From a bacterium (GTDB lineage: Bacteria > T1Sed10-126), in NCBI GenBank assembly GCA_003554945.1, contig PWHN01000057.1, positions 380 through 64,379 on the forward strand: 64,000 nucleotides of DNA. Reading direction: 5' to 3'. The notes under the pieces were generated by a model, which searched no databases, was not told where the DNA came from, and saw nothing but the letters and a program-made list of their open reading frames with translations. Of the stretch, positions 1 through 64,000 are shown piece by piece. Positions within the stretch are counted from its first letter, which is position 1. Each line of letters opens with the position of its first letter. The position numbers were made by a program, and so were the translations under genes.

Positions 1-805
1 GACTGCGCAAATCTGCACCACGGGCGAGCATGTGAGTTGCAAAAGAGTGCCGCAACGTATGTGGGCTGACATCATTCAAACCAGCACGGGCTGCATATTT
101 TTTGACTATTTGCCAGATTTGCTGACGGCTTACTGGATCCCCGTCCGCATTAATAAATACTTCATTAACCGTCCCACGGGGGTCCCAGTCTTTTCTCACC
201 TCACGAAAATATTTGCGCAGCCATTTTAAAGCCTGACGTCCCAGGGGAACCAGTCGCTGCTTGTCCCCCTTACCGGTCACCCGCAGTTCACCACGCTCCC
301 AGTCAATGTTTTCACTTTTCAACCCGGCCGCTTCCGAAACCCGCAGACCGGCCCCGTAAAGCGACTCCAGCAGGGCCCGGTCCCTGACTTCAGGGCCGGG
401 TTCTTCTACTTCCGGTGCATCCAGTAACTGCTCAACCTCTTTTTCATCCAGATAGTCTGGAAACTGGTCCTGCTGACGCGGTCGATCCAGTTTTTCAAGC
501 GGATTAGAATCGACAACCTCTTTTTCCTTAAGAAAGCTAAAAAAACGATTCAGCGTGGCAAGCCGCCGACTGATAGTACGCCCGGCGTATTCGCCACTCC
601 GACAGAGCTCAAGATAATCAGTTAAAACGTATACGTCCACCTCGGACGGCGCTATTGATTTTGTCCGGACAAAATCTAAAAAATGGGACAGGTCGCTACA
701 GTAGGAATTAACTGTATTCTCTGCGAGCCCCTCTGAAACCAGCAACTGCTGGCGAAAAAGGTCCAGATAACGACCCCAATTAGTTGCTTTATCGGAGCCA
801 CTCAA
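1..805 (-). CDS. xerD: Tyrosine site-specific recombinase of the XerC/XerD type. The C-terminal end runs off the window. The start codon is uncertain (candidate TTG near 805).
   Basis: The minus-strand translation of 1..~800 gives WGRYLDLFRQQLLVSEGLAENTVNSYCSDLSHFLDF and then GKGDKQRLVPLGRQALKWLRKYF...SPHTLRHSFATHMLARGADLRS. This is an XerD-like core-binding domain plus catalytic motifs. The ORF track does not list it because it lacks an ATG start and a stop inside the window. Confidence 0.7.
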   Translation of the reverse strand, partial: MSGSDKATNWGRYLDLFRQQLLVSEGLAENTVNSYCSDLSHFLDFVRTKSIAPSEVDVYVLTDYLELCRSGEYAGRTISRRLATLNRFFSFLKEKEVVDSNPLEKLDRPRQQDQFPDYLDEKEVEQLLDAPEVEEPGPEVRDRALLESLYGAGLRVSEAAGLKSENIDWERGELRVTGKGDKQRLVPLGRQALKWLRKYFREVRKDWDPRGTVNEVFINADGDPVSRQQIWQIVKKYAARAGLNDVSPHTLRHSFATHMLARGADLRS

Positions 806-1899
806 CGGCCCGCTTGAACCGGCGCTGTCTCGCCATCTGTAAGATAATCAAGTCCCCAGACAAAAATTACCGCCAGCACCATAATCGCTAACAGACGAAT
901 ACTGGCAAGAGTGGTGGCTTCCTCCGGCAGCCACCGCCAGGGCCATATACCGCGCAAACAACCGAGCATAAACCCAATCAGCCCGGCCATTGTGTAGTCG
1001 TTGTAATTGGTCAGTAAATACTTTAAGAGACGTGAAATTGTTACGATACCGATTAACATCCCAGAGACAAAAATAATCAAATAGAGGATTTCACCGCCGG
1101 GCTGCCGACCGGCAGCCAGCCGGCTGTTGAAAAGATGGAGGAGGTTCAGGACAAAGGTGTAACTACTCAAAATCAAAAGAATATAGGCACCGCTGATGCC
1201 CGGCAAAATCATCGCTGATATGGCCAGGGCGCCGGAAACAAAGACAAACCAGTGAGGAGAACGGGGAATTAAAACATTGTCTCCCGCCGAAACATAAGTC
1301 TCAGCAGAGGTTTTTTCATCGTCAGAAAATAAATGTTGGTTTTCTTGCCGTCCCAGAACTTCCGAAACAGTCCCTGATGAATACTGCTCAAATAATAGCT
1401 GCTCCAGGGGCTGACCGCTGGATTCCACTTCAACCCAGATCCGTGGGCCGGCGGACCCACTGGCCCCGTGTCCCGTAACAAGCCAGCCAACTGTAAAAAG
1501 CACAATGAGAAAAACAATCGCTGGTATCAGCCGGCGAAAAGAACGGCTCTGAATGGCTCTCGCCGGCACGTGAACACTCCCCAGTATAAGTCCAAAAAAA
1601 GCAGCTCTGACGATAGCGGGATAACTCTCCAGAACAGGTGGGATAACTGCGCCACCAATGCTCAAAGCCGTAAATATGCCGGCACCAAGAATTAAGAAAA
1701 AAATGGCCTTGAGACGCCGCATCTCCGCCAGAACAGTTCCCGTAAAGGCTCTTGTCCCCCGCCCGATATTTCGAACACAATGAAAAACCCAGACCAGATC
1801 AAGTGAACCCAGGGCGGTTATCAACTCACGGTAAATTCCCAGCACAAGGGCCATTGTTCCGCCGCTAACACCGGGAATTACGTCAGCAATTCCCATGCA
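802..1899 (-). CDS. DUF368 family integral membrane protein, a putative undecaprenyl-phosphate translocase-type family. The track ORF 802..2037 has a spurious N-terminal extension; the likely start is the MGIADVIPG codon at 1899.
   Basis: Two PG(V/I)S(G)xG motifs are present (IPGVSGGT and LPGISGAY) in a polytopic hydrophobic protein. The track ORF overlaps the pcm C-terminus when read from 2037. Confidence 0.55.
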   Translation of the reverse strand, partial: CMGIADVIPGVSGGTMALVLGIYRELITALGSLDLVWVFHCVRNIGRGTRAFTGTVLAEMRRLKAIFFLILGAGIFTALSIGGAVIPPVLESYPAIVRAAFFGLILGSVHVPARAIQSRSFRRLIPAIVFLIVLFTVGWLVTGHGASGSAGPRIWVEVESSGQPLEQLLFEQYSSGTVSEVLGRQENQHLFSDDEKTSAETYVSAGDNVLIPRSPHWFVFVSGALAISAMILPGISGAYILLILSSYTFVLNLLHLFNSRLAAGRQPGGEILYLIIFVSGMLIGIVTISRLLKYLLTNYNDYTMAGLIGFMLGCLRGIWPWRWLPEEATTLASIRLLAIMVLAVIFVWGLDYLTDGETAPVQAGR

Positions 1900-1969
1900 G
1901 ACCCCTTTTAAATATAGACAAATCCAACCAGTTAAATTTCGTCGTCTCTCGGACGAACTTTTCCTCTCC

Positions 1970-2641
1970 TCAACCATCCCAGCCAAATACTCCCACCAGT
2001 GGCACAAAAACACATGAGATATTCTTGTGCCGTTCAAAATTGCCGGGTCCCTTCTTTATAACGACAGTCATTGTTTGCGAACGCCTCGACCCTACAGGAA
2101 TTACCATCCGACCGCCGTCGGCGAGTTGTTCTTCCAACGGCAGAGGAATTTTGGGGGCGGCGGCAGTGACAATTATTCTGTCGAAGGGCGCCTCTTCTTC
2201 CCAACCCCTGGTTCCATCTCCCACCTTAAACTTCACCTGATCGGCCAGCCCCAGGTTTTCGAGCCGCTGGCGGGCAAGATTAGTTAATGATTTACTCATC
2301 TCAACTGTAAAAATTTCTGCTCCTATTTTTGCTAAAATAGCAGTCTGATAGCCGGAGCCGGTTCCAATTTCAAGAACTTTTAACCCCGCCTCAACTTTTA
2401 ATTGTTGTGTCATCAGGGCGACAATTTAGGGCTGGGAGATCGTCTGCCCTTCCCCGATAGGCAGAGCACAATCATCATAGGCCCGGTTTCGGCGGGCCTC
2501 CGGAACAAACTTTTCACGAGGAATACTGCGGAATGCTTCTAAAACCCGGGGGTCGCTTATCCCGCGACGTTCGAGATGGTAGCGCACCATCTCTTCGCGT
2601 TTCTGCCGGAGCTTATCAGGTGAATTATAACTATTGCTCAC
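1970..2641 (-). pseudogene. pcm: Protein-L-isoaspartate O-methyltransferase, a single reading frame interrupted by an in-frame TAA (minus-strand codon at 2426..2428) at the position of the conserved Tyr in SQPY.
   Basis: Track ORFs 2426..2641 (ends ...[11 protein letters not shown]) and 1970..2413 ([28 protein letters not shown]) are in the same frame and are separated only by TAA-ATT-GTC-GCC-CTG. The Pcm consensus here is GQTISQPYMVA and the SAM-binding motif is [10 protein letters not shown]. Confidence 0.7.
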
Positions 2642-4755
2642 GGCAATAAATATCTTCCGGAAAATCTAAAGATTGAATTCATGTAATGTAGCGAGAGAGC
2701 ATATCGACGCCAGTCGCCCGGGCGCATGATATCTATTGGACTGCGAAATATACCCGTGTAATGGCCCCTTAAAACTTGATTGTAGTCGGACCAAGTTCTG
2801 CTGACAGAAAGTTCCGCAAGGTTCATCTGTTCGGCATCGCCAACCTCCAGCAAACTGAAATCATCCGGAATTGATTCTACTGTCGGATTTACAATAACAA
2901 AGGGCACGGCGTTGTTGCGCAAACGGTTAGCCAATCTCTGCAATTCTTCAGTTTCGGGGTAGTCAACCAGGCGGGGCGTAACAAGTATTACTCCCAGCGA
3001 ACCACGACGGCGAAATCCATAATCAAGTGCTCTATGTAGCGTCTCTTCAAAAACAGTGTCAGAACTGATAGATTGCCGGTAGGGGTGACTCCGCGCTATT
3101 GCGTTTCGGAGCAATGTCCTGTGCCGGGTCCGCGTCTGCACCGTCGGACGCGGAAACCCGTGAACTGACCATATAGATCCCTGAGAATCGGCGGGTGCTC
3201 CATTAATAACATCAAGTAAAAAATGCTGGATTTCTTCCCACTGAGTCCGGCTTTCGAAAGCATCGTCAACTACCATTACCCAGCTTGGCCCGTATTGATT
3301 CCGGGTCGGGCGCAGAAGACTTGGGAGTGCTTTACGCTCCTGGATCTCAATACCAAAGTTCTTATCTCCCAAATGTTGAAACCGGCTGCTCATAAGGGGA
3401 TCACGAATTATAAAATTCATCCTCATAACCGGATAATTCAAGAAATTTATACGTCTTTCTTGAAATAAAAGGTCCGGGTCAGGCTGTTCCGGCGGTCGGT
3501 AAATCGGCAGAAGACTGCCCTCAAACAACGAGAGTATTAGCCTGTCCCCACTAAACAATATATCGGCTACGTCACCGCCGGGCAGCGATTCGCCGTCGGC
3601 TTCAAGATAAACCGGATTCAGGTCGTCATCAAATTTAAAAAAAAGCGGTCCTCCGGCGGCATACAATTCCCCCTCGCGCCAGAAGAGACGGCGAACCCCG
3701 TGATCAGGATCAAGCTGATGAGTTTGTTTTTCATTTCCCCGCCGATCTAAAATTAATATTCTATCTTCTTCACGGTCCAGGACCCAGAACTCACCGTCCG
3801 GACTGAGAGCAACGTCCTGAACGTCAAAAAGCGGGGGAGCCTGCCAGACAGTTCCAATATATTGGCCCCGACGGGAAAATCTCACTATTTCTCTACCCCC
3901 GTCGTTATAAACATATATAGAACCGCCGGTGGCAAAACTGCGCATTGGGGACTCAAGACCGGTATCAATAAATATTTCCGGCTGACCATCAAGATCTATC
4001 AACGTCAACCGATCGGCGGCATATTCCGTAACTACTACCCCCCTGCCATCCAATACGGTTAAATCTGTCGGCCTCTGGAAACCACGCCAGCGATTCAACT
4101 GCTCCCCTTCCTCGGAGTAGAGAAAAATTCTCCCCAGCTTATAAGAGGCACTAAAAAAACCTCCGTTTTCTCGCGGCGCCAGAGCGACCGGATTCAGATT
4201 TTGTTTTCTACCGGCGGCTCGCCCACTTATACGTCCCTCTAAACGCCACTGCTCTCCGGGAACAGGCTGTGGAGGGTCATAATTTAACTGGTGACTATTT
4301 AATGCATTCTGGAATCTATCACGTCCTCCGCCGGGCCTGGTTAAACCCTCTTCCCAGGTTTCCAATGCTTTTTCATTTTTTCCGAGAGCATAATAAGTTT
4401 TCCCCAACCAGTAACGAGCTTCGTCGTAACCTGGATCACCGAGCAGGGCTCGTTCCAATCGCTCTTGAGCCATTACCAGATTCCCGTCCTGGTGATAAGC
4501 GAGATAGCCAAACGTGAACTGCGTTTCAGTATCCCCGGGATCAATTTCTTCCGGTTCCTCAACCTCCTCGGGGTCTTCAATAAAATCAATGTCATCCTCA
4601 GGCATTTCTTCTTCCGGCGGTTGCTCCAGCAGCTCCATCTCTTCTTCGGTAAATTCTTGCTGCGGCTCGCCCCTTAAAGGCTGAACACCCCCCAAACCAA
4701 TCAGGAAACCGACCAGTAATATAACCAGCAGCTTCAAGGTAACTGTTCCGCCCAT
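2638..4755 (-). CDS. Secreted multidomain protein with a signal peptide, an acidic linker, a TPR-like segment, a beta-propeller-like repeat region and a C-terminal vWA-like segment. Function unknown.
   Basis: The N-terminus [23 protein letters not shown] is hydrophobic. An [19 protein letters not shown] acidic run follows. The segment [23 protein letters not shown] is TPR-like. The repeated DG/WV motifs are consistent with propeller blades. The call comes from composition and motifs, not from a match. Confidence 0.35.
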
Positions 4756-5513
4756 CTTGAGTCCGGATAGTCTGACAGCAGGCGCCGTCTATAACGCTGC
4801 GCTCGTTCAGATTCACCGGCTAAATTTTCTGAAATAAACCAGGCTCCATATAGAATTTCAGGGGTCCGGGGATGACCAAAAAAATTGGATAGGAAACGAT
4901 CTCCCGCCTGCAGAGCCAGCTCAATTTCAGCCTGGCTTTCATAAAAGACAAACAACCTGTAGAGGGCCTCAGCACGAACTTCAGGTCTACCAGTTTCATC
5001 AATTATATGTTGGAGGAAGGAGACAATTTGAGAGGCATTACCCTGACGAGCATAATCCTGTAGGCGGGAAAAATCAGGATCGTCCACATTTACCTCAAAT
5101 TCATCTGATATCTCAGCCGTATCAGATTCAGTTTCTCTTTCAGCAACAAGGTGAAGCCCGGCAAAAGTCAACGACGCTCCAATAACAAAACCAACAACAG
5201 CGAGTAAAAAAATTGTCTTCCCCCGCCGAAAAAAAGCGACAGTCGAATTTTGAGGTTCAGATTTTTTAGGCGGGTCAACTACTTTTACCCGCCTGTCGGA
5301 ATCTTTTTCATTTTTTTCAAATTGGATTGGTTCGGGAAAGGAATTGTCCTTAGAATGTTGGCTGCAGCGGCCTTTCGCCCCCTCAACCGGCCAGCGTGAA
5401 CAGGGAGTTCCAGCTTCAAGAGGAACTCCGCAAACTTCTCTCCCCAGCTCTTTTTCTAACTGTTCAATTTTTTCCTCATGTCGAGAGGACCAACCGGCCT
5501 CAATTTGAGCCAA
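4734..5513 (-). CDS. Membrane-anchored protein with an N-terminal Cys-containing segment, one transmembrane helix and a C-terminal TPR-like periplasmic domain. Function unknown.
   Basis: The ORF is 259 aa. The central stretch IFLLAVVGFVIGASLTFAGLHLV is a transmembrane helix. The protein is helical with a TPR-like C-terminus. It overlaps the upstream gene by 22 bp. Confidence 0.35.
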   Translation of the reverse strand: MAQIEAGWSSRHEEKIEQLEKELGREVCGVPLEAGTPCSRWPVEGAKGRCSQHSKDNSFPEPIQFEKNEKDSDRRVKVVDPPKKSEPQNSTVAFFRRGKTIFLLAVVGFVIGASLTFAGLHLVAERETESDTAEISDEFEVNVDDPDFSRLQDYARQGNASQIVSFLQHIIDETGRPEVRAEALYRLFVFYESQAEIELALQAGDRFLSNFFGHPRTPEILYGAWFISENLAGESERAQRYRRRLLSDYPDSRWAEQLP

Positions 5514-5518
5514 ACCTA

Positions 5519-7273
5519 TCAGCCTTTCATAGCGTTAGGCAGTTCATCCCCCAGGAGATCGCCAAAAGTTATGCCGTCACCACCGCCACCTTCTTCTTCC
5601 ATATACTCCTCCATCTGCTCCTTTGCTCTTTCCTTCTCGTATTCCTTAATGCTCAGATCTATCTTACGCTCATCCTCATCAACCCCAATGACTTTCACCT
5701 TGACTTTTTCGCCTTCTGAAATTTCTTCATAAGGGTTGACTCGTTTACCATCGGCCATCTCGCTGACGTGGACAAGGCCTTCCAGGTCTTTATCAATTTT
5801 AACAAAAGCACCAAACTGAAGAACACTCGTCACCTTGCCCTCAACTGTTGAGCCCACCGGGTATTTGCGAACTTTCTTAACCCATGGGTTAGGCAACATC
5901 TGTTTAATTCCGAGTTCAACCCGCTGCCGGTTGGGGTCCATGGCAAGCACTTTACATTTGACCTGCTGACCAATTTTGAACTGGTCAAACAGATCCACCT
6001 CTTTATCCTCCCATTGAATATTCCTCTTTTGAATCCGTCCCCGGACATTTTCCAGCAACTGTACTTTTATGTCATTCGGAGTTATATCAACCACTGGGGC
6101 AGCAAGCACCGTTCCGACCGGGAATCGCTTCTGGAGAACCTCCCAGGGGTTCTTCTGGGTTTGCTTATGACTCAAAAGAACGTGCCGGCGCTGTTTATCA
6201 ATTGAAACAATCTTCACTTCCATCTTATCCCCTTCGGCGAACTGTTCCTCTGGATGATCCCAGGTCTTGGCCCAGGAGAGCTCATCCTCGGGCACCTTCC
6301 CTTCGACGTCCCGTTCAAGACGTATAAATACTCCATCACTCCAGACATCAACTATCTCACCGGTGGTTATATCTCCTTCTGAATATTTTTCATCAATATT
6401 CTCCCAGGGATCCGGATATTTCTGTTTCAAACCAAGCGAGACCTTTCCTTCTTCTCTATCCATATCCAGCACTTTTACCTCAATTTTTTTCTGCATTTCA
6501 ACGTAGTCACCCACGTCCCTTACTGGACCCCAGGCGACGTCGCTTTTGTGCAAAAGTCCATCCACAGGTCCAAGGTCAACGAAGGCACCAAAATTAACAA
6601 TATTTTTTACACGTCCTTCAACCCAATCCCCTATAGAAATATCCTCAAAGAACTCTTGTTGCTCTTTTTGCCGTTCCTGTTCCAAAAATTCGCGGCGGCT
6701 GACGACAACATTTTCCTCTTCCCGATCATACTCGAGGACCTTCAGCTTGAAAGAACGATCAATGTATTTGTCGGTATTTTTCTTATGGCTCAAACTCAGG
6801 TGAGAATACGGCATAAAGGAGGTAAGATGCTCAAACAGTTGAACCAGAAAGCCCCCTTTGATCTTCTTAAATATTTTACCTTCCAGGACGTCTCCGTTCT
6901 CATGCGCCGCTTTAATTTTTGCCCATGATCGATCAGCCACTGCCTCTTTTTCACTTAAAAGCGGCAGATTATCACGGTGTTCAGTTTCAATAATTTTTAC
7001 ATACTTTTTGTCACCAACGGAAACCCCTCCCTCGTGAAGCTTATCAAACGGCAAAACACCATCGGCGGGACCACCAAAATCAACTAAGGCGTGATCGTCC
7101 TCCAACCGGACAACTTCGGCGCCGTATATTGCTCCTTTTTTAATTTCAGCCATCTGTAGTTCTTCTTCCTCTTCGCTTACCTCTTCCTCTTGGACTTCCT
7201 CTTCGGCTGAGACAGTCTCGTAATCGAAATCCTCGTCCTCAGGATCCAACATCGTGGGTTTGGGGTCTACCAT
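5519..7273 (-). CDS. rpsA: 30S ribosomal protein S1
   Basis: The protein is 584 aa with six S1-like repeats (patterns such as GxV..I...GAFV.L and VHVSE) and an acidic N-terminal tail. Confidence 0.9.
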   Translation of the reverse strand: MVDPKPTMLDPEDEDFDYETVSAEEEVQEEEVSEEEEELQMAEIKKGAIYGAEVVRLEDDHALVDFGGPADGVLPFDKLHEGGVSVGDKKYVKIIETEHRDNLPLLSEKEAVADRSWAKIKAAHENGDVLEGKIFKKIKGGFLVQLFEHLTSFMPYSHLSLSHKKNTDKYIDRSFKLKVLEYDREEENVVVSRREFLEQERQKEQQEFFEDISIGDWVEGRVKNIVNFGAFVDLGPVDGLLHKSDVAWGPVRDVGDYVEMQKKIEVKVLDMDREEGKVSLGLKQKYPDPWENIDEKYSEGDITTGEIVDVWSDGVFIRLERDVEGKVPEDELSWAKTWDHPEEQFAEGDKMEVKIVSIDKQRRHVLLSHKQTQKNPWEVLQKRFPVGTVLAAPVVDITPNDIKVQLLENVRGRIQKRNIQWEDKEVDLFDQFKIGQQVKCKVLAMDPNRQRVELGIKQMLPNPWVKKVRKYPVGSTVEGKVTSVLQFGAFVKIDKDLEGLVHVSEMADGKRVNPYEEISEGEKVKVKVIGVDEDERKIDLSIKEYEKERAKEQMEEYMEEEGGGGDGITFGDLLGDELPNAMKG

Positions 7274-7304
7274 CGCCGCTTAAAACCTCCTGTTAAAAAT
7301 TAAT

Positions 7305-7970
7305 TTACTCACTATTTTTGAGATTAACAACTGCAGAACGTATCCGCTCCGCCACTTTTCTATATGTTTTACGGTCCGGATTGTCCATATCCAGATCATC
7401 AAAATTTATCATTTTGCCAAAAGTCACGGTTGTTTTACGGGGCCGGGGTAACATTTTTCCCGGCGGCCAGGCTTCAAAAGTTCCATCTATGTAACCCGGC
7501 AGGACACCAACGCCGGCGTCAAGAACTATCTTCCCCACTCCCGCCTTAAAATCTTGAACACTCCCATCCCTTGTTCTCGTCCCCTCGGGAAACATTAACA
7601 ATAAATTTTTCTTTTTTAGAATTTCAACCGCTTTTTTCATTGCTCCCCGGTCAAATCCCCCTCGCTTTACAGGAAAGGAATGGTATGCCCGAATAAGTGA
7701 ACCAAAAATGGGAATGTCATGAAGGGATTGCTTGGCCATATAATAGACTGGCCGGGGCAGATCAACGCCAACTAAAGGCGGGTCAAGCACACTGGCATGG
7801 TTTGTGGCTATCACAGCTCCTTCTCGCTGAGGAAGATTTTCAACACCTTTTGTTTCATGTCTGAAATAGAGGTTGAACATTGCTTTGACCGGTGGCTGGG
7901 CCCAACGATAATACCAGCGACGCTGCGCCCTGACCGGTATCTTCATGTCATGCATCTTGTTTGGCTTCAA
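7305..7970 (-). CDS. plsC: 1-acyl-sn-glycerol-3-phosphate acyltransferase
   Basis: The acyltransferase motifs ATNHASVLDPP and FPEGTRT are present. Confidence 0.8.
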   Translation of the reverse strand: MKPNKMHDMKIPVRAQRRWYYRWAQPPVKAMFNLYFRHETKGVENLPQREGAVIATNHASVLDPPLVGVDLPRPVYYMAKQSLHDIPIFGSLIRAYHSFPVKRGGFDRGAMKKAVEILKKKNLLLMFPEGTRTRDGSVQDFKAGVGKIVLDAGVGVLPGYIDGTFEAWPPGKMLPRPRKTTVTFGKMINFDDLDMDNPDRKTYRKVAERIRSAVVNLKNSE

Positions 7971-8628
7971 TCTTCTCCATTATTTTTTCAACTACTTCTT
8001 CAATTGTAAAATCAGAGGTGTCTATTATACAAGCATCCTCCGCTGGTTTCAAAGGCCCTGACGCCCTACCGCGGTCGGTCGCATCTCGTTCTTCAATTTC
8101 TTCTACCACAGAATTAAAGCTAACGTCTTCGCTAGCCTGCTGTAATTCATTATACCGCCTCTGAGCACGTATATCAAGCGTAGCGTCTAAATAAAATTTA
8201 TAACGAGCTTGAGGAAAAACAACGGTCCCAATATCCCTTCCGTCCATTATTACTTTGCCCTCCTCGCCAAGAGCCTGCTGTTTTTCAACTAATTTTTCCC
8301 GCACCCCTGGCAGAGCAGCCACTTTACTTACCTGCTGGTTCACACGATTACGCCTGATATCCTTGCTTACGTCCTCGCCGTCCATAAAAACCTTCAACCC
8401 ATCATCTTTAAAACTCATCCTCATCGTAGTGTCATTTAATAAGTCGACCAGACTATCCTCATCCTCGACGGAAATCGAGCTTTGAAGGGCCTTCAGACAG
8501 AGACACCTATACATCGCTCCCGTGTCAATATAGTCCCAATCAAGTCTTTTGGCTAGCTCTTTCGAAACTGTACTCTTCCCGCTGCCAGCGGGTCCATCCA
8601 CAGCAATAACTTCCTGTTCTTCTGTCAA
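7948..8628 (-). CDS. cmk: Cytidylate kinase
   Basis: The P-loop AVDGPAGSGKSTV is present, the protein has CMP-kinase length and layout, and it lies downstream of rpsA as in many bacteria. Confidence 0.85.
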   Translation of the reverse strand: MTEEQEVIAVDGPAGSGKSTVSKELAKRLDWDYIDTGAMYRCLCLKALQSSISVEDEDSLVDLLNDTTMRMSFKDDGLKVFMDGEDVSKDIRRNRVNQQVSKVAALPGVREKLVEKQQALGEEGKVIMDGRDIGTVVFPQARYKFYLDATLDIRAQRRYNELQQASEDVSFNSVVEEIEERDATDRGRASGPLKPAEDACIIDTSDFTIEEVVEKIMEKIEAKQDA

Positions 8629-8650
8629 AGTTGATCAACCCTATCTTGTG

Positions 8651-9742
8651 TTAAATTATCTTCACTCCTGTTGCTCTATCCTGCAATAACTCACGCGCTT
8701 TTGCTTGCTCCGTCTGCCGACGAAAAGCAAGCCTGATTGTTCCTTTTTCCCCTTCCCGCACACGAAGCACCTCAATATCACATATATTAACCTCTTCCTC
8801 ACCCAATATACCTGTTATTTCAGCCAGTATACCGGGACTATCCGGAGCCTGAATTCTTAGTTCATAAAGAGTCCCCACAAGACCTTTCGCTTTTTCCGGA
8901 ATAAGACTTCGTATTTTGGCCGCCTGACTCAGCCAGGCGCTAACCTCCGGCCAGTCTTCCTCCTCAATCAATCGCTTCACTTTTTCAATTCGTCCCTCAA
9001 ACTCTGCAAGTGCCTCCAGAACTTTCTCCCTGTTAGTTTCCAGGATGTCACGCCAGAGAGCCGGATCACTTGAGGCTATTCGAGTGGTATCTCTAAACCC
9101 ACCGGCCGCGAGCGGCAAAGCATCTTTTTCATAATCTTCCACTCCGCCAACCGCGTGAATAAGAGCGGCGGCACCAACGTGCGGCAGGTGACTGATATGA
9201 GCGGCAACTCGATCGTGTTGGGCGGGCGACAGTTCCATAATATGAGCACCAAGTTGCTCCCATATTTGTCGCACTTCGTTAAGCTTATCACATCTGCCTG
9301 ACGACGGCGTCAGCACACAGATGGCGTTTTCAAACAGCAGCGGATCTGAGGCTTCAAGTCCCTGTTTTTCTGAACCTGCCATCGGATGAGCCCCCACAAA
9401 TTCAACCGAATCCGGAAGAATTTCAGCGGCGCGGCTGCATATCCATTCTTTGGTCGAACCAACATCAGTAACAAAACCGGGCTGGTTCCCTCCAGACGCA
9501 ACCTCTTTCAGCACCTGTGGCATAGAAGGGACAGGCAGTGCCAGCAGAAGGCCGTCTACTTCCTCTGGCAAGTCTCCCGGCTCATATGCGCTCTCAATTA
9601 TCTCGTTTTTTAGAGCTAATTGCAATCGTTCACTGTCCCGATCCCAGCCGCTAACCACAATTTTTGTGTCGGATAACCCCCGGGCTATAGATCCTCCTAT
9701 CAGTCCCAGACCAACGATGTGTAAATTCAATTCAGAATCCAC
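8651..9742 (-). CDS. tyrA: Prephenate/arogenate dehydrogenase with a C-terminal ACT domain
   Basis: The N-terminal Rossmann motif IVGLGLIGGS is present. The PDH core carries HDRVAAHISHLPH. The C-terminal ACT-like segment has ILAEITGILGEE. Confidence 0.8.
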   Translation of the reverse strand: MDSELNLHIVGLGLIGGSIARGLSDTKIVVSGWDRDSERLQLALKNEIIESAYEPGDLPEEVDGLLLALPVPSMPQVLKEVASGGNQPGFVTDVGSTKEWICSRAAEILPDSVEFVGAHPMAGSEKQGLEASDPLLFENAICVLTPSSGRCDKLNEVRQIWEQLGAHIMELSPAQHDRVAAHISHLPHVGAAALIHAVGGVEDYEKDALPLAAGGFRDTTRIASSDPALWRDILETNREKVLEALAEFEGRIEKVKRLIEEEDWPEVSAWLSQAAKIRSLIPEKAKGLVGTLYELRIQAPDSPGILAEITGILGEEEVNICDIEVLRVREGEKGTIRLAFRRQTEQAKARELLQDRATGVKII

Positions 9743-10862
9743 AAACCTGGTCCAGAGCTGCTAAAAATTGGTCGTTTTCTTCCCGTCTACCAACTGTCAG
9801 CCGGAAATGGTTTTTAAGACCGTAAGGGGCCATAGAACGAACTATAACCCCTTCAGGGAGCAGGTCTTCAAACAACTGCTCCCCAGTAAAATCTCCGGGT
9901 GCTTCCACTAAAATAAAATTTGCTGACGGTGGAACGTAATTGATTTGTCGCCGGTCAAATTCTTTTAACAAACGCTCACGCTCTGAAATAATTTTTTTAC
10001 GGGAGGTTTCCAAAAATTCTGCCTCGTTTAGTGCTGCCTTCGCCAGCGCCTGAGCGGGCCGGTTCACATTGAAAGGTGGACGTACCTTGTGTAGCTCGGA
10101 GGCCAGCTCCGGCTCCATAAGTCCATAGCCGACCCGTAAGCCTGGCAGCGCATAAGCTTTGGAAAAAGTTCGCAATACAACAACACCGGCCTGACCGGCG
10201 TTACGAGTTTTTAGAAAATCAATCCCGTTTGGATAGTCCGGTTGCGTCATCAACTCAAAATATGCCTCATCTATGAGCAGTAGACAGTGACCTGGTAATC
10301 GCTCATAAAACTCCTTGAATTCCTGTTTTGAAAGGTAACGGGAGGTGGGATTGTTTGGATTAGGGATACAAACCCAGCGGGTCTGCGGGCCAATCTGCTT
10401 AAGCATCGCTTCGAGGTTCAGATCAAAATTATCGTCAACCGGCACCGGTTTGGGTTCTGCTCCCATCATCAGGGCATCCATTTGATAGATAACAAACGAG
10501 GGATCGCCGCAGACAATCTCCAGCCCCGGTTCCAGAGTCGCCTTGGCCAGGCAATCAAGAATCTCGTCACTGCCCGCACCTACTACTATACCTTCTGCCG
10601 GCCAGTCATATTTATCGGCCAGAGCTTCACGCAGGTAAAAACAACCGCCATCCGGGTAGCGATTTAACTTCGAAAACTCCTGTTCGTAAATGTTTTTCAA
10701 CTGGGCCGGTGGTGAATATGGGTTTTCGTTCGAAGCCAGCTTCACCGGCAGCTCATCAAGATTGTATTTGGCCTGTATCTCTTCCATTGGTTTCCCCGGT
10801 TCATAGGCCTGTAACCTGTTCAGTGAATCCCGCACTCTGTAAGGTGATTCTTTATCCGTCAT
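9732..10862 (-). CDS. hisC: Histidinol-phosphate/aromatic aminotransferase (class II PLP-dependent). The likely start is MTDKESPY, internal to track ORF 9732..10892.
   Basis: The family signature YPDGG and a PLP-lysine region (TFSKAYALPGLRVGY) are present. It sits in an operon with tyrA and pheA. Confidence 0.8.
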   Translation of the reverse strand: MTDKESPYRVRDSLNRLQAYEPGKPMEEIQAKYNLDELPVKLASNENPYSPPAQLKNIYEQEFSKLNRYPDGGCFYLREALADKYDWPAEGIVVGAGSDEILDCLAKATLEPGLEIVCGDPSFVIYQMDALMMGAEPKPVPVDDNFDLNLEAMLKQIGPQTRWVCIPNPNNPTSRYLSKQEFKEFYERLPGHCLLLIDEAYFELMTQPDYPNGIDFLKTRNAGQAGVVVLRTFSKAYALPGLRVGYGLMEPELASELHKVRPPFNVNRPAQALAKAALNEAEFLETSRKKIISERERLLKEFDRRQINYVPPSANFILVEAPGDFTGEQLFEDLLPEGVIVRSMAPYGLKNHFRLTVGRREENDQFLAALDQVCGF

Positions 10863-11937
10863 GAAAAGGCTCCTCCCTTGGATATGAACCAAGTATTTTG
10901 AAAAATGGTGTCTCTGATTTTAACGCGTCTAATAGTTTTTGAATTTTTTCGTCATCCTGGTGACCGATAAAATCGACAAAAAAGATGTAATCCCAGGTCT
11001 TACTTTTTGCCGGACGCGACTCTATTTTCGTCATGTTCACACTTAGCCTTCCAAACGGCTCAAGTGTATCGTAGAGTGCTCCCACTCGATCTTTAACTGA
11101 AAAAGCTATCGTTGTCTTATCCTCACCGGTTGGCTCCGGTATTTCACAACCGAGAACTAAAAAACGTGTATAGTTATCAAGACGGTCTTCAATTTTGTTG
11201 GCCAGAATCTTAAGTCCATAAATTTCTGCCGCCACCGGGCTGGCCACAGCCGCCGTATCAGTCTCCCCGGCGGCCAGTTCAGCTGCTCGGGCGGTACTAT
11301 TGACCTCACGTATTTTAACCTCAGACAAATTCTTTTCTATCCACTGTCGTGACTGAGCCAGGGCCTGGCGGTGTGAACAGAGTATTTTCACATCTTTTAG
11401 CTCTTCCATTTGTCCCAGAAGACACAGATCAACAGCCAGGTAGCTTTCACTACAGATAAACAGGTTGGACTCCAGAAAACGATCAAGCGTATGTCGGACT
11501 GCTCCCTCTTGACTGTTTTCAATCGGGACCACACCAAAATCAACTTCACCCCGACTGACCGCGGTAAAAACTTCGTCCACACTTTCTCTCGAATCATAAC
11601 TGCTGGCCGCACCAAATCGATCCAGAGCGGCGCAGTGAGTAAATGTTGCTTCCGGGCCAAGATAAGCTACCCGCAGAGGCTTTTCAAGATTCAAACAGGC
11701 CGCGGTAATTTCGTTGTATATCCGTCTGAGAGACGCTTCTGGAAAGTTACCGCAGTTGAGCTCCAATATCCGCTCAACCACTTCCTTCTCCCGTTCTGGG
11801 ACGTAGAGCCTGAGTCCCTGTTCTTTCTTTATTGCCCCCACCTCTTCGGCAACGCGGGCTCGTTTGTGAAGTAAATCCACCATTTGCCTGTCAATTTCGT
11901 CTATCTGACTACGATATTTGTCCAGCTCGTCACTCAT
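10852..11937 (-). CDS. pheA: Bifunctional chorismate mutase/prephenate dehydratase (P-protein) with an ACT domain. The start is chosen at MSDELDKYRSQ.
   Basis: The N-terminal CM domain has IDEIDRQMVDLLHKRARVAEEVGAIK. The PDT core has TRF. A C-terminal ACT domain is present. The track ORF's N-terminal extension overlaps scpB. Confidence 0.8.
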   Translation of the reverse strand: MSDELDKYRSQIDEIDRQMVDLLHKRARVAEEVGAIKKEQGLRLYVPEREKEVVERILELNCGNFPEASLRRIYNEITAACLNLEKPLRVAYLGPEATFTHCAALDRFGAASSYDSRESVDEVFTAVSRGEVDFGVVPIENSQEGAVRHTLDRFLESNLFICSESYLAVDLCLLGQMEELKDVKILCSHRQALAQSRQWIEKNLSEVKIREVNSTARAAELAAGETDTAAVASPVAAEIYGLKILANKIEDRLDNYTRFLVLGCEIPEPTGEDKTTIAFSVKDRVGALYDTLEPFGRLSVNMTKIESRPAKSKTWDYIFFVDFIGHQDDEKIQKLLDALKSETPFFKILGSYPREEPFHDG

Positions 11938-12487
11938 TCTGTTCCTCCCTGCTGCGCAATGTTTCCACCTCATCCTCGTCCGGCAAATCATTAAGACTGC
12001 CGAGACCAAAATAATCTAAAAATTTCTTGGTGGTTGAATATTCCATTGGCCGGCCAATTTCATCACGGCGTCCCTTGATTTTAATAAATCCCTTTTCCAG
12101 AAGAGTATTAATAACTGACTGCGAATTCACTCCCCGCAAAGACTCAACCTCCGCCCGGGTTACCGGCTGGTAATAAGCAACTATGACCAGTGTCTCAATA
12201 GCGGAGTCTGAAAGACGGGCCCGGGTCTGCCGCCCAAAAAGTTTCTCTAAAAACGAGTAGTGCTCCTCTCTGGTGGTCATTTTAAAACCACCAGAAATCT
12301 CCAGCAACTGCATTCCTCGCTCCTGTTCTTTATACTCCTCTTTTAATTCAAGCATAATCTGACGGATTTTACCACCGTCAACCGGAAGAATATCACTCAA
12401 TTCTGCAGCCCTTATTGGTTCTTCTGAAACAAAAAGCGCCGCCTCAATAAGTGCTTTTAGATTTAACTCCTCTCCTTCTATTTCCAT
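11930..12487 (-). CDS. scpB: Segregation and condensation protein B
   Basis: The protein has ScpB-like winged-helix repeats and the right size (185 aa), and it lies immediately downstream of scpA. Confidence 0.75.
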   Translation of the reverse strand: MEIEGEELNLKALIEAALFVSEEPIRAAELSDILPVDGGKIRQIMLELKEEYKEQERGMQLLEISGGFKMTTREEHYSFLEKLFGRQTRARLSDSAIETLVIVAYYQPVTRAEVESLRGVNSQSVINTLLEKGFIKIKGRRDEIGRPMEYSTTKKFLDYFGLGSLNDLPDEDEVETLRSREEQNE

Positions 12488-12511
12488 CGGTTACTACCTT
12501 TCGATATCAAT

Positions 12512-13234
12512 CTACCCAACATTTTGCTGACCCGGGGTTATTACAAATATTTCGTCTGTTGAAACCTGTTTTACAATCCTCAGCTCAGCCTGTTTTACAA
12601 GCTGTAAAAGCGCTACAAAGGTTACAACAATCTCTTCGCGAACCGGACGAGAACTGAGCAGCTCAGCAAAAGCGACCGGTTCACCGGGGTTGACAGAACT
12701 CTTTATCCGCTCCATCTGTTCCTCAGTATCGTAGTTGTCAGAAAATTTAAAGTGTGGTAGCTCTCGCTGATCACGTTGAGTAACAACTATATTTTGAAAA
12801 GCCTTGACTAACTCAAACAGGGTTACCTCTTTATAAACAGTTTCCCCTGACCTCACAAACTCGGGCAAATCAGGTCGAGTGTCATAAAGCCGGGCTCGTT
12901 CTTTCGCCTTCTCTTTAAGTGTCTCACCGACCTGGAGAAAAAATTGTCGTTTTTCATCGGGTAATTCTTCTTTTTCATCTTCCTCGGGTTCTTCTTCGCC
13001 TCCCGGCAAAAGCTCACGTGTTTTTATTCGCAGCAGTTCAGAAAATAGTAGAAGCAGTGAGGAGGCACCACCGACAGTCCAGTCGCTGCTGTTTCCCAGA
13101 TGATTAATAAAATCCTCAACCAAGTCAGCTAGTTTTATTTCGCTGATCGGCACGTCGTGACTGCGAGCTACCTCCAGCAGTCCCTCCAGCGGCCCCTGAT
13201 AATGCTCGTCGTATACCTCATAATCAAGCTCCAT
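12512..13234 (-). CDS. scpA: Segregation and condensation protein A (kleisin)
   Basis: The size (240 aa) and sequence character are ScpA-like, and it is arranged with scpB. Confidence 0.7.
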   Translation of the reverse strand: MELDYEVYDEHYQGPLEGLLEVARSHDVPISEIKLADLVEDFINHLGNSSDWTVGGASSLLLLFSELLRIKTRELLPGGEEEPEEDEKEELPDEKRQFFLQVGETLKEKAKERARLYDTRPDLPEFVRSGETVYKEVTLFELVKAFQNIVVTQRDQRELPHFKFSDNYDTEEQMERIKSSVNPGEPVAFAELLSSRPVREEIVVTFVALLQLVKQAELRIVKQVSTDEIFVITPGQQNVG

Positions 13235-15837
13235 TAGTTAAATTCATATTCCTTCTTAAAAAATTCTTTTAATTCCTCTTTGTCCTCAGTTCCGGTGTCC
13301 AGTTGATAAGCAAATATATTCTCAAGCATCTCTCCCATAATCGGTCCCGGCTCAACCCCCCACTCCTTCAAATCCTCGCCGTCCACTATACGTGATACCG
13401 GGGCTATTTCCTCACGATATGTTTTTATCTTTTTCTGGATATTTTCGCTTTCACTGGCCAGCAATGCCACAAAAACTTCCGCCTCTCGAATATAATTCAG
13501 CAAATTATACAACCTTGAGGGCTGGCTTGCAAACTCAACCTCTCCCCGGATCTCTTCAAATTGTTTGAATTTGTTGACTATCCGACAGCGGCGTTGATTA
13601 AACATTAACCGTTCTGCCAGCTGCTCAATTTTTTCGGAAGGGAAGGGACGCAGAAGCAAGCAGTAATAAACCATTTCGGGGCGTTTTAAATCCTCCTCAT
13701 CCAGCAGGGTATGGGCTTGCTTAAACCATAATTCCATCTCTTCTACCCACTTGAATTCAGGCATAAAATTAGAGAATACGTCACGCTCAAAAAGCCGCTT
13801 GACCACCTTTACCGGCGACGGTTCCCGAAAGACCCGGTCAATCTCATCGCGAAGCCGATCACCGCTCACCTCGGCAAAGGGATGGCCATTAAGGGCCTGC
13901 TGAAGCTGGAATCTAGTGTCTCTTGCCAGTTTGAAATCAAACCGGGCCGCAAACCGAAAGGCGCGAAATATTCTGATCGGATCGTCAAGAAAACTCATCG
14001 CATATATTATTTTTATCACGCCCTCTTCCAGATCCTGTCGTCCTCCGAAAATATCCAGCAGCTCGCCAAAATCTTCCGGAACTAGACTTACAGCCATGCT
14101 GTTAATAGTAAAATCGCGCCGCCTTAAGTCCTGTTGTACAGAAGCCTGGTCAATATTCACCCTGGGCAGCGCCGCCGGATGTGAGTAATACTCTGAACGC
14201 GCTGTGGCCAAATCTATATTATCACTACCTGGCATATAGACTCGCGCAGTCCTGAACTTTTCGTGAGTATTATATTCATAATCATAGCGCCGAGAAATTT
14301 CTTCGGCAAAATTCACTGCATCTTGCTCTACTACGAGATCTAATTCTCCCGGCTTAATCTCCAACAAAATGTCACGAACACTACCGCCAACAAGATAAAG
14401 TTTTTCCCCTATTCCCTCCGCCACTCTCCCCCATTCTTTAAGCAGCTTGAATTGCTCCGGCTCAAGCACTTCCTTCAATAATCTCTTCACGTTGTCGGGC
14501 TCCGGCTGTTGGGAATAGGGCGGCGACGATTCCTTAACCCGGGCGGGACTGTAACGCTCGTGTAAGATCCGAACCACGTCGGTTCTTGTAACTATACCTA
14601 CTAATAAGCCGTTTTCTGTTACCGGCAATCTACCAATCTGTTCTTCCGTCAATATGTTTTGAATCTGCTGCAGACCGGTATCAGGAGAAATTGTTACAAC
14701 CTCCGGTGTCATAAACCCTTTCACCGGGGCATGAGTTAAATCGTGCTCAACCGCCTTGTCAATATCGCTACGGGTAATAATACCGCAGAGTCTGTTCTCC
14801 TTATCTGTAATTGGCAAACCACCGTGGCCCAGCTCTAACATTATTTGATGGGCCTTTTCCACCTTCAAATCTTCTCTGATTGAGTGCGCCGGCGTCGTCA
14901 TCACCTCGGCGGCAGTTAACTCCGGTTTAAGTCGCTCTTCCAGAAACCGAATCAAAGCATCCCTGGCCTCCGAAAGTGTTAACCCGGCAAGTGTTGCTGA
15001 TGCCGCACGCTTGTGCCCACCACCGCCAAACTGCCGGGCGATCGCACCGCCATCGACGTTCTGATAGCGGTTTCTTACAACCATCTGAATCCGCTGATTC
15101 ATCCTTACCATCAGGATCAACAGATTGGCATTCTCCATATCCCGCAGCTTGTGTGCGATTAAAGCCACCTCGGGAATATAACGGTCTCGCTCTGCCGTCG
15201 AAATTACCACCGGCACGTTGTTTATGGTGATTTTTTCGCTCTTGGCCAGAACCTCGTTTAATAACTCTTTCTGTTCTGAACTGAGTGGACGATTACAAAA
15301 ATTTTGCACCAGATCAAGGTCAGCTCCGGCGCCAAGTAAAAACTCTCCGGCACTGTAATCAGAAGGAGTGGCAGTCCCAAACTGCAGGTTCCCGGTCTCC
15401 TGGTGCAGGCCAATCATGAAAAGCGTCGCCTCAAACGAGGTAACCCCCAGGTTTTTGTCTCGTAGTTTCTGCACCATTATGGAAATTAGCGACCCCGCCT
15501 CGCCCACAATCGTTTCCGCGGCGTCGATGTCCCCCTGTTCGGGCGGATGATGGTCGTATAAAATAATTTCGTCGGCTTTACCCAGAAATTCCGCGTAAGG
15601 ACCAAGACGCTCCCTTTTGTTGGTGTCTACCACAATCATCTTATCAATCTCTTGATCCCTGTATTCTGAATAGCGAAAGAAAGAGAAATGATCCCGGTAT
15701 AAGTTTAAAAATTCCAATACCCCCCCCTCCGCTGTCGGCTGTAAATATATCTTCGCCTCGGGATGCAGCTTCTTCGCCGCCACCATAGAACCAACACAAT
15801 CAAAATCTAAGTTCTGGTGCCCCACAATTATATCCAT
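13234..15837 (-). CDS. Fusion protein with an N-terminal DHH/DHHA1 phosphoesterase, tandem CBS domains and a C-terminal poly(A) polymerase / CCA tRNA nucleotidyltransferase head domain
   Basis: The DHH motif is in HQNLDFDCVGSMVAA...DHHP. The DHHA1 motif is GGGGH. The tRNA-NT motif GGSVRDILL...DLDL is present. The protein is 867 aa. Confidence 0.75.
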   Translation of the reverse strand: MDIIVGHQNLDFDCVGSMVAAKKLHPEAKIYLQPTAEGGVLEFLNLYRDHFSFFRYSEYRDQEIDKMIVVDTNKRERLGPYAEFLGKADEIILYDHHPPEQGDIDAAETIVGEAGSLISIMVQKLRDKNLGVTSFEATLFMIGLHQETGNLQFGTATPSDYSAGEFLLGAGADLDLVQNFCNRPLSSEQKELLNEVLAKSEKITINNVPVVISTAERDRYIPEVALIAHKLRDMENANLLILMVRMNQRIQMVVRNRYQNVDGGAIARQFGGGGHKRAASATLAGLTLSEARDALIRFLEERLKPELTAAEVMTTPAHSIREDLKVEKAHQIMLELGHGGLPITDKENRLCGIITRSDIDKAVEHDLTHAPVKGFMTPEVVTISPDTGLQQIQNILTEEQIGRLPVTENGLLVGIVTRTDVVRILHERYSPARVKESSPPYSQQPEPDNVKRLLKEVLEPEQFKLLKEWGRVAEGIGEKLYLVGGSVRDILLEIKPGELDLVVEQDAVNFAEEISRRYDYEYNTHEKFRTARVYMPGSDNIDLATARSEYYSHPAALPRVNIDQASVQQDLRRRDFTINSMAVSLVPEDFGELLDIFGGRQDLEEGVIKIIYAMSFLDDPIRIFRAFRFAARFDFKLARDTRFQLQQALNGHPFAEVSGDRLRDEIDRVFREPSPVKVVKRLFERDVFSNFMPEFKWVEEMELWFKQAHTLLDEEDLKRPEMVYYCLLLRPFPSEKIEQLAERLMFNQRRCRIVNKFKQFEEIRGEVEFASQPSRLYNLLNYIREAEVFVALLASESENIQKKIKTYREEIAPVSRIVDGEDLKEWGVEPGPIMGEMLENIFAYQLDTGTEDKEELKEFFKKEYEFN

Positions 15838-15902
15838 CTGTTTCTCCTTATCTGTCTTGTTCGAAATATTTTTTTCCTTGGCGCAGAAGAGAAAAAGAGC
15901 AA

Positions 15903-16826
15903 TTAATCGGTCCCGTCCTCCAGGTCTCCAAAATCTCCCTCAACAAGTGACATATACTTGCGTTTGACCGGTTTGCGCGTCTCCAGAGCCTCTCCCATTC
16001 CATCGGCGGCATGAATTAATGCCTGGAAAAATAATTTTAATCCGTTTCGCTTTGCGAAAGACTTAAAAAATTGTTTGCCCCAGAATAGAAAAGTCTTTCC
16101 AAACGCCAGGGGAACGCTAAAGTTGCGCCAGAAATACCAGGTTGAATTCCTGGTAACGTAATAAAAAAGTCGACTCGTCTCGCGGTTGCGGTTGGCTCGC
16201 CTGTGTAAAATGGTAATTAACGGAAAATATCTTACCTCGGCTCCGGAATTCAGTATTCTTGTCGCAAAATCCCTCTCTTCAACATAAATGAAGTAGCGGT
16301 CCCAGAATCCACCCGTCCGTTCAAACATTTCAGGACGGATAGCCGCCGCACAGGTACGAAATGTTGGACTTAAATAACCTTCCTTCTCACTGCCTACTTT
16401 CTTCCACCGAAACCACTTATCCTCCTCACCTTCACCGTCAATAACTCTAAAACCCGCTGCCCCTAAATCAGAGTTGCGGCGAAATTTTTCAACAATTCTC
16501 GTAATCGTATTCTCCTGGAGCAATTTACTGTCGTCGTCAAGGGAAATTATCAACTCTCCAGTCGCCTCATCCGCTCCAATATTTCTCCCACCCACCCCGC
16601 GATTTTCTTCCAGTTTAATTAACTTTACATCGGGATACTTCTCTTTGAGCGTCAGCGCAGTATCGTCCTCGCTGGCATTATCCACCACAATAATTTCAAT
16701 ACCTGGGAAATCCTGATTCTTAACCGAATTTATAGACTCCATCAACTGATCGCAGCGGTTTCGTGTTAATATGATAACCGAGACCAACTGAATTTCGTCC
16801 TCGCCAGCCAGGGTGGGCATAGACAA
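15903..16826 (-). CDS. Family 2 glycosyltransferase
   Basis: The GT2 N-terminus VSVIILTRNRCDQL...VVDNASEDDT and the DxD-like motif SLDDD are present. Confidence 0.75.
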   Translation of the reverse strand: MSMPTLAGEDEIQLVSVIILTRNRCDQLMESINSVKNQDFPGIEIIVVDNASEDDTALTLKEKYPDVKLIKLEENRGVGGRNIGADEATGELIISLDDDSKLLQENTITRIVEKFRRNSDLGAAGFRVIDGEGEEDKWFRWKKVGSEKEGYLSPTFRTCAAAIRPEMFERTGGFWDRYFIYVEERDFATRILNSGAEVRYFPLITILHRRANRNRETSRLFYYVTRNSTWYFWRNFSVPLAFGKTFLFWGKQFFKSFAKRNGLKLFFQALIHAADGMGEALETRKPVKRKYMSLVEGDFGDLEDGTD

Positions 16827-17030
16827 TCACTCTCCTCTAATGTCACAACTTCTTAATAACCTGTTTACTAAAGTTTTAAATCCGTATAATCTTATCAGCT
16901 TTTCCAGCGAAGGTAAAAGGAAGCGGAACTTTACCGTCTCCTGAGAATTGTTTATAATCCTATCCTAAAATCTATCTGTTCAACAGGTAAAACAAAACAA
17001 ACATACTCTAATGATTGCGAGGTAACTATA

Positions 17031-17879
17031 ATGCAAGAATTTGTCGCTGCCGCCGCTCAGATAGCAATTGAAGAGCCGGATAATTTTTCAGAAAATACCC
17101 GCAAGGTGGCCCGCTACCAGCGGCGCACCACCGACCGCTTTAACGCTCAACTTGTTGTCTACCCCGAATCAATAACAACCGGATTTACTCCCGGAGTAAA
17201 ACCACCCGAACTTCACGACGTCCTCCCCCCGTCCATGGAAGAGGGTCTGGGGCCAGTCCTTGAAGCGACTCGAGAAACTAATAGCTACGCCGTTGTCTCC
17301 TCTTATGAGCCCGGCGAAGATAAAAACACTGTCTACAACAGCGCCTTCCTCTGCGGTCCCGACGGCAAAATTGAAGGTCGGTACCGCAAAACTCACCTGT
17401 TTCCTACCGAACGGGTTGAAAACAGTGGCTGGTCAACACCGGGCAAGGAAATTCCCGTTTTTGAGACTCGGCTTGGCAAAATTGGCATCATAATTTGTTA
17501 CGACGGCGACTTCCCGGAACTCTCACGAATCCTCGCTTTGAAAGGCGCCGAAATAATTGTCCGGCCCGCCGCACTGCTGCGTAGTTTTGAAATCTGGGAC
17601 ATGAGCAATCGTATGCGGGCCTACGAAAATGACGTCTACTTCATCGGCGTAAACGCGATCGGCGAAGATGGTGCCGGAACTAAATTTTTCGGCCACAGCA
17701 TGATTGTGTCTCCGGCTGGACGACGTCTCCATCTGGCCAGAGCCGGTGAAGAAATTATTGCCGCAACAGTTAAACCACTAACAAAACACGAGGGAATTGA
17801 ATCCAATTATCCCGTCCTGTTTGATCATCTCCAGGACCGTAATGTAGAAAGCTACCAGGATTACTTAACTGACCTGTGA
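17031..17879 (+). CDS. Carbon-nitrogen hydrolase (nitrilase/amidase superfamily)
   Basis: The Glu-Lys-Cys triad context is present: YPE, RKTHLF, and the catalytic Cys in GIIICYDGDFPE. An SD GAGGT lies upstream. Confidence 0.8.
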   Translation: MQEFVAAAAQIAIEEPDNFSENTRKVARYQRRTTDRFNAQLVVYPESITTGFTPGVKPPELHDVLPPSMEEGLGPVLEATRETNSYAVVSSYEPGEDKNTVYNSAFLCGPDGKIEGRYRKTHLFPTERVENSGWSTPGKEIPVFETRLGKIGIIICYDGDFPELSRILALKGAEIIVRPAALLRSFEIWDMSNRMRAYENDVYFIGVNAIGEDGAGTKFFGHSMIVSPAGRRLHLARAGEEIIAATVKPLTKHEGIESNYPVLFDHLQDRNVESYQDYLTDL

Positions 17880-17900
17880 AACCCAAACGGAGGGAATAAC

Positions 17901-19532
17901 ATGAGCTCTCACGATAAGCTGCTTGCCGATTACAGATTACGACGTGAAGCTGTTGCCCGTCAGCTCGACACTGAACTTTTCGTCAAACCAGAGCAAACAG
18001 TTGAACTGCTGGAAACTGCTATCAAACCGGGCGACGTCGTCTGTCTTGAAGGCAACAACCAGAAACAGGCGGATTTTTTAGCTGAAGCACTGAGTAAAGT
18101 TAACCCGAAAGAAGTAAACAACCTCCACATGGTTCAATCCTCGCTGGTCCTCGACGAACATGTTGAAGTTTTTGAAAAAGGTATCGCCAACCGGCTGGAT
18201 TTTGCCTTCTCTGGACCCCAGGCGAAAAAGCTCTTCAAAGCAGTAAATAGCCAGCAGGTCAATGTGGGCGCCATTCACACCTACCTTGAGCTTTATGGCC
18301 GTTATTTTGTCGACCTCACGCCGCGGGTGGCCATGGTTGTCGCCGACGCCTGTGATCCATCAGGAAACCTTTACACCGGCGCTAATACCGAAGATACACC
18401 GCTGATAACTGAAGCCACTAATTTTAAAAATGGACTTGTTATCGCCCAGGTGAGCGAGAAAAAAGATTCTCTTTCTCGGGTTGATATACCGGCCGACTGG
18501 GTGGATTACATAGTTGTCACTGAAGAACCCTACCATCACGAAGCGCTCTTCACCCGCGACCCCGCTCAGATTACCGACCTCCAGGTATTAACCGGAATGA
18601 TGATAATCAAGGGGATTTATGAAGAATACAAAGTAAGCAAGTTAAACCATGGTCTGGGATTTGCCACTGCCGCTGTTGAATTACTTCTGCCCACTTACGG
18701 GCGTGAAATTGGACTTAGCGGCGAAGTCTGCTCGCACTGGGTTCTAAATCCCCACCCAACACTTATCCCGGCGATTGAGGAAGGGATCGCTCAAAAAGTT
18801 TATCCGTTTGGCGGCGAAATCGGGACTAACGAATACGTCCAGGCCCGACCCGACGTTTTCCCCACCGATAGTAACGGACTCATGCGTTCCGGCCGCTGCA
18901 ACGCCCACGTTGCCGGCCTGTATGGTATTGACTGCTTTACCGGCGCCACCCTGCAAATCGACAAATATGGTAACAGTTCCACCGCCATCGACGGCATGAT
19001 CGCCGGCTTTGGAGGCGCCCCCAACCTTGGCTCAACTCCTCCCGGACGCCGGCATCAGACGGAAGCTTTCGCCAAAGCCGGCGCTGTTCATTACGACAAC
19101 CACTACGGCAGGAAACTTGTCGTCCAGGTCACTCCTACCGTCAGCGAAAAGAAAAGCATACCCGTTTTCCGGGAAAAGTTAGACGCCTATGACCTCTATG
19201 AAGCCGGTCACTTCGAAGCTCCGCCTGTCATGATTGACGCTCAACAGATGACTCACATCGTCACTGAAAAAGGTATCGCCTACCTCGACCGCTGTAACTC
19301 CATGGAAGAACAGATGGCCGCTGTTCGCGCCGTCGCCGGCGACACCGAGGTGGGCGAACGTGAACGCACTGCTGAAACTGACCGGCTGCGCACAAAGGGA
19401 AAGGTTAAAACACCTGACGACCTGGGTATAAATGTGGCTGATGCTACAACCGACAAACTTGCCGCACACAGTATTGAAGATCTGGTTGAAATTTCCAACG
19501 GCCTTTACAATCCACCGCAGTATTTACTCTGA
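17901..19532 (+). CDS. Malonate decarboxylase alpha-subunit (MdcA) / citrate lyase alpha (CitF) family acyl-transferase. It is stand-alone, with no mdcC/D/E nearby.
   Basis: The protein is 543 aa. Long collinear identity blocks with MdcA include LEGNNQKQADFL, LHMVQSS, GAIHTY.EL, GNLYTGANTEDTP, LNHGLGFATAAVELLLPTYG, HWVLNPHPTLIPAIE, GNSST and GFGGAPN. A strong SD GGAGGG lies upstream. Confidence 0.7.
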   Translation: MSSHDKLLADYRLRREAVARQLDTELFVKPEQTVELLETAIKPGDVVCLEGNNQKQADFLAEALSKVNPKEVNNLHMVQSSLVLDEHVEVFEKGIANRLDFAFSGPQAKKLFKAVNSQQVNVGAIHTYLELYGRYFVDLTPRVAMVVADACDPSGNLYTGANTEDTPLITEATNFKNGLVIAQVSEKKDSLSRVDIPADWVDYIVVTEEPYHHEALFTRDPAQITDLQVLTGMMIIKGIYEEYKVSKLNHGLGFATAAVELLLPTYGREIGLSGEVCSHWVLNPHPTLIPAIEEGIAQKVYPFGGEIGTNEYVQARPDVFPTDSNGLMRSGRCNAHVAGLYGIDCFTGATLQIDKYGNSSTAIDGMIAGFGGAPNLGSTPPGRRHQTEAFAKAGAVHYDNHYGRKLVVQVTPTVSEKKSIPVFREKLDAYDLYEAGHFEAPPVMIDAQQMTHIVTEKGIAYLDRCNSMEEQMAAVRAVAGDTEVGERERTAETDRLRTKGKVKTPDDLGINVADATTDKLAAHSIEDLVEISNGLYNPPQYLL

Positions 19533-19711
19533 CACTCAGAACCTATCGAAACATCTCCGTCCTTCACCCCTCTTTGTCTTTCACCCATTAAGGGAGAAAG
19601 ATGCGTTGGAAGGTTCTGCTGATACTCAAAAACCCTTGAAGCAGCAGCACAATCAAGATATATTTATTGTCAACAAACACCTATCAAGTCTTCTGGAAAG
19701 GTGATAATCCC

Positions 19712-20527
19712 ATGCGCACCCCTTTTAACTATTTTGCTCCCGAGACCTTATCCGATGCCCATGAGCTGCTTGAAAAACATGGAGAACGGGCCGAAATTCT
19801 GGCCGGGGGGACCGATTTACTGGTTGATATCCGCAATGACATGAAACAACCCGACGCTGTTATTGATATAAAAAACATTGAAGAACTCAACGGTGTGGAG
19901 TTTGATTCCGACGACGGACTAATAATAAATGCCGCCGCCACCTGCACCGAAGTTTCCAGCCACACTGTCGTCCGAGACCGGTATCCTTTCATAGTTGAGG
20001 CTACCTCGGAACTGGCCTCGCACCAGGTCCGCAACCGGGCGACCGTTGTTGGCAATATATGCAACGCCTCACCCTGCGCTGACGCCGCACGGCCTTTACT
20101 CTGTCTCGACGCCTCAGTTGAAATCAGTTCGCTACAAAACAAGCGAACGCTACCACTTGAGGAGTTCATCACCGGCGTAAAACAAAACGACCTCGCCCCT
20201 GGCGAGCTGGTCGAACGGGTGCGCGTCCCCGTTGAAATGGCTGACGCCCGCGGCGCCAACCGTAAACTTAAACGTATCAAGGGACATGACCTTTCTCTGG
20301 CCAGCGTTACAATGGTTAAAACAGATGCGGAAACACGAGTCTCAATTGGCGCCTGCGGTCCTACCCCGGTAGTGCTGACCGGTTTTGACGCCAGCACTGA
20401 CGTTGACGAGCTTTGCAGTGCAGCCGAAGAGGCTATTTCACCAATCGACGACGTTCGCTCTACCGCCGAATACCGAAACTTCATGATTAAACAGTATATC
20501 CGAGAACTCGACGAAGAGTTGAGCTAA
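19712..20527 (+). CDS. Molybdenum hydroxylase FAD-binding subunit (CoxM/XdhB-like). The start is chosen at MRTPFNYFAP because the SD AAGGTGA sits 8 nt upstream.
   Basis: The FAD-binding fold has ILAGGTDLLVDIRN. The medium-subunit size is typical (~270 aa). Confidence 0.75.
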   Translation: MRTPFNYFAPETLSDAHELLEKHGERAEILAGGTDLLVDIRNDMKQPDAVIDIKNIEELNGVEFDSDDGLIINAAATCTEVSSHTVVRDRYPFIVEATSELASHQVRNRATVVGNICNASPCADAARPLLCLDASVEISSLQNKRTLPLEEFITGVKQNDLAPGELVERVRVPVEMADARGANRKLKRIKGHDLSLASVTMVKTDAETRVSIGACGPTPVVLTGFDASTDVDELCSAAEEAISPIDDVRSTAEYRNFMIKQYIRELDEELS

Positions 20528-20561
20528 CTCGTAATTTTACAATTCTCCACGGGAGGTTATT

Positions 20562-21047
20562 ATGCAAATAAATTTAACCATCAACGGTAATGAATATAGC
20601 CGTGAGGTCGATGAACACAGAAATCTGCTTCACTTTCTCCGCGAAGACCTCGGGCTGACCGGCACAAAAGAAGGGTGTGGCGCCGGAGAATGTGGCGCCT
20701 GCACAGTAATTATGGACGGCGAGCCGGTAAATTCCTGTCTTGTCCTGGCCGCCGAAGCCGACGGCTCTGAAATTGAAACTATCGAAGGCGAAGCAAGTGA
20801 AGGTGAGTTATCTGACTTACAGCAGGCCCTGCACGAACATCACGCCGTGCAGTGCGGCTTCTGCACTCCCGGAATGATTATGTCTCTCAAAGACCTGCTC
20901 CGCCGTAACTCAACCCCCGGTGAAAATGAAATTAGACAGGCGATTGAAGGTAACCTCTGCCGCTGCACCGGTTACGAACAAATAATCGAAGCAGTCCTCG
21001 ATTTAACAGGCCAACTCGATGAAAGAGAGGAGTTAAAGTATGCGTGA
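20562..21047 (+). CDS. Molybdenum hydroxylase [2Fe-2S] small subunit (CoxS-like)
   Basis: The plant-type cluster GCGAGECGACTV and the second cluster CGFCTPG...CRCTGY are present. Confidence 0.85.
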   Translation: MQINLTINGNEYSREVDEHRNLLHFLREDLGLTGTKEGCGAGECGACTVIMDGEPVNSCLVLAAEADGSEIETIEGEASEGELSDLQQALHEHHAVQCGFCTPGMIMSLKDLLRRNSTPGENEIRQAIEGNLCRCTGYEQIIEAVLDLTGQLDEREELKYA

Positions 21048-23433
21048 AGACACTCCCCAGGAAGAACTTAACTACGTTGGTAAAGGAACTGAACGAGTTG
21101 ATACAACTGAAAAATTAACTGGAAAGGCCAAATACACCGGCGATTTGCGCATGCCCGGCATGCTCCACGCCGCCGTCAAACGCAGTCCTCATGCTCGCGC
21201 AAAAATTAATAACATCGACACCTCCGACGCTGAAGCCATCCCCGGTGTCCACGCCGTTGTAACCGGAAAAGAATTTGATTACAAACTCGGTCTCTACCTG
21301 GTCGATAAGGATGTTCTCGCCCGGGAACGTGTCCGCCACCACGGTGAGGCAGTTGCTGCCGTCGCCGCAGAATCTCCCGGTTTGGCCGAGCAAGCAGTGA
21401 AAAAAATTGACGTTGATTACGAAGTTGAAGAACCTGTTCTTGACGCCCTCGAAGCTATTGAGGATGACGACAAGCTTGTTCACCCCGAACTGGACGACTA
21501 CGATTACTTTGAGCCCGCCTTCTCCCCTCAACCCGGCACTAACGTCGCCAACCACACTAAGATCCGTAAAGGCGACGTAGAACAAGGTTTTGAAGAGGCT
21601 GACCACGTAATTGAACGGGAATACACTAATCCCAACGTCCAGCACGTACCGATGGAAACACACGTCGCCGTGGCAAGCTGGAAGGAACAGGATGAGCTTG
21701 ATGTCCATACATCATGTCAGTCCCCCTTCACCGTCCGCAATCTTCTCTGCGTCGCTTTTGACCTGCCCCATACAAATGTTCATGTAGAAGTTCCTTACGT
21801 TGGTGGCGGGTTTGGTGGTAAAGCGGGAATTGGTGTCGAACCTCTGGCCGCCTGTCTGTCTAAAAAAGCTAATGGCCGGCCGGTAAAACTGGAAGCCAGC
21901 CGCGAGGAAGAGTTCAGTCTACTTCCCTGCCGCAGCGGACTAACCTACCGGATTAAATCCGGTGTTACCGAAGACGGTGACCTCGTGGCCCAAAAAATGA
22001 CAATGTTCTGGGACTCCGGCGCTTACGCCGATTATGCCGTTAATGTCACACGGGCATCGGCTTACTCGGCTTCCGGCCCCTACGAAATTCCCAACGCCCA
22101 CGTCGATGCTTATACGATTTACACAAATAAACCCTACGGCACTGCTTACCGTGGTTTCGGACACGTTGAGTTCTCCTGGGGTCTTGAACGACACATGGAC
22201 TTACTTGCTGAAACTATTGATATGGATCCACTTGAATTTAGAAAACAAAACGCTCTCAAACCCGGTTCCATTACGATTACCGGCGAGAAGATAGTGGAAA
22301 ACACCGGCAATGTAACTAAGTGCATGGAAGTGGCCGCTGAGGCCATAAATTATGGCGAACTCACGCCTGAAGAAAAAAAGCGACAGGAAGAGACGGGAAT
22401 GAAGATCGCCAAATCCGTCTCCGCTCTGCACAAGGCGCCGGCTATGCCCTCCTTCACTGCAACCGCCGCCGAACTGCGCATGAACGAAGATGGCTCTATA
22501 AATGCCGATCTATCTCTAACGGAATACGGACAGGGAACTTACACCGCCCTCACCCAGATTATTGCTGAGGAACTGGGCTTCCCGCCGGAGCGTATCAACC
22601 TGAGCATTAAAGGGGATACGGACAAGGCGCCCTACGACTGGCAGACAGTCGCTTCCAAGGGCCTGCTGATGTCCGGTAACGCCTGCATTAAGGCTGCGCG
22701 CGATCTGCTTGAGAAGGCCTACCAGGACGCCTCTGAAGTCCTACGCGCCGACCCCTGTGACCTCGACCATAACGAAAACGAAATTTACATTAAACATCAC
22801 CCCGAAGAATCCGTAACTTTCTCAGAACTTGCTGTTGGGTATGCTTATCCAACCGGCGAAGGTATCGGCGGCCCGATTATCGGTGTCGGACGCTACATGG
22901 CCCAGGGGTTGACCAATCTTGATAAAGAGACCGGCCAGGGTGAGCCGGCCCTGGACTGGACTTACGGCTCCCACGGCGTTGTCGTTGAAGTCAACGAAAT
23001 AACCGGTGAGTTTAACATCCTTAAAGTCGCCTCCGCTTTTGACGTTGGAAAAGCTATTAACCCCGCCAATATCCGCGGCCAGGTGATCGGTGGACTGATC
23101 CAGGGGTTAGGAACAACCATCTGCGAAGGTTACGCTTACGACGACGAAGGACACCTGCTTAACCCCTCCTTTACCGACAACAAAATTCCCACTTCTATGG
23201 ACGTCCCCGAGGAAATTGAAGGTATAGTAATTGAAACGCCTCAAATAGACGGCCCCTACGGGGCTCGCGGCGTCGGCGAACACCCCATGATTGCTCTCTG
23301 CGGCGCTATCGGCAACGCAATTTACTACGCCGCCGGTGCCGACCTGACCCACATGCCCATTCGCTCCGAGGACGTCTGGTGGGCCCTGCATAAGGACGAG
23401 GACCGCGATCGACCAAGATATTCGATCTGCTGA
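21040..23433 (+). CDS. Molybdenum hydroxylase large (molybdopterin-binding) subunit of the xanthine dehydrogenase / aldehyde oxidase / CoxL family
   Basis: The protein is 797 aa and translationally coupled to the 2Fe-2S subunit. Motifs of the aldehyde oxidase/xanthine dehydrogenase a/b hammerhead and Mo-binding domains are present (GGGFGGK, Q.ESPF). Confidence 0.8.
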   Translation: MREDTPQEELNYVGKGTERVDTTEKLTGKAKYTGDLRMPGMLHAAVKRSPHARAKINNIDTSDAEAIPGVHAVVTGKEFDYKLGLYLVDKDVLARERVRHHGEAVAAVAAESPGLAEQAVKKIDVDYEVEEPVLDALEAIEDDDKLVHPELDDYDYFEPAFSPQPGTNVANHTKIRKGDVEQGFEEADHVIEREYTNPNVQHVPMETHVAVASWKEQDELDVHTSCQSPFTVRNLLCVAFDLPHTNVHVEVPYVGGGFGGKAGIGVEPLAACLSKKANGRPVKLEASREEEFSLLPCRSGLTYRIKSGVTEDGDLVAQKMTMFWDSGAYADYAVNVTRASAYSASGPYEIPNAHVDAYTIYTNKPYGTAYRGFGHVEFSWGLERHMDLLAETIDMDPLEFRKQNALKPGSITITGEKIVENTGNVTKCMEVAAEAINYGELTPEEKKRQEETGMKIAKSVSALHKAPAMPSFTATAAELRMNEDGSINADLSLTEYGQGTYTALTQIIAEELGFPPERINLSIKGDTDKAPYDWQTVASKGLLMSGNACIKAARDLLEKAYQDASEVLRADPCDLDHNENEIYIKHHPEESVTFSELAVGYAYPTGEGIGGPIIGVGRYMAQGLTNLDKETGQGEPALDWTYGSHGVVVEVNEITGEFNILKVASAFDVGKAINPANIRGQVIGGLIQGLGTTICEGYAYDDEGHLLNPSFTDNKIPTSMDVPEEIEGIVIETPQIDGPYGARGVGEHPMIALCGAIGNAIYYAAGADLTHMPIRSEDVWWALHKDEDRDRPRYSIC

Positions 23434-23533
23434 CGATTTCGTCTTAAATACTCGCAGCGACTTCTTACTCAAGGACACATCACCTCTGTGGGGACGTGTC
23501 TCTGCCCTCTTCGAAAACTCCTTCGATATTCTT

Positions 23534-24238
23534 TTGGATGATTACCTGGTAAATATCAACTCCGCTCGTCCCGCCCTACATCCGCTGGGAATACTGAGCC
23601 CCGCTTCACTTATTTCTGAAGTCCGCACTGACCAGACGGCTACACTTGAGCCCAACCAGCTTCAAATTGGGTCGCGACAATTCCAGCTTCAGACCCATTT
23701 CGAGCCACCACCTCCTCCTGCAGCAAATGAATTAAAAAATATTGATCTCTCCCCCCTGCGCAAATGTCTCAAAATCCAGGTTAATAAAAGCCGACACAGC
23801 TCTTGCCTCTTGACAAACGATTTTGACTCTCCGCCTGAAATTATTTCCCGCGCCGGACGCGCTTTAGTCGCACAGCTGAATGAAAAACAGGTTGATTTTA
23901 ACCGGCTGTTAAATTACTTTGGCGACGGTGAGGGACTTACCCCTTCTTTTGACGACATCTGCGCTGGAATGCTCTTCGTTGACCGACGGCTAAACTGCAG
24001 CAATGTTAAGCTGCCCGGCGACCTTTTCGAACGGCTAAAAAACAAAACTACCCTGACCAGCCGCTGGCAACTTGAGTTTGCTCGGCGGGGGAAGCTCAGT
24101 CTGGCTTTCGAACAGCTATTTAACCGGCTGATAGAGGGAAAAGTAGCAATTAAAGACTGCTTCTCAGCCTGTCGCTGCGGTCATACTTCGGGTGCAGACA
24201 TATTAACCGGAATTTATCTTTATTTTGAAAATTTCTAA
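23534..24238 (+). CDS. Hypothetical protein, possibly DUF2877-like (YlbF/AllH-type partner of FdrA and DUF1116). It starts with TTG in the track, and the start is uncertain.
   Basis: The protein is 234 aa with GDGEGLTPSFDD and GHTSGADILTG motifs. Its position directly after the Mo-hydroxylase and before fdrA/DUF1116 supports the call. The assignment rests mainly on context. Confidence 0.35.
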   Translation: MDDYLVNINSARPALHPLGILSPASLISEVRTDQTATLEPNQLQIGSRQFQLQTHFEPPPPPAANELKNIDLSPLRKCLKIQVNKSRHSSCLLTNDFDSPPEIISRAGRALVAQLNEKQVDFNRLLNYFGDGEGLTPSFDDICAGMLFVDRRLNCSNVKLPGDLFERLKNKTTLTSRWQLEFARRGKLSLAFEQLFNRLIEGKVAIKDCFSACRCGHTSGADILTGIYLYFENF

Positions 24239-24639
24239 CCACTCAACACTGTTCACCCAACATATAGTTAAATGCAAAGTTTGACCGTTTTATACCTTCC
24301 TGATCAACATAATCTGTGCCTCAAACTATGCATATAACTTAACCAACCGCGAGTTGCCTTCAAAACCACCTTTTTAACACCATATTACTCTCCCCTAACT
24401 ACGCCCACGTCCGTTCAACCCCTTTAACGCACTCTTTTTAGACAGCCTTTTCCCTGCACAAAGCCTGAAAAACCCAATTTTTCCTGGTTTTTACAAAATT
24501 GAATTGGTAACTGTTTAGCGCCTATCGTCATATTTCGTTTAGTTCGTCATTTCGACCCCAGAGCTGGAAAACACCAGCTTAAAGCTCAAAGCTAATTCAA
24601 ATCCATTAAGTGCTCATAATCTTGTTCTTTAACTTGAGT

Positions 24640-25060
24640 TTGGTTTTGGTCTTTCGCCTCTTCGCCCCGTCGCCCGCTCGCCTCTTCGAGCATTCCGGCC
24701 TCCGAGCCGGAATCCAGAGGCGTTGAGCTTTTGATTGTCATTCCTGCGGAAGCGGGAATCCAGCGGCGTTGAATTTGAATTAAGAAAAAGTCAATGTCAA
24801 AGTCACTGGATTGTCCGGTCAAGCCGGACAATGACGACCAATAGATCAAGCCCGTTCTTGAATTTGACGTCATTCCGGCCTCCGAGCCGGAATCCATCTT
24901 GAAGAGCAGTAATCGGTAATCGGTAATCAGTGTTCAGTGAAGTCAAAACCGATTACCGAATACCGAACACCGTTTACTGAACTTCTTGCAGGTCAAGTCC
25001 TGGGACGTTATTCGTTCCCGCAATGACGGCCGATAGAGCATACCCGTAACGGCGGCGGTG
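24640..25060. repeat. Copy A of a modular hairpin-rich miniature repeat family. It holds dRS3-like hairpins of the form ATTCC(G/C)GC-N6-8-GC(G/C)GGAAT at 24692..24713, 24740..24759 and 24871..24892. It holds a TTGTCCGG..CCGGACAA hairpin at about 24810..24830, a TCGGTAA heptamer array at about 24908..24960, and a TTATTCGTTCCCGCAATGAC module at about 25005.
   Basis: I read these directly from the sequence. The same modules recur at 26430..26600, 28805..29060, 33470..33710 (inverted) and 57610..57700. Track ORF 24592..24897 is an artefact of the repeat. Confidence 0.8.
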
Positions 25061-25154
25061 GCGCCAAATAAATACGCAAATTGCTATCAATCGAATAAAA
25101 ACAAATATTGTTCTGTTATATTCAATGAATAGATAAACGACCACACTAACTACA

Positions 25155-25283
25155 CCCCCTCAGAAAAAATTTCCTCCTTGAAGGGGGGAAAGACAAAGGG
25201 AGATGAAATATAGCCCTCGCACGCAAGGGAAAAGGCAACTTTTTAGAAAGTCTCTAACTACGTCAAAGTATTTTGACGTAGTT
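25155..25283. repeat. H3 module (CCCCCTT..GGGGAAAGACAAAGGG) at 25155..25200, followed by a perfect 12-bp-stem hairpin AACTACGTCAAA-GTAT-TTTGACGTAGTT at 25256..25283 that abuts the integrase start codon
   Basis: The inverted repeat is read directly. The H3 module also occurs at 26458..26505, 33528..33575 and 57617..57650. Confidence 0.75.
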
Positions 25284-26288
25284 ATGGATAAATTCCACGC
25301 TGATGGGTGGTCTATCATGCAAAAAACATTGGAGGTAAGTGGCGGCTCCATGCCGACGGCACATCTGCTGGCGGAGGATTTTCAACGCATGTTGACGGAA
25401 AACGACTACAGTCAGAGCACCTGCTCCACTTACCTCCGCTTCGTCGAACCCTTCCTCAAAGAAAATCCTCATCCCGCAGAAATGGACCGTTATGACGTCG
25501 GACGGTACATCCTCAAGTGGCGCAATCAGCTCAGCAATAACTCGATGAAACTGGCCACCAGCGCCCTGATTAAATTTTACAAATACCTTAAGTTTTACCA
25601 CGGTTTCCGACGGGCCGACGCAGTTATCGATCACATCCAGGATTTGAAGGGAGAATTTTTTCGCACCCCCTCTTTTCAACCGGACCCGATGAGCGAGGAT
25701 GAATTAAGTACCCTCTTCCAGTACACCCTGGGGGCAAATCCCCGTCAGGTTAGGCGCCGAAATATCATTACTATACTGCTGGGCACCGGTCTGCGCGTCT
25801 CCGAATTCTGTGCCGTGCGCCGCGATCAGGTTGCGATCCACGAACCCGGCGTCCAGTCACATATTTTTGTTCCCGGGGGAAAAACAGCTTCGGCCCGGCG
25901 CAAAATTCCTCTCCACCGCGACTTCCCCTACTCCAACTCCTGGATACTCGGCGAACGAGTCGTCGAAGCATTCGACAGCTATGAAAAAGTCCGACCCGTT
26001 CCTCGAACTGAGGAAACAGAAAATTTCTGGTTTATCTCCGAACGGGGCCAGCCCATCTCCAAACGTTCCGTCCAGGCAATGTTTACCCGTCTCTGTGAAA
26101 AATCAGGGCTGCAGAAAAAAAGGGCGGAAGCTGATGAAAACTCACTGTCGGTTCACAATCTACGTCACACTTTTGCCACTCAACTGGCCATGCAGGGAGC
26201 TAACGCCTACCAGATCAAGGCTATCCTCGGCCACGCTTCAGTCAGCACCTCCCAGGCCTACATCCGACTGCTCGATCGCGTCGGCTAA
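25284..26288 (+). CDS. Tyrosine recombinase/integrase. The start is ambiguous (25203, 25284, 25317 or 25350). The track's first 27 codons are encoded by repeat DNA and are probably not real.
   Basis: The catalytic motifs are present: box I GLRVSEFCAV, the K-box GGKTASAR, and HNLRHTFAT...LGHASVSTSQAYIR with the tyrosine. About 90 residues lie between the K-box and the HxLRH box, which is longer than in XerC/D. Confidence 0.8.
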   Translation: MDKFHADGWSIMQKTLEVSGGSMPTAHLLAEDFQRMLTENDYSQSTCSTYLRFVEPFLKENPHPAEMDRYDVGRYILKWRNQLSNNSMKLATSALIKFYKYLKFYHGFRRADAVIDHIQDLKGEFFRTPSFQPDPMSEDELSTLFQYTLGANPRQVRRRNIITILLGTGLRVSEFCAVRRDQVAIHEPGVQSHIFVPGGKTASARRKIPLHRDFPYSNSWILGERVVEAFDSYEKVRPVPRTEETENFWFISERGQPISKRSVQAMFTRLCEKSGLQKKRAEADENSLSVHNLRHTFATQLAMQGANAYQIKAILGHASVSTSQAYIRLLDRVG

Positions 26289-26429
26289 AAAACAGTCGTT
26301 ACTCACTCCAAATAGCTTACCTGACCGACCGGGGATAACTAACGCCGGTCCAACCCTACGTTTTTATTTAGTTTATCAGCAATTTTCGATACACTTGTAG
26401 AAATAAGAAACTCACTCAAAACCACTCAA

Positions 26430-26600
26430 CGTCACCCCGGACAGGTGACCCCGGAATCCCCCCTTTCTTTTTCCCCCCTTGAAGGGGGGAAAGACAAAGG
26501 GGGGTGAAGAAAATGGATTGCGGAGCGGGGTCCGCAATGACGAGCAATAGGTCACTATCTGAAAAGTTATTCGTTCCCGACAATGACAAAAACATTGGAA
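26430..26600. repeat. Partial copy of the modular repeat family. It holds a GTCACC..GGTGAC hairpin, an H3 module at 26458..26505, the H2 hairpin ATTGCGGAGCGGGGTCCGCAAT at 26517..26538, and a TTATTCGTTCCCGACAATGAC module.
   Basis: Read directly. Track ORF 26412..26615 on the minus strand lies entirely within the repeat and is probably spurious. Confidence 0.75.
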
Positions 26601-26635
26601 GATTTTAAACCCCACAACAGAGGAGTGTAAAAACT

Positions 26636-28162
26636 ATGGAAGTAATCACTAAAATCAAGCAGGACACCTATTACGACTCAGTGACACTGATGCTGGTCAG
26701 CAGCGAAATTGAAAAAATGGAAGCTGTTGAAGAAGCGATGATCGGCATGGGAACGGATTACAACATCGAGAGCCTTCAACGGCTGGATATGTTTGGCACA
26801 GAGCACGAGGACGCAACACCGAATGACCTGATTCTCACCGTAAAAGCAGCCGACGCCAAAGCGGGCGAAAAAGCTATTGAAACGGCAGAAGAAAAGCTGA
26901 AAGAAAAATCTCAATCCAGCGGTGGCGTAAGCGCCTACAACCCTCCGACCCAGGAGAGAGCCGCCGACATGCTCCCCGGGGCCAACATGGTCTTAATTTC
27001 TGTGCCGGGTGAGCACGCAGCCAAAGAGGCCCACGAAGCACTGGACAACGACCGGCACGTCATGCTGTTTTCGGACAACGTAAGCCTGGATGAAGAACTG
27101 GAACTGAAAGAAAAAGCGGTGAAAAAAGGACTGCTTATGATGGGGCCCGACTGCGGGACCTCAATTATCAACGGCGTGCCACTCGCCTTCGCCAACGCCG
27201 TTCGCGGGGGTAATATTGGACTGGTCGCCGCCTCGGGCACCGGCCTGCAGGAGACTACGAGCATAATTCATCAGCTTGGTGGCGGTATCAGTCAGGCTAT
27301 CGGTGTCGGCGGACGCGACCTCTCTGCCCAAATTGAAGGGCGAATGACGCTACTGGCCGCCAGGGCCCTCGATCGCGACGACAATACCGATGTTATCACC
27401 CTGATTTCTAAACCACCCGACGAGACAATCCTCGCACCTCTGCTAAAGGAGCTTAATTCACTCAGTAAACCGGTAGTCATTTATTTTATTGGTGCCGATC
27501 AGGCAAAAATTGAAGCGGAAGGATTCACCGCCGCCGGCGACCTGGAGAACGCTGCCGTACAATCCTGCCGGCTCGCTGGTGTTGATGCTGCCGACTCACT
27601 AATAAACCAGGCGGAAATTGAACAAAAAGCGGCCAAAATACAGCTTTCCGGTCCTTATCTACGTGGTCTCTATTCCGGCGGCACTCTCTGCGATGAAGCC
27701 CAGCGAATCCTCCACGATCGGCTGGATGAAATTTACTCGAACACACCCGTTGAAGGTTGTCACGAACTCGAAGACCTCTATCAAAGCAAAGCGCACACAA
27801 TCATCGACCTCGGCGAGGACGAGTTCACCCAGGGACGCGCTCACCCCATGATCGATCCTACACTGCGTAAAGAAAGAATTGTTCAAGAAATGCAAGACCC
27901 TGAAGTGGGGATAATACTGTTGGACGTCGTCCTCGGCTATGGCGCTCATCCGGACATGGCCGGTGCCCTCGTCGAAGCTATAGAAGAGGGTAAATCCGCC
28001 GCGGACAGTCCACCGCTGGTTGCCGCTTCTATCTGTGGAACCGACCAGGACCCGCAAAATTACGAACAGCAGAAAAATACCCTCGAAGAGGCTGGGGTTT
28101 ATGTTTTCCCATCTAACGTCTCCATGGTAAAATTTGCATATCAGTTGTTTGAAACGACATAA
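26636..28162 (+). CDS. fdrA: FdrA family protein (succinyl-CoA-synthetase-like fold), reported in E. coli as the AllF subunit of oxamate carbamoyltransferase
   Basis: The protein is 508 aa. Its N-terminus MEVITKIKQDTYYDSVTLMLVSSEI is characteristic of FdrA. CoA-binding and ligase-like glycine-rich segments are present (GPDCGTSIINGV, GLVAASGTGLQE). The SD is AGAGGAG. Confidence 0.7.
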   Translation: MEVITKIKQDTYYDSVTLMLVSSEIEKMEAVEEAMIGMGTDYNIESLQRLDMFGTEHEDATPNDLILTVKAADAKAGEKAIETAEEKLKEKSQSSGGVSAYNPPTQERAADMLPGANMVLISVPGEHAAKEAHEALDNDRHVMLFSDNVSLDEELELKEKAVKKGLLMMGPDCGTSIINGVPLAFANAVRGGNIGLVAASGTGLQETTSIIHQLGGGISQAIGVGGRDLSAQIEGRMTLLAARALDRDDNTDVITLISKPPDETILAPLLKELNSLSKPVVIYFIGADQAKIEAEGFTAAGDLENAAVQSCRLAGVDAADSLINQAEIEQKAAKIQLSGPYLRGLYSGGTLCDEAQRILHDRLDEIYSNTPVEGCHELEDLYQSKAHTIIDLGEDEFTQGRAHPMIDPTLRKERIVQEMQDPEVGIILLDVVLGYGAHPDMAGALVEAIEEGKSAADSPPLVAASICGTDQDPQNYEQQKNTLEEAGVYVFPSNVSMVKFAYQLFETT

Positions 28163-28278
28163 CTAAACGCAAAAACGCCAAGAAATCGATTTGGAGGATG
28201 ACATCAAAAACTATAACAACTTTAAGATCAAGAGCGAAAAACACTAAGTCGCAAAGACGCTAAGGAAGACAATTAATT

Positions 28279-28521
28279 ATGGACGAGAATTATTTGAGTA
28301 ATCAAATAATCAATGCTGCTATTGAGGTTCATCAATGGCTCGGTGGACCTGGTTTGTTGGAGTCTGTGTACGAAAAATCTTTAGCAAAAGAGTTACGGGA
28401 TCGTAACTTTAAAATTCAACAACAAGTCAGCTTCCCTATTGAATATAAAGAGGAAGAACTTAATGAAAAATTCAGATAAGAAGGTATCCATCGAGTGGTT
28501 AACAATTTGTAATTAAAAACT
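28279..28521 (+). pseudogene. Degraded GxxExxY-family gene (PD-(D/E)XK-like, often transposon-associated). The N-terminal 66 codons are followed by a stop and then by the family's C-terminal EGIHRVVNNL in frame. About 50-60 internal codons are deleted.
   Basis: The N-terminal part is NAAIEVHQWLGGPGLLESVYEKSLAKELRDRNFKIQQQVSFPIEYKEEEL..FR. After the TAA the frame continues EGIHRVVNNL-stop, which matches the family C-terminus G(I/L)xRxVNN. The local region is AT-rich. Confidence 0.6.
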
Positions 28522-28590
28522 TTGCGGCTTTGCGCCTTCGCGTTTTTGCTTTTTTTCACTATGTCATTAACCTATAACAGGGTGATTTTT

Positions 28591-28764
28591 ATGAAGCCAA
28601 TTGACTCGCTTTTTAACGAAGAAGTTAAAGTGATTAACCTGGGGATTCCCGCTTTTCGCGACGACCTTGACGAGCAGGGCGTGGAAGTGGTTCACGTCGA
28701 CTGGAGTCCTCCGGCCGGCGGCAACAAAAAAATGCAGTCACTGCTCAACCAGCTCAAGGGGTGA
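28591..28764 (+). CDS. Small hypothetical protein of 57 aa (MKPIDSLFNEEVKVINLGIPAFRDDLDEQGVEVVHVDWSPPAGGNKKMQSLLNQLKG), located between fdrA and the DUF1116 gene
   Basis: An SD-like AGGGTGA lies 7 nt upstream of the ATG. There is no recognisable family. The longer track ORF 28522..28764 begins with a hydrophobic stretch that is unlikely to be real. Confidence 0.35.
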   Translation: MKPIDSLFNEEVKVINLGIPAFRDDLDEQGVEVVHVDWSPPAGGNKKMQSLLNQLKG

Positions 28765-28804
28765 CTATTAAAAATCATTTGAGCTTATTAGGATTATCTC
28801 AAAA

Positions 28805-29060
28805 TTTTTCCTCGTCATTCCCGCGGAAGCGGGAATCAAGTTGAAGTTCAGTAACCGGTAATCGGTAGTCGGTGATCGGTAACTTCGGTAGTTCAACATC
28901 AAAGTCACTGGATTACCCGGTCGAGCCTTGGGGCGTTATTCGTTCCGGGCAATGACGTTCGGTAATGCTGAATTACGGGTCGGACCCCACAATGATGAGC
29001 GTAAGGTCTTGACTGTCATTCCCGCGGAAGCGGGAATCCAGCGACGTTGAACTTATGATG
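28805..29060. repeat. Copy B of the modular repeat family, in the same orientation as copy A. It holds ATTCCCGCGGAAGCGGGAAT hairpins at 28817..28836 and 29017..29036, a TCGGTAA heptamer array, and TCAAAGTCACTGG and TTATTCGTTCCGGGCAATGAC modules.
   Basis: Read directly. The module order is shuffled relative to copy A. Confidence 0.8.
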
Positions 29061-29119
29061 GTTAAGAAGCATCCGCTTTTGATATTATGATGTTAACCCG
29101 CAACACACAACACGATGTT

Positions 29120-29306
29120 ACTTTCACACTTTTTCACTTTTTAACTTTTTAACTTTGCAACTTTATAACTTTCACACTTTTAAACTTTGTAACTTTCACA
29201 CTTTTAAACTTTGTAACTTTCACACTTTTAAACTTTGTAACTTTCACACTTTTAAACTTTGTAACTTTCACACTTTTTAACTTTCACACTTTTTAACTTT
29301 CACACT
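29120..29306 (+). promoter_or_regulatory. Tandem array of about 23 octamers (A/C)ACTTTNN. It includes four perfect copies of the 24-mer CTTTCACACTTTTAAACTTTGTAA and ends in CTTTCACACTCTAAGGAGG (the SD), 9 nt before the DUF1116 ATG. It is extremely G-poor.
   Basis: Direct reading shows ACTTT recurring with strict 8-bp period over about 187 bp. A second shorter array of the same unit precedes the next gene. Confidence 0.8.
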
Positions 29307-29322
29307 CTAAGGAGGAAATAAA

Positions 29323-30570
29323 ATGAACGTTGACATAGAAAAAGCTAATCAGAAGGTAATCGATAAAATCCAGGCTGGTAATCCGGTACTTAAAGGTATT
29401 GGAACGGTTGGTGAAAATGTCCCGGAAGTTCACAAAAAAATGATACTTCACGCCGGCCCGCCAGTGGAATGGGAAGACATGAGTGGCCCCACCAGGGGAG
29501 CTGTAATTGGCGGTTTAATCTACGAGGGGCTTGCCAAAGACGAGGACGAGGCGCGGGCGCTCGCCGCATCCGGTGAAATAGAGTTTGACCCCTGGCACGA
29601 ACATAGTGGTGTTGGGCCGATGGCCGGCGTCGCCACTGTCAGCATGCCGGTCTGGATTGTGGAAAATACGACTGAAGGCGGGCAAGCCTACTGCACATTC
29701 AACGAAGGGCTTGGCAAGGTCTTACGTTACGGTGCCTACGCGCCTGATGTGATTGACCATCTTAAGTGGATGGAAAATGAGCTGGCTCCAGTTTTAACTG
29801 AAACGCTGGCCCAGCTTGATAATGAAATAAACCTGAAGAGTATTATCGCTGAAGCTCTTGAGATGGGAGATGAGGTTCACAACCGCAACCGGGCGGCCAC
29901 TTCACTCTTCTACCGCCGCATCACTCCGGCTCTTTTGGAAACCGATTTCAACGTTGATAAAAAGAAAAAGGTCCTGGAATTTATTGACTCTAACGATCAT
30001 TTCTTTTTAAATCTCAGCATGCCGGCGGCCAAATCAATGATCCAGGTCGCCGAGGGAATTGAAGGCTCCTCTATCCTGACAGTTTTAGCACGAAACGGTA
30101 CTGAAACGGGAATAAAAATAGCCGGACTGGGTGACCAGTGGTTCACCGCCAAAGCGCCGGTTCCCGAGGGCCTGCTCTTCTCCGGTTACGATAAAGACGA
30201 CGCCTGTGCCGATATTGGCGACAGCACGATCACTGAAACTGTCGGTCTTGGTGCCTTTTCCATGGCTGCCTCACCGGCAATTGTTAAATTTGTCGGCGGC
30301 AGCGTCGAGGACGCTTTCAACTTCACCCGTAAAATGTATGAAATCTGTGAAGACGAGTCCGAAAACTTCAAGGTGGCCACGCTGGACTTTCGCGGCGCAC
30401 CGACCGGAGTCAACTTGCTAAAAGTCTGTGAGCTTGATATCACGCCCCAGATTAATACCGGTATAGCCCACAAGGAGCCGGGCATAGGACAAATTGGGGC
30501 CGGACTTGTTCAGGCACCAATGAAGTGTTTCGAACAGGCGCTGGAGGCGTTCGCCGCCAAATACGCATAA
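29323..30570 (+). CDS. DUF1116 family protein (YlbE-like), reported as the AllG subunit of oxamate carbamoyltransferase
   Basis: The protein is 415 aa. The conserved N-terminal block ILHAGPPVEWEDMSGPTRGAVIGGLIYEGLAKDEDEA and the block NEGLGKVLRYGAY are typical of YlbE/DUF1116. The gene context with fdrA supports it. Confidence 0.65.
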   Translation: MNVDIEKANQKVIDKIQAGNPVLKGIGTVGENVPEVHKKMILHAGPPVEWEDMSGPTRGAVIGGLIYEGLAKDEDEARALAASGEIEFDPWHEHSGVGPMAGVATVSMPVWIVENTTEGGQAYCTFNEGLGKVLRYGAYAPDVIDHLKWMENELAPVLTETLAQLDNEINLKSIIAEALEMGDEVHNRNRAATSLFYRRITPALLETDFNVDKKKKVLEFIDSNDHFFLNLSMPAAKSMIQVAEGIEGSSILTVLARNGTETGIKIAGLGDQWFTAKAPVPEGLLFSGYDKDDACADIGDSTITETVGLGAFSMAASPAIVKFVGGSVEDAFNFTRKMYEICEDESENFKVATLDFRGAPTGVNLLKVCELDITPQINTGIAHKEPGIGQIGAGLVQAPMKCFEQALEAFAAKYA

Positions 30571-30574
30571 CTAA

Positions 30575-30633
30575 AACTTTCACACTTTGTAACTTTCAAA
30601 CTTTCACACTTTGTAACTTTCAAACTTTCACAC
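30575..30633 (+). promoter_or_regulatory. Second tandem array of about 7.5 octamers (AACTTTCA / CACTTTGT / AACTTTCA ...). It ends in CTTTCACACTCTAAGGAGG, 8 nt before the cyclase ATG.
   Basis: Direct reading. The terminal 19 nt are identical to the end of the first array. Confidence 0.8.
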
Positions 30634-30650
30634 TCTAAGGAGGAGTCACA

Positions 30651-31430
30651 ATGGTAAAACTTTATGATTTAACACAAGATCTGAGCATTCACACCCCCCC
30701 CTGGCCCAGTTACATGCCCCTGCAACTGCAGTATTTTAAACGTATTTCAGGTGCCCACATGGGACAGGGAGCCAACGGTCAGATCGTCAAGACGAGTATG
30801 CACGTCGGCACACACATAGACGGCGAGAAACACTTTGACGCCAAGGGACGGACGATAGGCGAAGTCCCGCTTGAGGAATTTTGCGGGGAGGGAGTAGTCG
30901 TTGACATCTCTGATGATGTTGAAGATTTTTCTCTTTACTCACCCGAGATGCTGGAATCAAAGGCCGACATTCGTGAAGGAGACATTCTAATAATTAACAC
31001 CGGCTACCACAGATACGCCTGGGACCAGCCCGAGAGCGACGAGCTGCGCTACATGGTCAAACACCCGGGCCCAAACCCTGACTTTCACAAGTGGGCCCTG
31101 GAGATGGATTTCAAGTGGATTGGCGTCGACTGCGGTAGTGCCGACCATCCGATGAACACTATCCTTCGTGACTGGCACCCCGGTCTGTTCGAAAAAGCCG
31201 AGGCAAAACTTAAAGAAGACTACGGCAAGAGCTGGGACGAGATGTTCCCCTACGAGGAATACTACCAGGTCATGCACCTTGATCTATTTCCAGAGGGCCT
31301 GATCCACGCCGAAAACCTCGGCGGCGAAATTAACGAGCTCAACAACCAGCGCTCCTGGATTGGGCTTTTCCCCTGGAAAGGTATCGAAATGGAGTCCTCA
31401 ATCTGCCGCATTGCTGCTTTTGAGTTTTAA
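30651..31430 (+). CDS. Cyclase-family metal-dependent hydrolase (kynurenine formamidase / isatin hydrolase family)
   Basis: The signature motif HxGTHxDxxxH appears as MHVGTHIDGEKHF. The protein is 259 aa. The SD is AAGGAGG. Confidence 0.75.
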   Translation: MVKLYDLTQDLSIHTPPWPSYMPLQLQYFKRISGAHMGQGANGQIVKTSMHVGTHIDGEKHFDAKGRTIGEVPLEEFCGEGVVVDISDDVEDFSLYSPEMLESKADIREGDILIINTGYHRYAWDQPESDELRYMVKHPGPNPDFHKWALEMDFKWIGVDCGSADHPMNTILRDWHPGLFEKAEAKLKEDYGKSWDEMFPYEEYYQVMHLDLFPEGLIHAENLGGEINELNNQRSWIGLFPWKGIEMESSICRIAAFEF

Positions 31431-31550
31431 ATCCTCGTTGGCTCCTTAATAACTACTCATCTATCCCCTCTCCCCTGGAGGGAGAGGGTCAGAGCCTGCC
31501 CCGGACTTGATCCGGGGGGAAAAAAAGGTGAGTAGTTACGATATATTTTA

Positions 31551-31593
31551 CAGCGGCGTGGGCAATTAAGCACCCACGCCGCTGCCTTTATTT
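31551..31593 (+). terminator. Intrinsic terminator after the cyclase gene. The 12-bp stem is CAGCGGCGTGGG..CCCACGCCGCTG and it is followed by CCTTTATTT.
   Basis: A perfect GC-rich inverted repeat with a T-rich tail, read directly. It is preceded at 31455..31530 by CCCTCTCCCCTGGAGGGAGAGGG-type hairpin repeats. Confidence 0.7.
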
Positions 31594-31900
31594 AAAATCG
31601 GGTAATTTCTTCAGCACTTCCTTTTCAATCGGTTACTTTTTTCCCGATTTATCTTAGCTTTTCCAGGATTCATTACCAACCATTTCTATTTGTGAAATAA
31701 TCCCGCCAGAAAATTTCCTCCTCTGAATACCTGCCACAATAAAATAACCCCTACAACAAGAGATTTTTTGGCATGGGTTTCCTGACAATATCATCCTCAT
31801 ATCAAAGAATGATTAATTTTTAGACGCAATTTGGAAATTGGTATGGTAATTGCTTTTTAAAATAACTGAGTGCAATAATAAGTTTAAAGGAGGGTTAAAG

Positions 31901-32089
31901 ATGGTTACAAAAACAAAAGGCGTGCAAAAACGTATTCGTGAGTTAGCGCCGGGGATGGAGTTGGCCAAAGCTGCTCACAGCCGCAGTGGCTCACGTCTGT
32001 TTGACGAAGGAGTAACCTTGTCGGGAGCAGACATCGACAAGCTCAAAAACTGGAACGTGCGCAGTGTCTACGTAGTCCCGGAAACCTAA
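31901..32089 (+). CDS. Small hypothetical protein of 63 aa (MVTKTKGVQKRIRELAPGMELAKAAHSRSGSRLFDEGVTLSGADIDKLKNWNVRSVYVVPET). It converges on the malic enzyme gene and overlaps its stop.
   Basis: A strong SD AAGGAGGG lies 7 nt upstream of the ATG at 31901. There is no family assignment. The track's longer version starts at 31850. Confidence 0.4.
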   Translation: MVTKTKGVQKRIRELAPGMELAKAAHSRSGSRLFDEGVTLSGADIDKLKNWNVRSVYVVPET

Positions 32090-33399
32090 GGTTCAGGCAC
32101 TGGCTCAAGCTCAACAAGACTTTCAGCGCTGGAGCGAAGCTCCGCGGCTGAAAGTTGTAGCGAAGCCACCCCTTCCTCCATTGCCTTCTCCCCAACAGCA
32201 ACGGCAGCATTGACAAAAGATTCTTTATCCTCCATTGTGGGAACAATATAATCCTCCCGCAGTCCCTTTTCTTCCGCTGTTTTAGCAATTGCCTCGGCTG
32301 CTGCTATTGCCATACCGTCGGTTACCGTCCGAGCGCGTACATCGAGTGCCCCCCGAAATATAGCCGGAAAACCAAGAGAATTATTAATCTGGTTTGGGAA
32401 ATCTGAACGTCCCGTGCCGACAACTTTAGCCCCCGCCTCTTTTGCCTCCCAGGGCCATATTTCCGGCAACGGATTTGCAACCGCGAAGACAACCGGGTTT
32501 TCATTCATCTTGGCAATCCACTCTTTTTTAACCGTTCCTGGACGCGGACAGGAGGCAGCCACCATAACATCAGTGCCTCTGATTGCTTCGCCGCTATCCC
32601 CTCGACGGTCCTCCGCATTTGATTTTTCTACCAGCTCCCATTTATAGGGGTTTTCCTGGCGCATTTGCTCGGCATCGTCGCGATCTTTGTATAAAATACC
32701 GCGGCTGTCGGCAACATAAAAGTTACCGGGGTCAGCTCCGGCAGTTTCAAGAATTCTACACAATGCAATGTTGGCGGCACCGGCTCCAATAATACTAAAT
32801 TTGGCCTCAGAGATTTTTTTGCCAACCAGTTTCAGAGCATTTATAATACCTGCCAGCTCAACGGCAGCCGTCCCCTGCTGATCATCGTGCCAGACCGGCA
32901 CGTCAAGTTCCTCGCGCAACCGGTCGAGGATATAAAAACACTTGGGAGTTTCTATATCTTCAAGATTTATCCCACCAAAAGCAGGCACTATTCTTTTCAC
33001 GGTCTCAACAAATTTGTCAGCATCTTTTACCGCCAGCGGTAGCGGAAAAGCGCTAACTCCACCAAGATATTTAAATAACATTGCTTTACCTTCCATAACC
33101 GGCAAACTTGCCTCAGGGCCAATGTCTCCCAGTCCAAGTACCCGGCTACCGTCGGTAACCACGGCAACATTGTTCCACTTGTTTGTATAGTCGTAAACCA
33201 GTTCGGGCGTCTCAGCGATCTCCTCACAGGGAGCCGCAACTCCAGGCGTATACCAGATCCCAAAATCATCCATGCTCCTGACCGGAACCTGGACCTGTCC
33301 GCCATATTTACCCCGGTATTTACGGTGCATCCCCGGCGCTTTCTGCCTTGGTTCTTCAGCTTTTCGTAAAAATTTTTCCTTTTCACTTTCGTCCGGCAT
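32086..33399 (-). CDS. maeA: NAD(P)-dependent malic enzyme (short form)
   Basis: The malic enzyme N-terminal and NAD-binding domains are present (YTPGVA, FNDDQQGTAAV, GAGAAN). The protein is 437 aa. Confidence 0.85.
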   Translation of the reverse strand: MPDESEKEKFLRKAEEPRQKAPGMHRKYRGKYGGQVQVPVRSMDDFGIWYTPGVAAPCEEIAETPELVYDYTNKWNNVAVVTDGSRVLGLGDIGPEASLPVMEGKAMLFKYLGGVSAFPLPLAVKDADKFVETVKRIVPAFGGINLEDIETPKCFYILDRLREELDVPVWHDDQQGTAAVELAGIINALKLVGKKISEAKFSIIGAGAANIALCRILETAGADPGNFYVADSRGILYKDRDDAEQMRQENPYKWELVEKSNAEDRRGDSGEAIRGTDVMVAASCPRPGTVKKEWIAKMNENPVVFAVANPLPEIWPWEAKEAGAKVVGTGRSDFPNQINNSLGFPAIFRGALDVRARTVTDGMAIAAAEAIAKTAEEKGLREDYIVPTMEDKESFVNAAVAVGEKAMEEGVASLQLSAAELRSSAESLVELEPVPEP

Positions 33400-33469
33400 C
33401 TCTAATACCTCCGCTATTTATATTCTTGCTGCTTATTTACATTTCTAACTTTTTTTACAGAACCAACCG

Positions 33470-33710
33470 ATTCCCGTCATTGAGAGAACGACTAACGTCC
33501 CAAAACTTGACCCGCAAGACATTTTTACCCCCCCTTTGTCTTTCCCCTCTTCAAGGGTGGAAAGGAAAGGGGGGATGGTCTTGAACTAAAGATTGTCATT
33601 GCGGGCTCCAACCCGCAATCCATTTTTACGGGTTTGAATGATAAACACGTCAACTTCAAGATGGATCCCGGCTCGCGCTCCCTTCGGTCGCTTGGCCGGA
33701 ATGACGGAGT
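33470..33710. repeat. Copy C of the modular repeat family, in inverted orientation relative to A/B. It holds an H3 module CCCCCCTTTGTCTTTCCCC..GGGGGG, the H2 hairpin ATTGCGGGCTCCAACCCGCAAT, and the reverse complement of the dRS3-like hairpin (GGATCCCGGCTCGCGCTCCCTTCGGTCGCTTGGCCGGAATGAC).
   Basis: Read directly. It lies between the 3' end of the fumarase beta gene and the malic enzyme promoter region. Confidence 0.75.
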
Positions 33711-34240
33711 TAGGTTTTGTGTTTTGCATCAATCGTTACAATTAATGGTCCAAACTTGTTCATTTCAAAAACCCAGACCGCTTCTGCCATCCCCAACTCC
33801 TCTAACCAGTAGACATCTGTAACACGCTCTATTGCCTCCGCGGCTGCAACAGCCGCTCCGCCGGGAAATTGTGCATATATGCATCCGCATCTTTTCATGG
33901 CCTCGGCCGTCCCCTGCCCCATACCTCCCTTGCCAATTAATACTCGTGGCGTGTATCGATTTATAAAATCAGGCGCGAAAGGCTCCATCCGCATACTGGT
34001 CGTCGGCCCGGCGGCCAGAACTTTCCACTCGCCGGCACTGCCGGCAATAAGTGGACCGCAGTGAAAAATTGCACCGCCAACTATTCTTTGTTTCAACTCG
34101 GCAGGGACTTCCGCTTCTGCATTCAATATATTATTATGGGCAGCATCACGAGCCGTAACTACGGTACCGGTCAAATATATCTCATTTCCGACTTTTAGCT
34201 TACGAACCTCCTCTTCCGTCATCGGCAGTTCAAATTCCAT
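33710..34240 (-). CDS. fumB: Class I fumarate hydratase / L(+)-tartrate dehydratase beta subunit
   Basis: The protein is a C-terminal-domain homolog of Fe-S hydro-lyase, 176 aa, and translationally coupled to the alpha subunit. Confidence 0.8.
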   Translation of the reverse strand: MEFELPMTEEEVRKLKVGNEIYLTGTVVTARDAAHNNILNAEAEVPAELKQRIVGGAIFHCGPLIAGSAGEWKVLAAGPTTSMRMEPFAPDFINRYTPRVLIGKGGMGQGTAEAMKRCGCIYAQFPGGAAVAAAEAIERVTDVYWLEELGMAEAVWVFEMNKFGPLIVTIDAKHKT

Positions 34241-35121
34241 TAGAGCCGCACCAGCCTCCAGGAGCCTTTTGGATCAAACTCAATCACAGAGTATCTATGG
34301 GCCCAGCACTGTATAACGATACCGACGGGAAATGAAGCCGGATGGCGGGCGGACAGATTTAGATGCACCGCCAGCGCGGTCGGCTCACCGCCCAGTCCCA
34401 TCGGCCCGGCTCCCCGGGCATTAATTGCCTCCAGTATCTCTGCTTCTATCTCCGCCGCTTCAGGATCCGGATTTGGCTCGCCGATTGGCCTGAACAGACT
34501 TTTTTTAGCCTGTTTCAATGCAGAATCAGCGCTCCCGCCAACAGCAACGCCAACCAGCACCGGTGGACAGGGCTGGCCGCCGGCGGCCACTACATGCTCT
34601 ACGACGACATCTTTAACAACATTCAGACCGGTAGACGGGGCAAGCATTTTCAAAGCACAGTGATTTTCCGCACCTCCACCTTTGGGAAATATATAAATTT
34701 TACAGCTATCCCCGGCCTCAAGCTCCCAATCAACCAGAGGCATCTGCGGACCGCTGTTGTCCCCGTAGTTCTTCCCATTCAGTGGGTTAACCGTGTTTGG
34801 TCGCAGAGGGACTGCACGAGTGGCCGTTGCTACTGCCTCTTTTATCGCTGGATATATCTCTTCCTGAGCGGGGAAATCATGTCCTGCTTCAACAAAAAAT
34901 GCCAGCAGACCGGTATCCTGACAGAGCGGCAGCTGTTTCTCTTCTGCCAGTTCTATATTCTTTAAAATTGTCTGCAATTGAGTTAAAGCCGCGCCCGTGG
35001 CTGTTTTGGCCGCTTCTCGCAGACGCTCAGTAACAGCAGGTGGCAGGGTGGTTACGGCAGACTTTATCCCCGCTACCAGTCCCGCTTCCATCTCTTCGCG
35101 TATCACAGAAGAATTATTCAC
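34240..35121 (-). CDS. fumA: Class I fumarate hydratase / tartrate dehydratase alpha subunit
   Basis: The protein is 293 aa with the Fe-S hydro-lyase N-terminal domain. Cysteines of the cluster ligand set are present. Confidence 0.8.
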   Translation of the reverse strand: MNNSSVIREEMEAGLVAGIKSAVTTLPPAVTERLREAAKTATGAALTQLQTILKNIELAEEKQLPLCQDTGLLAFFVEAGHDFPAQEEIYPAIKEAVATATRAVPLRPNTVNPLNGKNYGDNSGPQMPLVDWELEAGDSCKIYIFPKGGGAENHCALKMLAPSTGLNVVKDVVVEHVVAAGGQPCPPVLVGVAVGGSADSALKQAKKSLFRPIGEPNPDPEAAEIEAEILEAINARGAGPMGLGGEPTALAVHLNLSARHPASFPVGIVIQCWAHRYSVIEFDPKGSWRLVRL

Positions 35122-36086
35122 CCGGCACCGTTCAACCAGTGGCTAAAGTCACGATCCAGCAGATTGCTCAGCCGCTCAACTTCTGGTTTAGTCTGCTCAT
35201 TCAACTTTTGCCGCAGCTCACGAGAAAGTGGCGGCCGGGAAAATGTCTCTACCACTGCCGGTTCAATACTGCGCCACGCCTCCATGCAGGTGCGAACCGG
35301 CACAAGATCACGAATATTTTGTTTGGTATCACCGGAAAGCTTCTGAATTAACTCCTGCACAAACTTGCTCTTAAAACGGCCGTTGGAATTATATTTCTTA
35401 AAATTAACTCTGTCCGCAAAGTCAAGTTCAAGAAAATTCAGGATCCGACAGTAAACTTCCTCCACATCCTGCTTCATCTCGTCAAGCGTTACTACCAGCA
35501 CGTTCTCACGTCCAAATTCTCTAAAATAACGCTGTATCTGATCTGTGTAACGATAAACTTGAGTATATAAAAGACCGTCAGGAAAATAAGCAGCCTCAGG
35601 GACATGACGTCCTTCTTGCCGTTCAGGGACAAGCTCAAGAGCCCGCTCAAAATCTTTCTCTGTTTCATTTCCAAGAAAAAGATACTGACTGTGCAGCGAA
35701 TACATGGCCTCTGGTATACTACGAAGCATTATTATAATTTTAGCGTCGGGAGAAAAAGACTTTATCTCCCGGGCCGCCACTCGTGAGTAGAGATACCAGG
35801 TAGAAGCTTCACCAACACGCTTGTAATCTGATGAGCCTTCAAAGAAGGAGAGATACTCCATTAAATCACGGGTACGTAACTTGTGGTTGGTTAAATCCTT
35901 ACAAAAATGCAGGGGCTCCTTGGGGATTGACATGAAGATATCCGGGTGCTGTTTTAAATAAAAATACATTGATGTGGTGCCACATTTTGGAGCGCCGACA
36001 ATAAAAAAATTCGGCCGTTTTACCCCCTTTTCTTTTTGCAACGACACCAAATTAGTGACTCGCCCTGTCACCGGCATAAATATCAA
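35118..36086 (-). CDS. Sulfotransferase-family protein
   Basis: The 5'-PSB motif is GAPKCGTTS and a 3'-PB-like motif is RSIPEAMYS. The protein is 322 aa. Confidence 0.65.
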   Translation of the reverse strand: MIFMPVTGRVTNLVSLQKEKGVKRPNFFIVGAPKCGTTSMYFYLKQHPDIFMSIPKEPLHFCKDLTNHKLRTRDLMEYLSFFEGSSDYKRVGEASTWYLYSRVAAREIKSFSPDAKIIIMLRSIPEAMYSLHSQYLFLGNETEKDFERALELVPERQEGRHVPEAAYFPDGLLYTQVYRYTDQIQRYFREFGRENVLVVTLDEMKQDVEEVYCRILNFLELDFADRVNFKKYNSNGRFKSKFVQELIQKLSGDTKQNIRDLVPVRTCMEAWRSIEPAVVETFSRPPLSRELRQKLNEQTKPEVERLSNLLDRDFSHWLNGAG

Positions 36087-36095
36087 CTCGCTCCG

Positions 36096-37211
36096 TTAAG
36101 TTTCAAAACGATAGTTCTTTACGGCCCAGCTAAATTCGCTGATTATAACCCAGAGACTGGCTGCTACCGGGATTGCCAGGACCATGCCCAGCATGCCGGC
36201 GAGCTGGCCGCCGGCAATAATAACTATCACCACAATTAACGGATGCATCGACATGCTCTGGGAAAAAGCGACTGGTTTGACCGCTATGTTATCAATAAGT
36301 TGGACAAGCAAAATTAGTAGCATTACCATAATTACGGGAAGGGCCGAGCCGGTTTCAATTAATTGTACTATAATTGCCGGGAGGGCTCCCACTACAGGCC
36401 CAACATAGGGAACCACATTTGCCAGCCCCACAAATATTCCGATTGTAATCGCATAGGGCACATCGAGCAGCCAGAACCCCCCCGCGCTTAACAGAGCAAT
36501 TACAACCGCTTCTATTGCAAGCCCCCGGACATACTCACCTATTTTTTGGTCGACTTTATTATATATCTGATAAATCATCTCAAAAAAAACGTTAGGCACT
36601 CCGCTCAAGAAAAAAGTTTCTATAGCCTGTTGATCGCGAACAATAAAAAAAGCAATAAACGGAATAACTACAACGTATACCGCAACGTGAGGTAATATTC
36701 TACCAATTGTTAGCAGAAGAAGAGTAAGCTGCTGCAGACCCCAGTCATAAGCATACGAAACCTGGTCATGGAATGTGCCCTCCGGTATAAAGCCAAGCGA
36801 ACGTTCCAGCTCACTCAAATAGCCCATGATCCCCAGGACTTCTTCAATTTCTCCAGGTTCTTCTTCCTCGAGCAATTCTTCCATCTCCAGTTCTCCCAGC
36901 GTCCGCCGCAGGTTAATTGCCTGGTTGTAAATATGGGGAATAAAACCACCCAGCAGAGTTACAAGTATTAAAAATAAAACTACAAAGACAAGCGCCGTCG
37001 ACGTATAACGAGAAAACCCACGATGTTCAAGCGACTCGACCGGCGGGCGCAAAAGGTACGAAAACAGAACAGCTATGAATAGCATACTGACCAGATGATA
37101 CAGCTCCGGAATAAAATAGAGGGTTACTGCAAAAATTATGAGAGGCAGAAAGTAATGAATCAGCGAGACAACAAGCCTGGGAGTTGGGGCCCATGACTTA
37201 GATTCACTCAT
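36096..37211 (-). CDS. AI-2E family transporter (PerM/UPF0118 permease)
   Basis: The protein is 371 aa and polytopic, with the characteristic layout of two blocks of transmembrane helices and a conserved C-terminal GxxGxxxxxP-type region. Confidence 0.7.
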   Translation of the reverse strand: MSESKSWAPTPRLVVSLIHYFLPLIIFAVTLYFIPELYHLVSMLFIAVLFSYLLRPPVESLEHRGFSRYTSTALVFVVLFLILVTLLGGFIPHIYNQAINLRRTLGELEMEELLEEEEPGEIEEVLGIMGYLSELERSLGFIPEGTFHDQVSYAYDWGLQQLTLLLLTIGRILPHVAVYVVVIPFIAFFIVRDQQAIETFFLSGVPNVFFEMIYQIYNKVDQKIGEYVRGLAIEAVVIALLSAGGFWLLDVPYAITIGIFVGLANVVPYVGPVVGALPAIIVQLIETGSALPVIMVMLLILLVQLIDNIAVKPVAFSQSMSMHPLIVVIVIIAGGQLAGMLGMVLAIPVAASLWVIISEFSWAVKNYRFET

Positions 37212-37809
37212 TGACTTCAGCCTCGCTATCCTGCTGATTTAGACGCAAATTTTCTTGCCGTATCTTCAAAAACTGCTGGCCTATGTGAGCAGTTAAGTTC
37301 CCATGTACTTTCAATCCGGCCGAGGGGTTACGGTAGACAAAACGTTCCAGTCCTTTTCTGAATAGAACCAGGGTCTTTGTTGAAGCACGAGTACGAGCAT
37401 CATACATACGGCGATGTTCACAACATAAGGCTAGTTCCCCAAAGATATTTCCCGACTCGAGATAACTACCATCCATCTGCTTGACCGCCGGGCAACTTAA
37501 CTCAACCCGGCCATTACAGATTATATACATTGCAGTCGCCGGATCTCCTTCGGAAAATATGCTCTCCCCTTTGGTAAACTGTCGCTCGTGCAGATAATCA
37601 GCAAGCGCCAGATATTGAGAGCTGCGCAACCCACTAAATACCTCGATATCGGACAGCAGGTCAATTAACTCCTGAGCCTCTGGATCTTCCGGTTCATGTA
37701 TTTGCTCCCACCATTCAACTACCATCCCGCGCAGATCACACCAGTAAAGCTTTATCTTTTCTTTTATGTCGTTGAGAATCTTCTTTCCCTCCTTTGTATA
37801 ACCAGGCAT
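37204..37809 (-). CDS. Cyclic-nucleotide-binding domain protein with no HTH output domain. The start is chosen at MPGYTKEG because an SD GGGAGGA sits 7 nt upstream. The track's GTG start at 37872 includes repeat-derived codons.
   Basis: The cNMP-binding core is FSGLRSSQYLALADYL...GESIFSEGDPATAMYIICNGRVEL...GNIFGELAL. Confidence 0.7.
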   Translation of the reverse strand: MPGYTKEGKKILNDIKEKIKLYWCDLRGMVVEWWEQIHEPEDPEAQELIDLLSDIEVFSGLRSSQYLALADYLHERQFTKGESIFSEGDPATAMYIICNGRVELSCPAVKQMDGSYLESGNIFGELALCCEHRRMYDARTRASTKTLVLFRKGLERFVYRNPSAGLKVHGNLTAHIGQQFLKIRQENLRLNQQDSEAEVNE

Positions 37810-37828
37810 AAAATATCCTCCCATGTTT

Positions 37829-37882
37829 ACATCTTTAAGTCCGTCACGTATTTCCATCTTTAAGTCCGTCACGTATTTCCAT
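37829..37882. repeat. Perfect tandem duplication of the 25-mer ATCTTTAAGTCCGTCACGTATTTCC, immediately upstream of the cNMP-binding protein gene
   Basis: Direct reading. Each unit contains GTCACGTA. Confidence 0.8.
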
Positions 37883-38067
37883 CTGAAACCCCGGTAACAA
37901 TAGATTCCTGTTCTCGCAGAAATGACAAAGTAGAGGGGCCTGAATTATTTTAACATATTACTTGTCTCAGTATAATATCCGACTTTCCCTTTCACGTCTC
38001 GAAAGTTATACTTAATTTCAAGAAATGAGTCTACTTTAAATCAACATCTTACTGGAGGTATGTCCTG

Positions 38068-38979
38068 ATGTTTAATGCCCTTACTTCCGTGACGTATGAG
38101 ACAGTTCTCATCCTGCTGCACGATATTATCAATTATCCGCTATTCAAGCTCCAGGACACTCCGATCACCCTGCTTGCCATTCTTTTGTTTGTGGCTGTTA
38201 TCGCCGGCTCATACCTGATTTCAATCTATATTCGCAAACTATACGATCGACGTCTTACAACTCGCTTTTCCTCCGGAATTGACTTCACAGTAAAGCGGCT
38301 AATACATTACACAGTTTTAATTATTGGATTTTTGGTAGCTTTTGAAATCGCCGGCATCGACCTCTCCAGTCTTGCGATCATCGCCGGTTTCCTCAGTGTA
38401 GGTATTGGTTTCGGGCTTCAGAATATAACTTCTAACTTCATCAGCGGACTGATCCTTCTCTTTGAAAGACCAATCGAAGTCGGAGATACCGTAACTGTCG
38501 GTGACCAGCTCGGAACCGTTACCGGTATTAATCTTCGAGCAACGGAAGTCAACACCTGGGAGAATATCGACATTATCATCCCAAACTCCGCTTTTGTCGA
38601 GGATAACGTTATCAACTGGTCACATGGCGAGGAATACATTCGGGTGAGCTGTCCGGTGGGGGTTGCTTACGGGGCCGACACTGAGAAAGTTCGGGATATT
38701 TTGTATGAAATCGCCCGTGAACATCCAAAAGTATTAGATACTCCCGAGCCAAATGTACTTTTTCTTGAATTTGGCGACTCTTCCCTGGACTTCGAACTGC
38801 GTATATGGATTCGAACTCCCCGTCGCCGCAACTGGATAAAAAGTGAAATAAACTACGAAATCGACCAGCGGTTCCGTGAAGAAAATATCGAAATCCCCTT
38901 CCCGCAGAGAGACCTGCACCTGCGCAGCGCAACTGAACTCAGACTTAAGCAAGCCGATACCAATAGACAAGGAGATTAA
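38068..38979 (+). CDS. mscS: Small-conductance mechanosensitive channel (MscS family)
   Basis: The pore-lining glycine-rich helix GFLSVGIGFGLQNITSNFISGLILLFERP and the beta domain are present. The protein is 303 aa. Confidence 0.8.
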   Translation: MFNALTSVTYETVLILLHDIINYPLFKLQDTPITLLAILLFVAVIAGSYLISIYIRKLYDRRLTTRFSSGIDFTVKRLIHYTVLIIGFLVAFEIAGIDLSSLAIIAGFLSVGIGFGLQNITSNFISGLILLFERPIEVGDTVTVGDQLGTVTGINLRATEVNTWENIDIIIPNSAFVEDNVINWSHGEEYIRVSCPVGVAYGADTEKVRDILYEIAREHPKVLDTPEPNVLFLEFGDSSLDFELRIWIRTPRRRNWIKSEINYEIDQRFREENIEIPFPQRDLHLRSATELRLKQADTNRQGD

Positions 38980-38995
38980 ACTAAACTCTCCCCCC

Positions 38996-40081
38996 TCATT
39001 TTTCGATTGTAATAAAATTCTCGGCGACTGCAGTAACGCCTCCGCTGATTGAGGCGTGCTGATAGTTGCTTATCCCTTCGGGAGCCGGTTCGGCGACAAC
39101 GTCTCCCCTTTTTACCCGGTTGCCCGGTTCAACCACTGGCTGGCTCGGACTCACACCCCCCGCCAGCAGCGGATTGCTAATCAACGGTACTCGCACCTCA
39201 TCTGGTTCCAACCACTTGGGTTCCGGGAAGTCTTCCGTTGGGGACCAGTCCCCAGCCGCCAGAGCATTAATTCTTTCCGGCTCTCTCTTCTCTCGATACT
39301 CTTCAACAAAATCTCTACCGGCAATCATCAATCCGTTGGTTCGTTTGCTGACAACAGAGTCACTGAACGATCTCTCCACCTCACAGCACCAGCCCGGTCC
39401 ACCATCCAATAATACCGGCTCTTCCAGATTGTTTAGATCCATATCTTCCGCGGCGTCCAGCAGATCAAACACGGGCGTACCTATCGGAACAACAAAATAC
39501 CTGCCCGGCAACTCTGGGCCGTATAACAAAACATGTTTACGGGTCACCGGTCTACCTTCTAACAAGGCTAACAGGATGTTATAGGTTGTTTCAGCGTTCT
39601 GCACGATCCAACCGTGATTGGTCGGCAAATCTCCCCCTACACGTTCACCGGCCACTGTCCAGAGCAGTGATGACTCCTGGCTGATCTCGTAACGGTCTCT
39701 GGTGTAGGCGAGAATTAGACCCTGCCGGTCCTCAACGTCCAGCGGCAGGTCAGCCGGAAAATATACATTTTCGGCCAGCAATTTTTCCAGCTCTTCAAAC
39801 CATTTTTTACGATATTTTTCTTTAGTAGCCACCACAACTGAGTCAAAGACTTCAGTGGCCAGTTTACTGAGCCCTTTCTGGTAAAATTCAGCCTGAGACG
39901 AAATTAGCCAGCAATCGCCATAAAATGGCGGTTCCCCCTCCTGGAGATTTACCATTAAGTTCTCAATTTCGTCGAGATTCTGCCACTTGACGTAGGTTGG
40001 AAATCCGGCCCCACCGGCACCGGCGACACCACACTTCCAGATCCGCTCCGCCAGGTCAGCTCTGGCCGGCAGTTCCGTCAT
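38996..40081 (-). CDS. RnfC/NqrA/NuoF-like protein with permuted domain order. The N-terminus is a Complex1_51K-type nucleotide-binding motif (GxxGAGGAGFPTYVKW). The C-terminus is an RnfC_N-like barrel-sandwich domain. It has no Fe-S cysteine motifs.
   Basis: The N-terminal motif is CGVAGAGGAGFPTYVKWQN. The C-terminal segment is VRVPLISNPLLAGGVSPSQPVVEPGNRVKRGDVVAEPAPEGISNYQHASISGGVTAV, which matches the RnfC N-terminal consensus pattern (PL..H.G....P.V..GD.V..G..IA...G..S...HAS.SG.V.A.). No CxxCxxCxxxCP motif is present. Confidence 0.5.
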   Translation of the reverse strand: MTELPARADLAERIWKCGVAGAGGAGFPTYVKWQNLDEIENLMVNLQEGEPPFYGDCWLISSQAEFYQKGLSKLATEVFDSVVVATKEKYRKKWFEELEKLLAENVYFPADLPLDVEDRQGLILAYTRDRYEISQESSLLWTVAGERVGGDLPTNHGWIVQNAETTYNILLALLEGRPVTRKHVLLYGPELPGRYFVVPIGTPVFDLLDAAEDMDLNNLEEPVLLDGGPGWCCEVERSFSDSVVSKRTNGLMIAGRDFVEEYREKREPERINALAAGDWSPTEDFPEPKWLEPDEVRVPLISNPLLAGGVSPSQPVVEPGNRVKRGDVVAEPAPEGISNYQHASISGGVTAVAENFITIEK

Positions 40082-40130
40082 TAGTATCTCCTTTCAATTA
40101 ACTAAAACTTTATTTCATTTGAACTTTAGT

Positions 40131-41249
40131 TTAAAACCAGAGAGGAACCAACTGAATAAGCACCCCGGCGGCCAGGGCTGAACCGATTACTCCGGCGACA
40201 TTGGCGCCCATAGCCACCATGATAAGCTGATTGGAGGGGTCTTCTTCCTGACCTACCTTGTGTGCAACACGGGCTGCCATGGGCACGGCACTAACCCCGG
40301 CGGCTCCAATAATAGGATTAACTTTCCCGCCGGTTACCCAGCACATAATCTTACCGAACACAAGTCCGCAGATAGTCGCAAAAATAAAGGCACAGACGCC
40401 GAGTAGTAAAATCCCCAGAGTTTCCCAGCGCCAGAAACGCTCCGCCGGCATTGAAGCCCCAACCGCCAGACCGAGCAGTAATGTTACAATGTCCATCAGA
40501 TAATCCTGGGCCGCCCGGTTAAGCCGCTCAACCACCCCACAGACACGAATAAAATTACCGAGCATTAGCATACCTACGAGCGGCGCTGCGGTCGGAATTA
40601 AAAGGATAGTGATAACCATGCAGACGGCTGGAAAAATAATTTTTACAGTGTTGTTAACCTTGACGCTGGTTCCCATCTTGATAGCTCTCTCTTTTTTAGT
40701 AGTTAACGCTTTTATAACCGGGGGCTGGATTAACGGAACAAGAGCCATGTAAGAATAAGCTGCAACGGCAATCGGTCCTACAAGATCACCGGCCAGCCTG
40801 TTAGCGGCAAAAATTGCCGTCGGTCCGTCAGCACCACCAATAATGCCAATCGCTGCCGCCTGGGCCGGTGTAAAACCCAGTAATATGGCGCCGAGCAGAG
40901 TCAAAAAGATGCCGGCCTGAGCGGCCATACCGAGCAGCATAGTATAAGGGGCCGAAAGCAGCGGAGTAAAGTCAGTCAACGCCCCCACACCAAGAAAAAT
41001 CAACGGCGGTAAAATTTCATAACTTATCCCCAGCTTAAAGAAAGAAAGCAACCCGTCCTCGGCAAGTAAATCGGTCGCCGGCATATTTGCCAGCACAATA
41101 CCAAATCCTATCGGCACGAGCAGCAGTGGCTCAAACTGCTTTTTTACCCCGAGATAGACGAGGATTAAACCGACTATGATCATTCCCGCCTGTCCAAGGG
41201 AAAAATACTCTATTCCGGTCAGACCAATAATTTGTTGAATAGCTTCCAA
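40131..41249 (-). CDS. Sodium-translocating decarboxylase beta subunit (OadB/MmdB/GcdB family)
   Basis: The protein is 372 aa and polytopic, with conserved Asp/Ser-containing helices typical of OadB. Confidence 0.8.
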   Translation of the reverse strand: MEAIQQIIGLTGIEYFSLGQAGMIIVGLILVYLGVKKQFEPLLLVPIGFGIVLANMPATDLLAEDGLLSFFKLGISYEILPPLIFLGVGALTDFTPLLSAPYTMLLGMAAQAGIFLTLLGAILLGFTPAQAAAIGIIGGADGPTAIFAANRLAGDLVGPIAVAAYSYMALVPLIQPPVIKALTTKKERAIKMGTSVKVNNTVKIIFPAVCMVITILLIPTAAPLVGMLMLGNFIRVCGVVERLNRAAQDYLMDIVTLLLGLAVGASMPAERFWRWETLGILLLGVCAFIFATICGLVFGKIMCWVTGGKVNPIIGAAGVSAVPMAARVAHKVGQEEDPSNQLIMVAMGANVAGVIGSALAAGVLIQLVPLWF

Positions 41250-41256
41250 CTTATTT

Positions 41257-41670
41257 CTACTCCCCCTTGAAAGTAACTAATTTGTCTTCTTCTTCGACGC
41301 TCTCGCCTTCGTTTACGTAAACCTGATCTACAGTCCCAGCTTGAGGGGCAGGAATGACCGTTTCCAGTTTCATCGCCTCCAGCTTTACCAGATCGTCACC
41401 GGATTTTACACTATCTCCCACATTGACCATGACCTCCAATACCTTGCCCGAAAGCGGTGACAAAACTTCTCCTCCCTCAGCGACATTTGGCTCGCTCGCA
41501 TCCTGGGCAACCGTCCCGCCCCCGGTTTGCTCACCTGAGCCCGATCCGGCTCCCTTGAGAAGCTTAAATCTCCAGCTTTTTTCGCCGATTCGTGCTTCGT
41601 AACCGTCACCGGCCCAATCAACTTCTATCTCAATTTTTTCGCCGTCTCGCTCAAATTCATATTTTGCCAT
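41257..41670 (-). CDS. Biotin carboxyl carrier subunit of the decarboxylase (MmdC/GcdC-like)
   Basis: The biotinyl-lysine motif EAMKLE is present, along with a C-terminal lipoyl/biotinyl domain and an Ala/Gly/Pro-rich linker. Confidence 0.75.
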   Translation of the reverse strand: MAKYEFERDGEKIEIEVDWAGDGYEARIGEKSWRFKLLKGAGSGSGEQTGGGTVAQDASEPNVAEGGEVLSPLSGKVLEVMVNVGDSVKSGDDLVKLEAMKLETVIPAPQAGTVDQVYVNEGESVEEEDKLVTFKGE

Positions 41671-41769
41671 TCTATCAGTCCTGTTTCATCACCTACCGAA
41701 GCATATCCCCTCTCCCGGAAGAGCGGGGGAAGTAATTTTCGGAAAACTTCGCTAGATTGTGATCTTGTT

Positions 41770-42054
41770 TTACTTTAAATTTTTAGATCCTTTATTTAAT
41801 CGCTCGCCCAGTTTAAGCTGACGGCGATGGTGTTCAACCGCCGCTGCAGCAAGCAGAGAGTCATCAGCTTCCTCGGCTTCTTTTTCTTCTTCCGATTCTT
41901 TAGCTGGTTCTTTTTCAACTGTACCGGTAACCGCCGGAAAAAGCACACGCAAAATTAATACAGTAAATACTAACAACAAGAGGGAGGCGGCCACAACGCT
42001 AATTCCCACAACTGATACCAGCAGAGCCGTATTGAAAATTGTCCAATCAACCAC
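41770..42054 (-). CDS. Small membrane-anchor subunit of the decarboxylase complex (OadG/MmdD-like)
   Basis: The protein is 94 aa. It has an N-terminal transmembrane helix (LLVSVVGISVVAASLLLLVFTVLILRVLF) followed by a charged tail. It sits between the carboxyltransferase and BCCP genes. Confidence 0.6.
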   Translation of the reverse strand: MVDWTIFNTALLVSVVGISVVAASLLLLVFTVLILRVLFPAVTGTVEKEPAKESEEEKEAEEADDSLLAAAAVEHHRRQLKLGERLNKGSKNLK

Positions 42055-42068
42055 AAAAGGTCACCATG

Positions 42069-43640
42069 TTAGAGCGGAATGTTACCGTGCATTTTGTCTG
42101 GCCGCTGCTGGTTCTTGTCAATAACCATTTCCAGGGATTCAACAAGCGACCGGCGGGTCTCGGCCGGGTTGATTATCTGGTCAACAAGACCGTCATCGGC
42201 AGCACGGTAAGGATTAGAAAATTTTTCACGAAACTCGTCTATTTTCTCCTGTCGTTTCAGCTCAGGGTCATCGGCCTCTTCAATTTCTCTGCTGTGAATT
42301 ATGTTAACCGCTCCCTGTGCCCCCATAACAGCAATTTCGGCGGTTGGATAGGCAATTACAGAGTCGTAGCCAAGATCACGACTGCACATGGCTACAAAAG
42401 CTCCTCCGTAGGACTTGCGCACTATCAAACTGAGTTTGGGCACAGTTGCCTCCGCATAAGCGAAAAGCATCTTGGCGCCGTGTCGAATAACGCCACCGTG
42501 CTCCTGGCCGACCCCTGGTAGAAATCCGGGCACGTCTACAAAGTTGATCAACGGTATGTTAAACGAGTCACATAACCTGATAAATCGGGCAATCTTGTCG
42601 GCACTGTCGATATCCAGACAACCGGCCAGCTTCTTGGGCTGATTACCAATAATTCCCACCGGATGACCGGCCAAACGTCCAAACCCAATAACACAGTTAT
42701 CCGCAAAACCCGGTTTTAACTCCATAAACTGCTGGTCGTCCAGAACCGGCCGTATAACCTCTCGCATGTCGAAAGCCTGCTTGGGATCGGTAGGGACAAC
42801 TTCCAGTATCTCGTCGGTAGAACGATCAACCGGGTCCTCGAATTGGGCTGTCGGGGGGGACTGTCTGAAATTGTCCGGTAAAAACTTGAGCAATTTCTTT
42901 ACCGCGTCCAAGCACTTACGCTCATCCGTATAAAACTGATCAGCCGTTCCTGTCTTCCTAACGTGGGTATGAGCTCCTCCGAGTTCCTGAACCCCCACCT
43001 GCTCTCCCGTGACCTCTTTTATCACCTTGGGTCCGGTTAAAAACATGTTACTGGTCTCTTCAACCATAAAAATAAAATCTGTTATCGCCGGCGAATAAAC
43101 AGCTCCCCCGGCACAAGGTCCCATTATACAGGTTATTTGAGGAATTACGCCGGAAGCAAACGTATTATTTTTAAATATCTTACCGTATCCGTTCAGGGAA
43201 TGTATCCCTTCCTGAATTCGAGCGCCACCGGAGTCATTTATCTGAATGAAAGGCACACCGTTTTCACGTGCTTTTTCCTGGACCGCGGTGATTTTTTCAG
43301 CATGCATCTCACCAAGCGAACCACCCATAACCGTAAAATCTTGCGCCATTAGAAAAACAGGCCGCGAATCTATCTGTGCCGCTCCTGTAACCACGCCGTC
43401 GCCGGCGGGACGTTTCTCCGACATCCCAAAGTCAGTGCAGCGGTGTTTGGTAAAGGGATTTATTTCCCGGAAAGACCCCTCGTCCACGAGAAAATCTATC
43501 CGCTCACGGGCTGTCATCTTTCCCTTTTCATGCTGCTTTTCTATTCGCTCCTCACCACCACCAAGTTCTGTCTCTTCCCTTCTTTCCTCTAACTCGTCTA
43601 TAAGTTCCTGCATAGCATCTCTATTCTGCTCGTTATCCAT
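42069..43640 (-). CDS. mmdA: Carboxyltransferase subunit (methylmalonyl-CoA decarboxylase alpha / propionyl-CoA carboxylase beta family)
   Basis: The protein is 523 aa. Carboxyltransferase N- and C-domains are present, including the GGARIQEG-type motif and GGAYVAM-type motif. Confidence 0.85.
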   Translation of the reverse strand: MDNEQNRDAMQELIDELEERREETELGGGEERIEKQHEKGKMTARERIDFLVDEGSFREINPFTKHRCTDFGMSEKRPAGDGVVTGAAQIDSRPVFLMAQDFTVMGGSLGEMHAEKITAVQEKARENGVPFIQINDSGGARIQEGIHSLNGYGKIFKNNTFASGVIPQITCIMGPCAGGAVYSPAITDFIFMVEETSNMFLTGPKVIKEVTGEQVGVQELGGAHTHVRKTGTADQFYTDERKCLDAVKKLLKFLPDNFRQSPPTAQFEDPVDRSTDEILEVVPTDPKQAFDMREVIRPVLDDQQFMELKPGFADNCVIGFGRLAGHPVGIIGNQPKKLAGCLDIDSADKIARFIRLCDSFNIPLINFVDVPGFLPGVGQEHGGVIRHGAKMLFAYAEATVPKLSLIVRKSYGGAFVAMCSRDLGYDSVIAYPTAEIAVMGAQGAVNIIHSREIEEADDPELKRQEKIDEFREKFSNPYRAADDGLVDQIINPAETRRSLVESLEMVIDKNQQRPDKMHGNIPL

Positions 43641-43772
43641 TGTGAACTCTTCTCCTCATTTTATAAAAATCATCCGCTCGTCCAAAATTAACTGTATGGT
43701 TAAATGTGCCTTTCCCCATCAATCTGTTTTTAAATGAAGAAAACGCTTGTTATCGGATAAATTTTTTCGAGT

Positions 43773-44210
43773 TTAAGCGGGGTCTACGTAAAACAGCGTA
43801 TCGTCTTTACTTACCGGCTCGGCGTCGGTTTTGCAGACTTCTTTGATCGTCCCCTTGCACTCGGCTTCAATCTCATTCATTAACTTCATCGCTTCAATGA
43901 TACAGACGGTTGTCGAGTAACTGACTTTGTCACCGGGCTGCACAAAAGGTTCGGCGTCCGGTGCCGGTGCTTCGTAGAATGTACCCACCATAGGCGCCTC
44001 AATAGCAACCCAATTCTCCGCCGGGGCTCCCTGCGCCCGGGGTTTTGCTCCCCGAACAGCCTGAGGCGCACTTTCGGCGGCGGGCGCAACAGCTCCCGGT
44101 GGGGTCGAACTAAGTTTTACCTCAAACTCTTCATCCGTCCAACCGAGTTCTGTGAGCGCGGCCTCTTCTTTCAACTGCGCTATCTCCTGTAACGTTTGCC
44201 AGGGAATCAC
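43773..44210 (-). CDS. accB: Biotin carboxyl carrier protein (AccB-like)
   Basis: The segment APMVGTFYEAPAPDAEPFVQPGDKV...VCIIEAMKLMNEIEAE is the classic AccB biotinyl domain. No accC is adjacent. Confidence 0.75.
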   Translation of the reverse strand: MIPWQTLQEIAQLKEEAALTELGWTDEEFEVKLSSTPPGAVAPAAESAPQAVRGAKPRAQGAPAENWVAIEAPMVGTFYEAPAPDAEPFVQPGDKVSYSTTVCIIEAMKLMNEIEAECKGTIKEVCKTDAEPVSKDDTLFYVDPA

Positions 44211-45358
44211 TGCGAGATCATCTCCCTTAAAGGTAGATTTTTTGCATAATCTGGTCTTTCAATTAATTTGTTTTCAAGTAAATAACGGTATATTGATTCC
44301 TTTAGTTTCGTCAACCCTTCTCCGGTCCGGGCGGAAACAAAATAAGCATCAGGGAATTGTTTCTGGTAACGTTCAACCAGTCCCTCACTGGCCAGATCAA
44401 TTTTGTTAAAAACTTTAAAAATAGGTCGTTCGGCAACACCCAATTCTTCCAACAATTCCGTCACTGTGTTCATTTTTTCCTGCAACCGTGCCCCGGTAAT
44501 ATCAATCACGTGGAGCAGACAATGAGCTCTGTCCAACTCCTCCAGAGTGGCAATAAAAGCATCCTTTAGCTTGGGAGGCATACGCTGAATAAATCCAACG
44601 GTATCAGTGAGAAGAAAATAGCGGTCCCCTTCAAGATGAACTCTCCGGGTCTTTGTATCCAGGGTTGCAAAAAGCATATCCTCTTCCCGCTCTTCTGAAT
44701 CAGAAAATTTATTTAAAAGTGTTGTCTTGCCGCTGTTAGTATAACCAACCAGACTAATTTCAGGGATTCCCCTGCGATTTTTTCGCTGCGTTCTCCGTTT
44801 GTCTCTAATGCTCTGCAACCGCGTCTCAAGCTGGTGAATACGTTCGCGCAAATCACGCTCCTTGATTGTCATTTTTGTTTCCCCGGGACCACGTGTCCCT
44901 ATCCCGGCACCGGGATTCGTCAGAGCCCACCCCCAACCCCGCTTGCGGGGCAGGTTGTGCTGAAGTTGGGCCAGCTCTACCTGCATTTTTGCGTCCTTGG
45001 TATGAGCACGCTGAGCAAAAATATCAAGAATAAGATCCGTCCGGTCAATCACCTTGACTGGAAACTTCTCCCGCAATTTGTCGTGCTGAGCGGGCTTCAG
45101 GTTCTCATTAAATATAACCAGGTCAAAATCCTTCGATTTTTCAGCCAGTTCTTTTACTTTACCCGAACCTATCATCGTCGAAGGATCCGGTTTTGACCGT
45201 TGCTGTATTTCTATCTCTTCCAGCCTCGCGCCGGCGGTAGCAGCTAAAAGACCAAGCTCACGTAACTCCTCTTTCAGAGCACGTCCACTCGAACGCCAGC
45301 CATCAATTGCCACTCCCAGCGCCACTTCTACATCATTGGAGCTCGTATTTTTGCTCAA
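44207..45358 (-). CDS. hflX: GTPase HflX
   Basis: The HflX N-domain and the G-domain (GYTNSGKTTLLN, DTVGF) are present. It overlaps miaA by 26 bp. Confidence 0.85.
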   Translation of the reverse strand: MSKNTSSNDVEVALGVAIDGWRSSGRALKEELRELGLLAATAGARLEEIEIQQRSKPDPSTMIGSGKVKELAEKSKDFDLVIFNENLKPAQHDKLREKFPVKVIDRTDLILDIFAQRAHTKDAKMQVELAQLQHNLPRKRGWGWALTNPGAGIGTRGPGETKMTIKERDLRERIHQLETRLQSIRDKRRTQRKNRRGIPEISLVGYTNSGKTTLLNKFSDSEEREEDMLFATLDTKTRRVHLEGDRYFLLTDTVGFIQRMPPKLKDAFIATLEELDRAHCLLHVIDITGARLQEKMNTVTELLEELGVAERPIFKVFNKIDLASEGLVERYQKQFPDAYFVSARTGEGLTKLKESIYRYLLENKLIERPDYAKNLPLREMISQ

Positions 45359-46289
45359 TTACCCGAATCAACTCCTCGCTATCCGTTTCCGGATGACCGC
45401 TGATATCCGTAGGCATCTGGTCAAACCAGCGGATCTGTTTACGTGCAAATTTTTTAGTTCGCCGTGTTATATTATCAATTGCTTCTTCTCTTGTCAGCTC
45501 CCCCTGCAAGCACCTCAGCCCTTCAGTAAAACCAATAGCCTGCTTAATATTTCGGTTCAGATCTTTACGCTGCTGCAGTTGTTCAACTTCCTCAACCAAC
45601 CCTTCCTCAAACATCTGCTCCGCCCGCCTTCTAATTCGCCTGTATAGTTCCTCCCGTGGTCTTTTCAAATAGACCAGAAGCGGGTTCAGACCGTTGCGAA
45701 ATTGTTTCTCGCCACTTATTAACTCTGTCTTAGTCCGTCCGGTCTCGTGATAAATTTCTAGCGCTCTAATAATGCGCCTCAGATCATTAGGATGAATATT
45801 TTCTGCCGCCTGGGGATCAATTTCCAGCAGTTCTTGATGCAGCACCCGGCTTCCCGCTTCTTGAGCTCGCTCACGCAACCGGGCGCGGTATTCAGGATTA
45901 GCAGCGGGCATTTCGTCGAGACCATAAAGGTATTTTTGAATATACATCGCAGTGCCACCGACCAGGACCGGTAGCCGGGCCGATTTAACCGCTGCTTCTA
46001 CCGCCTCCTCAGCCAGTTTTAGAAAAGCAGCAACGTCAAAATTTTCGGCCGGATCCAGCTCATTTACACCGCTATGCTTAATTTCGGCCAATACTCCCGC
46101 CGGCGGACTGGCGGTCGCCACGTCAAACCCACGATAAACCTGCATCGAATCGGCAGAAATAACGTGGATTGAATAACCATTGAGATTGTTATAAACAAAG
46201 CTCGATTTACCGACAGCCGTCGGCCCAACTATTATTAAAGGTTTTTTCTTGTCCAGTTTAACTGCCTTTAAACCTCCATCCACTGCCAC
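45333..46289 (-). CDS. miaA: tRNA dimethylallyltransferase
   Basis: The P-loop GPTAVGKS is present. The length and downstream motifs are those of the MiaA family. Confidence 0.85.
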   Translation of the reverse strand: MAVDGGLKAVKLDKKKPLIIVGPTAVGKSSFVYNNLNGYSIHVISADSMQVYRGFDVATASPPAGVLAEIKHSGVNELDPAENFDVAAFLKLAEEAVEAAVKSARLPVLVGGTAMYIQKYLYGLDEMPAANPEYRARLRERAQEAGSRVLHQELLEIDPQAAENIHPNDLRRIIRALEIYHETGRTKTELISGEKQFRNGLNPLLVYLKRPREELYRRIRRRAEQMFEEGLVEEVEQLQQRKDLNRNIKQAIGFTEGLRCLQGELTREEAIDNITRRTKKFARKQIRWFDQMPTDISGHPETDSEELIRVIEQKYELQ

Positions 46290-46560
46290 TATAACGGTAA
46301 GTAAGATTTTTTGTTTGCAGCAAAATTCAGATCGCCGGGAAACACTACCGGTTCCTAAATTTGCCCTTTATTTTAACAAAAATACCCCGGTTTAAGCCAA
46401 ACAATTTTTAATATCTGCTCACCTTATCTTTCCCCCGTCAAGTAAGAAAACGAAACGTCCCCCCCTTCAAGAGTGGAAAGCTTTTCGGCGAGACTCGATT
46501 TCGTCTTTGTCGGTAGGTTTTGAACTAGGGTTGGAGGGTATTTCCGAGAAAAACTGTTAA

Positions 46561-46830
46561 TCAAGCCAGCTCGTCCACAAACTGCCCTTCAAAATCGAGC
46601 TCGGGCCGTTCAAGAACTTCTACCATGATTTCTATCCTCTGCAAACGACGCCTTAAGTCAGAACTTGACGCCTGAGCGGTAGAGGCGGAAGACGAACCGG
46701 TCTGCCTGGTTACAGGCCCACTATTTAACGAAGCACCGGCACCACTGACTACGCCCGTACTCATGAATCTTCTACCTCCCCTTTCAATCTCGCCCATTTT
46801 CCTACCATTTAAAATATAATACAATCTCAC
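46561..46830 (-). CDS. Small hypothetical protein. The likely start is an internal Met (MGEIERGG or MSTGVV). It has a Ser/Ala-rich low-complexity middle and a conserved-looking C-terminal helix.
   Basis: The ORF is present. There are no Sm motifs, so it is not Hfq. Confidence 0.3.
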   Translation of the reverse strand: MRLYYILNGRKMGEIERGGRRFMSTGVVSGAGASLNSGPVTRQTGSSSASTAQASSSDLRRRLQRIEIMVEVLERPELDFEGQFVDELA

Positions 46831-46933
46831 CTCAGAGTCAACTTTTGACCCGACAAAACCAAAAATATTTTATATAATTTTGCACGAAAAAAAGTAACAT
46901 CGCTGTTAATTTAAACAGGAGGCCTAATTTTTA

Positions 46934-47938
46934 ATGAAAATTTATGACACAGTAATAATTGGCTCCGGTGCCGCCGGACTGACTGCAGCCATATATACGG
47001 CAAGAGACGGCTTGAAGACCGCCGTTCTGGCCGGAAATACTCCGGGCGGCCAACTTACTCAAACCCCCGACGTCGAAAATTATCCCGGCTTTCCCGAGGG
47101 AATATCCGGCTCTGAATTAATGCAAAGAGCACGAACACAGGCCGAAAATTTTGGTGCCGAAATATTGCCTGTGCTGGCCAGATCGGCTGATTTTTCGGAT
47201 CTGCCCTACACCATAGAAACTACTGACAATACTGTTAGAGGCCAGAGCGTAATTATTGCCAGCGGTGCCAGCGCTCGCTGGCTTGGTTTAGAATCCGAAA
47301 CCAAATACCGCGGAAAAGGTGTCTCGGCCTGCGCCACCTGTGACGGTTTCTTTTTTCAGGGCGAGGAAGTTCTGGTAATTGGCGGCAGTGACGCCGCCGC
47401 AGAGGAGGCACTATTCCTCACAAAATTCGCCCGCCGGGTTCGCATTTTACACAGACGCGATGACCTGCGCGCCTCAAATGCTCTTAAACAACGACTGAAA
47501 GCAAACGATAAAATCGAAATACTCTGGAATACTGAGCTTATAGAGGTACTGGGAGACGGTGAGAAAGTTACCGGTGCCCGAGTTATTACACACCCTGACG
47601 GCCACCCGAAAAATAAGTTAAACCAGGAGGATCAGTTGATCGAGGAAAAAGAACTCGAATGTGCTGGTATATTTATTGCCATTGGCCACTCCCCCAACAC
47701 CGATTTTCTTGAATCAACCGCTGTAAAAACGGACAAACGTGGCTATATCATTGCAGAAAATGAAGTTTTTACCGGTGTCGAGGGGGTCTTTGCCGCCGGC
47801 GACGCAGCTGACTCTCGCTATCAACAGGCTGTTACAGCAGCCGGTACAGGATGCAAAGCAGCCCTGGAAGTGGAAAGATTCCTGGCCGGTTGCAGAACCT
47901 ACCAAAGCATCTCCCCTCCCCTGGAGGGAGGGGATTAA
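46934..47938 (+). CDS. trxB: Thioredoxin reductase. The last ~10 codons and the stop codon lie inside a CCCCTCCCCTGGAGGGAGGGG hairpin repeat.
   Basis: The FAD motif GSGAAGLTAAIY, the active site CATCDG and the NADPH motif GGSDAAAEEALFL are present. Confidence 0.9.
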   Translation: MKIYDTVIIGSGAAGLTAAIYTARDGLKTAVLAGNTPGGQLTQTPDVENYPGFPEGISGSELMQRARTQAENFGAEILPVLARSADFSDLPYTIETTDNTVRGQSVIIASGASARWLGLESETKYRGKGVSACATCDGFFFQGEEVLVIGGSDAAAEEALFLTKFARRVRILHRRDDLRASNALKQRLKANDKIEILWNTELIEVLGDGEKVTGARVITHPDGHPKNKLNQEDQLIEEKELECAGIFIAIGHSPNTDFLESTAVKTDKRGYIIAENEVFTGVEGVFAAGDAADSRYQQAVTAAGTGCKAALEVERFLAGCRTYQSISPPLEGGD

Positions 47939-48125
47939 GGGGAGGGGGGGGAAGGAATTTTGGAACCTTTCGGTAGATTCTGGCCGGTTAAAAAATCTCT
48001 TGTTTTCTTTGATAATTTAACTATAATGGAATTATAGTAATTCTCACTTGGGCCTTCACCTGTAAAGAATCAGGTGCTAATAGCTGCTTTTACAGGTTAT
48101 GCTCAGGTCATGCTGGAGTGATAAA

Positions 48126-48656
48126 ATGAGTAAAATGAGCAACGATGACTTAGAAAAGATTATTGAGCTTGACATTGAGTCCGAGCTGCAGCCGTGGCCT
48201 GAGGACATGAGTCAAATATTTGAGGCAGTTGTAACTACTGACAAAGTCGACGAACAGACCCTCCGCGAGTATCTTTACTCAACAAGGCCTTCCCTTAAGG
48301 ACATCTCCCGGGCACTTCAGATGGTCGCTGAAAGCCAGCGCAACAATATATCAAGCGACAGCTTTGAAAAAATTAGTCAGGGCCTAGAAATATTAGGACC
48401 ACAAGTTGACCTTGGACTACCGGACGAAGAACTGCAAAATGTCTACGACAGATTAATAGAGCTCCTGAAAAAAACTCAGGAAAATGGCGAAATTGATATT
48501 GATAAAGTAATTCTACACTCCATCTTCATACTGGTGGGGACCATAGTCGCCAGCATAACCATACCACATCTGATAAAAAAACGTGACGAATACGGCGATC
48601 AGGTGGGGAAAGCCATTGACTGGCTAAAAGATATTTTCCAAAAAGAAACAGACTAA
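48126..48656 (+). CDS. Hypothetical protein with a C-terminal transmembrane helix. The start is chosen at MSKMSNDD; the track starts at 48099.
   Basis: The ORF is 177-185 aa with one hydrophobic helix (ILHSIFILVGTIVASITIPHLI). There is no family assignment. Confidence 0.4.
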   Translation: MSKMSNDDLEKIIELDIESELQPWPEDMSQIFEAVVTTDKVDEQTLREYLYSTRPSLKDISRALQMVAESQRNNISSDSFEKISQGLEILGPQVDLGLPDEELQNVYDRLIELLKKTQENGEIDIDKVILHSIFILVGTIVASITIPHLIKKRDEYGDQVGKAIDWLKDIFQKETD

Positions 48657-48795
48657 TTTCAGTTATTAATAATTATTGTTTGCTACTGTAGCTTCTTTAT
48701 GCTATAGTTTGGTTGAAAGCAACAGTTTAAAGCCTGACAGACCGTTATGACGGGCTTTCAGGTTAGAATACTACGCAGCAAAGGAGGTTGTCACA

Positions 48796-48996
48796 GTGCC
48801 AACAGGGACCGTTAAATGGTTTGATGACGCCAAGGGTTACGGCTTCATTGAACAAGAAACGGGCGAGGATGTATTTGTCCACTTCTCGGACATTGAAGTC
48901 GAAGGTTACAAAACCCTCGACGAAAACCAGGAAGTCGAGTTTGAACTCGAAGAAACTGAAAAAGGCCTCGCCGCTGTCGAAGTTACCCCGCTTTAG
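48796..48996 (+). CDS. cspA: Cold-shock protein (CspA family)
   Basis: The RNP motifs KGYGFI and VFVHF are present. The protein is 66 aa. A long 5' leader is typical of csp genes. Confidence 0.9.
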
Positions 48997-49028
48997 GTGA
49001 GGTTAAGTTCACCAAGCGTTATATAAAA

Positions 49029-49068
49029 GAGCTTCCTCCGGGTTAACCCGGAGGAAGCTCTTTTTTTT
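49029..49068. terminator. Bidirectional intrinsic terminator between cspA (+) and the convergent HAD-hydrolase gene (-). The 16-bp perfect stem is GAGCTTCCTCCGGGTT..AACCCGGAGGAAGCTC, with T8 on the plus strand and a T-rich tail on the minus strand.
   Basis: Read directly. Confidence 0.85.
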
Positions 49069-49076
49069 GTACTGTT

Positions 49077-49829
49077 TTAGTCCTGCAGCCAGCGCTTCAT
49101 AAGCTCCAGAACACCGTAGGCCGCCTGGTTTTCCAGCAAGATTCCGTCGTTGCTTTTTACCGCTTCTCGGACGATCGGTTCAGCGTTGGCAACAGCAGCA
49201 GATAAATAGCCGTAACGCCCGTCAAGCATATCGATATCGTTGGCCGAATCACCAACACAAATAACCTCCGGTGACTCAAGCGAAGTAGTTCGCTCGAGCC
49301 GTTTCAAACAGCGTCCCTTCCCCACTTCTTTCGGGGCCAGTGTAAGATGAACACGATTACGCAGGGTCTGTTGCCCTTTTTTCAACATTTTTTTCAAAAA
49401 TTCTTCGGCTTCAATAGCCTCTGCTTCCGAAGCAAAAATTAAGTGCCCGTGCTCATTATCTGGCTCCAGCTCTGCTTTGTTAAGACAACGAAGAAGCTTG
49501 GGCAGTAGCTCCTTCCAATCACTATCAACTTCTTGAGTTCGACGCCGTAGTCTCGAATTCCACTCCTCATCAGCCTCAAATCTATCCCCTCTGTTAAAAT
49601 GGATAAACCTTTCTCGAGATATAATCGTTCCGGGACGCTGAGGCCAGTTCTCACTAAATTTACGCACCTGTTCAAAACTGCGGCCGGTCGCCACAATCCA
49701 GCGGCAGTCTTCTAATAGCTGACTATCAAGCAGGTAAAAAAATTCCCACGGTGGGTCGGTAGTGTCGGGTAAAAATAGAGTGCTATCAAGGTCGGTTACA
49801 AATACGCTAATATCGGCAAGTCGAGTCAT
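49077..49829 (-). CDS. HAD-superfamily hydrolase (subfamily IIB / Cof-like sugar-phosphatase)
   Basis: Motif I is FVTDLDSTL. The protein has a cap domain and motifs III/IV (GDSANDIDM). Confidence 0.65.
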   Translation of the reverse strand: MTRLADISVFVTDLDSTLFLPDTTDPPWEFFYLLDSQLLEDCRWIVATGRSFEQVRKFSENWPQRPGTIISRERFIHFNRGDRFEADEEWNSRLRRRTQEVDSDWKELLPKLLRCLNKAELEPDNEHGHLIFASEAEAIEAEEFLKKMLKKGQQTLRNRVHLTLAPKEVGKGRCLKRLERTTSLESPEVICVGDSANDIDMLDGRYGYLSAAVANAEPIVREAVKSNDGILLENQAAYGVLELMKRWLQD

Positions 49830-50456
49830 CTAACCGGCTGCTTTTTCAGCTGCTGCCTCCAGCTTTGGCTCGTAAAAATTTAACAGCTCACAGTAAATAC
49901 GATAATTTTTGCGGGCGCCCGATAGACCGGTGTGAGTGGTAGGGTCATCAGCATTGTAGTGCTGCGGCTCATCGTCCAGGCCAAGCAGGTCAATAATCTC
50001 ACTGGAGTGCAATTTACTTATCCCCATTCCCCAGGCCAGTGAGGGCAAATCCATCACATAGTCGTGCACAACGTCAATATGTTTTCCCGCTTTTTGAAAC
50101 ATCTGATCCAGAAAAGCAGAGTCAAACGAAGAACGATAAGCACTCATCATCACCTGCTTATCGGCCGCATGTTCGTCATAAAAATCAACTATTTCTTCCA
50201 CTGTTTCCTCGGCGGTTAAGGTGTCAAACTCCTCCCACTTCTCCACACTGAAGCCGTTACAACGGGCGGCTCCGGGCATCGTCCGCTCGGGATGTGCGGG
50301 CATAACGCGACGGTGATAATTGGCTATCTCACCATCCCGCGGATCAGCAAGTACTATTCCCACGTCGATAACTTCATGATAACCGGGATTGAGCCCGGTT
50401 GTTTCTACGTCGGTAAAGGCTATCAGCCAGTCCTCTTCTTCAAATATAGCTAACAT
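49830..50456 (-). CDS. DEDDh-family 3'-5' exonuclease (DnaQ/RNase T-like)
   Basis: Exo I is FTDVETTGL. The Exo III-like motif is HYNADDP (H..AD). The protein is 208 aa. Confidence 0.65.
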   Translation of the reverse strand: MLAIFEEEDWLIAFTDVETTGLNPGYHEVIDVGIVLADPRDGEIANYHRRVMPAHPERTMPGAARCNGFSVEKWEEFDTLTAEETVEEIVDFYDEHAADKQVMMSAYRSSFDSAFLDQMFQKAGKHIDVVHDYVMDLPSLAWGMGISKLHSSEIIDLLGLDDEPQHYNADDPTTHTGLSGARKNYRIYCELLNFYEPKLEAAAEKAAG

Positions 50457-50585
50457 GTTTTATTTTCCTTTTTTGTTATGGGATTATATTCAAAACTAAG
50501 CTGCATTATGCATCAACTGTTGTTATTTTTAAGCCTTAAAATATATCACGGGAAGAGATAGAAATCAAGTGTTTGGAAGATTTGG

Positions 50586-50628
50586 CAAAAAAATAAAAAT
50601 CCGGCGGCAGTGACCCGCCACCGGATTT
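50586..50628 (-). terminator. Intrinsic terminator downstream of the GlsB-family gene. The stem is AAATCCGGTGGCGG..CCGCCGCCGGATTT, followed on the minus strand by TTATTTTTTT.
   Basis: Read directly on the minus strand. Confidence 0.75.
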
Positions 50629-50659
50629 CAACAACTATTCCCAACTTGGCCGTCGAAGC

Positions 50660-50977
50660 TTACAGCGATGATTCCTCCGAACTACTGCAGGCTGCGCTGC
50701 AGGTGCGGACCATATCTACGGCAAAAATAATTAACGCAAAAGCACCAAGTATTGCCGGGATTATGTAAACATCGATATCACCTTCAAATTTCAGGGCCTC
50801 AAACCAGTGCCCGAATACGGGTGTTCCCAGCCAGGCACCTAACCACCCAATAATTACTTTGTTCACAAAAGAATCCCATCCACCTCTAACGCTATAGCCG
50901 CTAAAGTGTAATATCAGTGAGACAACTACACTTATAACGAGCAGTATTAAAAAACTCAAAAAACACATGCCAATCAT
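50660..50977 (-). CDS. GlsB/YeaQ/YmgE family stress-response membrane protein (transglycosylase-associated)
   Basis: The protein is 105 aa. The GWLGAWLG glycine-zipper motif and two or three transmembrane helices are present. Confidence 0.7.
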   Translation of the reverse strand: MIGMCFLSFLILLVISVVVSLILHFSGYSVRGGWDSFVNKVIIGWLGAWLGTPVFGHWFEALKFEGDIDVYIIPAILGAFALIIFAVDMVRTCSAACSSSEESSL

Positions 50978-51278
50978 GCTGAATCCCTCCTAAAGTGTGA
51001 TTGATAACTCTTTGCCACATCGTTACAATATACAACACCAATTGTTTATTATCAAGATTAAAATTAATTATGGGGAAATTTGCCGAAGAGATCCTAAAAT
51101 TGCCCACGTTGAGTGACTTTTTTCAGGGGAGCAAAAGCCAATTTCCTGGACAACGGGAAAAACAAAGTCCAAAAGCCAAAAATGGCGGGAAATGCCCCAT
51201 CACACTTGCGCATTTTCGCAAATGATCATTTGATCATTTGCGCAATTGCGAAAATGTGCAAATGACTGGGGGATTTGG

Positions 51279-51941
51279 TTAGTTGGTACAGCTCTCTTGT
51301 TCTAACTCTTGAAGGCGACCGTAAAGTTCTTTTTCCTCTTCTCGCAGACAGATACGGCTGTTGTCCTGTGTCTGCAGGTCGCGATCCACTCTATCAAAAT
51401 TTATCGACAGCCCCAGTGATTCAAAACCGTCCTTAACGTGCTGGGCGCGGTTAATTATGGACTCATAGCTAATAATTATACTATCCTCCACGTTCTCGTA
51501 AGCGGCGATCAAGGCGTTATTATTCTTAAACCAGGATAATGAAAATTCTCCCAATCCACGTTTGAAAAGGCTGGCTTTTACGTCGGCAGGGTGACGATAA
51601 ATAAGGACGAGCCGCAAATTTTTAGCGACATGACGATAGAAAAAAAGTGCCGGCACGCGCACCAGTTTCAACCCAGCGGTCCCTTGAACATCATTCAAAA
51701 GGCGAACCACCTTGTTCATCCGCCCGGTTATTTCTGGAGTCATGGCCTTCTGCAGCAGCTCTTTGGAAAGCTCCTTGGCCTGTTTTATTTCGTAATAGCC
51801 GGCACGATTGTAGTCGTCCCCCTCAAAATCAGAAGGAAAAGTAACGCCTGCACTTTCCACAAGTTGGCAGGCAAGCGAAGTTCCAGAGCGGGGATGACCG
51901 GCAACTAAAACGGCGTCGTCAAGCATTACAGCTTTTGCCAA
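51279..51941 (-). CDS. Sulfotransferase-family protein. It is the second one in the window.
   Basis: The 5'-PSB-like motif is GHPRSGTS. The 3'-PB-like motif is YRHPADVKAS, which fits R.P.D...S. The protein is 220 aa. Confidence 0.6.
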   Translation of the reverse strand: MAKAVMLDDAVLVAGHPRSGTSLACQLVESAGVTFPSDFEGDDYNRAGYYEIKQAKELSKELLQKAMTPEITGRMNKVVRLLNDVQGTAGLKLVRVPALFFYRHVAKNLRLVLIYRHPADVKASLFKRGLGEFSLSWFKNNNALIAAYENVEDSIIISYESIINRAQHVKDGFESLGLSINFDRVDRDLQTQDNSRICLREEEKELYGRLQELEQESCTN

Positions 51942-51947
51942 GACAAA

Positions 51948-54602
51948 TCACTCCTTCTGGAGCAAAGAAATAGTCTGCTCCAGCCTTTCAACCTCGTCCT
52001 CTACTTCAAGAAGCTCTTCCTTGCTTTCTTCAATAACGCCCAGCGGGGCATTCTCAAGAAATTGTGGGTTCTCCAGCCGCTGATTTAGCTCTTCAATACG
52101 CTGCTGCCGGTCGGCAAGATCAGACTGGAGACGTTCCGTTTCTTTTTGAACATCAATAACTCCGGCCAGCGGCAGGAGAATTGTTCCAAAATCAAGCACT
52201 TCGGTCGAACAGAGCTTGGGCTGTTGTCCATCCGTCAGTTCGAATGATTCCACCCCGACCAGTTTTTGCACATAAGGCTCCATTTCCAGCAGTTTTTGAC
52301 TTGCCTGTTCTTCCGGGTCAATCAGCAGACTGACGCCTGAGCTACGCTGAACGTTAAACTCTTTCTTCAAATGGCGGCCGGAGCGAATTACCTCCTGAAG
52401 CTGCTCGACAACTGCAAGTGATTTTTGATCTAACCACTGTTCGGGCGGCGACGGCCACTCGGTATTTATAATTAGCTTACCATTGGGATTAAGCCTACCA
52501 TAAAGCTCCTCCGTCAAATGCGGCATTACCGGGTGAAGAGCCTTCAGAGATTCCACAAGAACCCGGTAGAGAACTCGCTCAACGTTACGCTGTTCTTCAC
52601 CGGCGCTAACATCAAGCCGTATTTTTGAAAACTCTATATACCAGTCACAGTATTCGTGCCAGAAAAACTGATAAAGGTTGTCCGCGTAGCGGTCAAAATT
52701 ATAGTTTTCCAATGCTTCCGTAGCAGCTTCCATACGCTCCTTAAAACGGCCAAGTATCCATTTTTCAATAGCAGAACAGTGTTCAATTTCAATTGGTTCG
52801 ACGAGATATTGAGCAGTGGGGTCATCAAGTGCAAAATCAAGATAACGAACGGCGTTCCAGATCTTGTTGGCGAAATTCCGAAAACCTTTTACACGATCAT
52901 ATGAGAGCCTTATGTCGCGACCCTGGGCGGCAAGGGCGCAGAGTGTAAAACGCAATGCATCACAGCCGTACTCATCAATCACGTCGAGCGGGTCAATAAC
53001 GTTCCCCAGCGATTTACTCATCTTCTCGCCGGACTCGGTTCTAATAAGTGCATGAATATAAACGTCGTCGAAGGGGCGCTCGTCCATGCAGTAATAACCC
53101 ATCATAATCATCCGGGCAACCCAAAAATAAATTATGTCAAAGCCGGTGGAGAGTACATCGGTAGGATAAAAAGCTTCCAGATCTGCAGTATCCTCAGGCC
53201 AACCGAGAGTGGAGAAGGGCCAGAGGGCCGAAGAAAACCAGGTGTCCAGAACATCTGAATCCTGCTCCAGGTCAACCTGCTTACCATAAATTTCTTGCGC
53301 TTTTTCCTCAGCTTCCTCTTCACTGCGAGCGACTATGGTCTCACCGTCCGGACCATACCAGACGGGAATTCGGTGGCCCCACCATATCTGACGGCTGATA
53401 CACCAGTCGCGAATGTTCTCCATCCACTCAAAATAAGTCTTTTCCCAGCGTTCAGGATAAAATTGAACCTCGTCGTCCTTGACCGCTTCGATGGCCGGTT
53501 CCGCCAGGGGTTCCATTGAAACAAACCACTGTTTGGAAACATAGGGCTCAATCTCGGTATCACAGCGGTAGCAGTGCCCAACGTCATGGGAATAAGGTTC
53601 AATCTCTAACAAGTAATCCTGTTGTTTTAAGTCTTCAACCACTTTTTCACGAACTTCGTAGCGATCAAGCCCGGCGTAGGGCTGACCGGCATTCTGATTG
53701 TAGGTTCCGTCTTCATTCAATAGGTTAATTAACTCCAGTCCGTGGTCCTCGCCAATTCTAAAGTCCAGGTCGTCGTGCCCCGGTGTGATTTTTACAAGAC
53801 CTGAACCAAAATCGGGATCGACACGATCGTCAGCAACAACTGGCAGCTCACGCTCAACAAGTGGGAGCAAGGCTTTCTCGCCTTCCAGATGAGTATAACG
53901 CTCATCACGGAGATGAAAAGCAACGGCGGTATCGCCAAGCATCGTCTCCGGCCGGGTGGTGGCAATGTGCAGGTAATCGTCTGAATTCAAAAGCGGATAC
54001 TTTATATGATACCAGTGGCCGTCAACCTCCTGATGTTCCACTTCAACGTCAGAAAGAGCGGTATGACAGCGGGGACACCAATTTACGATGTAGTCGCCCT
54101 GGTAGATAAGTTCATCCTCGTAAAGTCTGATAAAAACTTCGGTGACAGCACGGGAAAGTCCTTCGTCAAGCGTAAAACGCTCGCGGCTCCAATCACATGA
54201 AACACCAAGAGCCTTAAGCTGATGAATAATCTGATCCCCGTATTCCTGCTTCCACTCCCAGACACGGTCGAGAAATTTTTCTCGCCCAAGCTCCTCGCGA
54301 CTACTGCCTTCTTCTGCAAGCTGTCGCTCTACCACATTCTGGGTGGCAATGCCGGCGTGGTCGGTGCCAGGCAGCCAGAGGACTTCGTATCCCTGTAAAT
54401 TACGCCAGCGGGCTAAAACATCCTGCAGAGTACAGTTGAGCGCATGTCCCATGTGAAGCGTTCCCGTAACATTTGGAGGGGGAATAACCATTGAAAATTT
54501 TTCTCGTTCTGAACTGTCCTCAGCGGCAAAAACCCCCGCTTCCAGCCATTTTTCGTAAATATCCTTTTCAAAATTTTTAGGATCGTAATCTTCTATCTTC
54601 AA
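51948..54602 (-). CDS. valS: Valine--tRNA ligase
   Basis: The protein is 884 aa. The HIGH motif (PNVTGTLHMGHAL) and KMSKS are present, with a C-terminal coiled-coil. Confidence 0.95.
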   Translation of the reverse strand: MKIEDYDPKNFEKDIYEKWLEAGVFAAEDSSEREKFSMVIPPPNVTGTLHMGHALNCTLQDVLARWRNLQGYEVLWLPGTDHAGIATQNVVERQLAEEGSSREELGREKFLDRVWEWKQEYGDQIIHQLKALGVSCDWSRERFTLDEGLSRAVTEVFIRLYEDELIYQGDYIVNWCPRCHTALSDVEVEHQEVDGHWYHIKYPLLNSDDYLHIATTRPETMLGDTAVAFHLRDERYTHLEGEKALLPLVERELPVVADDRVDPDFGSGLVKITPGHDDLDFRIGEDHGLELINLLNEDGTYNQNAGQPYAGLDRYEVREKVVEDLKQQDYLLEIEPYSHDVGHCYRCDTEIEPYVSKQWFVSMEPLAEPAIEAVKDDEVQFYPERWEKTYFEWMENIRDWCISRQIWWGHRIPVWYGPDGETIVARSEEEAEEKAQEIYGKQVDLEQDSDVLDTWFSSALWPFSTLGWPEDTADLEAFYPTDVLSTGFDIIYFWVARMIMMGYYCMDERPFDDVYIHALIRTESGEKMSKSLGNVIDPLDVIDEYGCDALRFTLCALAAQGRDIRLSYDRVKGFRNFANKIWNAVRYLDFALDDPTAQYLVEPIEIEHCSAIEKWILGRFKERMEAATEALENYNFDRYADNLYQFFWHEYCDWYIEFSKIRLDVSAGEEQRNVERVLYRVLVESLKALHPVMPHLTEELYGRLNPNGKLIINTEWPSPPEQWLDQKSLAVVEQLQEVIRSGRHLKKEFNVQRSSGVSLLIDPEEQASQKLLEMEPYVQKLVGVESFELTDGQQPKLCSTEVLDFGTILLPLAGVIDVQKETERLQSDLADRQQRIEELNQRLENPQFLENAPLGVIEESKEELLEVEDEVERLEQTISLLQKE

Positions 54603-54694
54603 TTATGAGCCTCCTTTTTCTTTTTCGTTATCATTCTCCCCCTCTCCCTGCCCCTCTCCTCCCCCAATGGGGGAGAAAATACAAAAGAGGGGGA

Positions 54695-56263
54695 CTAGTC
54701 CCGCGTTTTCATTAGCTTATAATCCACACCATCTGTGAGAGCTTCCCAGCTCGCTTCAATTATATTCTCCGAGACACCGACCGTACTCCATGATTCCTCC
54801 TGGTCGGCCATAGTAATAAGCACCCGTACTTTGGCGGCGGTGCCGGCACGCTCGTCAAGAACCCGCACCTTAAAATCTGTTAAATGGGCTTCCTTCAGTT
54901 CAGGATAAAAAGGGTCAAGCGCCTTACCGAGTGCTTTGTCCAGTGCATTAACAGGACCGACTCCGTCAGCGGCAGTATGCTCTATCTGATCGCCAACTCT
55001 AACTTTAATTGTCGCCTCACAAAGCCGCTGAACATCCTCCTTCTGTTCACTTATAACTCGAAATCCATCAAGACTGAAGTAAACCCTATGCTTCCCCTGC
55101 AGTTCGTTTACCAGGATTTCAAAAGAACCGTCAGCGGCTTCATACTGATAACCTTTATTCTCTAACTCTTTAACCTTTTCGACGATTTTCGTAACTTCGT
55201 CCCTGTCCTCAATGTCAAGGCCCAGCTCTTCGGCTTTCTGCAGGACATTGCTTTTACCGGAGAGCTCACTTACCAGGACCCGGCGGGAATTACCAACCAG
55301 CTCCGGCTGTAGGTGTTCATAAGTCTCGGGGTTGCGCCGAACAGCACTAACGTGAATGCCACCTTTGTGAGCGAAAGCGGAGTCACCAACGTAAGGCTTG
55401 CGGTGATCTGGAGAGATGTTCGCAACCTCGTAAACAAAACGACTGGTCCGGCGCAGATTTTTTAATTTTTCTTTGCCTACCGTTTCATACCCCATTTTAA
55501 AGGTCAGGTTGGGCAAAATTGCAGTCAAATCAGCATTACCACAGCGTTCGCCGAGGCCATTGATAGTGCCGTGAACATGAACGGCACCAGCGCGCACGGC
55601 AGCCAGGGTATTTGCAACTCCACAGGCCGAGTCGTTGTGGGCATGAATACCCAGCGGGGTGTCTACAGCTTCAGCGGTTTTGGCGGTAATTTCATAAATC
55701 TCATGGGGTAAACGGCCGCCGTTAGTTTCACACAAACAGAGGCAGTCGGCACCCGCCTCCGCGGCGACGCGGATGGTTTTTATAGCATACTCGGGATCGT
55801 CGGCGTAGGCATCGAAGTAATGCTCGGCGTCGTAAATGACTTCTCGCCCCGCTTCCTTGACGTGAGAGACGGAACTAAAAATCATGTCCAGGTTTTCCTC
55901 CGGTTCAACCTGCAGTGCATCCTCAACATGCAGCCTCCATGTTTTACCAAAGATAGCAACAGCCGGCGTTTCCGACTCCAACAGCGCCTGAATGTTTGGG
56001 TCTTCAGAGGGTTTATTGTTAGCGTGTCGGGTACTACCGAATGAAGTCAGGGTTGAATTTTTTAGATTCTCCTTTTTCATCTGCGCAAAATATTCCATAT
56101 CCTTCGGATTTGAACCCGGCCAGCCGCCTTCTATATAATCAAGCCCCAACTCGTCAAGATGACGAGTTATGCGCAGTTTATCCTCAAGCGAAAATGAAAT
56201 GTTTTCCGCCTGTGAGCCGTCACGCAGTGTTGTATCGTAAATATCAATTTTCATTATTATCAC
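54695..56263 (-). CDS. cimA: Citramalate synthase / 2-isopropylmalate synthase family enzyme. Its length and the C-terminal LeuA-dimer domain fit CimA.
   Basis: The N-terminal TIM barrel has [10 protein letters not shown]. It also has HAHND and a C-terminal regulatory domain. The protein is 522 aa. Confidence 0.8.
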
Positions 56264-56337
56264 GTCCTACAATTAATAGTAGCTGTTCAACTCTATTCGC
56301 GTCCCCGCCAGATTAAATTACGAACAACGGAAAATAT

Positions 56338-57552
56338 TCACAGTTCATAGACATCGTGCAGGATCTGGACAGCCTCATCGCTCTGCTTTTCACTGACCAG
56401 AACAGAGATTTTTATTTCCGATGTGGAGATAGTCTCGATGTTGATCCCGGCCCCTCCAAGAGCGTTAAAAAGCTTTTGCGCCACCCCGGGGTGGTTACGC
56501 ATACCGGACCCGACAACAGAAACCTTGGAAATGGCGTCATCTGTTGTTAATTCGCTGCCACAACCGGTTTCAACCAGTTCATCCAGGATTTCCAGAGCTT
56601 CAGCCGAGTCAGTGCGCGAGACGGTAAAAGAAATATCGTTGGCACCTTCCTTGTGGACCGGACTGCTCTGAACGATCATGTCCACATTGATATCAGCATC
56701 AGCCAGGGCACCAAATATCTTCCCTGCCATGCCCGGTTTGTCGGGTACATCAAGTACCGTAAATCGTGTCTGATCATCATCGGACGTAACTGCTCTTACC
56801 TCTACATCTTCCATATCTTCATCACTTCCTGTAATAATTGTTCCAATTTGGTCGTTAAAACTTGATCTAACATGTAACTTTACGTTATATTTCCAGGCAA
56901 ATTCAACGGCTCTTACCTGAAGCACCTCAGCACCCAGGCTGGCCAGCTCCAGCATTTCTTCAGGACTGATCCTATCAATTTTATGCGCTCCTTTTACCAC
57001 CTGAGGATTAGCCGTGAAGACACCGTCAACATCCGTATAAATTTCACATTCGTCAGCATCAAGCGCTGCGGCCAATGCAACGGCCGTAGTATCCGAACCC
57101 CCACGGCCAAGTGTTGTCACGTCCTCCTCCTCGGTAATACCCTGAAAACCGGCGGCTATGACTATATTCCCCGCCTCCAGCTCCTGCCTCAGACGCTGGT
57201 CATCAATATTCAAAATACGGGCCTTTGTGTGGGTAAAATCCGTTTTAATACCAAGCTGATGTGCAATCAGGGCTCGAGCGTCCTTGCCTTCGTCGGCGAC
57301 CGCCATGGCTAACAAAGCGCTGCTGATAACTTCACCGGTTGACATCAACAGATCCATCTCACGTTTCGGACGAATGTTGGAGACCTCCTCGGCCAACTCA
57401 ATTAACTCGTCTGTAGTATCTCCAAGCGCCGATACCACGGCGACAACTTGATTGCCCTGATCTGCCGTTTCTACTATCCGGCGGGCAACATTTTTTATTT
57501 TATCAACATCGGCGACCGAACTGCCGCCGTATTTCTGAACGTGTAATTCCAT
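56338..57552 (-). CDS. lysC: Aspartate kinase with C-terminal ACT domains
   Basis: The N-terminus QKYGGSSV is present, followed by the amino-acid kinase fold and two ACT repeats. The protein is 404 aa. Confidence 0.9.
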   Translation of the reverse strand: MELHVQKYGGSSVADVDKIKNVARRIVETADQGNQVVAVVSALGDTTDELIELAEEVSNIRPKREMDLLMSTGEVISSALLAMAVADEGKDARALIAHQLGIKTDFTHTKARILNIDDQRLRQELEAGNIVIAAGFQGITEEEDVTTLGRGGSDTTAVALAAALDADECEIYTDVDGVFTANPQVVKGAHKIDRISPEEMLELASLGAEVLQVRAVEFAWKYNVKLHVRSSFNDQIGTIITGSDEDMEDVEVRAVTSDDDQTRFTVLDVPDKPGMAGKIFGALADADINVDMIVQSSPVHKEGANDISFTVSRTDSAEALEILDELVETGCGSELTTDDAISKVSVVGSGMRNHPGVAQKLFNALGGAGINIETISTSEIKISVLVSEKQSDEAVQILHDVYEL

Positions 57553-57609
57553 TTTACATACTCCTTAAATTGATTTGTCAAAATCATACCACAGCCAAAA
57601 CCTTCCGGT

Positions 57610-57700
57610 GTCATTCCTCCTCCCCTTTTTGAAAGGGGAAAGACAACGGGGACCATAAAAAATGGATTGCGGGGCGGGGCCCGCAATAACGAACTCGTTG
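57610..57700. repeat. Copy D of the modular repeat family. It holds H3 (CCCCTTTTTGAAAGGGGAAAGACAACGGGG) and the H2 hairpin ATTGCGGGGCGGGGCCCGCAAT at 57665..57686.
   Basis: Read directly. Track ORFs 57495..57716 and 57565..57771 are probably artefacts. Confidence 0.75.
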
Positions 57701-57782
57701 GAAGATTCCGTGCCACAACAAGCCATTACAGGCGGCTCTGTTGAAATCCTTACTGGAGTCAGGCTACTCAAAGGTGTTGGGG

Positions 57783-57872
57783 CTCATTCTTCCGAGCACT
57801 CAATTTAAAGCGTAAGAAGTAATAGATGTCAAAATTTGCTTTCATATGTTTTATTGAGTGCTCGGTCCGAGG
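57783..57872. mobile_element. Short MITE-like element of about 90 bp with terminal inverted repeats CCGAGCACTCAAT / ATTGAGTGCTCGG. It is a deletion derivative of the about 360-bp element at 63331..63690.
   Basis: The left end CTCATTCTTCCGAGCACTCAAT and the right end ATTGAGTGCTCGGTCC match the ends of the longer copy (CTCATTTTCTCGAGCACTCAAT / ATTGAGTGTTCGGTCC). Confidence 0.65.
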
Positions 57873-58046
57873 TATATCTGGCAAAAATCAGATCATCCAG
57901 GATCTATTGCCAGCTATAAATCCGTCAAACACCTTCGAGTAGCCTAATTAAAGTTTATAGATATTTAAATCAATTGCTCTCTAAGATAGCAAAAAGGATT
58001 TCAACAGAGCCTTATAGCCGCTTGCCAGTAATTATGTCATATCTGT

Positions 58047-59237
58047 TTAAAATTCTCCGTTTTCTTTATACCAGTGGGCCAACCTGTTCCAGGCGCGAGG
58101 AGCAAAAGGAGCTTCTCGTGAGCCCGACTCAGTACAAGTATATTTATTTTTGCCCCCGTCCAGGACTAAAAATGGAACCGGTTCTTTGACGTGAGTCCGC
58201 TCCTGTATTGGCGTGTAGTGATCAGGCCCCAGGGCCAGATGAAACTTATTTTTTTGCCAGCGCTTATAAACCACTGAAAGGATTTCACTGTCAAATTTTT
58301 CAATCATCTCCAGTTTTAAACGAGCATCACCGTCATGACCGGCTTCGTCCGGCGCCTCCAGGTGAAGGAAAACCAGACGTCCGGGTTCCAATTCAGCTAT
58401 TGCTGCGTCAGCTTTAGCTCTCATATCAGTATCAAATCCACCGGTGGCTCCAGGAACATCAATTTTCTCCATTCCCAGTGCTTGACCCAGTCCATTAATC
58501 AAATCAACACCGGCAATAACGCTTCCCTGAATTCCATAACGTTCTTTCAGTCCCGGCAACCCGGACAAACGACCCGGTCCCCAGGGCCAGATCATGTTGG
58601 CAGTCGGCTCGCCGGTCTTCAGAAGAGCCCTATTTTCAGGCTGCTCGCGCAGAAAATCTTGACTGGCCCACATCAACCGAGTCAAACGTTCTGCCGCTTC
58701 ACCGCGGGGTAAAAGCTCCTGCACCGGACGCCCCATTTCATCGTGAGGACGTGAACAATCTAATTCCCCTACTTCGCGAACCAACAAAATACCACGGTAA
58801 CCAACACCGTGATGAAAGGTATATTTTTCGCCGCCAAACTCTTCCTGCAGAGCTGAAAACAGAGCCGCTCCCACTTCTCCCGGCAGGCCACCAGCGGAAT
58901 AATCTATCAGACGATCGTTATTATCAACCGTCACTAGGTTACAGCGATACGCAACTTGATCGTCATCAAGCTCAAGCCCTAAGTTTAAAGCTTCCAGTGC
59001 TCCCCGCCCGAGATAATACTTTCGAGGATCGTAACCCAGCAAAGCCATGTTAGCCACACCGGAATCGGCCGGGCTTTCCGGCGGAATGTTCTGAATCCGG
59101 AAAGTTCGACCTGCTTCACAGAGCCGCTCGAGATTGGGAGTTGACGCCGCCTCCAGGGGAGTTTGTCCGTCCAACTCCTCCTGAGGCCAGTCCGCCATGC
59201 CGTCAGGAACAACCAGCAAATAACTTGCGTCGTTCAC
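58047..59237 (-). CDS. apgM: Cofactor-independent phosphoglycerate mutase, archaeal type
   Basis: The N-terminus LLVVPDGMAD is typical of the ApgM/PhnP-like alkaline-phosphatase-superfamily PGM. The protein is 396 aa. Confidence 0.75.
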   Translation of the reverse strand: MNDASYLLVVPDGMADWPQEELDGQTPLEAASTPNLERLCEAGRTFRIQNIPPESPADSGVANMALLGYDPRKYYLGRGALEALNLGLELDDDQVAYRCNLVTVDNNDRLIDYSAGGLPGEVGAALFSALQEEFGGEKYTFHHGVGYRGILLVREVGELDCSRPHDEMGRPVQELLPRGEAAERLTRLMWASQDFLREQPENRALLKTGEPTANMIWPWGPGRLSGLPGLKERYGIQGSVIAGVDLINGLGQALGMEKIDVPGATGGFDTDMRAKADAAIAELEPGRLVFLHLEAPDEAGHDGDARLKLEMIEKFDSEILSVVYKRWQKNKFHLALGPDHYTPIQERTHVKEPVPFLVLDGGKNKYTCTESGSREAPFAPRAWNRLAHWYKENGEF

Positions 59238-60532
59238 TCCGACTCGAAATCCTCTTCTATGCGCAATAGCTTCGGCTTGCGGCCAATAACATCCAGTTGT
59301 GAAATTTTGTCGACAGCGTCCTGAATTGACCCCTCCCGAGCCCTGTGCGTGGTCAAGACAACGGGAACAAGCTCTCCGGCTGAGCGACCGCGCTGAAGCA
59401 CAGTCTCTATACTGATTCGATGTTCCCCCAGAATTTTTGTTACTTTAGCCAGCACGCCGGGTTTATCAGTCGCATTCAGGCGAAGATAATAACGCGTCGA
59501 AAGCTCAGACGTAGAAACCAACCCCTCAGAGCTGTCGGAGTAATAAATCGACGGCTGTGAGTTGGGTTCCACTGTCGCCAGTGAGACAATATCCGAGACC
59601 ACAGCGCCTGCCGTCGACGGCCCCCCGGCTCCTTTCCCATAGAGCATTGAGGACCCCGTGGGATCGCTCTGAATGTAGACGGCGTTGTATTCGCAGTTGA
59701 CCGCCGCCAGAGCGGAGGAATCAGGGATTAAAGTTGGATGAACGCGAACATCAACTTTTTCTCCAATTTTTTTGGCAATACCCAGCAGCTTAATGCTGTA
59801 ATTCAATCTCTCAGCGTCCTCTATGATACTGGGCGTGATTAAATTTATTCCTTCCGTATGAACCTCTTCAACCGGGACGGGCATGCCAAAAGCAAGCTCA
59901 GCGAGTATCGTCATCTTATGGGCACTGTCCCGCCCTTCTACGTCGGCGGAGGGGTCAGCCTCAGCATACCCCTTATCCTGTGCCTCTTTTAGCGCTTCCC
60001 CGAAGGATAATCCCCGGCGGGCCATACTGGTGAGCATATAGTTGGTAGTGCCATTAATGATGCCATATATACACTCAAAATCAGCACCAACCATTGCCTC
60101 ACGAACAGTGCGTATTATAGGAATACTTCCGCCCACTGCAGCCTCAAAACGTATCTGCGCAGAACTTCGAGAGGCATGTCCAAAAATTTTCTGGCCGTGA
60201 TGTGCCAACAACTCTTTGTTGGCGGTAACAACATTAATTCCCCGGCCAAGTGCACTTTTTATCAAGTCCCCCGCCGGATTGATACCACCAATCAGCTCAA
60301 CAAAGACATCCAGTTCAGTATTGTCGAGCATTTCCTCGGCATTAGTGAATATTTCACGATCAGTAAGAAGTTTCTCCGCTCCCGATGGTAAGTCGGGGTC
60401 AGCCGCTGCAACCAGACGCACCTCAACACCGGTTCTCCGGGCAAGTTTTTCCTCTTTGTCAATCAGTTGCCGGGCCGTGCTAAAACCAACTGTTCCCAGA
60501 CCGGCGATTCCAACCTTTATCTGTCCTGTCAT
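59234..60532 (-). CDS. hom: Homoserine dehydrogenase with a C-terminal ACT domain
   Basis: The NAD-binding N-terminus VGIAGLGTVG, the catalytic domain and the ACT are present. The protein is 432 aa. Confidence 0.9.
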   Translation of the reverse strand: MTGQIKVGIAGLGTVGFSTARQLIDKEEKLARRTGVEVRLVAAADPDLPSGAEKLLTDREIFTNAEEMLDNTELDVFVELIGGINPAGDLIKSALGRGINVVTANKELLAHHGQKIFGHASRSSAQIRFEAAVGGSIPIIRTVREAMVGADFECIYGIINGTTNYMLTSMARRGLSFGEALKEAQDKGYAEADPSADVEGRDSAHKMTILAELAFGMPVPVEEVHTEGINLITPSIIEDAERLNYSIKLLGIAKKIGEKVDVRVHPTLIPDSSALAAVNCEYNAVYIQSDPTGSSMLYGKGAGGPSTAGAVVSDIVSLATVEPNSQPSIYYSDSSEGLVSTSELSTRYYLRLNATDKPGVLAKVTKILGEHRISIETVLQRGRSAGELVPVVLTTHRAREGSIQDAVDKISQLDVIGRKPKLLRIEEDFESE

Positions 60533-60573
60533 ACTATCAAACTCTTTCGTCAGTATAAATTCGGTACAAAAAA

Positions 60574-61482
60574 TTACAAGTCAAAATGAGTTAGTCGAAC
60601 AAATCTCTGGTAGCGTTCGTCAATATCCCATTCTTCCAGCTCCAGCAGCCGGCGGACACCAAACTCCTGGACAGTAAAGGAAGCAACAATATTGCCGTGA
60701 ACCAGGGCATGTTTGAGCGCGGTAAAGTCATCGCTTTCAGTCCCGGCCAGATAACCCATAAATCCTCCGCCAAAGCTATCACCAGCTCCAGTCGGGTCTT
60801 GAACCAGACCGACAGGAAAACCGGGAAGAACAAACTGCCAGTCGTGACCAACCATAAATACACCATGTTCCCCTTTTTTGATTATAACTATCGACGGGCC
60901 TCGTTGACGCAATTTTTGGGCAGCTGTAATCAAATTAGCTTCTCCGGTCATCATTTCCGCCTCAGACGAGTTGAGGAAAAAAATATCAATCTGTTCCAGA
61001 ACTCGATTGAGCGCTTCCGGTTTGCTGTCAATCCAAAAATTCATGGTGTCACAGGCAGTTACCCGGGTATTATCCATTTGTTCAAGAACAGAGAGTTGGA
61101 TTTCAGGATCAATATTTCCCAGAAAAACGTAAGGAGTCTCACAATATTCCGGGGGCAAATCCGGATCAAAATCTGCAAAGACGTTCAATTCCGTCTTTTC
61201 GGTTTGCGCCTCAAGATCAGATTCATAATATCCTTTCCAGCGGAAAGTTTTCTCATCCTCAATTACTTTAAGTCCTTCAAGATCGATACCGGACGCTTCC
61301 ATCGAGGATAGCAACCCGCTATCAAAATCACCACCCACAACTCCAACAAGGTTAACATCGGCAAAACGACTGGCAGCCAGGCTAAAATAGGTGGCGGCAC
61401 CACCAGGTTCCTCTTCAACTTCGCCGTGCGGCGTGCGGATTGAATCAAATGCAAGAGAACCGACAACAAGAACATCAGACAT
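60574..61482 (-). CDS. PfkB-family carbohydrate/nucleoside kinase
   Basis: PfkB signature 2 (DPTGAGDSFGGGFMGYL) and the N-terminal GG motif are present. Confidence 0.8.
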   Translation of the reverse strand: MSDVLVVGSLAFDSIRTPHGEVEEEPGGAATYFSLAASRFADVNLVGVVGGDFDSGLLSSMEASGIDLEGLKVIEDEKTFRWKGYYESDLEAQTEKTELNVFADFDPDLPPEYCETPYVFLGNIDPEIQLSVLEQMDNTRVTACDTMNFWIDSKPEALNRVLEQIDIFFLNSSEAEMMTGEANLITAAQKLRQRGPSIVIIKKGEHGVFMVGHDWQFVLPGFPVGLVQDPTGAGDSFGGGFMGYLAGTESDDFTALKHALVHGNIVASFTVQEFGVRRLLELEEWDIDERYQRFVRLTHFDL

Positions 61483-61625
61483 ATTTCAACAACTCCATTT
61501 TGTAAGTATTTGATGTAACAAAATTAGTTGGACTGGCGTAAATAATTTGAATAAAGAGTAAGCTCTGGCGGGAGGGACAGGTCCACGGTAAAAAAATGTG
61601 GATGTCCGAAGCAACTATTTTTTTA

Positions 61626-62357
61626 TTAGTTCTCCACAGTACTTATCCAGTAGCTATCAATTTCGCCATCTTCTACCATTTCTTCAGCAAAATTTTCCGC
61701 CTGAGAACGAGTCGGAAATTCACCGACACGAACCCGATACCAGTCAGCATCTTCAATAGTTGTTTCTTCGATTACAGCCGGATAACCTGCTGCCTCGAGC
61801 CGCTCGCGTTCGTTTTCTGCCGACTCCCTGTTTTCACTGGAAGCGACCTGAATCGTATGAAATTCACCCGCGATTTCAGGTTCTTCGGGTTCCTCAGGCT
61901 CTTCGGGTTCATCAATCTCCGGCGGTGTATCAGGTTCCTCTGGTTCTTCCGGTTCAGCATCTTCTTCCATAACAAGTCCCGGTTCCATCTCCCTTTCAAC
62001 CGGGTCAACCTCTTCCGGCGGCGTCTCTTCATCAACCAGAATCGCCGGCTCATCTTCCAAAAAGTCTATATCTTCGTCTGGAATCTCCGGCTCTGCTTCA
62101 AACTCCGGTTCTTCCAGATCAAAGTCCTCCATATCAATCTCTTCTTCTTCAAGCAGAGCGGCAAGATCCTCTCCAGGCAGCTCCGGTCGTTCTTCCGCTG
62201 TTAACTCCTGCCCCTCTTCAACCCCCCAATTGTAACCAAGATAAAATCCGGCTCCAAAAAATACCACCAGGAAAATTGCGACACCGGTTAAAGCCCACCC
62301 CAGTGCCGTGGAACTCAGCGTCCAGGCTTCGCTCTCTCGACGACTATATTTAGGCAC
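61626..62357 (-). CDS. SPOR-domain protein with an N-terminal transmembrane anchor and a highly acidic Glu/Pro-rich repetitive linker
   Basis: The C-terminal SPOR fold is FHTIQVASSENRESAENERERLEAAGYPAVIEETTIEDADWYRVRVGEF. The linker carries EEPEEP repeats. Confidence 0.75.
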   Translation of the reverse strand: MPKYSRRESEAWTLSSTALGWALTGVAIFLVVFFGAGFYLGYNWGVEEGQELTAEERPELPGEDLAALLEEEEIDMEDFDLEEPEFEAEPEIPDEDIDFLEDEPAILVDEETPPEEVDPVEREMEPGLVMEEDAEPEEPEEPDTPPEIDEPEEPEEPEEPEIAGEFHTIQVASSENRESAENERERLEAAGYPAVIEETTIEDADWYRVRVGEFPTRSQAENFAEEMVEDGEIDSYWISTVEN

Positions 62358-62359
62358 AG

Positions 62360-63256
62360 CTAATCACTCCTTTCAGAATCTATAACTAATTTAATCAATT
62401 CTTCCGCTTTGTCAATATTTTTCTCCATTTTACCGAGAAGCATTTCAATATCTTCTTCGTCTATATCAAGAACGCGCCAGACCTCTTCTTGAAAGTCCGG
62501 CGCCTTGTTATCCCCGGACCAACCGACGTCTTTCACCCGTGCCATTACGTCACCCACGTGGATGAAGAGGGGTAACTGTCGGTATTCTTCAGGTGCTTTC
62601 ATAGGCGAACGATAATACCGTATCCCATTAACTATATTTTCGGGTAAATTCCATGTTTTCGTTAACCATGCCCCTATTTCCGGGTGACCGGTTCCAAGGG
62701 TTTCCAGCTCTGCCTCATACATTGAACACTGATTTTCTTCAGCATATGAGAGAATTTGTCTTAACTCTCCGGGAGCAGCGAGATCAAGAAGCATCTTACC
62801 TATATTATGAAGAATCCCTGAGACTAACACCTCCTCCGGGTTGGGGTAGCGATCCCAGCGAGCAACAAGTTCAGCACCAATACCGGTGGCAATGGAATGT
62901 TTCCAGAGCCCGACCATATCAAATCCAGGAACGCTCTTTGAGCTAAATACATCAAGCACAGAGGCACTGAGAGCAAGACTTTTTATGGCATCAAACCCAA
63001 GTATAACGACCGCTTCGGTTACAGTCGATATTTCTCTCGAAAAACCATAAAATGCACTGTTTACAATTTTCAAAACTTTCGCAGTCAACGACGGATCCTG
63101 TGTAATTATCCGGTTAACATCCTTGGCGGTGGTCTCGGGGTCCTCTACCAGACCAACCAACTGGGTAACAACCTCAGGCAGTGTTGGCAAGTTACTTACA
63201 TTGCCAAACAATTCCTGGAATTTTTCGTCGCTAAACTGCTGCTCATTATCAGTCAA
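62360..63256 (-). CDS. HDOD-domain protein (HD-related output domain signalling protein)
   Basis: The HDOD core has LPTLPEVVTQLVGLVEDPETTAKDVNRIITQDPSLTAKVLKIVNSAFYG. An HD-like motif HNIGKMLL is present. Confidence 0.75.
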   Translation of the reverse strand: MTDNEQQFSDEKFQELFGNVSNLPTLPEVVTQLVGLVEDPETTAKDVNRIITQDPSLTAKVLKIVNSAFYGFSREISTVTEAVVILGFDAIKSLALSASVLDVFSSKSVPGFDMVGLWKHSIATGIGAELVARWDRYPNPEEVLVSGILHNIGKMLLDLAAPGELRQILSYAEENQCSMYEAELETLGTGHPEIGAWLTKTWNLPENIVNGIRYYRSPMKAPEEYRQLPLFIHVGDVMARVKDVGWSGDNKAPDFQEEVWRVLDIDEEDIEMLLGKMEKNIDKAEELIKLVIDSERSD

Positions 63257-63330
63257 TTCAGTTCATCACCTTAATCCGAATTATTTACGGCACTAAAGTT
63301 TTGCAAGCAAGATAATCTATATCTTATTTT

Positions 63331-63690
63331 CTCATTTTCTCGAGCACTCAATCGAGCATACAAGGAAAAACCGTTACCAAATAGTGAAGATGTCTCTTTG
63401 GCCTCATACAGGGAGCTACCTGCAGGTGTTTTTCGGGATTATAGCCGGTTGCAGGCCACGATGGCCTGGTTTGCAACCGGCTATACCTCGGAGGTTGCCT
63501 GGACCATTTAGCAATGGAGGCTTTTTCCTGCCACGATATCTATGGAACTGTAACCTCCTGTACTCATAAAAATGTGCAAAGTAAACACACGTCCCGATAG
63601 GGACCGAGAATGAGAAAAACATTTGCAGGTGGCTCCTAAATAGCGTAAATTTACTCCTCATCACACTCTCGATTGAGTGTTCGGTCCCCA
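63331..63690. mobile_element. MITE-like non-autonomous element of about 360 bp. Its terminal inverted repeats are CTCATTTTCTCGAGCACTCAAT ... ATTGAGTGTTCGGTCC. It has internal palindromes (CCGGTTGCAGGCC..GGCCTGGTTTGCAACCGG and GTCCCGATAGGGAC) and no transposase.
   Basis: The terminal inverted repeats were read directly. A short derivative lies at 57783..57872. Track ORFs 63384..63569 and 63416..63757 are probably artefacts of the element. Confidence 0.65.
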
Positions 63691-63753
63691 AAACGGAGAA
63701 ACCGTAAAACTTTAGTAGCAGCAATACAAATGCTGTAAATGTTTCAGTATAAC

Positions 63754-64000
63754 TCAACGGGGCTCTGCTGCTTCAAAAAGCTCTCCACCGGGCTGCAGTT
63801 TATGAGCAACTTCCTCAGCTTTTAGCTGAAGGTGATCTAAACTACCGCTGTTATCCACAATCTCGTCAGCACGTTCACATTTTTCCTCAGCGGATAGCTG
63901 CCGACGGCGCCGCCTGTCAAGTTCAGCTTCAGGAATACGAACGCGCCTGTTCACAACTTCTTCAGAAGCTGTCACACAGACTATCCAGTGACAGAGCCTG
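63754..64000 (-). CDS. coaE: Dephospho-CoA kinase, C-terminal part. The gene continues beyond the window edge, and the track's M at 63975 is a GTG internal to the gene.
   Basis: The C-terminal pattern R..IPEAELDRRRRRQLSAEEKCERADEIVDNSGSLDHL matches the CoaE C-terminus (Q.S.EEK...AD.VIDN.GSLE.L). The reading frame stays open to position 64000. Confidence 0.6.
   Translation of the reverse strand, partial: RLCHWIVCVTASEEVVNRRVRIPEAELDRRRRRQLSAEEKCERADEIVDNSGSLDHLQLKAEEVAHKLQPGGELFEAAEPR

What the first reader, a model, noticed from the sequence alone, without database searches (positions are those of the whole stretch)
30575..30633. A second array of the same octamer repeat, with an identical 19-nt terminal segment, forms the leader of the adjacent cyclase gene.
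This array has about 7.5 octamers (AACTTTCA CACTTTGT AACTTTCA AACTTTCA CACTTTGT AACTTTCA AACTTTCA CACTCTAAGGAGG). It lies between the DUF1116 stop codon and the cyclase start codon. It ends in the same CTTTCACACTCTAAGGAGG as the upstream array. Two consecutive genes carrying the same repetitive leader points to a functional, duplicated regulatory or translation-initiation cassette rather than random slippage. Copy-number variation (23 versus 7.5) could tune relative expression of the two genes.
Basis: seen in the sequence. Interest (0 to 1): 0.6.

Follow-up and report, generated by a model that had tools for sequence, protein, structure and literature searches.

The report
Variable octamer-repeat leaders on two genes
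Two neighbouring genes of an uncultured soda-lake bacterium each begin with a run of 8-base repeats (ACTTT plus three variable bases) placed directly against a perfect ribosome-binding site. A sister species keeps both runs with different repeat counts but an unchanged ACTTT core, so they look like a selected, length-variable leader and not junk.

Summary
Array B (30576-30639) has 7 ACTTTNNN units plus a degenerate ACTCTAAG unit. It lies between the allG (DUF1116) stop codon and the cyclase ATG. Its last 22 nt, AACTTTCACACTCTAAGGAGGA, are identical to the end of array A (29120-29311, 23 units). Both arrays run straight into UAAGGAGG-N7-AUG.

Relatives at 73-80% AllG identity have the same operon with short leaders and no arrays. 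A sister species (L129; 87-89% nt identity, 4-fold-site divergence 0.37-0.41) has both arrays at the same two junctions, with 11 and 6 units. Its spacer triplets differ, but ACTTT is invariant in 47/47 units and the junction-to-ATG leader is unchanged.

A pilin gene on a contig from the same soda-lake sample carries the same ACTTTNNN...ACTCTAAGGAGG leader.

The arrays have essentially no RNA self-structure and no Rfam match. ACTTT octamer arrays elsewhere in bacteria and viruses are no commoner than control pentamers.

Best reading: a lineage-specific, slippage-prone repeat that is transcribed as a U-rich, G-poor translation-initiation leader under purifying selection. Its effect on expression is untested. 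It is a new variant of known 5'-UTR repeat systems, of moderate interest.

The parts
30576..30631 (+). Array B: 7 octamers ACTTT+NNN (spacers CAC GTA CAA CAC GTA CAA CAC), organised as a 24-nt higher-order repeat x2.3
30632..30639 (+). Terminal degenerate unit ACTCTAAG of array B, in phase with the array and overlapping the SD
   Evidence: identical in array A, in both L129 arrays and in L127
30636..30643 (+). Extended Shine-Dalgarno TAAGGAGG of the cyclase gene, followed by the 7-nt spacer AGTCACA and ATG 30651
   Evidence: the 31 nt from ACTTTCAC to the ATG are identical in L129
30651..31430 (+). Cyclase-family (PF04199) gene served by array B
29120..29303 (+). Array A: 23 octamers ACTTT+NNN, including (CAC TAA GTA)x4 as a perfect 24-nt higher-order repeat
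29304..29315 (+). Terminal unit ACTCTAAG plus SD TAAGGAGG (29308-29315) of allG, followed by the 7-nt spacer AAATAAA and ATG 29323
29323..30570 (+). allG (PF06545, oxamate carbamoyltransferase subunit AllG / DUF1116), flanked by the two direct arrays
29062..29091 (+). Sigma-70-like promoter match (TTAAGA-18-TATGAT) about 30 nt upstream of array A. This would make array A almost the whole 5' UTR. It lies in a block about 93% conserved with L129.
   Evidence: consensus match only
29004..29054 (+). REP-like G+C-rich hairpin element upstream of the promoter-like site. It is strongly structured, in contrast to the arrays.
28591..28764 (+). 57-aa ORF (C-terminal piece of FdrA/AllF) that lies about 43 nt upstream of allG in relatives without arrays

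Best explanation
The two arrays are a lineage-specific octanucleotide simple-sequence repeat, (ACTTTNNN)n. It arose in the common ancestor of two soda-lake sister species. It grows, shrinks and is homogenised between the two sites by slipped-strand mispairing and gene conversion.

It is transcribed as the RNA directly 5' of an optimal ribosome-binding site (UAAGGAGG-N7-AUG) of allG and of the cyclase gene. There it acts in cis on translation initiation as a long U-rich, G-poor, structure-free tract. Such a tract could serve as a ribosome standby or landing pad for a general single-strand RNA binder such as ribosomal protein S1 or a cold-shock-domain protein. Its periodic ACUUU motif is the selected feature. 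Unit number is free to change and can therefore reset expression of each gene.

Shown: the anatomy, conservation of the core and junction, copy-number change between species, and lack of RNA structure.

Inferred: that the constraint acts on RNA, the identity of the binding partner, and the direction and size of any effect on expression.
For: 1. Geometry. Both arrays run in phase into the SD with no room for a promoter in between, so they must be part of the mRNA leader. All three loci known (allG, cyclase, the pilin in L127) have the array on the sense strand, ending ACTCTAAGGAGG 7-9 nt before the ATG.

2. Selection.
- The sister species L129 differs at 37-41% of 4-fold sites in allG and cyclase, yet ACTTT is invariant in 47/47 units.
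- All of the at least 9 substitutions separating the 10 unit types fall in the 3 spacer positions. P = 1.5e-4, or about 1e-3 after allowing any of the 8 cyclic registers.
- The 31 nt from the last ACTTTCAC to the cyclase ATG are identical between the species.

3. Repeat dynamics.
- Unit counts are 23 vs 11 and 7 vs 6.
- Perfect 24-nt higher-order repeats are present.
- Species-specific spacers are shared by both arrays of one genome: GTA in the window, ACA in L129.

4. RNA properties.
- Array A folds at -1.9 kcal/mol over 184 nt and array B at -0.1 over 56 nt.
- The leaders fold no better than shuffles (z +0.93 and +0.70).
- The REP region just upstream is heavily structured.
- G content is 2-5% and U 38-47%.

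5. Candidate partners. A full-length S1 (584 aa) and a 66-aa CSD protein are encoded in the window.

6. Precedents. These are the T7 g10 enhancer+SD (PMC8748333, listed), unstructured 5' tails acting by ribosome standby (PMC5934652), and the CspB preference for GTCTTTG/T (PMC1904285).
Against: - No expression data exist.
- Relatives do without arrays and already have strong SDs on short G-poor leaders, so the arrays are dispensable for the pathway.
- In-silico deletion of the arrays does not lower predicted SD accessibility (0.41 vs 0.45 for A; 0.48 vs 0.57 for B).
- CUUUC in the units is wobble-complementary to GGAGG, and predicted SD exposure falls as units are added (0.44 to 0.19 for A, 0.44 to 0.30 for B). 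The net effect could therefore be repression, not enhancement.
- A merely unstructured, U-rich tract would not need an invariant ACUUU. That points to a more sequence-specific reader than S1 is known to be.
- Only 3 loci are known, so strand bias is weak evidence.
- The sampled genome fraction is small: about 64 kb plus about 47 kb from the sister species.
Confidence: 0.45

Rival explanations
1. Neutral or selfish simple-sequence repeat. Slippage-generated junk is tolerated in intergenic spacers of a genome that is generally invaded by short repeats. The shared 3' end reflects a local duplication or gene conversion, and there is no function.
For: - The same operon is riddled with other repeats: REP hairpins, GTAATCG heptamers, inverted octamer arrays, an integrase insertion.
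- Arrays are absent from relatives at 73-80% AllG identity.
- Perfect higher-order repeats indicate very recent expansion.
- Octamer arrays of any core are common in public data: 73 loci for ACTTT vs 71 and 118 for control cores.
- In 127 arrays from other genomes orientation relative to genes is only mildly biased (30 sense vs 20 antisense).
Against: - Both arrays persist at the same two junctions across about 40% 4-fold-site divergence.
- The core is invariant while spacers turn over (P about 1e-3), and the junction is unchanged.
- Neutral concerted evolution would let the consensus drift in each species, as the spacers did.
Confidence: 0.15
2. Binding platform for a dedicated oligomeric RNA-binding regulator, analogous to TRAP or HutP or to the proposed TAACTGA-repeat network. 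ACUUU motifs spaced by 3 nt would be read by repeated subunits or domains. Binding next to the SD would switch translation of a small regulon (allG, cyclase, pilin and others).
For: - A conserved 5-nt core, fixed 8-nt period and free spacers form the classic signature of a multi-subunit single-strand binder.
- The same leader occurs on an unrelated gene (pilin) on a contig from the same soda-lake sample that shares the window's REP elements.
- The described TAACTGA heptamers sit in forward orientation just upstream of start codons (PMC4679880).
Against: - Unit number is very variable (3 to 23), unlike the stoichiometric sites of TRAP or HutP.
- No candidate regulator gene is linked to the locus.
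- Only 3 loci were found in about 115 kb sampled.
- The metagenome pattern scan gave only one related extra locus.
Confidence: 0.15
3. RNA processing or decay determinant. The single-stranded AU-rich arrays would be endonuclease entry sites (ACUUU fits the loose RNase E preference RN|WUU, from my own knowledge). They would split the operon transcript and set different stabilities for allG and cyclase mRNAs. This is a variant of the H. influenzae hmw 5'-UTR repeat mechanism.
For: - Array B is intercistronic and array A is a long 5' UTR, and both are unstructured and U-rich.
- In hmw1A the transcribed (ATCTTTC)n repeat controls expression post-transcriptionally through RNase processing (PMC12721329).
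Against: - The hmw mechanism needs a long hairpin between the repeats and a G-rich arm cut by RNase III. No such partner or structure is predicted here.
- No minus-sense or complementary array exists in the window.
- The RNase E motif is too degenerate to explain an invariant pentamer.
Confidence: 0.1
4. DNA-level element: iteron-like sites for a DNA-binding protein, a promoter-spacing phase-variation switch, or a recombination substrate. In the last case the direct repeats flanking allG would allow its deletion or amplification.
For: - The two arrays are direct repeats 1.3 kb apart with 22 nt of identity, and they exchange sequence (species-specific spacers shared).
- L127 shows a 57-nt tandem duplication of its repeat leader.
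- Geobacter has multicopy tandem octa- and heptanucleotide sites annotated as putative regulator sites (PMC2700814).
Against: - No sigma-70-like promoter is found inside or downstream of the arrays.
- Array B lies inside an operon 16 nt (30635-30650) from an ATG.
- An 8-bp period places successive sites on different faces of duplex DNA.
- No contig with allG deleted or amplified was seen.
- The strict strand asymmetry and in-phase fusion to the SD are not explained.
Confidence: 0.07

Closest known systems
Haemophilus influenzae hmw1A/hmw2A 5'-UTR heptamer repeat (ATCTTTC)n
   Same: - A short pyrimidine-rich tandem repeat transcribed as part of the 5' UTR.
- Present on two paralogous or adjacent loci with different copy numbers.
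- Copy number changes by slippage.
- In hmw, expression is inversely proportional to repeat number (PMC12721329).
   Different: - The hmw repeat works through a long hairpin with a G-rich arm cut by RNase III. Here no structure is predicted.
- The unit here is 8 nt with a 5-nt invariant core and free spacers.
- The array here abuts the SD.
- The host is an environmental anaerobe and the genes are metabolic, not surface antigens.
- Within-population variation has not been shown.
TAACTGA intergenic direct repeats of marine Beggiatoaceae, cyanobacteria and Bacteroidetes (MacGregor 2015, PMC4679880)
   Same: - Short direct repeats in forward orientation within a few nucleotides of start codons.
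- Proposed post-transcriptional role.
- The same candidate readers: S1, Csp.
   Different: - Those are perfect heptamers, 2-6 copies, at about 169 loci per genome, and they usually replace the SD.
- Here the unit is an octamer with variable spacers, 6-23 copies, at very few loci, fused to a canonical strong SD.
Phage T7 gene 10 translational enhancer (epsilon, UUAACUUUA) plus SD; AU-rich S1-dependent leaders and standby sites
   Same: - A U/A-rich, G-poor, unstructured sequence immediately 5' of a strong SD.
- TTAACTTT (8 of the 9 epsilon bases; the epsilon sequence is from my own knowledge) occurs 4 times in array A.
- The organism encodes a full-length S1.
- Related papers are listed (PMC8748333, PMC5934652, PMC3858243).
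   Different: - Known enhancers are single copies of about 9-30 nt, not arrays of 7-23 units.
- No enhancement has been measured here.
- Folding predicts slight SD masking, not exposure.
TRAP (11 x G/UAG, 2-3 nt spacers) and HutP (UAG, 4-nt spacers) leader binding sites (own knowledge)
   Same: A short conserved motif at a fixed period with unconstrained spacers, in a 5' leader and reaching the SD.
   Different: - Repeat number there matches the oligomer, whereas here it varies 3-23.
- No cognate protein has been identified.
- The motif and period are different.
Multicopy tandem octa- and heptanucleotide sites of Geobacter metallireducens (PMC2700814) and cyanobacterial STRR heptamers
   Same: - Tandem 7-8-nt units in intergenic DNA of unknown function.
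- The window also carries such heptamers (GTAATCG) in inverted pairs.
   Different: - Those are short (3-5 units), usually in inverted pairs and dispersed in dozens of copies.
- Arrays A and B are long, unpaired, strand-specific and tied to an SD.

Membership tests
Phase-variable 5'-UTR simple-sequence repeat (contingency locus, hmw type) | Tandem short repeat lying between the promoter and the start codon and transcribed | tested here: met
   The arrays abut the SD. A promoter-like site lies about 30 nt upstream of array A. Array B is intercistronic.
Phase-variable 5'-UTR simple-sequence repeat (contingency locus, hmw type) | Repeat number differs between strains or within populations | tested here: inconclusive
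   Counts differ between sister species (23 vs 11; 7 vs 6). The two contigs available per species agree with each other.
Phase-variable 5'-UTR simple-sequence repeat (contingency locus, hmw type) | Expression changes with repeat number | not testable with these tools
   Needs reporters or transcript and protein data.
Phase-variable 5'-UTR simple-sequence repeat (contingency locus, hmw type) | hmw-specific: a long hairpin between the repeats and a G-rich arm, processed by RNase III | tested here: not met
   Leader MFE is -19.2 kcal/mol over 263 nt (z +0.93). The arrays alone fold at -1.9 and -0.1 kcal/mol. There is no pairing with the upstream 330 nt.
AU-rich / epsilon-type translational enhancer with S1 or standby binding | U/A-rich, G-poor, unstructured tract directly 5' of the SD | tested here: met
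   G 2-5%, U 38-47%. No structure is predicted. The arrays are contiguous with UAAGGAGG.
AU-rich / epsilon-type translational enhancer with S1 or standby binding | Raises translation of the downstream gene; binds S1 or the 30S subunit | not testable with these tools
   An S1 gene is present, but no binding or expression assay is possible. Predicted SD exposure is not improved by the arrays.
TAACTGA-type start-codon-proximal direct repeats | Unit TAACTGA (heptamer), perfect copies | tested here: not met
   The unit is ACTTTNNN, an octamer with a variable spacer.
TAACTGA-type start-codon-proximal direct repeats | Forward orientation within a few nucleotides of start codons | tested here: met
   3 of 3 loci.
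TAACTGA-type start-codon-proximal direct repeats | Many loci per genome, usually replacing the SD | tested here: not met
   Only 2 of about 45 SD-led genes in the window carry an array. None was found in about 47 kb of sister-species DNA. A canonical SD is retained.
TRAP/HutP-like multi-repeat regulator site | Conserved short motif, fixed period, free spacers | tested here: met
   ACTTT in 47/47 units, period exactly 8, 10 spacer variants.
TRAP/HutP-like multi-repeat regulator site | Repeat number matched to a protein oligomer; cognate protein present | tested here: inconclusive
   Unit number ranges from 3 to 23. No linked candidate regulator gene was seen among the neighbours annotated.
Any curated RNA family (Rfam 15) | Covariance-model match at the gathering score | tested here: not met
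   0 matches in the 64-kb window.
Pan-bacterial 'ACTTT octamer array' class (considered) | ACTTT-core period-8 arrays over-represented relative to composition-matched cores, and sense-oriented to genes | tested here: not met
   In IMG/VR, six-unit arrays give 73 loci for ACTTT vs 71 (TCTAT) and 118 (TTCAT). Sense vs antisense ORF starts within 60 nt number 30 vs 20.

The most novel reading that the evidence does not exclude
The ACUUU-every-8-nt arrays are the operator of a previously undescribed sequence-specific, multimeric single-strand RNA-binding regulator in this deep uncultured lineage. The regulator could be a specialised cold-shock-domain or S1-like protein. It would polymerise along the leader up to the SD and switch translation of a small regulon (allG, cyclase, a type IV pilin and others). 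Repeat number would set cooperativity, giving a TRAP-like system with an evolvable number of sites.
Probability: 0.12. Interest if true: 0.8.

Novelty: new variant of a known kind. Interest (0 to 1): 0.45.

Why it matters
Tandem short repeats in bacterial 5' leaders are known mainly from host-adapted pathogens, where they act as phase-variation switches. In environmental bacteria they are only described and have no functional evidence.

This case offers a clean natural experiment. The same repeat leader is fused to a perfect ribosome-binding site on two adjacent metabolic genes. Two species keep it with different unit numbers, and it shows a clear footprint of selection: an invariant pentamer with free spacers.

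If the repeat number sets translation, this would be an evolvable, modular expression dial usable in synthetic biology. It would also hint that repeats of the TAACTGA kind are real post-transcriptional elements. If it has no effect, the invariant core still needs a mutational explanation.

Tried and rejected
1. A widespread ACTTT-octamer family. However, control pentamers are equally or more frequent in IMG/VR (73 vs 71 and 118). Orientation to genes is only 30:20. None of those loci is homologous to the window beyond the repeat. Rejected as a family.

2. A known RNA family. Rfam gave no hit.

3. An hmw-like hairpin or a thermometer-like structure. No stable fold was found and predicted SD masking shows little temperature dependence.

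4. An insulator that frees the SD from the structured REP region. In-silico deletion does not lower SD accessibility.

5. A promoter inside the arrays. No sigma-70-like match was found.

6. A coding or leader-peptide reading. There is no ATG in the arrays, and an in-frame TAA at 29308 blocks any N-terminal extension of allG.

7. Integron cassette or attC. The arrays are not inverted repeats, and the nearby integrase sits in a separate repeat-flanked insertion.

8. A general leader habit of this genome. No other predicted SD-led gene in the window has such an array.

9. Copy-number variants from exact-protein contigs. The contigs break in the arrays or are identical.

10. A first duplex-search script timed out. 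Literature searches on the epsilon sequence returned only vector sequences.

Full report
**1. Observation**

- From 30576 there are seven octamers, ACTTT plus the triplets CAC GTA CAA CAC GTA CAA CAC. A degenerate eighth unit ACTCTAAG (30632-30639) follows and overlaps the Shine-Dalgarno TAAGGAGG (30636-30643). A 7-nt spacer then leads to the ATG at 30651.
- TRF calls the array period 8 (7.6 copies) and period 24 (2.5 copies, 100% match).
- The upstream array (29120-29303) has 23 such units, the same terminal unit, the same SD and also a 7-nt spacer before the allG ATG at 29323.
- The two arrays share 22 identical bases at their 3' ends, AACTTTCACACTCTAAGGAGGA.
- ACTTTN3ACTTTN3ACTTT with up to 1 mismatch occurs 28 times in the window, all on the + strand and all inside the two arrays, against 0.02 expected.
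- Two short contigs from other assemblies encode the identical AllG protein and carry identical array ends, but they break inside the arrays. The arrays are therefore real. The count of 23 in the 192-nt array A is less certain than the count of 7 in array B.

**2. Context**

The genes form a purine/allantoin-type operon:
- xanthine-dehydrogenase Mo subunit (21040-23433)
- AllH (23534-24238)
- AllF/FdrA-like (26636-28162)
- a 57-aa ORF equal to the C-terminal piece of FdrA (28591-28764)
- AllG/DUF1116 (29323-30570)
- a cyclase-family protein (30651-31430)

A sigma-70-like match (TTAAGA-18-TATGAT, 29062-29091) lies about 30 nt upstream of array A. It sits in a block about 93% identical to the sister species. 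There is no promoter-like match inside or after either array. Because the arrays run in phase into the SD, they must be part of the mRNA leader.

No other predicted SD-led gene in the 64-kb window has such a leader. Rfam finds nothing in the window.

ValS homologues fall from 100, 85 and 73-64% straight to 52% identity. Closely related contigs come from the soda-lake sediment sample SL_8KL_010_SED. The organism therefore belongs to a deep uncultured lineage.

**3. Relatives**

The closest AllG homologues outside the species pair (80, 75 and 74% identity) sit in a compact version of the same operon. Their leaders are 24-45 nt, G-poor, carry strong GGAGG sites and have no arrays.

A sister species has both arrays at the same two junctions (contig L129, ENA ERZ27266011; the same sequence appears in L130, SRR9330141).
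- AllG is 95% identical at the amino-acid level and 87% at the nucleotide level.
- 4-fold-degenerate sites differ at 0.41 in allG and 0.37 in the cyclase gene.
- Array A' has 11 units: CAC TTA ACA CAC TTA ACA CAC TTA GCA CAC CAC.
- Array B' has 6 units: TAC ACA ACA CAC ACA CAC.
- Both end in the same ACTTTCACACTCTAAGGAGG.

A pattern scan of metagenome contigs returned L127. It comes from the same soda-lake sample and shares the window's REP elements at 75-86% identity. In L127, ACTTTTAA ACTTTCTA ACTTTTCA ACTCTAAGGAGG precedes by 9 nt the ATG of a type IV pilin-like gene (N_methyl motif). A 57-nt tandem duplication of that leader carries one more unit.

**4. Evidence for constraint**

- Across the four arrays of the two species, positions 1-5 are ACTTT in 47 of 47 non-terminal units.
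- Position 6 takes all four bases, position 7 takes three, and position 8 takes only A or C.
- Ten unit types exist. The minimum of 9 substitutions linking them all fall in the three spacer positions. P = 1.5e-4, or about 1e-3 after allowing any of the 8 cyclic registers; adding L127 gives 11 substitutions.
- The 31 nt from the last ACTTTCAC to the cyclase ATG are identical between the species, although 4-fold sites in the flanking genes differ at about 40%.
- Spacer triplets have turned over. Species-specific triplets are shared by the two arrays of one genome (GTA in the window, ACA in L129). This indicates exchange between the arrays together with independent expansion as 24-nt higher-order repeats.

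Neutral concerted evolution explains the turnover. It does not explain the invariant core or the fixed junction.

**5. RNA properties**

- Array A alone folds at -1.9 kcal/mol over 184 nt, and array B at -0.1 kcal/mol over 56 nt.
- The full leaders fold no better than shuffles (z +0.93 and +0.70). The REP-rich 330 nt upstream are strongly structured.
- G is 2-5% and U 38-47%.
- Removing the arrays in silico does not lower SD accessibility.
- CUUUC in the ACUUUCAC units is wobble-complementary to GGAGG. Predicted SD exposure falls from 0.44 to 0.19 (A) or 0.30 (B) as units are added. The effect is lost when ACUUU is changed to ACAAA and shows little temperature dependence.
- This effect is modest and lies within the range of relatives' natural leaders (0.15-0.52).

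The direction of any effect on translation therefore stays open.

**6. Is it part of something widespread?**

Three results argue against a pan-bacterial ACTTT class:
- None of those loci is homologous to the window beyond the repeat.
- Sense versus antisense gene starts within 60 nt number 30 versus 20.
- In IMG/VR, six-unit arrays with core ACTTT (73 loci) are no more frequent than the composition-matched cores TCTAT (71) or TTCAT (118).

What is special here is the local anatomy and its conservation.

**7. Mechanism**

Most likely (about 0.45): a lineage-specific, slippage-prone repeat transcribed as a structure-free, U-rich leader that acts in cis on translation initiation of allG and the cyclase gene. 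It could work as a standby or landing tract for the ribosome, S1 or a cold-shock-domain protein. S1 and a CSD protein are both encoded in the window. ACUUU would be the selected motif, and unit number would be free to change.

| Rival | Weight | Main points |
|---|---|---|
| Functionless repeat | 0.15 | Contradicted by the conservation pattern |
| Dedicated multimeric RNA-binding regulator, as for TRAP/HutP or the proposed TAACTGA network | 0.15 | Favoured by the core/spacer signature and the pilin locus; weakened by the 3-23 range of unit numbers and the few loci |
| RNA processing or decay site | 0.10 | The hmw-type hairpin is absent |
| DNA-level element | 0.07 | No promoter; the 8-bp period and strand specificity are unexplained |

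**8. Comparison with known systems**

- H. influenzae hmw1A/hmw2A (ATCTTTC)n 5'-UTR repeat. It shares the transcribed, copy-number-variable leader on two loci. It works through an RNase III hairpin that is not present here (PMC12721329).
- TAACTGA direct repeats of Beggiatoaceae. They share forward orientation next to start codons and the same candidate readers. They are perfect heptamers at about 169 loci and replace the SD (PMC4679880).
- The T7 gene 10 enhancer plus SD, and AU-rich or standby leaders. They share composition and position, and TTAACTTT occurs four times in array A. They are single copies (the epsilon sequence is from my own knowledge).
- Tandem octa- and heptanucleotide multicopy sites of Geobacter. 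They resemble the other repeats in this window more than they resemble arrays A and B (PMC2700814).

**9. Verdict**

This is a new variant of known 5'-leader repeat systems, of moderate interest (0.45).

Noticed in passing
window 24240-26630 and 28163-29110: In relatives the operon is compact. Here every intergenic junction is swollen by inserts. A tyrosine recombinase gene (25203-26288) is flanked by repeats at 25170-25207 and 26471-26508. A composite module of about 250 nt (REP-like hairpin GTCATTCCCGCGGAAGCGGGAATCCAG plus GTAATCG heptamers) is present at 24726-25040 and 28803-29055. The sister species has fewer of these pieces.
   Followed up: partly
window 28165-28553: A truncated GxxExxY-like ORF (28279-28479) is bracketed by inverted short octamer arrays: AAACGCAA AAACGCCA on the left and CTTTGCGG CTTTGCGC CTTCGCGT on the right. 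It is further degraded in L129. It looks like the remnant of a small inserted element with repeat arms.
   Followed up: no
window 24909-24972 and 28851-28882; L127 1809-1904: Heptamer tandem arrays (GTAATCG, with its inverted partner forming a hairpin) occur here, and TCGGTGT and TTACTGA arrays occur in L127. They resemble the paired tandem hepta- and octanucleotide sites of Geobacter and the TAACTGA repeats of Beggiatoaceae.
   Followed up: partly
window 37826-37884 (minus-strand gene 37809..37204): A 25-nt unit repeated 2.4 times at 97% identity lies directly upstream of the GGAGG and ATG of a minus-strand gene. This is a second, unrelated case of a tandem repeat abutting a ribosome-binding site. 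Alternatively it lies inside a GTG-started N-terminal extension.
   Followed up: no
window 28591-28764: The 57-aa ORF matches the last 50 residues of FdrA (NCBIfam NF004760) and is kept as a separate small gene in all relatives. Its 4-fold-site divergence from the sister species is only 0.115, against 0.37-0.41 for allG and the cyclase gene. This suggests recent recombination or extra constraint on this segment.
   Followed up: partly
window 5519-7273 and 48796-48993: The window encodes a full-length six-domain-type ribosomal protein S1 (584 aa). It also encodes a 66-aa cold-shock-domain protein that is 100% identical in the sister MAG. These are the two obvious general candidates for binding a U-rich single-stranded leader.
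   Followed up: partly
loci L134-L434 (IMG/VR): Long period-8 tandem arrays with any A/C/T-rich pentamer core are common in viral contigs, and a large share of the hits are giant-virus MAGs (GVMAG records). Some contigs carry arrays at both ends in inverted orientation, for example L238, L263 and L267.
   Followed up: no
L127 (reverse strand) 3421-3517: The pilin leader is tandemly duplicated (57-nt period). The upstream copy has 4 ACTTT units and the SD-proximal copy has 3. It is preceded by GGTTTTAC octamers in the same phase, so it is a mosaic of two octamer types.
   Followed up: partly
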